Source: an uncultured Fimbriimonadales bacterium (GTDB taxonomy: Bacteria > Armatimonadota > Fimbriimonadia > Fimbriimonadales > GBS-DC). Taken from it: 33,082 nucleotides of DNA. Positions 1-33,082 of this stretch are shown here, one piece after another. The notes beneath the pieces were generated by a model. It was not told where the DNA came from. It worked only from the letters and a program-made list of their open reading frames with translations, and made no database searches. The stretch's first letter is position 1, and each line of letters starts with the position of its first letter. The position numbers were made by a program, and so were the translations under genes. The stretch lies in the NCBI GenBank assembly GCA_964595265.1, contig CAZQPV010000004.1, positions 6,576-39,657 of the forward strand. The letters are read 5' to 3'.

Positions 1-17
1 AGGCGAGGGGTAGACCG

Positions 18-806
18 ATGGCGCACATGAGCTTGGAGCAATGGTATCGGTATCTAGAGTCGCAGTTTGAGTCGGAGAGCCGGTCGGCGGCGGAACCGAA
101 GCAGGAGGCGTCCCCTGTGGAACTAGAGACGCCCGATGGGGAGCCGCCGAAGGCAGAAGCGCCTGCCCCTGCTCTGGAGCCAGCACCTCCCCGCGCGACA
201 CCCCTTGCCTCTCAGCCCGTTGCGCCCGCTCCTCAGGCGCCCCCTGACCCGCATCCCGCGCAGATTTCGATTCGCGTGCCGCATATTCTGGAGTTCTTGC
301 CCATGTTGCGCCCCGAAGGGGAGCCGCTGACGGAAGCGGTGGCGCAGATGGAATCCACAGAAGCTGCTTCGGAACCCCCTTCTGACGGACCGCGCCTGCG
401 CAAACGCAAGCGACGCCCCAAAATTGACCCCAACGCAATCGTCCCGCCCGAAATCGACGAAATCTGGGCGAAACTGCCCCGCTACCTGCGCTATCTGGCG
501 GAGTGGACCGACGACAGCGTAACGCGCAAGTATTACCCTGCCCGCATTCGCGAGAGCCGTGAAGAGCTGATTGCCCGCCTCACCGATCCCGTGCTGACCT
601 TAGAGGAAACCGCCCGCCTGCTGGGTGTCTGCCCCGCCACCATCCGCCGCTACACCGATCGGGGCTGGCTCCGACATTTTCGCACGGGAGGCAATCAGCG
701 ACGGTTCCGACTCTCCGATATTGTGGCGTTTCTGGAAGAGCAAGCGAATCGACGCCCGCTGGGCAACCGCAACGCCAGCAAGGAGGAGACGCCCGACACG
801 CCGTGA
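18..806 (+). CDS. Excisionase/MerR-type HTH DNA-binding protein with Pro/Ala-rich N-terminal half
   Basis: ATG at 18 follows GAGGGG (6-10). The C-terminal segment LTLEETARLLGVCPATIRRYTDRGWLRHFRTGGNQRRFRLSDIVAFLEE fits the excisionase-family HTH pattern. The N-terminal ~130 aa is Pro/Ala-rich low complexity followed by a basic RLRKRKRRPK patch. There is no in-frame stop upstream inside the window, so the true start could lie beyond the 5' edge. Confidence 0.6.
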   Translation: MAHMSLEQWYRYLESQFESESRSAAEPKQEASPVELETPDGEPPKAEAPAPALEPAPPRATPLASQPVAPAPQAPPDPHPAQISIRVPHILEFLPMLRPEGEPLTEAVAQMESTEAASEPPSDGPRLRKRKRRPKIDPNAIVPPEIDEIWAKLPRYLRYLAEWTDDSVTRKYYPARIRESREELIARLTDPVLTLEETARLLGVCPATIRRYTDRGWLRHFRTGGNQRRFRLSDIVAFLEEQANRRPLGNRNASKEETPDTP

Positions 807-1975
807 AAGTCGCCCTCTTCTCCGAGAGCTACCTACCCTACCTGAACGGGGTCAGCATCTCGATTCGCATTCTGTACGAAGAACTCACCCGTCGCGGGCA
901 CGAAGTCTGGATTTATGCCCCCCGATTCAGGGGCTTTCAGGACCCTATCCCCACGGTGCGGCGCTTCCCCTCGGTCTACACCCCTTTTGAGCCAGATTAT
1001 CCGATAGCCGTTCCCGTGTCTCTGCGTCTGTGGCGCGAGTTTCGGCAGCAGCACTTCGATGTGGTGCATACCCATACGCCGTTCTTCACGGGGATAGCAG
1101 GCGCCCGCTGGGCACGCCGACTGAAAATCCCGCTGGTCAGTACCTATCACACGCTTTATGAAGAGTATCTGCACTATGTGCCTGCGCTGGTGCCCCGTAA
1201 TCTGGTTCGGCGCGTGCTACGGGCGCACCTCAAGCGCTACTATGAGGGTGTTGACGCCGTGATGACGCCTTCCAACATCGGCGCCGATGTGCTGAAACGG
1301 TACGGCGTGCGCAAGCCCATCACCCCCATCCGCAACCCCGTGCTGCCCTTCCCGGAGGTGTCCAGAGAAGAGGCGCGCGCGAAACTGGGCATTCCGACAG
1401 AAGTGTGGATGCTCCTCTATGTGGGACGGATGGCGCCCGAAAAGAATGTGCATCTACTGTTGCAGGCGATGCCACACATCCATCGGGCATGTCCCCAGGC
1501 GCAGCTGTGGCTGGTGGGTCCGGGACCCGCGTTGGAGTCGCTCAAAGCGCAAGCGGAGTCGCTGGGGGTCCAGGAGGTGGTGCATTTCACAGGACCTGTG
1601 CCGCGCGATGAGGTCTCCCTCTACTTGCTGGCGGGCGACCTGTTCGTGTTCCCCTCCGTTACCGAGTCGCAGGGGCTGGTGCTGGACGAGGCGCAGGCGG
1701 CAGGCTTGCCATGCATCGTGGCGAACGGCGGCGGCGCTCCCGAAGCGGTGGACTACGGCGCGAGCGGGCTGATTGTGGACCCCACCCCCGAAGCCTTCAT
1801 CGAAGCGGTGCTGCACCTCATGCGCCACCCCGAAGAGCGCGAAAAGCTGCGTCAAGCAGGACTGAAAAAGCGCGAAACGCTCTCTGTGCCCGCCGTCGTA
1901 GACCGTATCCTTGCCGTGTACCAGCAGGCGCAGCAGGCACATAGCCCCAGAACCGAAACCAGTCCCGTGGTGTGA
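803..1975 (+). CDS. GT4-family (GT-B fold) glycosyltransferase, glycolipid-synthase/SqdX-like
   Basis: The GTG start overlaps the upstream stop (GTGA at 803-806). The N-terminus MKVALFSESYLPYLNGVSISI and the EX7E motif (TESQGLVLDE) are typical of group-1 glycosyltransferases. Confidence 0.85.
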   Translation: MKVALFSESYLPYLNGVSISIRILYEELTRRGHEVWIYAPRFRGFQDPIPTVRRFPSVYTPFEPDYPIAVPVSLRLWREFRQQHFDVVHTHTPFFTGIAGARWARRLKIPLVSTYHTLYEEYLHYVPALVPRNLVRRVLRAHLKRYYEGVDAVMTPSNIGADVLKRYGVRKPITPIRNPVLPFPEVSREEARAKLGIPTEVWMLLYVGRMAPEKNVHLLLQAMPHIHRACPQAQLWLVGPGPALESLKAQAESLGVQEVVHFTGPVPRDEVSLYLLAGDLFVFPSVTESQGLVLDEAQAAGLPCIVANGGGAPEAVDYGASGLIVDPTPEAFIEAVLHLMRHPEEREKLRQAGLKKRETLSVPAVVDRILAVYQQAQQAHSPRTETSPVV

Positions 1976-2032
1976 GGCGCGATGAATCCTGAAGGGAGCG
2001 CGCGCGCTCTAACAATTCAGGAGGGAAAAACG

Positions 2033-2911
2033 ATGAGAAGGTTTCTGGCTTTCTGGACGGCGATGGCGCTGGCTTGGCTGGCGCAGGCGCAACAGGCGCC
2101 GCTGCTCACCGAGCCGACGCTGGTCTCCACCGAATGGCTGGCGCAACATTGGAACGACCCGCGTCTGCGGATTATTGACGCCCGCCCTTCCCTACGCGAC
2201 TACCTGCAGGGGCACATCCCGAACGCGGTGTATCTGAACACCGAGACCCTGCGCATTTCGCAAGGCGGTGTGCCCGCCCAACTGCTTCCCCCAGAGCGCA
2301 TCGCCGAAATTCTGGAAGCGCTGGGAATTGGCAACGAGCATACAGTGGTGGTCTACTCTTCGGCTGCGGAAGGCGACCTTTTTGCGCACGCGACCTATGT
2401 GGCGTTCGTACTGGAGTGGCTGGGGCATCGGAGCGTCGGTGTGCTGGACGGCGGGATTGAAAAATGGCGCGCCGAGGGGCGTCCGCTAAGCCAGAGCTTT
2501 CCCCGCCTCCCCAGAGCCATCTTCAAGCCCAACCCGCAGAATCAGCTGCTGATGGACGCCTCCGCGCTTCAGAACGCCCTGCTAACCGGGCAGGTAGTGG
2601 CGCTGGACGCACGCGCCCCTGCCGTCTACCAGCAGGGACACATTCCCACCGCCCGAAACGCCTTTTTGCGCAACAACCTGCAAGGGGAGACGGTGCTGAC
2701 ATGGCGCTCCCCTGAAGCGCTTCGCGCGATGCTGGAAGGAATGCAGGTCACCATCAAGCAGCCCGTAGTTGCCTATTGCACCAGCGGGCGCGAGGCGAGC
2801 CAGCTCTGGTTCACCTTGCGGCATGTGCTGAAACTGCCGAATGTGAAAATCTACCCCGGCTCGTGGATTGACTGGACCGCCCGCCAGATGCCAGTGGAGA
2901 AGGCGCCGTAA
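2033..2911 (+). CDS. Exported tandem-rhodanese sulfurtransferase (thiosulfate/3-mercaptopyruvate sulfurtransferase family)
   Basis: I chose the ATG at 2033 because GGAGGG (2020-2025) lies 7 nt upstream; the ORF-track start at 1982 has no SD. The signal peptide is MRRFLAFWTAMALAWLAQA/QQ. There are two rhodanese repeats (GHIPNAV... and GHIPTARN...) and an active-site loop YCTSGREAS. Confidence 0.8.
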   Translation: MRRFLAFWTAMALAWLAQAQQAPLLTEPTLVSTEWLAQHWNDPRLRIIDARPSLRDYLQGHIPNAVYLNTETLRISQGGVPAQLLPPERIAEILEALGIGNEHTVVVYSSAAEGDLFAHATYVAFVLEWLGHRSVGVLDGGIEKWRAEGRPLSQSFPRLPRAIFKPNPQNQLLMDASALQNALLTGQVVALDARAPAVYQQGHIPTARNAFLRNNLQGETVLTWRSPEALRAMLEGMQVTIKQPVVAYCTSGREASQLWFTLRHVLKLPNVKIYPGSWIDWTARQMPVEKAP

Positions 2912-3098
2912 GCCCCTTAGCGGCGGTTCGGCTGCTATCGCATTCCATTCCCAGCGCCGCCCATGTGGAGTACATGGGCACAGATTCAACGCTGTGGTGC
3001 GCCATCTGGCGTTGGGCATTCTCACGCCCCTGCTGATGACAAAGCTTGCACAGGACGATACGGAGACACGAGTTCAATATTGACGAAAGACCAGCAGG

Positions 3099-3104
3099 TA
3101 TTTT
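3099..3104 (+). promoter_or_regulatory. Possible -10 element (GGTATTTT) for the 3143 gene
   Basis: caGGTATTTTag keeps the GG prefix and the T1, A2 and T6 positions seen at the other promoters in this window. It lies 39 nt upstream of the GTG start and before the SD GGCGGAGGAA. No convincing -35 element. Confidence 0.3.
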
Positions 3105-3142
3105 AGTAGTCCCCGCGTAGATTAAAGGCGGAGGAATCAGCA

Positions 3143-5437
3143 GTGCCCTGGCGATGGTGGATAACAGCAGGTTTTTTGTGGCTCGGATGCCATATGGGCT
3201 TTGCCCAGACGGCTGAGCCACAGGTGAGCTTTGCGCCGGGATGGTACACCTTCCCCGAGATTGCCCAGGCGTTTTCTGTGGAGGGGCGCAGAGTGGAGTG
3301 CGCGGCGAGCTTGCGCCAGCAAGTAGCGCTGGTTCACCTCAAGCCGCGCCCGTGGAGTCAGGCAAGAAAACTCATCTGCTCTGGTCTGGATGTACGCTTC
3401 CGCCCTGTGAGAAAAAACCACTGGGTGATGGAGCGTCTCCCTGAGGTGACGCAACGCGAGGCGCGCTGGCGTGAGCAGTTCAAAAAGCACCTCCTGCAGT
3501 CTGCCCAGAAAGAGATTGAGTTTCAAACCCGTTATGAAGGTGGGCGGGCGCTGGTGCGCAATCTCACGCCCGAACAGCGGCAAGAGCTGGTCGCCGTATA
3601 CTGGCGCTACGAAGATTGGCAGGAACAAAATAGAAAACAGAAACCGCGTGTGAGCCTCGAAAAAGCGCCTGCCAGCATCTTCGAAGTCGGCGAAGGGTTG
3701 TGGCGTTATGCCCAGTCGTGTTATCCGATCCTTGCTGATAGGATTAGGCGATGGTTTGGTATCAGTGCCAGTGATAATCCGACGCTCCAAACGCGTGCTG
3801 CGCTCATCCTGCTGGGAGGCTATGCGGTGTCTCTAGAAAGGCGTCAGGTATGGGAAGCCATGCCTCCAGAGTTATTGCTGGAGATGTGGCAGGTGAACAG
3901 GCGCCTCCATGAGTGGCTAAAGCAGTGGTGGCAAGAGAACGAGGCAGCCTACGAAGACGACCCCGAAGCAGCGTGGAAAGCCTCGCTGGAGGCGATGCCG
4001 CTGGGGCGCGATTCCTTCAGTGAGGCGCTCTGGCGCGCTCTGGAGCCGCACCTCCTAGCCGTAACAGAAGACCTACGACGGCAAAACGATCCAGCGAGCG
4101 AGCTGAATCCAGAGATGCAAATGAAATGCGCGCTCGTTTATCTGAATCTGAGGTTCCATACCGAAAAAGATTACCGTTTTCGGGACTTCTACTATCACTT
4201 GCTGGCAGACAAACGGTTGCTGGATGCTCTGCTGAACGAGGCTTTCGAGAATGGCAAAGTCGTACAAACGATTCCACCGAATGCTCTGGTGGAAGACCCG
4301 AGGCTGGTTCCCTTGCTGATGAGCGAGGTGGGCGACGTGTCAGAGGAGGTCCGCACAGAGGGTTGGGTATGCGTTTACAGCACGAAGTGGTCGCTGTTGC
4401 AACTGGCGTTCTCGGTCATGTGTGTTCCCGTGCATGCCTCAGGGCGCAAGGCGAGTTACAAATGGATATTTTTCTACGACATGTTTAACAAGGACGATCC
4501 AGAGACGGACGGGACTGAGACAGTCCTTGAAGCGCTGAGCAAGGATGCGCAGACGCTTTACCAGCAGCGGCGGGCGCAAACGCAAAGCGTACTGGAGTCG
4601 CCTCTGGGCAAGCAGAAAGTTAAGCTGAACCTGTCTATGCGTTTCCCCAGCCGGCTCCATCTGTTCATGAGCTGGGCACAGGCAACGCAAGCAGAGGTGA
4701 TTATGGAGCTGACGCCTGTTCGGTGGACGGAGCCGATGTTTTTGAACACGCCTGCTCCAGCCACCGCCTCGCTTCAGGAACTATATCAGATACTCCCCGA
4801 AGATGATTTTCCTGTGCCCCTGCACACCACTATCCAGATGCGTCAGGAGCAGGGCGTCCTGATTGTCTCCAACATGCTGGCGTTTCTGGATCGCGCCATC
4901 GATTACCCCGCGGCGTCGCTGTTGCGCTTGCACAGAAACAGTGCCGTTCCCAATGAGAATCTACCGTGCAGTGCGTGGATTGAGTTCTGCCGCGAGGTTT
5001 CCCCGTTGCAGGCGCGCTGGTTAGACGCCATCGGCTGGCTCTGGTTCGAAGACTCGCTGGCTTATGCGCGCTTGTCCGACTTTTACCGCCTGTATCACGG
5101 CGTGCTGGCAGGACGTGAACATCTCCTCAAAACAGGCGGCGTCATACGCTTTGACACATGGACGCCGCCTGCCTTGCAACGGACGATTGCGCTCTGGCAG
5201 TCCGTTACCCCGTCAGTTGATGAAGGGGATGCGCTTCTGTTCCACCCTGCCTTTCCCGAATGGCTGCGCCAGCACCCGATGGTGCTGGAGCCTATCCAGT
5301 TCACCCACGATAAAGCGACAAACGAGTTTCGCTGGAAGCTCAAGTGCCGATTCGCTGACTTTGATAGCAATCTGGGCGTTAGTGGCTCATTCTGCTACCC
5401 CGCCTCGCCCGAACCCGAAACCGAGGAAAAACTGTGA
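3143..5437 (+). CDS. Large secreted protein of unknown function (paralogue of 27103-29103)
   Basis: The GTG start follows GGCGGAGGAA with a 6-nt spacer. It has an N-terminal signal peptide (MPWRWWITAGFLWLGCHMGFAQT) and a 764-aa uninterrupted ORF. I recognise no catalytic motif. The N-terminal ~150 aa aligns by eye with the 27103 protein, including a shared LTPEQRQEL / MTPEQREKRL motif. Confidence 0.65.
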   Translation: MPWRWWITAGFLWLGCHMGFAQTAEPQVSFAPGWYTFPEIAQAFSVEGRRVECAASLRQQVALVHLKPRPWSQARKLICSGLDVRFRPVRKNHWVMERLPEVTQREARWREQFKKHLLQSAQKEIEFQTRYEGGRALVRNLTPEQRQELVAVYWRYEDWQEQNRKQKPRVSLEKAPASIFEVGEGLWRYAQSCYPILADRIRRWFGISASDNPTLQTRAALILLGGYAVSLERRQVWEAMPPELLLEMWQVNRRLHEWLKQWWQENEAAYEDDPEAAWKASLEAMPLGRDSFSEALWRALEPHLLAVTEDLRRQNDPASELNPEMQMKCALVYLNLRFHTEKDYRFRDFYYHLLADKRLLDALLNEAFENGKVVQTIPPNALVEDPRLVPLLMSEVGDVSEEVRTEGWVCVYSTKWSLLQLAFSVMCVPVHASGRKASYKWIFFYDMFNKDDPETDGTETVLEALSKDAQTLYQQRRAQTQSVLESPLGKQKVKLNLSMRFPSRLHLFMSWAQATQAEVIMELTPVRWTEPMFLNTPAPATASLQELYQILPEDDFPVPLHTTIQMRQEQGVLIVSNMLAFLDRAIDYPAASLLRLHRNSAVPNENLPCSAWIEFCREVSPLQARWLDAIGWLWFEDSLAYARLSDFYRLYHGVLAGREHLLKTGGVIRFDTWTPPALQRTIALWQSVTPSVDEGDALLFHPAFPEWLRQHPMVLEPIQFTHDKATNEFRWKLKCRFADFDSNLGVSGSFCYPASPEPETEEKL

Positions 5438-5457
5438 AACTCATCCTGCGCCTTTGC

Positions 5458-6576
5458 TCACCCAATCTCCCGAATCTGGGTGGGTGGCTCGGCGTTCAGC
5501 GAAACCGCGCCCTCTTCCGTAAGGGTATACACATTCTCGATTCGCACGCCGAACCGCCCTGGCAGGTAGATGCCTGGCTCAATTGTGAAGCAGTGCCCTA
5601 CTTCCAGCGGACTGGTGTTGCCTTCCACGAGGTAGGGCGGCTCGTGGACGGATAGCCCGATTCCGTGTCCTGTGCGGTGGACGAAGTAGTCGCCGTAGCC
5701 TGCTTCGGTGATAACGGCGCGGGCGGCGCGGTCGACTTCCTGCGCGGGCACGCCGGGCTTGGCAGCCTCGCGGGCGCGCATGTGGGCGTCGTAGACTATC
5801 GTGTAGAGTTTTTTCGCCTCCTCTGGTGCGGCGCCCACGCTCACCACGCGCGTGATGTCGTTGCAGTAGCCTTCGTACACCCCGCCGAAGTCAATCACAA
5901 TCACATCGCCCTGCTGGAGCAGGCGGTGTCCTGTGGTGTAGTGGGGTTTGGAGCTGTTCTCGCCTGAAGCGACAATCGGGATGCCGAAAGCGAGCTTGGA
6001 GCCTGCGTCGTACAGGGCGCGCTGGATGGCGAGCGCTACCGACCATTCGGTGTAGCCCTCGGCGCACAGCTCCAGCCCTGACGCCAGCGTCTCGTCGGTC
6101 AGGCGCGCCGCCTCGCGCATCAGGGCAATCTCGGTCGCGTCTTTCTGGGCGCGGGCGTGTGCCATCAGCTCGCCCCCACGCCGGAACAGTGCAGTGGGCA
6201 GAAACTCCTGCAGAATCAGCACAAACATCGCGGGCATCTCGTCGTCCACCGCTATCACGCCCGTCTCCAGCTGGGGATAGTCCTGAATCAGGCGCTGGAG
6301 TGCGCTGACGGGTCCTTCCGAGTCGTGCCACACATAGCGTACCGTCCAGCCCGCGGGGTTCGTTTCGGCGCTCTCTGCGCTCAGCGCGGGCACGAACCAC
6401 ACGGGGTCGCCCTCGCGCGGCGCCAGCAGGAACATCAGGCGCTCCAGCGGCGGCTCCGAAAACCCGCTCAGGTAAAACATGTTCACGGGCGTGCTGGCAA
6501 GAAAGGCGTCCACCCCTTCCGCCAGCATGCCCTCCTGCACTTTCGCCAACCGCTTGCGAAACAGCTCGTGTGCCAT
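5458..6576 (-). CDS. M24-family Xaa-Pro aminopeptidase/dipeptidase
   Basis: Pita-bread fold metal ligands are all present: DFGGVYEGYCNDITR (D, D), HRTGHGIGLSVHEPP (H), TIEPGIY (E), RIENV (E). I prefer the ATG at 6576 because GAGGTG lies 7 nt upstream; the GTG at 6585 is the alternative. Confidence 0.9.
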   Translation of the reverse strand: MAHELFRKRLAKVQEGMLAEGVDAFLASTPVNMFYLSGFSEPPLERLMFLLAPREGDPVWFVPALSAESAETNPAGWTVRYVWHDSEGPVSALQRLIQDYPQLETGVIAVDDEMPAMFVLILQEFLPTALFRRGGELMAHARAQKDATEIALMREAARLTDETLASGLELCAEGYTEWSVALAIQRALYDAGSKLAFGIPIVASGENSSKPHYTTGHRLLQQGDVIVIDFGGVYEGYCNDITRVVSVGAAPEEAKKLYTIVYDAHMRAREAAKPGVPAQEVDRAARAVITEAGYGDYFVHRTGHGIGLSVHEPPYLVEGNTSPLEVGHCFTIEPGIYLPGRFGVRIENVYTLTEEGAVSLNAEPPTQIREIG

Positions 6577-6588
6577 CCTTAACACCTC

Positions 6589-7254
6589 TCAGATTCGGAT
6601 CATCAGCCAATCGCTCAGCAGGTAGTAGATGCGTCCTATCAGCAGCGCCATACGCGCCATCACCGTGTTGCCGAATATCGCGCCCAGCCCTATCATCAGG
6701 AACCAGCGTCCCGCTGTCGCGATATGTTTCACCACGCCTTTCTGGGGATACGAGAAAGTGAAGTAGACCAGCACGGAAGCCAGAATGAGAACGAAAATCC
6801 AGTTTGTGAGAACGCCGAACAGGCTCACATCGGGGTTCGCGCTGGACATCCAGAGCGGGCGGGACAGCGTGCTGTTGAGCTGAACCACATAGCGCGAGGC
6901 GAACTCCTGGAAAAAGAGTCCTGCCGAAGTGCCCACCAGCGCGCCAATCACCAGACGGCTGACCCAGCCATAGCGCTCGCTATAGATGAAGTAGAGGTAC
7001 ATCCCAAAGGGCACGAGGAACGCCCACGCCCACTGACCCTGGACCCAGATAGGCGTAATCCAGTAGCGATAGAGGATATCCACGCCCAGCGGTCCCAGCG
7101 AGTAGCCCGCCGCCAGCCCGATATACATATGCTCGAAGAAGCGATAGATGGGGTTCTCGCGATACAGCAGTGAGTAAATCGCAAGGGTGCAGAGAACCCC
7201 AATCCACACATTGACTCGCTCTACGCTCAGTGGTAAGAATTGTTGCAGATCCAT
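6589..7254 (-). CDS. Polytopic membrane protein, unknown family (operon gene 6)
   Basis: 221 aa with about six hydrophobic helices. The SD AGGAGGG lies 8 nt upstream of the ATG. It starts 4 nt after the upstream gene and ends 3-12 nt before the peptidase start. Confidence 0.7.
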   Translation of the reverse strand: MDLQQFLPLSVERVNVWIGVLCTLAIYSLLYRENPIYRFFEHMYIGLAAGYSLGPLGVDILYRYWITPIWVQGQWAWAFLVPFGMYLYFIYSERYGWVSRLVIGALVGTSAGLFFQEFASRYVVQLNSTLSRPLWMSSANPDVSLFGVLTNWIFVLILASVLVYFTFSYPQKGVVKHIATAGRWFLMIGLGAIFGNTVMARMALLIGRIYYLLSDWLMIRI

Positions 7255-7258
7255 GGCA

Positions 7259-8098
7259 TCAGCCCTCCTGCCTTGATTGGAGACGGTTCATAAACAGCGC
7301 TAAGTTGCCCAGAAAAATGAACAGAATAATCAGCACATGCGAGAACGAGATGGCGTTCACGAAGCGCGTGCCCAGTCCGACGATACCGAGCAACTGCTCG
7401 TATTCCTGAGCGCCTTTGGCTCCTGTGAGCATGCCTTTGATTTGTCCTGAGTCAAGGAAGGTATAAGCTTCTGCCGCCATCACCGAGGTGGGACAGTAGA
7501 GGATACGGGTCTCCTTGGGGGCATAGGAAATCCAGAAAGGCATTGTGGCTGAAGGGGTTACATCGATAATCATCTTATACTGGCGTAGCGAGGTAATGCC
7601 CTTCAGCAGGGGCAGTTCGCTCACAGGGTTCCCGCGCACATCTTTTTTGATGGTATCGGGCAGGTTATTGACCATGCCCTTAATCGCCACAATCAGGTTG
7701 GTTACAAACCCGAAATGCGCCCAGTCGCGCCCATATTCGTAGCCTCCTTCTGGCGTGAGACGCAATGCCAGTCGGTACGAAATGTCGCGCGACTGAGCTT
7801 CCACCGAGATGAGGGTAAACTTGACCTTCTTACGCATCAGATGGCGAATGACCGCCTCCAGCTGGGGTTGATTCTCGGCAATGGTGCTGGCGCTCCAGTT
7901 GGAGGAAATCATCACAAGGTCGCCCGGCTGGAGCTTCTCGATCTCATCATAAAACTTCTGCACTGGCGGCGAAACGGCAGCACGCATCCGGATGGGCACC
8001 AGCAAAAACAGCACGATATTCGCAAACAAGAGCAGGTAGAGAAGGCGCCTGTCGATGCTCAGCATGCGCTCCCAGATGCTCGGTCCTTGTGTCTGCAT
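7259..8098 (-). CDS. Bitopic membrane protein with ~200-aa central soluble domain, unknown family (operon gene 5)
   Basis: 279 aa. N-terminal TM is LLYLLLFANIVLFLLVPI and C-terminal TM is FSHVLIILFIFLGNLALFM. The SD AAGGAGGAA lies 6 nt upstream of the ATG. Confidence 0.7.
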   Translation of the reverse strand: MQTQGPSIWERMLSIDRRLLYLLLFANIVLFLLVPIRMRAAVSPPVQKFYDEIEKLQPGDLVMISSNWSASTIAENQPQLEAVIRHLMRKKVKFTLISVEAQSRDISYRLALRLTPEGGYEYGRDWAHFGFVTNLIVAIKGMVNNLPDTIKKDVRGNPVSELPLLKGITSLRQYKMIIDVTPSATMPFWISYAPKETRILYCPTSVMAAEAYTFLDSGQIKGMLTGAKGAQEYEQLLGIVGLGTRFVNAISFSHVLIILFIFLGNLALFMNRLQSRQEG

Positions 8099-8111
8099 CG
8101 TTGGTTCCTCC

Positions 8112-8888
8112 TTATGTAACGCCGCGCTCCAGGCTCAGCCACAGGCGGATTGCCATCGCCAGCCCGCCAATCCCGACGCCGAACTCTATTGCACGCTGAA
8201 CAGGAGCGTTCAGCGAGTTCAGAATCCAGTTCGCTACGCTCGGCAGGTACGGGCTGAGCTGCGCGCCAAGCGGCACCACGCCAATCATCACCACAATCGC
8301 GGTGAACATCAGAATCCCCGCCTCTACCGAGCGGATGCGAAAGGCACGGTAGGCGGCGGAAAAGATGTAAAAGGCAATCAGGGAAAACATCGCCGCGTCT
8401 AACTGCACCAGCGTGTAGTCAAATAGCAGCTTGAAGCCCTGCTCCAGCAAGGGGGTTTTCTCCACCAGCCCCTGCTCCGAGAGCGTGTTGGCGATGCTGA
8501 AAGTCGCCATCACGGCAAACGAAATCAGCAACACCAGGCTGTATCCCCACTGAGTGCGCCGTTGAACTACATTCCTCAAGTGGAGCCGTATTAAGCCATA
8601 GGTTCCCAGCGCCAGCGCCAGTGCTGTAACGACCTGTAGAGCCTGTTGGGCAGGCTGGATGGCTTCAGTCAAAAAGTTCTTTTGTTCTTCATCAACGGGG
8701 AAGAAAAATTCGGTAGCAAAGAAGAGACCTGCAAGAAAGGTAATCGTTACGATAATCGCACGCCGACCGCGGGGAGGTAGGGCATGCAACAAGGGCACTA
8801 GCCCCATCATCATGATGAAAGCGCCCAGCACAATCATCCAGAGGATTAGCTGTCCTGTTGGCGAGTTCGGGTTCTGTATTTGCCACAT
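8112..8888 (-). CDS. Polytopic membrane protein, unknown family (operon gene 4)
   Basis: 258 aa with about seven hydrophobic helices. The start overlaps the upstream stop (TAATG), and the SD GGAGGGGG lies just upstream. Confidence 0.7.
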   Translation of the reverse strand: MWQIQNPNSPTGQLILWMIVLGAFIMMMGLVPLLHALPPRGRRAIIVTITFLAGLFFATEFFFPVDEEQKNFLTEAIQPAQQALQVVTALALALGTYGLIRLHLRNVVQRRTQWGYSLVLLISFAVMATFSIANTLSEQGLVEKTPLLEQGFKLLFDYTLVQLDAAMFSLIAFYIFSAAYRAFRIRSVEAGILMFTAIVVMIGVVPLGAQLSPYLPSVANWILNSLNAPVQRAIEFGVGIGGLAMAIRLWLSLERGVT

Positions 8889-9730
8889 TATTGACCCCCT
8901 CCGAAAAAGGCGTCCCAGCCGCCTGGTTGCCCCAGCAGTTTGACGATGGGCGCATCAGCGCCGAAAATAGAGGTGAGAACGGCGCCTGTGATGGCAATTA
9001 ACACGAACAGCAGTTTGGCGATATCCTGTCCTACGAGGCTTCCCAGCAGCACGGGCTCGCGGCTGAGGTAGGCGCTGGTCGCGTAAAACTCATCCCCGAT
9101 AATCGTGTAGTCGCATGCCGCAACAAAGAAGGGTACCTGCGTGAAACTAACGGTACCTGCAACCTGAATGGCGCCCACGATATTACCTGTTTCGGCAAAG
9201 ATGAGCGATTCGGCGTAGAATTCGCCAAACATAAAGTTTGCCGCGACGCGCTCGCGCTGAATCAGCCCTGCCACGCCAGAGGCAAAGGCGAACTGACGGT
9301 CGGACAGGAACCGAATCGCGTCGGGGTCGTACAGGTCGGGTCGTCCTGCCTCGTTGTAGGCGTCCTGAATCGCTTCCTGCGCGACAGCGTACACCGTGGC
9401 GTCGCCTGTCAGAAGGCGCATCGGCGTTGCAAAGTGGGCAATCTGTTTAGTGATGTATTTGAAAATGGTGAGCGCCTGCACTGCCACGACGCCGAAGGCG
9501 GTCATGCCGGGGATCATCGTGACGGGGCGCCCCATCTCGGTGGAGCGCCCAATCGCCTCGTCGATGGCGTCCAGCCCAGGAATGCGCCGAATGTAGAGCG
9601 ACGCCCCTGAACGGGCGATAGCGATACTCACCAGCACGGCGGTGGCAATCACCGCAATCAAGATTGCAGCGAACCAGTTGTCCGCCGCATGCTGATATTG
9701 TGCCAGTCCACTAAGCCACAGAGTTTCCAT
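8888..9730 (-). CDS. Membrane-anchored protein, unknown family (operon gene 3)
   Basis: 280 aa. N-terminal TM is WFAAILIAVIATAVLVSIAIA and C-terminal TM is IAKLLFVLIAITGAVLTSIF, with a soluble core between them. SD AAGGAGAA. Confidence 0.7.
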   Translation of the reverse strand: METLWLSGLAQYQHAADNWFAAILIAVIATAVLVSIAIARSGASLYIRRIPGLDAIDEAIGRSTEMGRPVTMIPGMTAFGVVAVQALTIFKYITKQIAHFATPMRLLTGDATVYAVAQEAIQDAYNEAGRPDLYDPDAIRFLSDRQFAFASGVAGLIQRERVAANFMFGEFYAESLIFAETGNIVGAIQVAGTVSFTQVPFFVAACDYTIIGDEFYATSAYLSREPVLLGSLVGQDIAKLLFVLIAITGAVLTSIFGADAPIVKLLGQPGGWDAFFGGGQ

Positions 9731-9736
9731 AGGCGG

Positions 9737-10060
9737 CTATTCTCCTTGCGTTGTGGGGCGGCGTCGAGCGCGGCGCTGTTCTTCTTCCAGCTCTTCGATG
9801 CGCTCGATGAGCCGATCCCAGTTTTCACGCTCGCTCATCAGTTGAGAATACTGGTCAATTTTATCGAAACCGAAGAAGGGCGCCAGAAAGGGGGCAAATG
9901 CCACCGTTGCCTGCGAGCTGAGAAACGCCAGCGGTCGGTGCAGGGTGATCATGAAGACTGCTGGCGCTGCCAGCCCGCGCTTGACCACCTGCTGTGCCAG
10001 CGCGTCAATCAGCTGCGCTTTCTGCTCCTCACTCAAGGGTTCCTTCCAGAATTCACGCAT
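9737..10060 (-). CDS. Small protein with hydrophobic hairpin and charged C-terminal helix (operon gene 2)
   Basis: 107 aa. The start overlaps the upstream gene by 8 nt (ATGCGTGA). SD GAGGTGAG lies 5 nt upstream. The C-terminus is ERIEELEEEQRRARRR. Confidence 0.6.
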   Translation of the reverse strand: MREFWKEPLSEEQKAQLIDALAQQVVKRGLAAPAVFMITLHRPLAFLSSQATVAFAPFLAPFFGFDKIDQYSQLMSERENWDRLIERIEELEEEQRRARRRPTTQGE

Positions 10061-10526
10061 AACGGCTCACCTCGCTATGCTTGCGCTTCTTTCGGGCGGA
10101 CTTGCTCTGGCTCTCCGCCGCGCCGCAATAGGTGCGCACCAGCTGTTCTACCTGCTCACGATGGTCGCCATACCATAAAAAGATACCCCGATAGGCGTCC
10201 AGGCGGCTGGGGCGCGTGAGCGGGCTAAGCAACACGCCATGCTCGCCCCACACAACGCGCTTGACCTGCTCCCAGCGCAGCACGCGCGGCGCCAGACCAC
10301 GCTGGCGAACCTCCTGCGCATCGGCTTCGTAACGCATCGGTAGCAGGTAGTCCGACGTCGCCGAGAAGAGCATCCAGAACGCCGCCAGCCCAAACAGCCA
10401 GTGCCCCATCAGCAGCCCGCCCAGCAGCGGCGCCCCAAAGAGAACCAGCACCACCACGGGCAGGCGCTCCGGCATCTGCCGCGCCAGATGAACCGTCCAG
10501 CGATACGCCAATTGCTCGTCCGTCAT
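10053..10526 (-). CDS. Two-TM protein with C-terminal soluble domain (possibly bacterial PH-like) and basic tail (operon gene 1)
   Basis: 157 aa. A TM hairpin (LPVVVLVLFGAPLLGGLLMGHWLFGLAAFWMLF) is followed by a ~70-aa soluble domain and a KKRKH tail. The SD is weak, so the start is less certain. Confidence 0.55.
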   Translation of the reverse strand: MTDEQLAYRWTVHLARQMPERLPVVVLVLFGAPLLGGLLMGHWLFGLAAFWMLFSATSDYLLPMRYEADAQEVRQRGLAPRVLRWEQVKRVVWGEHGVLLSPLTRPSRLDAYRGIFLWYGDHREQVEQLVRTYCGAAESQSKSARKKRKHSEVSRYA

Positions 10527-10596
10527 GCGTTGCGCCTGTAGATTCGTGCCTGCCCCCTATATTCCTGCTACTTTCTCGCAAAACCGCCCCATGAGG

Positions 10597-10602
10597 TACA
10601 AT
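10597..10602 (+). promoter_or_regulatory. -10 element (GGTACAAT) for the mqn gene
   Basis: gaGGTACAATtcg lies 27 nt upstream of the ATG at 10629, with SD GGAGG at 10612-10616 in between. It is in the divergent intergenic region. Confidence 0.45.
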
Positions 10603-10628
10603 TCGCGCTACGGAGGACTATCCCAACG

Positions 10629-11723
10629 ATGTTGAAAACGCCTATCCAAACCGAGTGCGCCCGCTTCGAAGCGATAGCAGAGAAGGTGCTGGCAGGCGAA
10701 CGCCTTTCATTTGAAGAGGGCTTGACGCTGTTTCATCACCCCAATCTCCCTGAACTGGGCGCGTTAGCCCACCTCGTGCGTATGCGCAAAAACCCCCAGC
10801 CCTATGTAACCTATGTGATTGGGCGCATCATCAACTACACCAATGTGTGCTGGGTGCGATGCAAGTTTTGCGCCTTCTATCGCCCGCCAGGCAATCCTGA
10901 AGGCTATCTGCTTTCGGATGAGGCGATTCTGCAGAAAATCGATGAGCTGGTGCAACAGGGCGGCACGGAGGCGCTCATTCAGGGCGGCTTGAACCCCAAA
11001 CTGAAAATAGACTATTTTGAGAATCTGTTCCGCTTGATAAAGAAGCACTATCCGCAGGTGATTATTCACGGCTTGTCGCCCGCGGAGATTTTGTATATCG
11101 CGCACATCTCGCGCCTGAGCGTGCGCGATTGCTTGATTCGCCTGCGTGAAGCGGGGCTGAACTCGGTGCCGGGCGCAGGAGGCGAGATTCTGGTAGACCG
11201 CGTGCGCCAGCAGATTGCCCGCTTCAAAGACACCACGCAGGAGTGGCTGGACTTCATGCGCACCGTGCATGAGCTGGGCATGAAAAGCACCGCCAGCATG
11301 ATGTACGGGCATGTGGAGACGCTCGAAGACCGCGTGGAACATCTGATACGCCTGCGCGCGCTGCAGGATGAGACGGGCGGCTTCACGGCGTTTATCTGCT
11401 GGAACTTCCAGCCCGAAGGTACCGAACTGGCACACCTTCCCAAAGCCACCGCCGCGGACTACCTGCGCACGGTCGCCGTCTCTCGTCTGATGCTGGACAA
11501 CTTCGACCATCTGCAGGCAAGTATTCTCACCCAGGGTCCCAAAATCGCCCAGATTGCCCTGCGCTACGGCGTGGACGACATGGGATCCACGATGATAGAG
11601 GAGAATGTGGTCTCAGCGCAGGGGTCCAAGTTTATCCTGAGCGCGCGTGAGATTGAGCGTGTGATTACAGGCGCAGGTTTTATTCCGAAGCGGCGCAATA
11701 CCCGTTATGAGATTCTGGACTGA
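10629..11723 (+). CDS. mqnC: Radical-SAM menaquinone biosynthesis enzyme, futalosine pathway (MqnC/MqnE family; MqnC-like)
   Basis: Cluster motif NYTNVCWVRCKFCAFY (CX3CX2C). The N-terminus AEKVLAGERLSFEEGLTLF and the C-terminal MIEENVVSAQG ... GFIPKRRNTRYE are typical of the MqnC/MqnE/CofH clade. I cannot separate MqnC from MqnE with certainty by eye. Confidence 0.6.
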   Translation: MLKTPIQTECARFEAIAEKVLAGERLSFEEGLTLFHHPNLPELGALAHLVRMRKNPQPYVTYVIGRIINYTNVCWVRCKFCAFYRPPGNPEGYLLSDEAILQKIDELVQQGGTEALIQGGLNPKLKIDYFENLFRLIKKHYPQVIIHGLSPAEILYIAHISRLSVRDCLIRLREAGLNSVPGAGGEILVDRVRQQIARFKDTTQEWLDFMRTVHELGMKSTASMMYGHVETLEDRVEHLIRLRALQDETGGFTAFICWNFQPEGTELAHLPKATAADYLRTVAVSRLMLDNFDHLQASILTQGPKIAQIALRYGVDDMGSTMIEENVVSAQGSKFILSAREIERVITGAGFIPKRRNTRYEILD

Positions 11724-11725
11724 GC

Positions 11726-12517
11726 TCACGCTTTCTGCTGGAACCGCTGGCGTCGCTTTTTGGCAATCCGCGCCACCAGGAAGATGCTCAAAAAGTAGAG
11801 GAACACCATCGGGATGCCGATGGCCAGCATCGAGAAGGCATCCCCAGAGGGCGTGATGAGCGCCGCGAGCGCGACAATCCCGATTACGGCGTAGCGCCAT
11901 GAGCGCCACATATTTTCGGGTGTGGCGATTCCCACCTGCGCCAGGAACATCAGCACAATCGGCATCTGGAACCCCAGCCCGAAGGCGAACATCATCTTCA
12001 CCACGAACAGCACATACTGGGCGGGGTTCTGATACAGCACGGCGTTGGGGTAGTCCTGCAGGTAGCTCAGGAAGAAGGTGAAGGCAGCGGGCAGAATGAA
12101 GTAGCCCAGCGCCACGCCGAAGAAGAACAGAAACGCGCTGAAGGGCGCCACAAACAACACGGCGCGTCGCTCGGCGCGGGTCAAGCCTGGCGCAATAAAG
12201 CCCCACACTTCACGCATCACCAGCGGGATCGCCAGAATCAGCCCGATAATCAGCGAGAGCTTGAACTTGAGGAAAAAAGGCTCGGTGGCGTGGGTGAACA
12301 CAAACTGGGTGCCTTTGGGCTGGGTTTTCAGCAGCGGTTGCGCCAGAAAGTCGTACACATACGGCTCAATGGCGAACCCGACGACCCAGCCCAGCATGAT
12401 GTAAAGGAGCGCCCGGAAGATGCGCTTGCGCAGCTCTTCCAGGTGCTCCATAAAGGTTGCCTTCGGTTCCTCATCGGTGCGCTCAGGCGGTGTTTTCAAT
12501 CCTGCAGGCGAAGTCAT
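11726..12517 (-). CDS. tatC: Twin-arginine translocase subunit TatC
   Basis: FMEHLEELRKRIFRALLYI is the TatC N-terminal signature, followed by six hydrophobic helices. The alternative start is the ATG at 12451. The stop lies 2 nt from the convergent mqn stop. Confidence 0.85.
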   Translation of the reverse strand: MTSPAGLKTPPERTDEEPKATFMEHLEELRKRIFRALLYIMLGWVVGFAIEPYVYDFLAQPLLKTQPKGTQFVFTHATEPFFLKFKLSLIIGLILAIPLVMREVWGFIAPGLTRAERRAVLFVAPFSAFLFFFGVALGYFILPAAFTFFLSYLQDYPNAVLYQNPAQYVLFVVKMMFAFGLGFQMPIVLMFLAQVGIATPENMWRSWRYAVIGIVALAALITPSGDAFSMLAIGIPMVFLYFLSIFLVARIAKKRRQRFQQKA

Positions 12518-12520
12518 CGG

Positions 12521-13867
12521 TTAGAGAATTTTGTCCAGCACCATGTCCATGTTGACGGTGATGCGGTTGATGGTGGTGCGTGGCGCTCCACTCTGTGCGC
12601 CGCCGGCTCCGCCGGGCATACCGGGCGCGCCGCCGGGCAGTCCCAGCCCGCCGCCGCGCGGTCCGCGTGCGCCGCGTCCGCCAATCATGCCACCCTCATC
12701 TTCCTCACCGCCAGCAAAGCCGCCGCGTCCGCCCATCGGGGGCGCGCCGCCTCCCATAAAGCCGCCGCTTGCCCCCTGCTGCTCGCGCTGGGTCGTTTCA
12801 ATCTCAATCGTGGTACGCTGACGCACAATCTGCCCAATATCGTAGGCGAAGTAGGTCTCCCGTCGGAACTTGACTTTGGCTTTTTCGAGTTTGACGCCAC
12901 CCAGATCCAGCTCGCCTGGCAGATTGCCCGTGAACTCATAGACAATCTTGGCGCATTTGTAGCCGCGCTCCCACTCGAATCGCTCCAGTCGCGCTGCCGC
13001 GGGAATCTGTCCTTCCGCCACTTTCGAAATATCGCCAGAACGCAGCGGGTTGCCCAGTGTGATGACTCCCGTCCAGCGATCGCCCGGCTTGAGCGGCTTG
13101 GGCGGAATGACGGCGAGGTCGCCCACCCAGTAGTAATAGATGCCATACTGGAGTTGCTCTCCCAGCCGTGCGTTCTGATACAGCACACGCCCTGTCGGCT
13201 CCACCTCTTGATAAACGGGCGCGAAGTTGTTGACTGTCAGCACCTCGTACTGCCCTGGCGATCCCTGAATCGCAGGTGGGTTCACAATCCACGAAATCAA
13301 GCCCAATCCGTTGCGCCAGTCCAGCACATTCAGGTCGCCTTTGAAGCGCACTTCGATAAGGATGTTTTCTTCGGGTGTCAGCCCAGAATACTGGATTTCG
13401 GTGCTTTCCTTGGCGACATAAAAGAGATTGTAGCGCACAGTTTTTCCGGGGGGCAGCCAGCGATACTGCAATCGGATTCCGCCTGCTGGCGGCTTTATTT
13501 CGTTCTCCACAATTACCCGCACGGCGCTGCGCGCCAGCACACGCGGATTGCCCCCCTCGGTACCGGAATAGAGTGTCAGCTCAATCGTGTGCTGTCCGTC
13601 GGGCACATTGCGCGCTTTGGTATCCCACTCATAGATATAGTGCCCCTTCTCACGATCGGAGCGCAGCACCGCGGGCGCTACCGCCTCGACAAACTTACCA
13701 TCGATACTGACCCCAATAAAGCCGCCCTGCGGCACGCTGCGGATGGGGAAGCGCACCTGTACCGTTTCCCGCACGCGCGCACCGTCCAGCGGGCGCACAA
13801 TTGTGAACGGTGCCTGCGCCCACGCCACACCGAAGATGAGCCATAACCCGATTATCAAGCGGTTCAT
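12521..13867 (-). CDS. Secreted protein of unknown function with Ig-like N-domain and 70-aa Gly-rich C-terminal insert
   Basis: I chose the ATG at 13867 because GGAGGAGAAG lies upstream and it yields the signal peptide MNRLIIGLWLIFGVAWAQA/P; the ORF-track start at 14053 adds 62 aa with no signal or SD. The Gly-rich segment (GGFMGGGAPPMGGRGGFAGG...GGAGGAQSG) maps to 12578-12787. The stop lies 3 nt upstream of the tatC start. Confidence 0.7.
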   Translation of the reverse strand: MNRLIIGLWLIFGVAWAQAPFTIVRPLDGARVRETVQVRFPIRSVPQGGFIGVSIDGKFVEAVAPAVLRSDREKGHYIYEWDTKARNVPDGQHTIELTLYSGTEGGNPRVLARSAVRVIVENEIKPPAGGIRLQYRWLPPGKTVRYNLFYVAKESTEIQYSGLTPEENILIEVRFKGDLNVLDWRNGLGLISWIVNPPAIQGSPGQYEVLTVNNFAPVYQEVEPTGRVLYQNARLGEQLQYGIYYYWVGDLAVIPPKPLKPGDRWTGVITLGNPLRSGDISKVAEGQIPAAARLERFEWERGYKCAKIVYEFTGNLPGELDLGGVKLEKAKVKFRRETYFAYDIGQIVRQRTTIEIETTQREQQGASGGFMGGGAPPMGGRGGFAGGEEDEGGMIGGRGARGPRGGGLGLPGGAPGMPGGAGGAQSGAPRTTINRITVNMDMVLDKIL

Positions 13868-13891
13868 CTGTTCTTCTCCTCCACAACAGGG

Positions 13892-13897
13892 ATTGTA
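13892..13897 (-). promoter_or_regulatory. -10 element (GGGTACAAT on minus strand) for the 13867 gene
   Basis: The minus strand reads gataGGGTACAATccctgttgtGGAGGAGaagaacagATG. Confidence 0.45.
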
Positions 13898-13958
13898 CCC
13901 TATCTGACTCCTCAGTTCGCCCAATGGCTCGGATTTCCTGCCACCTGGCAAGGTGGTG

Positions 13959-13964
13959 TATAAT
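13959..13964 (+). promoter_or_regulatory. -10 element (TATAAT) placed 6 nt before the amylase ATG (leaderless arrangement)
   Basis: In gtgTATAATacctgtATG the hexamer ends at 13964 and the ATG starts at 13971. No SD precedes either candidate start. Confidence 0.45.
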
Positions 13965-13970
13965 ACCTGT

Positions 13971-16900
13971 ATGCGACGCATCAGCACGCTTTTTATGCTG
14001 ACCTGGGCTCTGATTGCCACCGCCACCGCGCAGCTTACATGGGTGGGCAACACACGCCTCTACATGACAGGCTATGGACAACTTCCCTCCCGATTGGGCA
14101 TGATGGAACCATGGCAGACCCTCACCATCACGACCCAGACCGCCCCGATTGCCCCCGGACAGCGCGTGGTTGCCGTCGTAACAACAGATGACTGGCGCAC
14201 TACGCGAGAATACGATTTCTCATTTGACTTCAACACAGGAAGCAGTACCCAGTGGTACTGCGTGCTGGGACCGTTCCTGGCAGGCACTTATGTTCAGTTC
14301 TACATTCGGGCGCATGGCGGCAACGGCGAAGTGTTGTACGACAATAACGCCAGCAGCAACTACAGCGTGTGGGTGCGTCATGCACCGCCCCTGAAAGAGA
14401 CGCCCATCCTGCAGTGGTTCCAGACCGACTATCGCACGATTATGCAGCGGCTCCCTGAAGTGGTGATGGCGGGCTATGGCGCCCTCTATCTGCCCTCGCC
14501 CGTGAAATCAGGCGGAGGAGGCTTCAGCACAGGCTATAACCCATTTGACCCCTTTGACCTGGGCGACCGCCTGCAGAAGGGAACCGTGCGCACGCAGTAC
14601 GGCTCCACACAGGAGCTGATGGAGCTGATCCAGCTGGCGCACCGTTTCGGGATTGAGGTGTATTGCGATCTGGTAACGAATCACGCCGATAATCGCGCCA
14701 GCACGCCCATTGACCGCTACCCTGCCTTTATTCCCGAGGACTTTCACATTCGCTCCACGGCTGACCCCACCAATAATGAAGTGGATTTCAACAATGTGCC
14801 GCCTTTTGGGTTCGGCACGCTCAACTACGATGTGGTGGGGCTGGCAGACTATGCGCATGAGGACGGCAACAACACCCGCACGGGCGCGTTTAATTTGCCC
14901 AGCTATGCCCAGTTCAACGCCTACGGCAAGCCCTCCTTCGTGCGCCACCCGAATAACCCGCATTACTACTCCAACGGTACGCCCGTATCAGAAGACATCC
15001 GCCAGCTGCTCAAGCGCTGGGCGTGGTTTTTGACCACCGTAATCGGTTTTGACGGCTATCGCATCGACGCAGTGCGCCACACACCGCCGGGCTTTTTCGG
15101 GCGCACACCCCAGCAACCGGGCGGCATCGTCAGCGAGGGCGACCTGATTCCCTACCTCTACTCTCTGAACCCGAACCTCACGATTTTCGGCGAGGTCTAC
15201 TCCAGCAACAGCTGGGAACTGCGTGAATACGCCAAGACGGGGATGAATCTGATCGATTTCCCGATGAAATTCATGGCGAACAACCTTTTCAACTCAAACG
15301 GCTATGGCGATCTGGGGGCGAGTCTCAGCAACGGCTTTGGCACCGACCCCAGCACGGGATTGCCCTACGAGCTGGGCGGGCTGGCGAGCTATCTGGGGAT
15401 TGGCTTCGTGCAGAGCCATGACGATGGACCGCCGCGTTCCAACAATCTGGCGCATGCGTGGTTGCTAACGCGCCCCGGACGCCCCAAAATCTATTACGAC
15501 GGCAACAACATTGACCCCAACGATTGGAGCCACTTCCCCAAGCCGGGGCGCTATAACGCGCTGGGCAACGGCGACGAGACGCTCCTGAAACTGCTGGATG
15601 TGCGCAAGCGGTTCGCGCGGGGGCGGCTGGTCAACCGCTGGGTGAGCCAAAACCTCTATATCTACGAGCGTCAGGTGAACGGCTACAGCGTGCTGCTGGT
15701 GGGGCTGAACAATCGCGGCGATTTGACCCCCCTCACGGCGACGGTTCAGACCGCCTTCGCGCCCGGTACGGTGCTGTACGACTATTCAGGTCAGCGCCCG
15801 CCTGTTACGGTGGACTCAAACGGCAGAGTCACGATTACGGTTCCGCCCAACTCTACGCCGACGAACGACAACAACGCCTACGGCTATGTGCTGTACGCGC
15901 CGCGCACGCCAAACCCCCTGTCCGAGGTGCCGCCTATCCAGTTTCTCGATTCGCATGGCAACCCCATCCCGTTTGAAACCGTTCCGACTCCGGGCGGCGT
16001 GTATGCCAGCGGGCGCAGCTTTCAGGCAGTAACGCTCACCACACCGCTCGTGTCGCTCCGTGTGCGCACCGATGTGTTCGGCGCCAGCGCGTACTTCAAG
16101 ATTGACAACGGTGTTGCCCTGCCCGGCTTGACCCCCCTGCAAAGCACCCCCGAAGGGCTGAAGGACGGCTTCATCCCCATGGCGCGTATCGCCGACGGGC
16201 ACTTTGAGCAACACGGACTGGACTTGAGCAGGCTGCCCGCAGGGCTGCATGTCGTGCGGGTGCGGGTGTTTATGAACACGCCTGCAGGACGCCCTGAACT
16301 GTTCAACGAGTTTTTCGCCTTCTTCTATCTCAAGCCACGCGAGGGGGCGATTGTGGTAGACGGTGACCTGAGCGACTTGGGGACGCCGATTGCCACTCAG
16401 ACCCGAACGCCCAGCTCCAGTCTGAACCGACTGGACGCGCTCTATGTGCGCAACGATCACCGTAATCTCTATATCGGGATTGCGGGGCGCGTGGACACGA
16501 CGGAGAATCAGACTTACGGCGTCGCGCTGTTTCTGGATGTGGATTACGGGCGCGGCACGGGGCTACGCGCTCTGGAGCCGCTGGCTGACGACAGCGGTCC
16601 TGCCCCGCGCCTGATTTCGAACCAGCGCCTTACCGCGCCCGAGGGGTTCGGAGCCGATTTCGCCGTCGGCGTGTTCCGCCATCGGGGATTGCACAGCGCG
16701 CCCGAAGCGCCCTTCACGGGCGACGCACGACTGCCTTATGCGGTCGGCGCGGAAGCGGGCGCGTATCGCTTGGACCCCACACGCCTCAACTGGCTGGAGG
16801 GAATCCCCGCGCAGATTACATGGCGTCCCCGCTTGAACGCCACAGACCTGCCCACAGGCCTGGAGATTGCCATCCCGCTGGACGCGCTCTACGCGAACCA

Positions 16901-17453
16901 GAAGGCGAGCAATCCGCTGGCGCTTTTCGCGGTGCTGCTGAACACAGGCGAGCTGGGCACGGTGTTTTCGGCATATGACTCGCGCCGCGCGACTCTGGGA
17001 CCCCGACCGCCCGCCACCAGCTGGCTCAGCAACCAGTTCCTGCCGCCCCAGCCCCATATCGTGAACAATCCGGGCGCGGTGGCGGTTAGCCTGCAGAGTG
17101 TGGCGACTTATACCCTTCAGCGTATGCCTTTGCTGACAACCCCCTACCGCATTCGCTGGGGCGTGATGCGCCGCGATCCTGGCACGGGCGAATATCGCGT
17201 GCGCGGGCGCGTGGTGAACACGGGCATGGATGTGTCGGGACCTGTGGCGATACTGTTCCGCCTACCCAGCGGCGTGGAACTGGTCAACCGCACGGGGATG
17301 AGCCTGTTTGAAATGGGCGTACCTTATTTGATTCTCACAGAGGGGATATGGCGCTCTGGCGAGGTACTGGAGTTTGAGCTGCGTTTCCGTGCCCCGAACC
17401 CCCGCTTCTTCCCACCCAAGGTGGAGCTGCGTGCGGGGGTAGGGGCGCTGTGA
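13971..17453 (+). CDS. Secreted multidomain GH13 alpha-amylase-family glycoside hydrolase
   Basis: All four GH13 conserved regions are present: DLVTNHAD, GYRIDAVRH, IFGEVYS, FVQSHDD. The signal peptide is MRRISTLFMLTWALIATATA/Q. The N-terminal ~130 aa has a starch-binding-module-like pattern (DDWRTT...YDNNASSNYSV). About 600 aa of further C-terminal beta-rich domains follow. GTG at 13953 is the alternative start. Confidence 0.85.
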   Translation: MRRISTLFMLTWALIATATAQLTWVGNTRLYMTGYGQLPSRLGMMEPWQTLTITTQTAPIAPGQRVVAVVTTDDWRTTREYDFSFDFNTGSSTQWYCVLGPFLAGTYVQFYIRAHGGNGEVLYDNNASSNYSVWVRHAPPLKETPILQWFQTDYRTIMQRLPEVVMAGYGALYLPSPVKSGGGGFSTGYNPFDPFDLGDRLQKGTVRTQYGSTQELMELIQLAHRFGIEVYCDLVTNHADNRASTPIDRYPAFIPEDFHIRSTADPTNNEVDFNNVPPFGFGTLNYDVVGLADYAHEDGNNTRTGAFNLPSYAQFNAYGKPSFVRHPNNPHYYSNGTPVSEDIRQLLKRWAWFLTTVIGFDGYRIDAVRHTPPGFFGRTPQQPGGIVSEGDLIPYLYSLNPNLTIFGEVYSSNSWELREYAKTGMNLIDFPMKFMANNLFNSNGYGDLGASLSNGFGTDPSTGLPYELGGLASYLGIGFVQSHDDGPPRSNNLAHAWLLTRPGRPKIYYDGNNIDPNDWSHFPKPGRYNALGNGDETLLKLLDVRKRFARGRLVNRWVSQNLYIYERQVNGYSVLLVGLNNRGDLTPLTATVQTAFAPGTVLYDYSGQRPPVTVDSNGRVTITVPPNSTPTNDNNAYGYVLYAPRTPNPLSEVPPIQFLDSHGNPIPFETVPTPGGVYASGRSFQAVTLTTPLVSLRVRTDVFGASAYFKIDNGVALPGLTPLQSTPEGLKDGFIPMARIADGHFEQHGLDLSRLPAGLHVVRVRVFMNTPAGRPELFNEFFAFFYLKPREGAIVVDGDLSDLGTPIATQTRTPSSSLNRLDALYVRNDHRNLYIGIAGRVDTTENQTYGVALFLDVDYGRGTGLRALEPLADDSGPAPRLISNQRLTAPEGFGADFAVGVFRHRGLHSAPEAPFTGDARLPYAVGAEAGAYRLDPTRLNWLEGIPAQITWRPRLNATDLPTGLEIAIPLDALYANQKASNPLALFAVLLNTGELGTVFSAYDSRRATLGPRPPATSWLSNQFLPPQPHIVNNPGAVAVSLQSVATYTLQRMPLLTTPYRIRWGVMRRDPGTGEYRVRGRVVNTGMDVSGPVAILFRLPSGVELVNRTGMSLFEMGVPYLILTEGIWRSGEVLEFELRFRAPNPRFFPPKVELRAGVGAL

Positions 17454-17700
17454 AGCCTGCGGGACGCCTCACGCATCGTGCCCAACACAACCAAGGAACC
17501 GCTTTGTTGGGTTGGCAGGACGGGTAAAGCCGTTGCTCATATACAAAGCGAGCCTCTGCTGGCTCGTGGTAGCTGGGCATCCTGCCCAATATCACGCGCA
17601 GGATGGGCGTGCTACTTGAGTCGACGCGGGTCGGTTTCGTGTTACAGGAACGGCTTCAGCGGCTCTGTTGCAGACACAGAAGATTCAGCAAACAGGACGC

Positions 17701-17799
17701 GGGAACCGCGTCCGTACGGGCAGGGGTAGGGGCACGGTTCCCATGCCCGCGAGCCAAGCAAGAGGCAGGAACTGCGGGAGGGACACGGTTCCCATGCCC
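17701..17799. repeat. Three copies of GGGAACCGYG; two lie inside a 16-bp direct repeat (CACGGTTCCCATGCCC) spaced 51 bp apart
   Basis: The + strand copy is gggaaccgcg at 17701-17710, inside the hairpin ggacgcgg-gaa-ccgcgtcc at 17695-17713. The reverse copies are cacggttccc at 17733-17742 and 17784-17793. The identical 16-mers are at 17733-17748 and 17784-17799, each preceded by a G-rich run. Confidence 0.6.
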
Positions 17800-17883
17800 A
17801 TGCTCTAAACAAGGTGCGGTTGCCGCGCCCCACCGGCGAGCCTCGCTGTCTCCGAAGGCAGCAGGAGACTCCTTCTGCTGGGG

Positions 17884-17889
17884 TATACT
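17884..17889 (+). promoter_or_regulatory. -10 element (GGGGTATACT) for the sugar-nucleotide operon
   Basis: ctGGGGTATACTttgcatgacatGGAGGtcaagccGTG, with SD at 17901-17905 and start at 17913. Confidence 0.45.
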
Positions 17890-17912
17890 TTGCATGACAT
17901 GGAGGTCAAGCC

Positions 17913-19001
17913 GTGCGAGGCATCATTATCGCGGGAGGCTTAGGTACACGCCTACGACCACTCACCCTGCGCCGTCCCAAGCCGCTGTTGCCTGTGGCGA
18001 ACCGCCCGTTTCTGGAGTATCAGGTGGCGCAGCTGCGGGCGGCAGGCGTGGAAGAGATTGTGTTCGCCACCAACTATCTGGCAGACCGCATCGAGTCGCA
18101 CTTCGGGGACGGCAGCCGCTTCGGGGTGCGCATGCGCTACGCGCAGGAAAAAGAGCCGCTGGGCACGGCGGGCGCCATCCATAACGCCGTGCAAGGCTTA
18201 CCCCCGATGCGCGCGATTGTGTTCAACGGCGATATCCTGACCGATTTTGACATCGGTGCGCTGGTGCGGTTACATCAGGATCGGGGCGCGGAGGTCTCGC
18301 TGACGCTCTATCGCGTGCGACGCCCCCACCCTTATGGGGTGATTCAGGTGGCGGACGACGGGCGCGTGCTGGCGTTTTTGGAGCCGAGCGAGGAGCAGAA
18401 GCGCGCTGCCGACCGCGGCGAGCCGATGGAAGGCGACGACTTCATCAACGCCGGCATCTACATCATGGAGCCAGAGATCATCCAGCGCATCCCGCTGCGT
18501 CCCTGCTCGATTGAGCGCGAGTTCTACCCGCAGATTCTGGCGGAGGGCGCGCGCGTGTACGGCGCGGAGGGACGCGGATTCTGGCTGGATATTGGACGCC
18601 CTGCGCAGTATCAGCGCGCCACACGCGCCCTGCTCAGCGGCGAGGTCAAAGCGGCGCTCCCGCCCGGCGGCGTGTGTACCTCAAACGGCTACTTCATCGA
18701 TGGCGACGCCGATATTGCGCCCGAAGCGGAAATCGAACCCGGCTCGCTGATCGGCAACGGCGCGATTATCGAACCCCACGCGCGTATCAGCGGGTATACT
18801 GTAATTGGCGCAAACAGCGTCATCGGCGCGGGCAGTGCCTTGCACGGATGCATCCTCGGACAGGGCGTGCAGGTCGGCGATGGTTGCTGCCTCACCGACT
18901 GTATCGTGGATGACGGCACGACCATCGAATCGCATGTGCGCCTGCGCGGCGCCATCCTGGGCGCGAACTCGATAATCCGTGCCTACAGCGCCGCCGAGTA
19001 A
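17913..19001 (+). CDS. NDP-sugar pyrophosphorylase (sugar-1-phosphate nucleotidyltransferase) with C-terminal left-handed beta-helix, GMPP-like
   Basis: The N-terminus MRGIIIAGGLGTRLRPLTLRRPKPLLPV carries the GXGTRLXPLT signature. The C-terminal third has hexapeptide repeats (IGNGAIIEPHARISGYTVIGANSVIGAGS...). GTG start with SD GGAGG. Confidence 0.85.
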   Translation: MRGIIIAGGLGTRLRPLTLRRPKPLLPVANRPFLEYQVAQLRAAGVEEIVFATNYLADRIESHFGDGSRFGVRMRYAQEKEPLGTAGAIHNAVQGLPPMRAIVFNGDILTDFDIGALVRLHQDRGAEVSLTLYRVRRPHPYGVIQVADDGRVLAFLEPSEEQKRAADRGEPMEGDDFINAGIYIMEPEIIQRIPLRPCSIEREFYPQILAEGARVYGAEGRGFWLDIGRPAQYQRATRALLSGEVKAALPPGGVCTSNGYFIDGDADIAPEAEIEPGSLIGNGAIIEPHARISGYTVIGANSVIGAGSALHGCILGQGVQVGDGCCLTDCIVDDGTTIESHVRLRGAILGANSIIRAYSAAE

Positions 19002-19027
19002 ACCCTAACAAGGAGGACCGAAACACT

Positions 19028-20146
19028 TTGCAAGTCAGGATGGCAGATTTAGGCAGCCAGTACCGCAAGATTCGGCACGAGGTGGAGCCAGAGCTCCTCA
19101 AAGTGCTGGAAAGCGGGCGTTATATTCTGGGCGAAAATGTGGAGCAACTGGAAGCGGAGATAGCCCAGCTGTGTCGGATGCCCTACGCAATAGGCGTCAA
19201 CTCTGGCACGGACGCGCTCAAACTGGCACTGCGTGCGCTCAACATCCAGCCGGGCGATGAGGTCATCACCACGCCGTTCACCTTCGTCTCCACAGTGGAA
19301 GTGGTGGTGCTTCTGGGCGCGGTTCCCGTGTTCGTGGATATTGACCCCGAAACTTACAACCTGGACCCCGATCAGGTGGAAGCCGCCATTACGCCGCGCA
19401 CCCGTGCGATTATGCCGGTGGATTTGTACGGGCAATCGGCGGAGATGCGCGCCCTGCGCGAGATTGCGGACCGTCACGGGCTGTACCTGATTGAAGACGC
19501 GGCGCAGGCGATTGGCGCTCGCCACTATGAAGAGCCGATTGGCGCCTACGCCGACATCGCCACGCTCAGCTTCTTCCCCACCAAGAACATCGGCGGCGCC
19601 GGCGACGGTGGGATGGTGTTGACCCACTACGAAGAGCTCGCCCGCAAAATACGCAGCCTGCGCGTGCACGGCATGAACGGCGGCTATTACTATGAAGACA
19701 TCGGCTACACCAGTCGATTAGACGAGATTCAAGCCGTGATTCTGCGCGCCAAACTGCGCCACCTTGAGGAATGGACCCAGCGGCGGCGCTATCATGCCAC
19801 GCTTTACCGCACGCTCCTCGCAGAAATGGAGCCTTGCCTGCCTGTCGTGCGCCCCTATAACTATCATGTGTATCACCAGTTCACCCTGCGCCATCCCCGG
19901 CGCGACGCGCTTCGGGAACACCTGAAAGCACGCGGCCTCGAGAGCGCCGTCTACTACCCCCTCCCGCTCCACCTGCAGCCCGCCTATCGCTTCCTGGGTT
20001 ATCGCGAAGGCGACTTCCCGCATGCAGAACGCGCCGCGCAGGAGGTGCTGTCCATCCCTGTCCACTCGGAACTGGGCGAAGACCAGATTACAACAGTCGC
20101 CGAAAGCATTCTTGAGTTTGCGCGTTCGGAGGTCTCGGTGCGATGA
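19028..20146 (+). CDS. DegT/DnrJ/EryC1/StrS-family PLP-dependent sugar aminotransferase
   Basis: DLGSQYRKIRHEVEPELLKVLESGRYILGENVEQLE is the family N-terminus. LSFFPTKNIGGAGDGG contains the PLP lysine. TTG at 19028 lies 10 nt after GGAGGA; the ATG at 19040 is the alternative start. Confidence 0.85.
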   Translation: MQVRMADLGSQYRKIRHEVEPELLKVLESGRYILGENVEQLEAEIAQLCRMPYAIGVNSGTDALKLALRALNIQPGDEVITTPFTFVSTVEVVVLLGAVPVFVDIDPETYNLDPDQVEAAITPRTRAIMPVDLYGQSAEMRALREIADRHGLYLIEDAAQAIGARHYEEPIGAYADIATLSFFPTKNIGGAGDGGMVLTHYEELARKIRSLRVHGMNGGYYYEDIGYTSRLDEIQAVILRAKLRHLEEWTQRRRYHATLYRTLLAEMEPCLPVVRPYNYHVYHQFTLRHPRRDALREHLKARGLESAVYYPLPLHLQPAYRFLGYREGDFPHAERAAQEVLSIPVHSELGEDQITTVAESILEFARSEVSVR

Positions 20147-21189
20147 AGGCGATGATTCTGGCGGCAGGGGTCGGTTCACGGCTGGACCCGCTCACCCGCG
20201 CCGTGCCCAAACCGATGGTGCCCATCGTGAACCGCCCCGTGATGGAGCATCTGGTACAACTGCTCAAAAAACACGGGTTCACCGAAATCATGGTGAACCT
20301 TTATTATTTGGGCGAGAAGATTAAAGCCTACTTCGGCGACGGCTCGAAGTGGGGCGTTCGCATCCATTACTCGGAGGAAGACCGCCTGTGGGGCGACGCG
20401 GGAAGCGTCAAGCGCGTGCAGGATTTCTTCGACGACACCTTTCTGGTGATTGGCGGCGACGACCTCACCGATTTAGACCTCTCCCGACTGATGCGCTTCC
20501 ATAAAGAGAAAAAAGCCTACTGCACCATTGCGCTCTCACTGGTGGAAGACCCCTCCGAATACGGAATTGCCCTGCTTAATGAGAAGGGGCGTATCACGCG
20601 CTTCCTGGAGAAACCCAAGGGCGAGATGATCTTCTCCAACGCCGCGAATATCGGCATTTATGTGCTGGAGCCTGCTGTGTTTGATCTCATCCCGAACGGC
20701 GTGCCCTACGGATTCGGCGCGAACCTACTGCCCATGCTGATCGAGCGCAAACTGCCACTGTACGGCTTCCTCACCTCCAGCTACTGGAAAGATGTGGGCA
20801 ACCTGAAGACCTATCAGCAGGCGCACTGGGACGCGCTAGCAGGGCGCGTGCAAATCCAGATGCCCTACCCGGAACGGCGCAAATATGTGTGGGTCGGCGA
20901 AAATGTGGAGATTGCCAAAGACGCCGAGATTGGCTATCCCGTCGTGATTGGCTCTGGCACACGGATTGAATCGGGCGCGAAGGTGCTGGAGAACTGCGTA
21001 ATCGGCGAAAACTGCATCGTGGAAGCGGGCGCGGTGGTGCAGGAAAGCATCTTGTGGGATGGCGCGGTCGTGATGCGCGACACGATGCTCGTGCGCTGTG
21101 TCGTCGGGCGCGACTGCAAAGTCAAATCGAATGTCGCCATCTTCGACGGCGTGATTGTGGACGCTAACCCCGTCCCGAGCAAAGCATAG
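20143..21189 (+). CDS. Second NDP-sugar pyrophosphorylase with C-terminal left-handed beta-helix, GMPP-like paralogue
   Basis: ATGA overlap with the upstream stop. MKAMILAAGVGSRLDPLTRAVPKPMVPI (GXGSRLXPLT). C-terminal hexapeptide repeats (IGSGTRIESGAKVLENCVIGENCIVEAGAVV...). Confidence 0.85.
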   Translation: MKAMILAAGVGSRLDPLTRAVPKPMVPIVNRPVMEHLVQLLKKHGFTEIMVNLYYLGEKIKAYFGDGSKWGVRIHYSEEDRLWGDAGSVKRVQDFFDDTFLVIGGDDLTDLDLSRLMRFHKEKKAYCTIALSLVEDPSEYGIALLNEKGRITRFLEKPKGEMIFSNAANIGIYVLEPAVFDLIPNGVPYGFGANLLPMLIERKLPLYGFLTSSYWKDVGNLKTYQQAHWDALAGRVQIQMPYPERRKYVWVGENVEIAKDAEIGYPVVIGSGTRIESGAKVLENCVIGENCIVEAGAVVQESILWDGAVVMRDTMLVRCVVGRDCKVKSNVAIFDGVIVDANPVPSKA

Positions 21190-21228
21190 CAGGATTTTCA
21201 GCGCCCTTCGCGAAAAACGAGATAAGCT

Positions 21229-22209
21229 ATGGTCAAAGTTGGCATCGTTGGGCTGGGCACGATGGGGCGTCAGCACATGGACGCCTACCTGCAAATGCCC
21301 GATGTGGAAGTCGCAGGGGTCTACGACCATCATCCTGACCGTGCGGAAGCGTTTCGCCAGCAGTATGGCGTGCCGGTTGCGGCGTCGTTTAGCACCCTTC
21401 TGGAGACCTGCGAGATTATCGATATCTGCACCCCCACCTACCGCCACCTGGAATATGCCCTGCCAGCGATTGAGGCGGGCAAGGCGGTGGTGTGCGAGAA
21501 GCCGCTGGCGCGCAGGCTGGAAGACTGCGAGCGCATCGCCGAGGCGGTTCACAAACACAACACCCTGTTTATGCCCGCCCATGTGTTGCGCTTCTTCCCA
21601 GAGTTCCGCACGGCGCACCAGCTGATTCGGAACGGCGCGATTGGCACGCCAGCGATTATCCGCACGCGACGCGGCGGCGACTTCCCCATCACCAAAAGCG
21701 ACTGGTACGCCGATTTTGAAAAAAGCGGCGGCGTGATTTTAGACCTCATCATCCACGACTTTGACTGGCTGCGCTGGACACTGGGCGAAGTGGAGCGCGT
21801 CTACGCTAAAGCGCTCACCTTCCGCAACCTGAGTCATCTGGACTACACGCTGGTCACGCTTCGCTTCCAGAACGGTGCGATAGCTCATGTGGAGGGCACC
21901 TGGTGCGACCCTGGCGGCTTCCGCGTAAGCCTGGAAGCCTGCGGCGACGCGGGCATGCTGGAATACGACTCCGCCCGGCAAGTCCCCTTGCGCATCGCGA
22001 CCCGCGCCGACGAGGGGAGCGCTGGCGGCGTGCAGGTCCCCGAAAGCCCCGCGGTGGCGAACCCCTACTATCTGGAGCTGCGCCACTTCGTGGACTGCTA
22101 CAAAACGGGCGCCACGCCCGAACTCACCGTAACCGACGGCGTGGAAGCCGTGCGCATCGCGCTCATGGCAATTGAATCCGCACGCACAGGGAGGGCTGTC
22201 AAGCGATGA
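21229..22209 (+). CDS. Gfo/Idh/MocA-family NAD(P)-dependent oxidoreductase
   Basis: Rossmann loop VGIVGLGTMGRQH and the family EKP motif (VVCEKPLARRLED). Confidence 0.85.
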   Translation: MVKVGIVGLGTMGRQHMDAYLQMPDVEVAGVYDHHPDRAEAFRQQYGVPVAASFSTLLETCEIIDICTPTYRHLEYALPAIEAGKAVVCEKPLARRLEDCERIAEAVHKHNTLFMPAHVLRFFPEFRTAHQLIRNGAIGTPAIIRTRRGGDFPITKSDWYADFEKSGGVILDLIIHDFDWLRWTLGEVERVYAKALTFRNLSHLDYTLVTLRFQNGAIAHVEGTWCDPGGFRVSLEACGDAGMLEYDSARQVPLRIATRADEGSAGGVQVPESPAVANPYYLELRHFVDCYKTGATPELTVTDGVEAVRIALMAIESARTGRAVKR

Positions 22210-23198
22210 AGGTCAAAGTGGGTATTATGAGTTTCGCGCACCTGCACGCCGACAGCTACGCGCACTGCCTCAAAGCCAACCCGCGTGCGGAGTTCGTGGG
22301 GATTGCCGACCATGACCGCCAGCGGGCACAGGCAAAAGCGGAGCAATACGGCGTGGCAATGTTCGAAAGCTACGAAGCGCTTCTGGCGTCGGAGGTGCAG
22401 GCAGTCATTATCTGCTCCGAGAACGCCAAACACGCCCAGCTCGCCCAGATGGCTGCCGCCGCAGGCAAACAGATCCTCTGCGAAAAGCCCCTCATGACCC
22501 GCCTGGAAGACGGCAAAGCGATGCTTGCAGCGGCGCGAGGCGCAGGGGTTCACCTGTTCACTGCCTTCCCGTGCCGTTTCAGCCCCGCCTTCCAGAAAAT
22601 GAAAGCGCTGATTGATGCGGGCACAATCGGCGAGTTGCTGGCGTTGCGGGGCACGAACCGCGGCTCCAATCCCGGCGGCTGGTTTAACGACCCGGAACTG
22701 GCAGGCGGCGGCGCGCTGATAGACCACACCGTGCATGTCGCAGACCTGATTCGCCTGCTCACGGGACAGGAAATCGCCACGGTGTACGCCGAGACCAGCA
22801 ACCAGATGTTCCATGGCAACTACGACGACACCGCTCTGCTCACCCTGACCCTGCAAAACGAGCTGTTCGCAAAGCTGGACGCCAGCTGGTCGCGCCCTAA
22901 AACCTTCCCCACATGGGGCGATGTAACGCTCACCGCCATCGGCACCAAAGGGATTATCGAGATGGATATGTTCGCCCAGTATCTGCTCCACTATGACGAC
23001 CGCGCGGGGCGAATCAAACAGGTCTTCTGGGGCGACAACATCGACGCGCTGATGATAGACGAGTTCCTGCGCGTGGTGGCAGGCGAACCGCGAGGTATCC
23101 TCGCGACGGGTGAGGATGGCTATCGCGCTGCCGCTGTCGCACTCGCAGGCTACGAATCGGCACGGCGAGGCGAACCCGTCGCCGTTGCCTATGAGTGA
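22206..23198 (+). CDS. Gfo/Idh/MocA-family oxidoreductase, second paralogue with non-canonical N-terminal loop
   Basis: ATGA overlap with the upstream stop. The EKP motif ILCEKPLMTRLED is present. The N-terminal loop is VGIMSFAHLHADSY rather than GXGXXG. Confidence 0.8.
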   Translation: MKVKVGIMSFAHLHADSYAHCLKANPRAEFVGIADHDRQRAQAKAEQYGVAMFESYEALLASEVQAVIICSENAKHAQLAQMAAAAGKQILCEKPLMTRLEDGKAMLAAARGAGVHLFTAFPCRFSPAFQKMKALIDAGTIGELLALRGTNRGSNPGGWFNDPELAGGGALIDHTVHVADLIRLLTGQEIATVYAETSNQMFHGNYDDTALLTLTLQNELFAKLDASWSRPKTFPTWGDVTLTAIGTKGIIEMDMFAQYLLHYDDRAGRIKQVFWGDNIDALMIDEFLRVVAGEPRGILATGEDGYRAAAVALAGYESARRGEPVAVAYE

Positions 23199-23212
23199 GG
23201 AGGGAGAACCTC

Positions 23213-23446
23213 ATGCTTGTCCGACTCTATGACACCGAAACGGGAGCGTTAATCGGCACACTCAACGAGGTGCAGTTCCGCGCCCTGCAAGAAGCGCTGG
23301 AAGAGGAGAGCGCAAACGACCAGGACTACTACATCCACCGCGACGCGCTCCACCTGATTCAAGATGATGCGGTTGTGGCGCTGTTGAGTCAGGCGCTGGG
23401 CGACCGGGACGAGATGGACCTCCGCTGGGAGATTATCTCAGATTGA
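23213..23446 (+). CDS. Small acidic protein of unknown function (77 aa)
   Basis: I chose the ATG at 23213 because GGAGGGAG lies upstream. It begins MLVRLYDTETGALIGTLNEVQFRALQEALEEE. It sits between the oxidoreductase and the permease with 14-nt and 1-nt gaps. Confidence 0.55.
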   Translation: MLVRLYDTETGALIGTLNEVQFRALQEALEEESANDQDYYIHRDALHLIQDDAVVALLSQALGDRDEMDLRWEIISD

Positions 23447-23447
23447 A

Positions 23448-24341
23448 ATGCGCCTTGAAACCCGACGCACGCTCTACGGCTACCTGTTCGTACTGCCGTG
23501 GCTGACGGGTTTCATGCTCTTCACGCTCTACCCGATTCTGGCGACCCTCTACTTCAGTTTCACGGACTATCGGGTGCTGGGCGCACCGCGATGGGTGGGG
23601 CTGGAAAACTATCGCGCCCTGCTCGCCGATGCGGACTACTTCTGGCGCTCTGTGGGCAACACGCTCTTTATGCTCATCGAGGTGCCGCTGAGCGTGGTGC
23701 TGGGGATTGGACTGGCGCTGCTGCTCAATCAGCGCTTGCGGGGGCAGGCGCTCTACCGCACGCTGTTCTATCTCCCGTCGGTCGTGCCTGCGGTGGCGAC
23801 GGCGTTCCTCTGGCTGTGGGTGCTGAACCCTCAAAACGGCTTGGCGGTTCCCCTCAATCAGGCACTGACCCAGCTGGGCTTTGCGCCGATTCTGTGGTTT
23901 ACGGACCCTGCCACCGCCAAGTGGGGCTTTATTGTGATGGATCTATGGGCGATTGGGGGCGTGATGGTCATCTATCTGGCGGCGCTACAGGGCGTGCCCA
24001 GCCATCTTTACGAGGCGGCGCTGATCGATGGCGCTCGCGGATGGCAGCTCATTCGGCACATCACCCTGCCCCAGATTGCCCCCGTGATTCAATACATGGT
24101 GATTATCGGAGTGATCGGCGCGTTTCAGTATTTCACGCAGACTTTTATTGCCACACAGGGCGGTCCCGAAAACAGCACCCTGTTCTACGCGCTTTATCTG
24201 TTCCAGAATGCGTTTCAGTTCTTTCGGTTCGGGCACGCCTGCGCGATGGCATGGCTGCTGTTTCTGATTACGCTCGCCGCCACCTACCTGATATGGAAAA
24301 TCTCTCTCAGCCGCGTGTTTGAAGAAGTGCCCGAAGGTTAA
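23448..24341 (+). CDS. Carbohydrate-type ABC transporter permease (MalF/UgpA-like, CUT1)
   Basis: Six TM helices and the EAA loop YEAALIDGARGWQLIRHITLPQIAP. The N-terminus RRTLYGYLFVLPWLTGFMLFTLYPIL is typical of the family. Confidence 0.85.
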   Translation: MRLETRRTLYGYLFVLPWLTGFMLFTLYPILATLYFSFTDYRVLGAPRWVGLENYRALLADADYFWRSVGNTLFMLIEVPLSVVLGIGLALLLNQRLRGQALYRTLFYLPSVVPAVATAFLWLWVLNPQNGLAVPLNQALTQLGFAPILWFTDPATAKWGFIVMDLWAIGGVMVIYLAALQGVPSHLYEAALIDGARGWQLIRHITLPQIAPVIQYMVIIGVIGAFQYFTQTFIATQGGPENSTLFYALYLFQNAFQFFRFGHACAMAWLLFLITLAATYLIWKISLSRVFEEVPEG

Positions 24342-24359
24342 GTCGTGGCGCCCTCAGGG

Positions 24360-24365
24360 TATAAT
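24360..24365 (+). promoter_or_regulatory. -10 element (GGGTATAAT) for the second rhodanese gene
   Basis: caGGGTATAATttacccctgctaaatatcGGAGGTGgaATG, with the start at 24393. Confidence 0.5.
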
Positions 24366-24392
24366 TTACCCCTGCTAAATATCGGAGGTGGA

Positions 24393-25286
24393 ATGGCTAT
24401 GGAGAATCGCGAGTCTGTGCTGGTGACCACCGATTGGGTGGCGGAGTATCTGGATGCTCCGAGTGTGCGGATTGTGGAGGTAGATGTGGACACAACAGCG
24501 TATGAGCAGGGTCATCTCCCTGGCGCCGTCGGCTGGAACTGGCAGACCCAGCTGCAGGACCCCGTGCGGCGCGATATTCTCTCGCGAGAAGCGCTGGAAT
24601 CCCTGCTGAGTGAATATGGTGTTCGCAACGACCACACGATTATCCTGTATGGAGACAACAACAACTGGTTCGCGGCGTACGCCTTCTGGCTGCTGAAGCT
24701 ATATGGGCATGAGGATGTCCGCTTGATGGACGGCGGGCGTAAGAAGTGGCTTCTGGAAGGGCGTCCCATCACGCAAGAAGTACCGCGCTACCCCCGCACG
24801 GAGTATCGCACGAAGGAGCCGAACCTCGCCTTACGCGCCCTGCTCCCGCAGGTGTTTGAGAGTTTGAACCGCCCTGATGTCGCGCTGGTGGATGTGCGTA
24901 GCCCCCAGGAGTATACGGGCGAGATACTGGCGCCGCCTGGCTTGCTGGAAACCGCTCAGCGTGGGGGACACATCCCGGGCGCGGTGAACATCCCGTGGGC
25001 GCAGGCAGTTCGGGAAGACGGCTCTTTCAAATCGCCTGAAGAGCTGCGCCAACTCTACGAGTCGCTGGGCGTTACACCCGACAAGAAGGTGATTACCTAC
25101 TGCCGCATTGGCGAGCGCTCTGCGCACACATGGTTCGTGCTGAAATATCTGCTGGGCTACCCCGAAGTGCGCAACTACGACGGCAGCTGGACTGAGTGGG
25201 GCAACCTTGTGGGCGCGCCGATTGAGCGCGACGCACCCCCCCAACACCACGGCGGTCAAGCGATGGCTCCGTGTCCGCAATCTTAG
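24393..25286 (+). CDS. Cytoplasmic tandem-rhodanese thiosulfate sulfurtransferase
   Basis: I chose the ATG at 24393 (SD GGAGGTG); the ORF-track GTG at 24345 would run through the promoter. There are two rhodanese repeats (GHLPGAV..., GHIPGAVNIPW) and an active-site loop YCRIGERSAHTWFVL. No signal peptide. Confidence 0.85.
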   Translation: MAMENRESVLVTTDWVAEYLDAPSVRIVEVDVDTTAYEQGHLPGAVGWNWQTQLQDPVRRDILSREALESLLSEYGVRNDHTIILYGDNNNWFAAYAFWLLKLYGHEDVRLMDGGRKKWLLEGRPITQEVPRYPRTEYRTKEPNLALRALLPQVFESLNRPDVALVDVRSPQEYTGEILAPPGLLETAQRGGHIPGAVNIPWAQAVREDGSFKSPEELRQLYESLGVTPDKKVITYCRIGERSAHTWFVLKYLLGYPEVRNYDGSWTEWGNLVGAPIERDAPPQHHGGQAMAPCPQS

Positions 25287-26989
25287 GCGGCTTCCTGGGG
25301 CGGTTCGGCGCGATAGACTTCCACGCGGTTCCGACCGCCCTGCTTTGCCTGATAGAGCGCCGCGTCGGCTTCATAGAGAAGCGTTGCGGGCGAGCTCCCA
25401 TGCCGATAGGCTGCTACCCCCAGGCTGGCGGTGATGGGCGCGTAGGGGTTGATAATCGCGCTAATCTGCTGGCGTAGGCGCTCGGCAACGCGCAACGCCT
25501 CCTCTAAGTTTGTGTTGGGCAGCAGCAGTGCAAACTCTTCGCCCCCATACCGCGCAGGCACATCGTAAGCGCGGGCGAAACGCTTCAACACTTCTGCAAC
25601 CTGCTTCAAAAGTTCGTCGCCCGCAGGGTGCCCGAAAGTGTCGTTGAACCGCTTGAAGTGGTCTACATCCAGCATAATCAGGGCGAGCGGCTGCCCAAGG
25701 CGTTCTGCCATCTTCACCGCGCTGGTCAGCGCCTCATGGAACGCGCGGTGATTCTTCAGCCCTGTCAAGCCGTCGGTGGTGGCTGCCAGCGCCAGCACAC
25801 GGTTCGCCTCCGCCAGCTCATGATTCAAATATTCCAGTTCGCGGTTGGCTTCCTGAAGTTGCTGATAGAGCTGCTCCAGCTCCTCTTTTTGCTGTTCGAT
25901 CTCCTGACGCTGCGCCGACTGTTTCTCAAACGCACTTTGAAGCTGGTCTGCCATGTGATTAAAAGCACGCGCCAGCGCGCCGAACTCATCCCGCGCAGGA
26001 TAGGGCACGCGCACGGATAGATTCCCCTGCGCGATCTGGTGCGCCGCCGCCACAAAAGCGTGCAGATGCCGTCTTAGCAAACCTATCATCACAAGGCTGG
26101 CGAACAGGGTAATCCCAACCCCCGCCAGCAGCAGAGACTGCTGGGTTTCCTTGACGGAGCGGTGGAAATGTTGCACCTGTTCCTGAGGCGGCTGAATATG
26201 CAGGTAGCCAATTAGCTGGCGGTTTGTATCATAAAGGGGTAACCATGCCTCCACTTCGCCCTCTTTTGAAGGCTCAGGGGCGACTTCGTAGCGGCTTGGG
26301 TCGTTGAGTCGCGGGGATTGCGTGCGCAGGGCAACGCGCGCGCCCAGATATCCCCATAATCGGGTCAGGCGGGCATCATCCAGGCGCTTCGCCATCAGCA
26401 GCACGCCCCCCTGCGGCGGCGCATAGTTTTCGCCCAGCACAGGCGCATAGGCGACCTGATAGATGGAGTAACCGATTCGCATATAGCCCACGCCGCTGGA
26501 GCCTTTCAGCGCCCTGCGAAAAAGAGGGTGTGATGGCTCTGCCATCGGACGGGGGAGTATGGAGGTGGACAGCACCAGCTTCCCGCGCATATCGAACACT
26601 GCCACCACATCCAGGTAGAAGTGCTGATGCGCCCAATCCACTGTGTTCACACGGATCCAGCGCAGATCGCGCTCCAAAATCGCGTCCCGAAACTCTTCCC
26701 ACACCGAATAGTCTTCGCAGTTGCTTAGCAGCGCCTGTGTGTCGTGGTACAGCAGCGCCTGCGCGGTTTTGACCTGTACCTGTACCGTCATCTCCTGCTG
26801 GGTCTGCAGGGCTTGCTTGAAATGGGTGAGGGTATACCACTGGTAGGGCAACAGAAGCAGCAGAATCAGTGCGAACATCGTCAGCGCGAACCGCTGACCG
26901 ACGGGCAGCTGTCGCCATCGCAATCCCAACCGCCACAAGGCGTACCCGATGACGTTTTTCACAACGCGCCATGCTGTCCACTGCATCAC
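25283..26989 (-). CDS. Membrane-bound sensor diguanylate cyclase (periplasmic domain - HAMP - coiled coil - GGDEF)
   Basis: Two TM helices flank a ~260-aa extracytoplasmic domain. HAMP segment: AAAHQIAQGNLSVRVPYPARDEFGALARAFNHMADQL. GGDEF domain: DGLTGLKNHRAF ... RYGGEEFALLL, with an RAYD (RxxD) I-site five residues upstream. Start is GTG at 26989 or ATG at 26986. Confidence 0.85.
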   Translation of the reverse strand: MMQWTAWRVVKNVIGYALWRLGLRWRQLPVGQRFALTMFALILLLLLPYQWYTLTHFKQALQTQQEMTVQVQVKTAQALLYHDTQALLSNCEDYSVWEEFRDAILERDLRWIRVNTVDWAHQHFYLDVVAVFDMRGKLVLSTSILPRPMAEPSHPLFRRALKGSSGVGYMRIGYSIYQVAYAPVLGENYAPPQGGVLLMAKRLDDARLTRLWGYLGARVALRTQSPRLNDPSRYEVAPEPSKEGEVEAWLPLYDTNRQLIGYLHIQPPQEQVQHFHRSVKETQQSLLLAGVGITLFASLVMIGLLRRHLHAFVAAAHQIAQGNLSVRVPYPARDEFGALARAFNHMADQLQSAFEKQSAQRQEIEQQKEELEQLYQQLQEANRELEYLNHELAEANRVLALAATTDGLTGLKNHRAFHEALTSAVKMAERLGQPLALIMLDVDHFKRFNDTFGHPAGDELLKQVAEVLKRFARAYDVPARYGGEEFALLLPNTNLEEALRVAERLRQQISAIINPYAPITASLGVAAYRHGSSPATLLYEADAALYQAKQGGRNRVEVYRAEPPQEAA

Positions 26990-27061
26990 AAGCGTTATGC
27001 CATATTCTGCCGCCGTTTCTGAGCAAGAATCTCCCCCTTGAACCCCAGAGCGGTGGGCAGG

Positions 27062-27067
27062 TATAAT
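27062..27067 (+). promoter_or_regulatory. -10 element (GGTATAAT) with TTGAAC -35-like hexamer 18 nt upstream, for the 27103 gene
   Basis: ccTTGAACcccagagcggtgggcaGGTATAATacatcacaacaggaattttgcaGGAGGtccctagaATG. Confidence 0.55.
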
Positions 27068-27102
27068 ACATCACAACAGGAATTTTGCAGGAGGTCCCTA
27101 GA

Positions 27103-29103
27103 ATGCGACGGCTGTGGATGCTGATGCTGACGCTGGGGGTCGGGCTGGCACAGACACCTCCCGTTGCCGATTTATCGCAGGATGCCCGATTGCAGAAGCC
27201 CGTCACCGTCTGGCTCCGCATAGAGCCGCTCCCGGACGCACTCAAAGCGATTCAAAAGCAGGTGGGCGTGCCGCTGGTGTGCCCCGACCGCTTTCGGAAC
27301 GAGAAGGTCGCGATTTTCGTGGAGAACCGCCCCGCGCACGAAGTGCTGACAATGATTGCGAAGCTGTTCCGACTGCGCTGGGAGACCTATGAAGACGGGT
27401 ATCGGGTAGAGCGCCCCTCTAGGGAAATAGCGCTGGAAGAGGAGGCAGCCCGCCTCGCAAAGGAAGCCAAGCACAAAGGAGTGGAAACTTACATCAACAT
27501 CGCGCGCCGCGTGCTGGCGATGACCCCCGAACAGCGTGAAAAACGCCTCGAAGCCCTTCGGGCAACCCTGAAACCAGGACAAACCGATGGAGATGCCGAA
27601 ACCTCACTCCATATCCTCGAGTTTTCAATTCTATTCAGTCTCGAATCCCCCTTTGGAGACAACCTCGATGAAGCCCTGATAGGGATGCTTCCGCCTGCGC
27701 ACATCGCGCGCCTGCTTAATGGCGAAACGCTGACCTACAGCACCCATCCCAGCACAGGAGTGAACGCCATCCCGCCCGCGTTTATGGAGTGGTACGAGGC
27801 GAAGCAAAAGAAAGTGCTGGAAAGAGTCGAGTCCGAGATGGGCGAATGGGAGCGCGAGTACTTCCGTCAGCGGCGAATCAACCGAATCAGCATCTGCTAC
27901 CGCCTTTCACCCCATTCGAACCAGATTCTGTGCCAGATGGGGATTGAGAGGGAGGTGCAGTTCGCTGGGAGCCATAGCCGATGTGAACATGCTCTTGAGT
28001 ATCGCACTCTGAGTATCCCTCTGGACCCGGCAATTCTCAATCGGTCGCGCCTGATTCAGGAGTGGAACCAGTGGAGCGAGCCCGCGGAGTCGCTTCAGAA
28101 ATGGCTCCAGCAGTTGAAACCCCTGCCCGACCGCAAGCCGATTCCACTCGACTGGCAGCCGTTTCAAGATCAAGAGCTCATGCGCGAGTTTGTGATGGAC
28201 ACCCAGCTGCTGGAACTGCTCGCATGGCGGTACGGCATACCGATTGTGGCGGATGCGTACCGACTGAGCATGCGGGAATTAGGTGGCGACCTCAGCGCCT
28301 TCAACATAATTGAAGGCTTGAAGGATGCCTACTGGATGCGTCGGGAGGGCGACTATCTTCTGGGGCGTCGCAAGCACTACTGGGCGTGGCGTGCCGTAGA
28401 GCTGCCTGAGGCGCCTATCCGGGAGCTGGAGACAAAGTTTCAGAAAGAGGGCGCGCTCACGATAGACGACTACGCGCGTTTTGTGGCTGCGCTGGACGAG
28501 AAGTCCTATCAATGGCTGCTGGAGAACCGTATTTTCTTCGAGATGAAGCTGGCTGTGCGCTTCCCTATAGAGCCGCTGGACAATTTGCCTCTGCTACGCT
28601 TCTGGTCGACCCTCAGCCCTGCTCAGCGCCAGGCAGTGCTGGCAGGAGAGTTCCTGCCTTTGCGCACGCTGACTCCCACGCAACGCAAGGCGTTTGAACA
28701 TGCCTTAGAGCCTCTGTTCCCGCACCCGAACCGCTTGCTCAATCCCCCCAGCAGGTGTACCTTCTTGGGACCCCGTGAATGGCTGTTTGTGGACTGGTAT
28801 GGTGACGCAGGTTCCATACCCCCAGAAAGCGGTTTTGCGCTTCTGGGATCGCCTAAAAAACCGCGTCAAATTCAACTTCTTACGGAAAGAGGTTTTCGGA
28901 TAACCCACACCAGGGAGGGCATCGACAACTTCTCGGATATCGAATCGCGTCTTCTTGAATCGGGGGAAACGATCGTGAGCAAGAAAGTCTACACCGCCAC
29001 AGTGTATGGTTTTCGTTTCTTCCTAGCGCCTGGTATAGAGCGGCGCTACGAGTTTGGTTACTTTGTGCCGTTGAAGGAGACCCCCCAAAACGATTCAAAA
29101 TAG
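27103..29103 (+). CDS. Large secreted protein of unknown function (paralogue of 3143-5437)
   Basis: I chose the ATG at 27103 (SD GGAGG at 27090-27094). The signal peptide is MRRLWMLMLTLGVGLAQT. The first domain (VTVWLRIEPLPDALKAIQKQVGVPLVCPDRFRNEKVAIFVENRPAHEVLTMIAKLFRLRWETYEDGYRVER) resembles an STN/secretin-N-type small domain. Confidence 0.7.
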   Translation: MRRLWMLMLTLGVGLAQTPPVADLSQDARLQKPVTVWLRIEPLPDALKAIQKQVGVPLVCPDRFRNEKVAIFVENRPAHEVLTMIAKLFRLRWETYEDGYRVERPSREIALEEEAARLAKEAKHKGVETYINIARRVLAMTPEQREKRLEALRATLKPGQTDGDAETSLHILEFSILFSLESPFGDNLDEALIGMLPPAHIARLLNGETLTYSTHPSTGVNAIPPAFMEWYEAKQKKVLERVESEMGEWEREYFRQRRINRISICYRLSPHSNQILCQMGIEREVQFAGSHSRCEHALEYRTLSIPLDPAILNRSRLIQEWNQWSEPAESLQKWLQQLKPLPDRKPIPLDWQPFQDQELMREFVMDTQLLELLAWRYGIPIVADAYRLSMRELGGDLSAFNIIEGLKDAYWMRREGDYLLGRRKHYWAWRAVELPEAPIRELETKFQKEGALTIDDYARFVAALDEKSYQWLLENRIFFEMKLAVRFPIEPLDNLPLLRFWSTLSPAQRQAVLAGEFLPLRTLTPTQRKAFEHALEPLFPHPNRLLNPPSRCTFLGPREWLFVDWYGDAGSIPPESGFALLGSPKKPRQIQLLTERGFRITHTREGIDNFSDIESRLLESGETIVSKKVYTATVYGFRFFLAPGIERRYEFGYFVPLKETPQNDSK

Positions 29104-29124
29104 GGGCGCACGGCGGTGCGCCCC
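29103..29124. terminator. Bidirectional stem-loop between convergent genes
   Basis: ggggcgcac-ggcg-gtgcgcccc forms a perfect 9-bp GC-rich stem with a 4-nt loop. On the minus strand it is followed by TATTTTGAATCGTTTT. There is no T-tract on the plus strand. Confidence 0.6.
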
Positions 29125-29134
29125 TACACGGGGT

Positions 29135-30775
29135 TTACGAGCCTGCAGGCAGGATGTTCGCCATCAGGTTCACGCGAATCTCCGATTGCTGGGGGTCATC
29201 GGTTTCGATTCGGAGGGTGCGGCGGATGGTGCCCTGCGCCCAGCCGCCCTTGTAGCGCAGGATGAACCGATGTTGTTTGCCCTCCGGGTCGGATTCGTGT
29301 TTGACCTCGATATTCGGGTCGTCCACCTCAAACTTTTTCACCTGAAAGCCCTTATCGCTTCGGGTGAGAGTTACGACTCGCTCGATGGGAAGGGGTGTGG
29401 CGGAGCCTATCGCGCCGAAGAACACGGTGGTTGGCGTCGCCACGATGCCCTTCTCGGTCATGACATTGATGTTGACCGTCGGCGAAGAGGGCAGGTTCGT
29501 GCGCGCCATCACTATAAAATTCCCTCGCCCCGTAGGCGCATCGGGATTCACCGTGATAATAATCTTGGTGGTCTTGTCGCCCACTTTTTGGGCTTCGGCT
29601 TTGGCGTAGGGCACGTTCACTATAACTTCCTGCACTTCCAGCGGCTGGTCGGCGTTGGAGACGATTTCCACCTCCTGCACCGTTGGCTCGCCCATTTTGA
29701 GACTCATCTGCAGGGTCTCGCTGGGGCGTACCTCCACGGCGGTGCGGATGAAGGCGGTCAAGCGCAGGGTGAGGTTCGGCTGGTCGGGGTCGTTGCTGGT
29801 AACCTGAATCGTTTTGATTTGTGCCCCTCGGAACCCTGCGGAGTTCATCTCGGCGTCCAGTTTGCCTTCCTGCCCGGGCTGAATAACACGGTCATATTGG
29901 GGCACGACGCAGCCGCAGCTGGGGCGTGCGCTAATTTCCAGCGGCGCGTCGCCCGTGTTGCGGATACGGAAGGTGAACTTGACCTTTTCGCCCTGCATGA
30001 TATTGCCAAAGTCGTGTTCCATCGGTTCAATCTCGATACGCGGCTTGGGCATGTAGACCGCCACGCGCCGATTGGCGAAGTCTATCAACTGATTGCGCGC
30101 CTCCATCAGCGCACGCACCGCCTGTACCTCGCTCTCCGTAGGAGCCACTGGCAGGTCTTCCGTGTTCCACACAGGACCCATAATCTCGTTGTCTTTTTGC
30201 GATTCGCCCAGCCCCAGATAAGCGCCAATCGCTTGTCCAACGAGATGCGCAATCGCTTTCTCGCTCATGGGCATCTCGGTATAGGGGATATAGGTGGCGA
30301 TTCGTGCCCGCACGCGCCGTCGTTCGCCCTTATCAGGGGGCAGCATCAGTTTGGCTTTGCCGTGCATCAGGCGGAACTGACCGCCTGTAATCTCGGCGAC
30401 ATCTTCTTCGAAGACAATCTGCACATCGGCGCTGACTTCATCATCGGTCCACTCGATGCGGGGGTTGCCTCCCAGCGCCTTATTCCAGTTTTCCACAGCC
30501 AGACGCGCGGCGTTGCGGAACGCTTCGCGTTGCTCTGGGGGAATGGTGAACCAGCTCGCATAGACCCGTATCGGATTCGCAATTCCAACCCCTTTGACCA
30601 GATGGCTGGCTTCCTCAAAACTGGCTTTGGAGAGCAAATTCGCTACTTTCGTTAGCTGCTCTGACTCCAGCTTGTGAGTGCTTTCGGGTAGCACAGGAGC
30701 CTTGGGTGGTTTGCCTTGTCCATACCCAAACCCTGTTGCAATGGCGAACACTAAGAACCAGAAATGTTTCTTCAT
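29135..30775 (-). CDS. Secreted protein: degenerate metzincin-like N-domain + DUF1573-type domain + Ig-like repeats
   Basis: I chose the ATG at 30775 because GGAGGG lies 7 nt upstream. The signal peptide is MKKHFWFLVFAIATGFGYG. The segment HDFGNIMQGEKVKFTFRIRNTGDAPLEISARPSCGCVVPQ matches the DUF1573 pattern with its CGC motif. The N-domain has a matrixin-like layout, but the HExxHxxGxxH motif is replaced by HLVGQAIGAYLGLGE; IMGP (Met-turn-like) is retained. Confidence 0.7.
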   Translation of the reverse strand: MKKHFWFLVFAIATGFGYGQGKPPKAPVLPESTHKLESEQLTKVANLLSKASFEEASHLVKGVGIANPIRVYASWFTIPPEQREAFRNAARLAVENWNKALGGNPRIEWTDDEVSADVQIVFEEDVAEITGGQFRLMHGKAKLMLPPDKGERRRVRARIATYIPYTEMPMSEKAIAHLVGQAIGAYLGLGESQKDNEIMGPVWNTEDLPVAPTESEVQAVRALMEARNQLIDFANRRVAVYMPKPRIEIEPMEHDFGNIMQGEKVKFTFRIRNTGDAPLEISARPSCGCVVPQYDRVIQPGQEGKLDAEMNSAGFRGAQIKTIQVTSNDPDQPNLTLRLTAFIRTAVEVRPSETLQMSLKMGEPTVQEVEIVSNADQPLEVQEVIVNVPYAKAEAQKVGDKTTKIIITVNPDAPTGRGNFIVMARTNLPSSPTVNINVMTEKGIVATPTTVFFGAIGSATPLPIERVVTLTRSDKGFQVKKFEVDDPNIEVKHESDPEGKQHRFILRYKGGWAQGTIRRTLRIETDDPQQSEIRVNLMANILPAGS

Positions 30776-30808
30776 TCGGAATCCCTCCATACCCCTAATT
30801 ATAGCCCA

Positions 30809-32824
30809 TCAGAAGGGTAGCACGGAGACCGACTTCGCCACGAGCGCCAGCGCAATCCCCAGCATCCCGACCAGCCCCATGCCGCAGAAGAATCCTGCCA
30901 GCAGCACGGGCGCGTAGCGGAACCAGTTCTCTTCGCCAAAGCGCTTTTTGAAGTAGCGGTGTCCGAGCCATGCGCCCAGCAGGCGCGGAAGCGTGAAATG
31001 GGGCAGCTGCCCCACGCCCCCAACCAGCCCATAGAAGAGTAGAATTGGCAACTTGAAGGTGTTGAAGACCCAGAACAGGGCCAGCCCTGCGAGGAACCCT
31101 GCGCCGATACGCGGAATGTTCAGCGCGCCCAGCACCAGCTCGCGCATCGCGCTGTCGGGGCGGTTAATCTGTTTCCATACGGCTTCCATCTGCGCATAAT
31201 ACGGCCACATCTTCTGCGCATAGGGGAACAGAGTAGAGGGAATGGGGCTGGCGCTCCAGAAGAACGACCAGAACAGGAAGCTGGCGACCAGAATCACGAA
31301 GAACATCGCCACTTCCGCCTTGAAAATGCTGGTGAACTTCGTGCCGGTGAGTTCCACCTCGCGGAAGCGTTGCGCCGCCCAGCCATGGTCATAAAGCGGC
31401 AGCGGAGCGTACCAGATGTCCACCTTCGGATAGCCGCTGCTGATGACCGCGACCTCTTTCAGGAACGGCACGGAAACCCCCTGCCCCGTAATCCCGATCA
31501 TGCGCGCCGAGACATAACTGTTCAGAGGACTCCAGAGCAAGCCGAACACACCCACAATCCACAGCGGGAAATCGGGCACAAGCCACCGACAGAGCATGAT
31601 ATAAGCAATCACCGAGACGAACCAGACCCCTATTGGAATCCACAGGGGCGGGTCGCCGCGTCCGGGAGGCGGTGTGGCGCCGCGCGCCTGCAGATTCCGC
31701 GCCAAACGAAATTCGCGCACGGTTTTAATCACCATCATCACCCCAATCACCGCCACTGCCAGCTGCAGCCCCACAATAATCGCCAGCCAGAAATCCAGGT
31801 CTGCCGAGAGTTTGGTCTGCAGGGCAGGCGAGTTGGGCTGCCAGCTGGGGATAAGCCCTGCGCGGTACAGAATCGGGTTCGCCACCACATAGGTCAGCAC
31901 CGAGCTGATGGCAGCGCCAATCAGAATCTGATAGGGGAGGACGAACCCCATCAACACCTCGCCGAGATTGATGGAGACGCCCACGATAGCGGTTGGCAGG
32001 GCGTTCTCTACATTCTGTGTGAGGTCTAAAAATGGGATGGGGATTAGCGTTACGGCGTTCCCGAACAGCACGCCCGTGAACACGGGGATGCCCACATAGA
32101 ACACGCCGAAGCCCATGCCAATCACGGCGCCTGTGGAGAACACGCCCCAGCGCCACGATTCCTCGCGGCGTCCTGCCTCCGCGAGCGCCAGCGCGCCCGA
32201 GGCAGCCACAGGCGCCAGCGGGAATGGCAAGCGTTCCACATCGGAGGTCGCGCGGAACATCAAGTATCCCATGCTCAGCCAGCTCGCGCGCCCCAGAATC
32301 TCCGTAATCAGCAACACCAGCAGCGGAAGCGCCCAGTCAGGGTGAAAGAAGGTGCGGAGCCGCAGTGCCTCGGAATCGGGAGCTGGCACCGCCCAGTGGG
32401 GAATCTCTTTCGCAATCGGCGCGGCAGGCGCCGACTGCACGAAAAACTGATCCCAGATTTTCCACTGGAGCGGACCGCCCGACAAGCCATAAGCCCCCAT
32501 CCCCATCGCCGTCAGCGAGGCGGCGATGTAGTAAAGCATGTAGATTTCCTGCCGTTTTAGAGGCTGGAGCGAGCGGCGCATCACTTCCGCAAACAGCACA
32601 ATCGTAACCCACTCTGCCGCCGCGCCCAAGCCCACACCCGCCACCAGACCCATGTAGATGCTGCCAGGCAACATCACAAACGCCACAAACAGAAGTCCGA
32701 GAACGGTTCGGAAGGTGAACCCGTCCTCAAACCGATGTTCTTCGGCGGCAACCTCTTCAGCGGTCTGGCGCGCCTTCTGAAGTTCGTCCACCACAGCCAT
32801 AGGTGGTTTCCATTTCGCCAGCAA
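30809..32824 (-). CDS. Large polytopic membrane protein (~16 TM), possible distant OPT-type transporter
   Basis: 671-aa ORF that is hydrophobic throughout. The N-terminal FTFRTVLGLLFVAFVMLPGSIYMGLVAGVGLG loosely resembles bacterial OPT-family N-termini. The start is ambiguous (TTG at 32824 or ATG at 32800) and neither has a strong SD. Confidence 0.6.
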   Translation of the reverse strand: MLAKWKPPMAVVDELQKARQTAEEVAAEEHRFEDGFTFRTVLGLLFVAFVMLPGSIYMGLVAGVGLGAAAEWVTIVLFAEVMRRSLQPLKRQEIYMLYYIAASLTAMGMGAYGLSGGPLQWKIWDQFFVQSAPAAPIAKEIPHWAVPAPDSEALRLRTFFHPDWALPLLVLLITEILGRASWLSMGYLMFRATSDVERLPFPLAPVAASGALALAEAGRREESWRWGVFSTGAVIGMGFGVFYVGIPVFTGVLFGNAVTLIPIPFLDLTQNVENALPTAIVGVSINLGEVLMGFVLPYQILIGAAISSVLTYVVANPILYRAGLIPSWQPNSPALQTKLSADLDFWLAIIVGLQLAVAVIGVMMVIKTVREFRLARNLQARGATPPPGRGDPPLWIPIGVWFVSVIAYIMLCRWLVPDFPLWIVGVFGLLWSPLNSYVSARMIGITGQGVSVPFLKEVAVISSGYPKVDIWYAPLPLYDHGWAAQRFREVELTGTKFTSIFKAEVAMFFVILVASFLFWSFFWSASPIPSTLFPYAQKMWPYYAQMEAVWKQINRPDSAMRELVLGALNIPRIGAGFLAGLALFWVFNTFKLPILLFYGLVGGVGQLPHFTLPRLLGAWLGHRYFKKRFGEENWFRYAPVLLAGFFCGMGLVGMLGIALALVAKSVSVLPF

Positions 32825-33053
32825 CTAAGGGTTTCCTGCAGAGTTCAGGTTCGCTTTGGGGGTTCTGAGTCAGGGTACTCCACAGGACATTAAGATGCTC
32901 TCGCCCTCTGTTTCTGCGGCAAGCGAGGGGAATTAGACCCTGCCCTTCGTGGGCACACGGAAGTCCCAGGAGCGCGAGACAACTCGGCGTCAGGGATGCC
33001 CGCCATTGATTATTTAGCTACGCTAACTACCCTGCGCGTACCCCAAGTGGGGT

Positions 33054-33059
33054 ATAATT
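33054..33059 (+). promoter_or_regulatory. -10 element (GGGGTATAAT) for a gene starting beyond the 3' window edge
   Basis: gtGGGGTATAATtatgcaGGAGGTacgcgcaaacgg. It is flanked by the 10-bp inverted repeat tgcgcgtacc (33034-33043) / ggtacgcgca (33069-33078). Confidence 0.45.
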
Positions 33060-33082
33060 ATGCAGGAGGTACGCGCAAACGG

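Follow-up and report, generated by a model that had tools for sequence, protein, structure and literature searches.

Described relatives and the seven-gene block

GlmL/MutL proteins (PF13941, TIGR01319, NF040745) are accessory to the B12-dependent glutamate and ornithine mutases, and GlmL is thought to be a chaperone or reactivase. The membrane-associated ASKHA proteins PilM, FtsA, MreB and GspL serve as scaffolds. For the family DUF6754, the Pfam entry holds a sequence definition only, without a function, and the literature searched contains no mention of the family. The locus described here, from an Armatimonadota (Fimbriimonadales) genome, is compared below with these proteins, with the Rnf/Na+-NQR complexes and with the M24B peptidases PepQ and PepP.

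Within the window, i.e., the whole 33,082-nt stretch of DNA analysed, seven ORFs (g1–g7) are tightly packed on the minus strand at positions 5458–10526. From g1 to g7 the junctions are −8, +6, −1, +13, +4 and +3 (or +12) nt, and each internal start has a Shine–Dalgarno (SD) sequence upstream. Coordinates and sequence agree in this with the original prediction, which had also held the internal ORFs to be real genes and not shadow ORFs. The seven ORFs are real genes, because the six products of g1–g6 have identical lengths when genes are called independently on three Logan contigs and orthologues of each product are found in dozens of genomes. A search of the minus strand within the block gave no promoter-like site and only two terminator-like matches, both weak, the region's total being below shuffle expectation. 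The 102-nt divergent intergenic region (10527–10628, minus strand), between g1 and a plus-strand radical-SAM gene of the CofH/MqnC type, presumably holds the operon promoter and 5′ UTR; searches there found neither a sigma-70-like site on the minus strand nor an Rfam match.

All six proteins upstream of the last gene had been called unassignable. This is so for g1, g2, g4, g5 and g6, which are without a relative in Pfam, NCBIfam, PADLOC or the PDB sequences, while g3 belongs to DUF6754. No subunit matches a characterised transporter, channel, secretion component or other system by profile or fold, in keeping with the expectation that profile searches would place none of them in a characterised complex or transporter family. 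Tests for membership of Rnf/Nqr, ABC and TRAP systems were negative. The likeness to Rnf/Na+-NQR is superficial: two subunits of ~200 aa with six helices recall RnfA/E, a membrane-anchored subunit with a periplasmic domain recalls RnfG, and a soluble 375-aa subunit with a sandwich-barrel hybrid motif, found with the block in other phyla, recalls RnfC/NqrA. However, there is no Pfam Rnf-Nqr or FMN_bind match, and the hhalign probability is <1% for g4 against RsxA, g6 against RsxE and g5 against RsxG. Between the 375-aa protein and RsxC only the small barrel motif aligns (hhalign probability 12.7%). In addition, g4 and g6 have no conserved cysteines, and there are no Fe-S or flavin subunits.

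The four-gene core g3–g6

We surveyed 76 species-level loci from about 13 phyla, each with a complete DUF6754 (g3) gene. The genes g3, g4, g5 and g6 were found in 75, 75, 74 and 72 of the 76 clustered loci, respectively. They are neighbours in unchanged order in nearly all loci having them, g4 adjoining g3 and g6 directly following g5. The clustered loci are in Armatimonadota, Eisenbacteria, Fermentibacteria/Aegiribacteria, Cloacimonadota, Zixibacteria, WOR-3, Stahlbacteria, Ignavibacteria, Planctomycetota, Bacillota, Vulcanimicrobiota and Deltaproteobacteria, and members of Latescibacteria and Oligoflexia are additional carriers. The four genes form a core co-inherited across about 13 phyla; the scattering in relatives that would have spoken against a conserved unit was not seen. 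Synteny across phyla thus bears out the idea of a conserved block, but the block consists of two modules, g1–g2 and g3–g6, and is not one indivisible six-gene unit.

The first core gene, g3 (8888–9730; 280 aa), matches almost the full length of the DUF6754 model (PF20539; E = 6e-92, model positions 9–248 of 257), while its conserved partners g4, g5 and g6 are without any family. The g3 family has at least 8000 clusters at 90% identity, named, among the matches listed, only 'hypothetical', 'DUF6754 domain-containing' or 'fibronectin type III domain-containing'. With 31 invariant columns in an alignment of 29 sequences from many phyla, g3 is the most conserved of the six subunits. Its invariant residues include the polar or charged R62, E65, R159, E174, S175, E180, Q189, Q198, C206, D207, Y208, E214, D236 and K239. 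The most conserved stretch, residues ~160–225, includes E174-S175, E180, Q189, C206-D207-Y208 and E214. The AlphaFold2 model (pLDDT 72) has a transmembrane (TM) helix, a six-stranded Rossmann-like α/β domain and a long C-terminal TM helix; residues ~160–225 are modelled poorly (pLDDT 54–65). In other phyla, the first TM helix is preceded by a signal peptide and an extra N-terminal domain, given the name fibronectin type III by one source, or by a lipoprotein signal. Because of these signals, we infer that the DUF6754 domain is cytoplasmic.

The product of g5 (7259–8098; 279 aa) consists of a DRR motif, a TM helix, a Rossmann-like α/β domain, a C-terminal TM helix and a basic tail. The DRR motif before the first TM helix is invariant, and the tail after the last helix is rich in Arg and Lys. 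In the AlphaFold2 model (pLDDT 94.6, pTM 0.88), a six-stranded α/β domain is flanked by the TM helices. Hence, neither g3 nor g5 is simply bitopic as originally described, both models having a membrane helix at each end of the domain. Foldseek gave no specific PDB neighbour for either: the best E-value for g3 is 0.045, and g5 has only generic Rossmann-type matches with query-normalised TM-scores of at most 0.37. In both domains, conserved residues sit near strand ends and in the loop that follows the first strand. No Pfam family was found across 30 g5 orthologues, and at 50% identity the g5 family comprises 5225 representatives. By the positive-inside rule, the DRR motif is predicted to be cytoplasmic and the α/β domain periplasmic. 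A natural g5–g6 fusion (P0450), whose linker contains an additional TM helix, exists in one organism, and another protein (P0451) is a tandem g5–g5.

The remaining core subunits are polytopic membrane proteins. The start of g4 (8112–8888; 258 aa) overlaps the g3 stop (TAATG), and its product carries the signature MFSLxAFxIxSAAYRAFRxR...LGIER. It had been described as a ~7-TM protein; it is indeed polytopic, but one N-terminal helix is an addition of Armatimonadota sequences to the ~207-aa form of most other phyla. Across 30 orthologues no Pfam family was found, a DUF5656 match being a singleton below the cut-off. The last core gene, g6 (6589–7254; 221 aa), has the signature YFxFSxEHxG...FGAxFGxTVMxRxxLLxxR, and no Pfam family was found across 27 orthologues. 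Both g4 and g6 have conserved intramembrane Arg and Glu residues; neither has a PDB sequence relative, and no homology between the two is detectable.

The second module and its ATPase

The gene g1 (10053–10526; 157 aa) opens the second module. At its N-terminus the product has a hydrophobic stretch, interpreted as a membrane hairpin; a small β-rich domain follows and ends in a helix. Orthologues occur in 30 of the 76 loci, outside Armatimonadota mostly beside g2 and an ATPase gene, and 18 of them gave no consistent Pfam family. The product of g2 (9737–10060; 107 aa), which overlaps g1 by 8 nt, has an amphipathic helix, a hydrophobic hairpin marked by prolines and a charged C-terminal helix, with P33, P43, P57 and E89 invariant. 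It has no Pfam or NCBIfam match. Its orthologues (34 of the 76 loci) are, outside Armatimonadota, mostly immediately upstream of the same ATPase gene, which is of the GlmL type.

Outside Armatimonadota, the module of g1 and g2 also contains this GlmL/MutL-type ATPase, a highly conserved actin-fold (ASKHA) protein, and a soluble, conserved protein of ~375 aa, in which the sandwich-barrel hybrid motif is N-terminal. Loci with g1 or g2 there almost always include the ATPase, and the commonest order is g1–g2–ATPase–375-aa protein. Depending on the phylum, the ATPase module is upstream of the core, downstream or a few kb away, so linkage is retained though gene order varies. The ATPase, its partner or both occur in 17 of the 35 loci having at least 8 kb on both sides. 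Both are absent from the window and from within 10 kb in the Armatimonadota loci L001–L016.

The ATPase matches PF13941 with E = 1e-123 to 1e-126 and, by our own reading, appears to carry the phosphate-1, phosphate-2 and adenosine motifs of ASKHA proteins. It differs from GlmL/MutL in scores well short of the NCBIfam cut-offs for GlmL and Or-4 (219 bits against 475 for the GlmL equivalog), in a C-terminal extension of about 130 aa and in its linkage to membrane proteins. Averaged over alignment columns, identity between phyla is 63% in the ATPase, 59% in its partner, 47% in g3 and 28–38% in g4–g6.

As the only named relatives of the ATPase are GlmL and the Or-4 protein of ornithine degradation, the block might encode a membrane-anchored enzyme complex. 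In it, g3 would be catalytic, handling an envelope lipid, a polymer or a cofactor, g4–g6 would hold or present the substrate, and the ATPase would be a chaperone or reactivase. In favour are the invariant columns of g3, with polar and charged residues clustering in sequence, and its ~50% identity between phyla, a value typical of an enzyme; both soluble domains are Rossmann-like with conserved residues at the usual ligand site. But g3 lacks a fold or profile match to an enzyme family, neither g3 nor g5 has an invariant histidine or a DxHxxG-type B12 motif, no mutase gene is among the recurrent or examined neighbours, and the ATPase score is that of a protein outside the GlmL equivalog. We regard an enzyme complex as rather unlikely.

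An actin-fold cytoplasmic protein together with small proteins spanning the inner membrane also recalls PilM-PilN-PilO and GspL-GspM. On such a model, g1, g2, g3 and g5 would tether the ATPase in a scaffold, morphogenetic or signalling assembly that, like these complexes or FtsA, organises an envelope process and does not transport a solute. The column identity of the ATPase is within the range expected of cytoskeletal or chaperone ASKHA proteins, and the ATPase has a weak Pfam match to the MreB-like C-terminal domain. Membrane proteins with domains on either side of the membrane and the periplasmic N-terminal domain of g3 fit as well, as do faint matches of one g1 orthologue (locus L065) to the morphology proteins SepX/GlpR and SCO2097 (E about 0.01), although these are far below cut-off. 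However, no subunit matches any such sequence family, the Pfam families PilN, PilO, GspL/M and FtsA included. The block adds two polytopic and two TM-Rossmann-TM proteins, and it is atypical of alignment complexes to have two polytopic subunits in which intramembrane Arg and Glu residues are conserved. Many genomes have the core with no ATPase nearby, and the neighbours examined include no gene for a pilin, a secretin or a pilus or secretion ATPase. A scaffold is unlikely.

The core stands alone in 12 of the 35 fully flanked loci (at least 8 kb on both sides), and in Armatimonadota it occurs with g1 and g2 but without the ATPase. This would suit an ATP-independent secondary transporter of the TRAP/TTT kind, with g5, whose α/β domain is predicted to face the periplasm, as a membrane-tethered binding domain. 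The products of g1, g2, the ATPase gene and its neighbour would then be a separate, co-regulated cytoplasmic enzyme system; weak matches of the GlmL family to hydantoinase A domains make hydantoinase/oxoprolinase-like ATP-dependent chemistry one possibility. Against this, g1 and g2 bridge the modules, being membrane proteins that accompany the core in Armatimonadota and the ATPase elsewhere. Moreover, g5 is a single lobe, whereas solute-binding proteins have two, no binding protein is among its listed Foldseek matches, and there is no Pfam DctQ, DctM or TctA/B match. This arrangement is quite improbable.

The peptidase and the proposed membrane machine

The last gene, g7 (5458–6576), encodes an M24B Xaa-Pro peptidase of 372 aa from the ATG at 6576, or 375 aa from a GTG at 6585. 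Of these two starts, both considered before, the ATG is most likely the right one, because the GTG sits in the SD sequence, orthologues have 369–372 aa and an independent call has a 12-nt gap. As predicted, g7 is a canonical M24 peptidase: it matches Creatinase_N (E = 8e-14) as well as Peptidase_M24 (PF00557, E = 2e-65), and its translation shows each of the five motifs for metal ligands (DFGG, NDITR, GHGIG, IEPG, IENV). It is PepQ-like, scoring below the equivalog cut-off, and is an ordinary PepQ/PepP relative and no conserved partner of the membrane block.

A link to peptide import or processing had been offered as a guess; on this reading, the six membrane proteins would import or process peptides and the peptidase would be the cytoplasmic end. 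In this lineage, g7 does begin 3–12 nt after g6; it has an SD sequence of its own, and no terminator lies between. Genes for amino-acid enzymes also neighbour the block in other lineages: 12 loci have glycine-cleavage genes, 10 have a class-III aminotransferase gene immediately upstream of g3, and L052 has a gene for a lipoate-protein ligase. These are weak hints of amino-acid or peptide metabolism, each limited to one to three lineages. The peptidase does not always accompany the block. It follows g6 in only seven close Fimbriimonadales loci (among L001–L010); every other locus lacks it there, the more distant Armatimonadota loci L012–L016 among them. The peptide-import idea accordingly has little in its favour. 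No subunit resembles any peptide transporter family, and we consider peptide import very unlikely. The peptidase is very probably outside the complex, a lineage-specific passenger that joined the operon in Fimbriimonadales and is apparently co-transcribed here.

The synteny, the g5–g6 fusion and the lack of a profile or fold match all lend strong support to the predicted multi-subunit membrane complex of no recognised family, and a single physical complex is likely. Our leading interpretation, held at somewhat less than an even chance, is that g1–g6 are the subunits of one heteromeric inner-membrane machine not described before, mechanism included. Such a machine would probably be a translocator coupled to the ATPase. 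The polytopic g4 and g6 would form the membrane-embedded body. The Rossmann-like domain of g3 would be in the cytoplasm, with its N-terminus, and in other phyla an extracytoplasmic domain there, facing outward; g5 would place a different Rossmann-like domain in the periplasm. Matched domains on both membrane faces would follow from these two placements. The complex may move or pass a substrate across the cytoplasmic membrane; where present, the ATPase and its partner would dock at the cytoplasmic domain of g3 and at g1/g2. In this genome, the two would have to come from genes elsewhere, or the core would do without both.

Transport or translocation as the activity is a tentative proposal, doubtful to a slightly greater degree than the interpretation as a whole. 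The argument for it is anatomical, because no subunit resembles a known transporter. We know of no transporter driven by an actin-fold ATPase, and because the ATPase is absent near many cores, the core-only loci and the Armatimonadota loci among them, the core may not need ATP. The conserved patch of g3 at ~160–225 resembles an active site more than it does a docking surface, and the sidedness of g5 derives from the positive-inside rule only. If the interpretation is correct, about 13 phyla would have a membrane machine of a kind not previously described.

Layout of the operon and its peptidase

The original prediction, read from the sequence alone, described seven consecutive minus-strand genes in the window, and the ORF listing matches it exactly. 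The genes are g1 (10053–10526, 157 aa), g2 (9737–10060, 107 aa), g3 (8888–9730, 280 aa), g4 (8112–8888, 258 aa), g5 (7259–8098, 279 aa), g6 (6589–7254, 221 aa), and the M24 peptidase gene g7 (5458–6585, 375 aa counted from GTG). The predicted junctions of −8, +6, −1 (TAATG), +13, +4, and +3 nt were confirmed, and inspection of the reverse-strand sequence found the predicted SD strings ahead of all internal starts. Identical genes are present on three independent public contigs, where the six product lengths are called the same. On one of these contigs the peptidase is called 12 nt past g6, at ATG 6576. We adopted this start because the peptidase orthologues have 369–372 aa and the GTG of g7 sits within the SD. 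A scan of the g1–g7 block for sigma-70-like sites on the minus strand found none. The block has two weak terminator-like matches on that strand, the total for the region being below the shuffle expectation. Rfam, searched for a riboswitch or another RNA clue, matched neither the window nor any of seven related loci.

Upstream of g1 is a 102-nt divergent region, followed by a plus-strand radical-SAM gene of the CofH/MqnC type and then by TatC. Downstream of g7 lies a convergent 764-aa ORF (3143–5437, plus strand) without a Pfam family, whose hydrophobic N-terminus may be a signal peptide. Three other large ORFs have no Pfam match at E up to 1e-4, namely one of 510 aa that follows TatC directly and shares its strand (12521–14053, minus), one of 672 aa (27085–29103, plus), and one of 671 aa (30809–32824, minus). 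A plus-strand ORF of 1166 aa (13953–17453), with faint alpha-amylase domain matches only, shares about 100 nt with the beginning of the 510-aa ORF; the start of one or the other was therefore probably called wrongly. The window also carries a plus-strand nucleotide-sugar cluster (17913–23198), which is composed of two tandem genes for NTP_transferase plus left-handed beta-helix proteins, a DegT/DnrJ/EryC1 aminotransferase gene, and two GFO/IDH/MocA oxidoreductase genes. A GT4 glycosyltransferase gene is at 803–1975, and the product of a plus-strand gene at 1982–2911 has two rhodanese-domain matches. A second such gene (24345–25286, plus) lies 21 kb from the first, directly after a lone ABC-type permease gene (BPD_transp_1, 23448–24341).

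The product of g7 passes Pfam PF00557 (Peptidase_M24; 220.7 bits, E = 2e-65) and also matches Creatinase_N. Its translation contains the M24 motifs DFGG, NDITR, GHGIG, IEPG, and IENV, which hold the five metal ligands D, D, H, E, and E. It is an ordinary, PepQ-like M24B peptidase. As its best score against the PepQ Xaa-Pro dipeptidase equivalog is 200 bits (NF040821, cut-off 630), the assignment is made at family level only. Among the loci carrying g3 relatives, the peptidase gene follows g6 in seven of the closest ones, L001–L010, and in none of the others. The peptidase is a lineage-specific neighbour of the membrane block, and the link to peptide import or processing that had been guessed from it is unsupported. 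For annotation, the neighbouring genes should not take names from the M24 peptidase.

The four-gene core g3–g6

When g3 was scanned against GTDB with each species represented by a single genome, at least 574 relatives were confirmed, and 80 loci were kept. The best relatives are 80–86% identical and belong to Fimbriimonadales and other Armatimonadota MAGs, which places the window in this group. The 80 loci further include Chthonomonadaceae, Eisenbacteria, Fermentibacteria and Aegiribacteria, Cloacimonadota, Zixibacteria, WOR-3, Stahlbacteria, Ignavibacteria, Planctomycetota, Vulcanimicrobiota, a deltaproteobacterium, and, among Bacillota, Symbiobacterium and Fermentithermobacillaceae. Searching these loci by tblastn with the window proteins showed g3, g4, g5, and g6 next to one another, their order unchanged, in nearly all of them. 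We then clustered, all against all, every ORF within 9 kb in the 76 loci with a complete g3 ORF, and the g3, g4, g5, and g6 families were found in 75, 75, 74, and 72 of them, respectively. Hence, g3–g6 form a four-gene core conserved as a unit.

DUF6754, the Pfam family of g3, comprises 8000 or more clusters at 90% identity, and its listed members are named 'hypothetical', 'DUF6754 domain-containing', or 'fibronectin type III domain-containing'. With the g5 profile, exhaustive searching by HMMER retrieved 5225 representatives at 50% identity with E up to 1e-3, of which 4067 had E up to 1e-10. Two family members, P0075 and P0359, carry archaeal MAG labels (Thermofilaceae and Methanocomedens), which could reflect binning contamination or transfer to archaea. 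A more distant relative at locus L087 (7139–10004) has a g3 54% identical to that of the window, with a lipoprotein-type N-terminal extension of about 260 aa, and the central region of its g4 holds roughly 100 inserted residues, among which Ala, Gln, and Arg are abundant.

Two records found with the g5 profile differ in domain arrangement. P0450 is a natural g5–g6 fusion of 591 aa, whose linker contains one extra membrane helix; the g5 C-terminus and the g6 N-terminus should therefore be on opposite membrane faces. P0451 is a 630-aa protein with two g5 domains in tandem. The conserved core and the g5–g6 fusion bear out most of the structural part of the original prediction, a multi-subunit membrane complex. 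From the conserved adjacency and the natural fusion, we infer that the products of g1–g6 probably assemble into one heteromeric complex. This complex would reside in the inner membrane with domains on both faces.

We inspected the family memberships of the subunits. The g3 product passes DUF6754 with 307.9 bits against a cut-off of 27 (E = 6e-92, model positions 9–248 of 257), and its listed homologues bear the precomputed PF20539. There was no significant match for g1, g2, g4, g5, or g6 in Pfam, NCBIfam, or PADLOC, and Pfam scans of 18–30 orthologues each of g1, g4, g5, and g6, taken one by one from many phyla, gave no family. A DUF5656 match of g4 was a singleton below threshold and was treated as chance. 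Profiles of g3, g4, g5, g6, the ATPase, and the 375-aa partner (the two proteins encoded with g1 and g2 in other phyla) retrieved nothing significant from the PDB sequence set, and the PADLOC models, searched for anti-phage defence, matched none of g1–g6, the ATPase, or the partner. Literature searches on DUF6754, DUF5656, PF13941, and GlmL returned nothing relevant, and DUF6754 is mentioned in no paper of the searched library. The profile searches proposed earlier for the six proteins thus brought out no characterised family, DUF6754 being the only family among g1–g6. Only two family memberships stand, namely that of g3 in DUF6754 and that of g7 in M24.

Module A and the actin-fold ATPase

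In many loci outside Armatimonadota, g1 and g2 (module A) are found some 4 kb upstream of g3, and two genes occupy the space between. The first encodes an actin-fold ATPase of about 615 aa, which matches PF13941 ('MutL/GlmL') with E = 1e-123 to 1e-126. Its scores of 219–223 and 159–160 bits are far below the NCBIfam GlmL cut-offs of 475 (NF040745) and 204 (TIGR01319), respectively, and it therefore constitutes a separate subfamily. The second encodes a protein of about 375 aa without family or PDB relative. The N-terminus of this partner gives only a weak sandwich-barrel-hybrid signal, with weak PDB matches to RNA polymerase beta' and NusG. A lipoyl-carrier reading was dropped, as its N-terminal barrel region has no invariant or near-invariant lysine. 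The 392-aa gene upstream of g1 in L087 was rejected as a partner gene; its product is an unrelated secreted protein.

HMMs of g1 and g2 found them in 30 and 34 loci, respectively. Outside Armatimonadota they almost always share the locus with the ATPase, the commonest order being g1, g2, ATPase, and 375-aa partner. The position of this gene set relative to the core is variable, being upstream, downstream, or separated by other genes. That the linkage is kept despite the variable order argues for a functional tie. Among the 35 loci flanked by at least 8 kb on both sides, 17, from other phyla, have the ATPase and/or the partner, six, all Armatimonadota, have only g1 and g2 beyond the core, and 12 have the core alone. 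By tblastn, the 33-kb window has neither the ATPase nor the partner, and neither was found up to 10 kb away in the Armatimonadota loci L001–L016. Judged by the window, where no PF13941 ATPase is encoded with the membrane genes, the operon does not classify as a GlmL/MutL-associated system. We conclude that g1 and g2 are an accessory pair bridging the core and the ATPase module. In the Latescibacteria locus L085, the partner gene (7477–8598) is the next gene upstream of g3, at a distance of 0.5 kb, and no ATPase is encoded within 9 kb of upstream sequence on the contig; hence, the two cytoplasmic proteins are not always linked. A rival explanation sees in the core an ATP-independent transporter and, apart from it, a cytoplasmic pair of enzymes in the ATPase and the 375-aa protein; the 12 loci with the core alone speak for it, and the bridging of the two modules by g1 and g2 speaks against it. 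In the single-complex reading, the complex would be coupled to the actin-fold ATPase in the genomes where the ATPase is present.

Fold, topology, and possible function

The AlphaFold2 model of g5, very confident with pLDDT 94.6 and pTM 0.88, starts with a membrane helix, continues into a Rossmann-like alpha/beta domain of six strands, and ends in a long helix. Foldseek against the PDB gave generic Rossmann-type matches only, with query-normalised TM-scores of at most 0.37, such as GT-B glycosyltransferase halves, SRP GTPase domains, and dehydrogenases. The g3 model is of lower confidence (pLDDT 72) and has the same order of secondary-structure elements as g5; it has no specific neighbour in the PDB, the best Foldseek E-value being 0.045. 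The Foldseek comparison suggested earlier, made with these two models, thus matched no characterised system. By hhalign, neither g3 and g5 nor g4 and g6 show significant homology.

In other phyla, g3 has a cleavable signal peptide and an extra N-terminal domain (fibronectin type III according to one source), or alternatively a lipoprotein signal and a domain of about 260 aa. The g3 N-terminus should therefore be outside and the DUF6754 domain cytoplasmic. The g5 protein has an invariant DRR ahead of its first helix and an Arg/Lys-rich tail behind its last, and by the positive-inside rule its domain would be periplasmic. The g4 protein has about 207 aa in most phyla, and the Armatimonadota sequences gain one N-terminal helix.

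Mean column identity across phyla is 63% for the ATPase, 59% for the 375-aa partner, 47% for g3, 38% for both g5 and g6, 36% for g2, 28% for g4, and 26% for g1. Signatures are MFSLLAFFIASAAYRAFRAR...LGIER in g4 and YFxFSxEHxG...FGAxFGYTVMARxSLLIGR in g6. In g3, 31 columns are invariant and many of them polar, including R62, E65, R159, E174-S175, E180, Q189, Q198, C206-D207-Y208, E214, D236, and K239. Such residues bring up a second rival, in which g3 would be the catalytic subunit of an enzyme complex. Conservation in g3 peaks at residues about 160–225, the least confidently modelled stretch, which would fit a surface completed by partner subunits. A third rival is a scaffold or signalling complex. 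Over these readings we tentatively favour translocation or hand-over, which we regard as the most likely single function.

Known membrane systems were compared with the block. The subunit list is superficially like that of Rnf/Nqr, which was rejected on tests against the E. coli Rsx subunits. PF02508 (RnfA/E type) has no Pfam match in g4, g6, or 57 orthologues, and hhalign of g4/g6 against RsxA and RsxE gave probabilities of 0.04% and 0.2%. FMN_bind (RnfG/NqrC) has no match in g5 or 30 orthologues, the hhalign probability against RsxG is 0.8%, and no RnfG/NqrC-type structure is among the listed Foldseek matches of g5. For ABC/ECF transporters, no ABC_tran, BPD_transp, ABC2, or ECF match was found in g1–g6, and the sole associated ATPase, in other loci, differs in being actin-fold. 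For TRAP/TTT, there is no Pfam match to DctQ/DctM or TctA/TctB; these systems have a two-lobed solute-binding protein, whereas g5 is modelled as one alpha/beta domain, and its listed Foldseek matches include no solute-binding protein. For PilMNO/GspLM, no Pfam match to PilN/PilO or GspL/GspM was found, and PilO/GspM have a ferredoxin-like fold, in contrast to the Rossmann-like folds of g5 and g3. Neither the sequence profiles nor, for g5 and g3 as the two modelled subunits, the folds match the system to any characterised complex.

The neighbourhoods hold glycine-cleavage genes in 12 loci, a class-III aminotransferase gene directly upstream of g3 in 10, TonB-dependent receptor genes in nine, the M24 peptidase gene in seven, and a lipoate-protein ligase gene in one. 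The neighbours lean towards amino-acid metabolism, to which we give little weight because each gene type is limited to one to three lineages. Immediately ahead of g1 and on its strand, Fermentibacteria and Eisenbacteria-type loci carry glycine-cleavage genes, which are gcvT, gcvH, gcvPA, and gcvPB in L086 (636–8761) and gcvPA and gcvPB in L065 (2836–5669). In L052, the lipoate-protein ligase gene (12927–13751) comes directly after g6.

It is conceivable, at less than even odds in our judgement, that the g3–g6 core together with g1, g2, the GlmL-type ATPase, and the 375-aa partner represents a new class of inner-membrane machine and the first case in which an ASKHA-fold ATPase is coupled to a translocator or envelope device. 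In this reading, the machine would occur in thousands of species, most of them uncultured, from more than a dozen phyla and in no model organism. If it is a single machine, it would be a widespread bacterial membrane system that has so far been wholly uncharacterised, with members in Armatimonadota, Planctomycetota, many FCB-group candidate phyla, and some Bacillota, and with three of its four core subunits lacking even a DUF number. The finding supplies a concrete, testable gene set, and culturable carriers exist among Armatimonadota, planctomycetes, and Symbiobacterium. The cytoplasmic parts are conserved like housekeeping proteins, which suggests a basic cellular role in poorly understood, seldom-cultured lineages.
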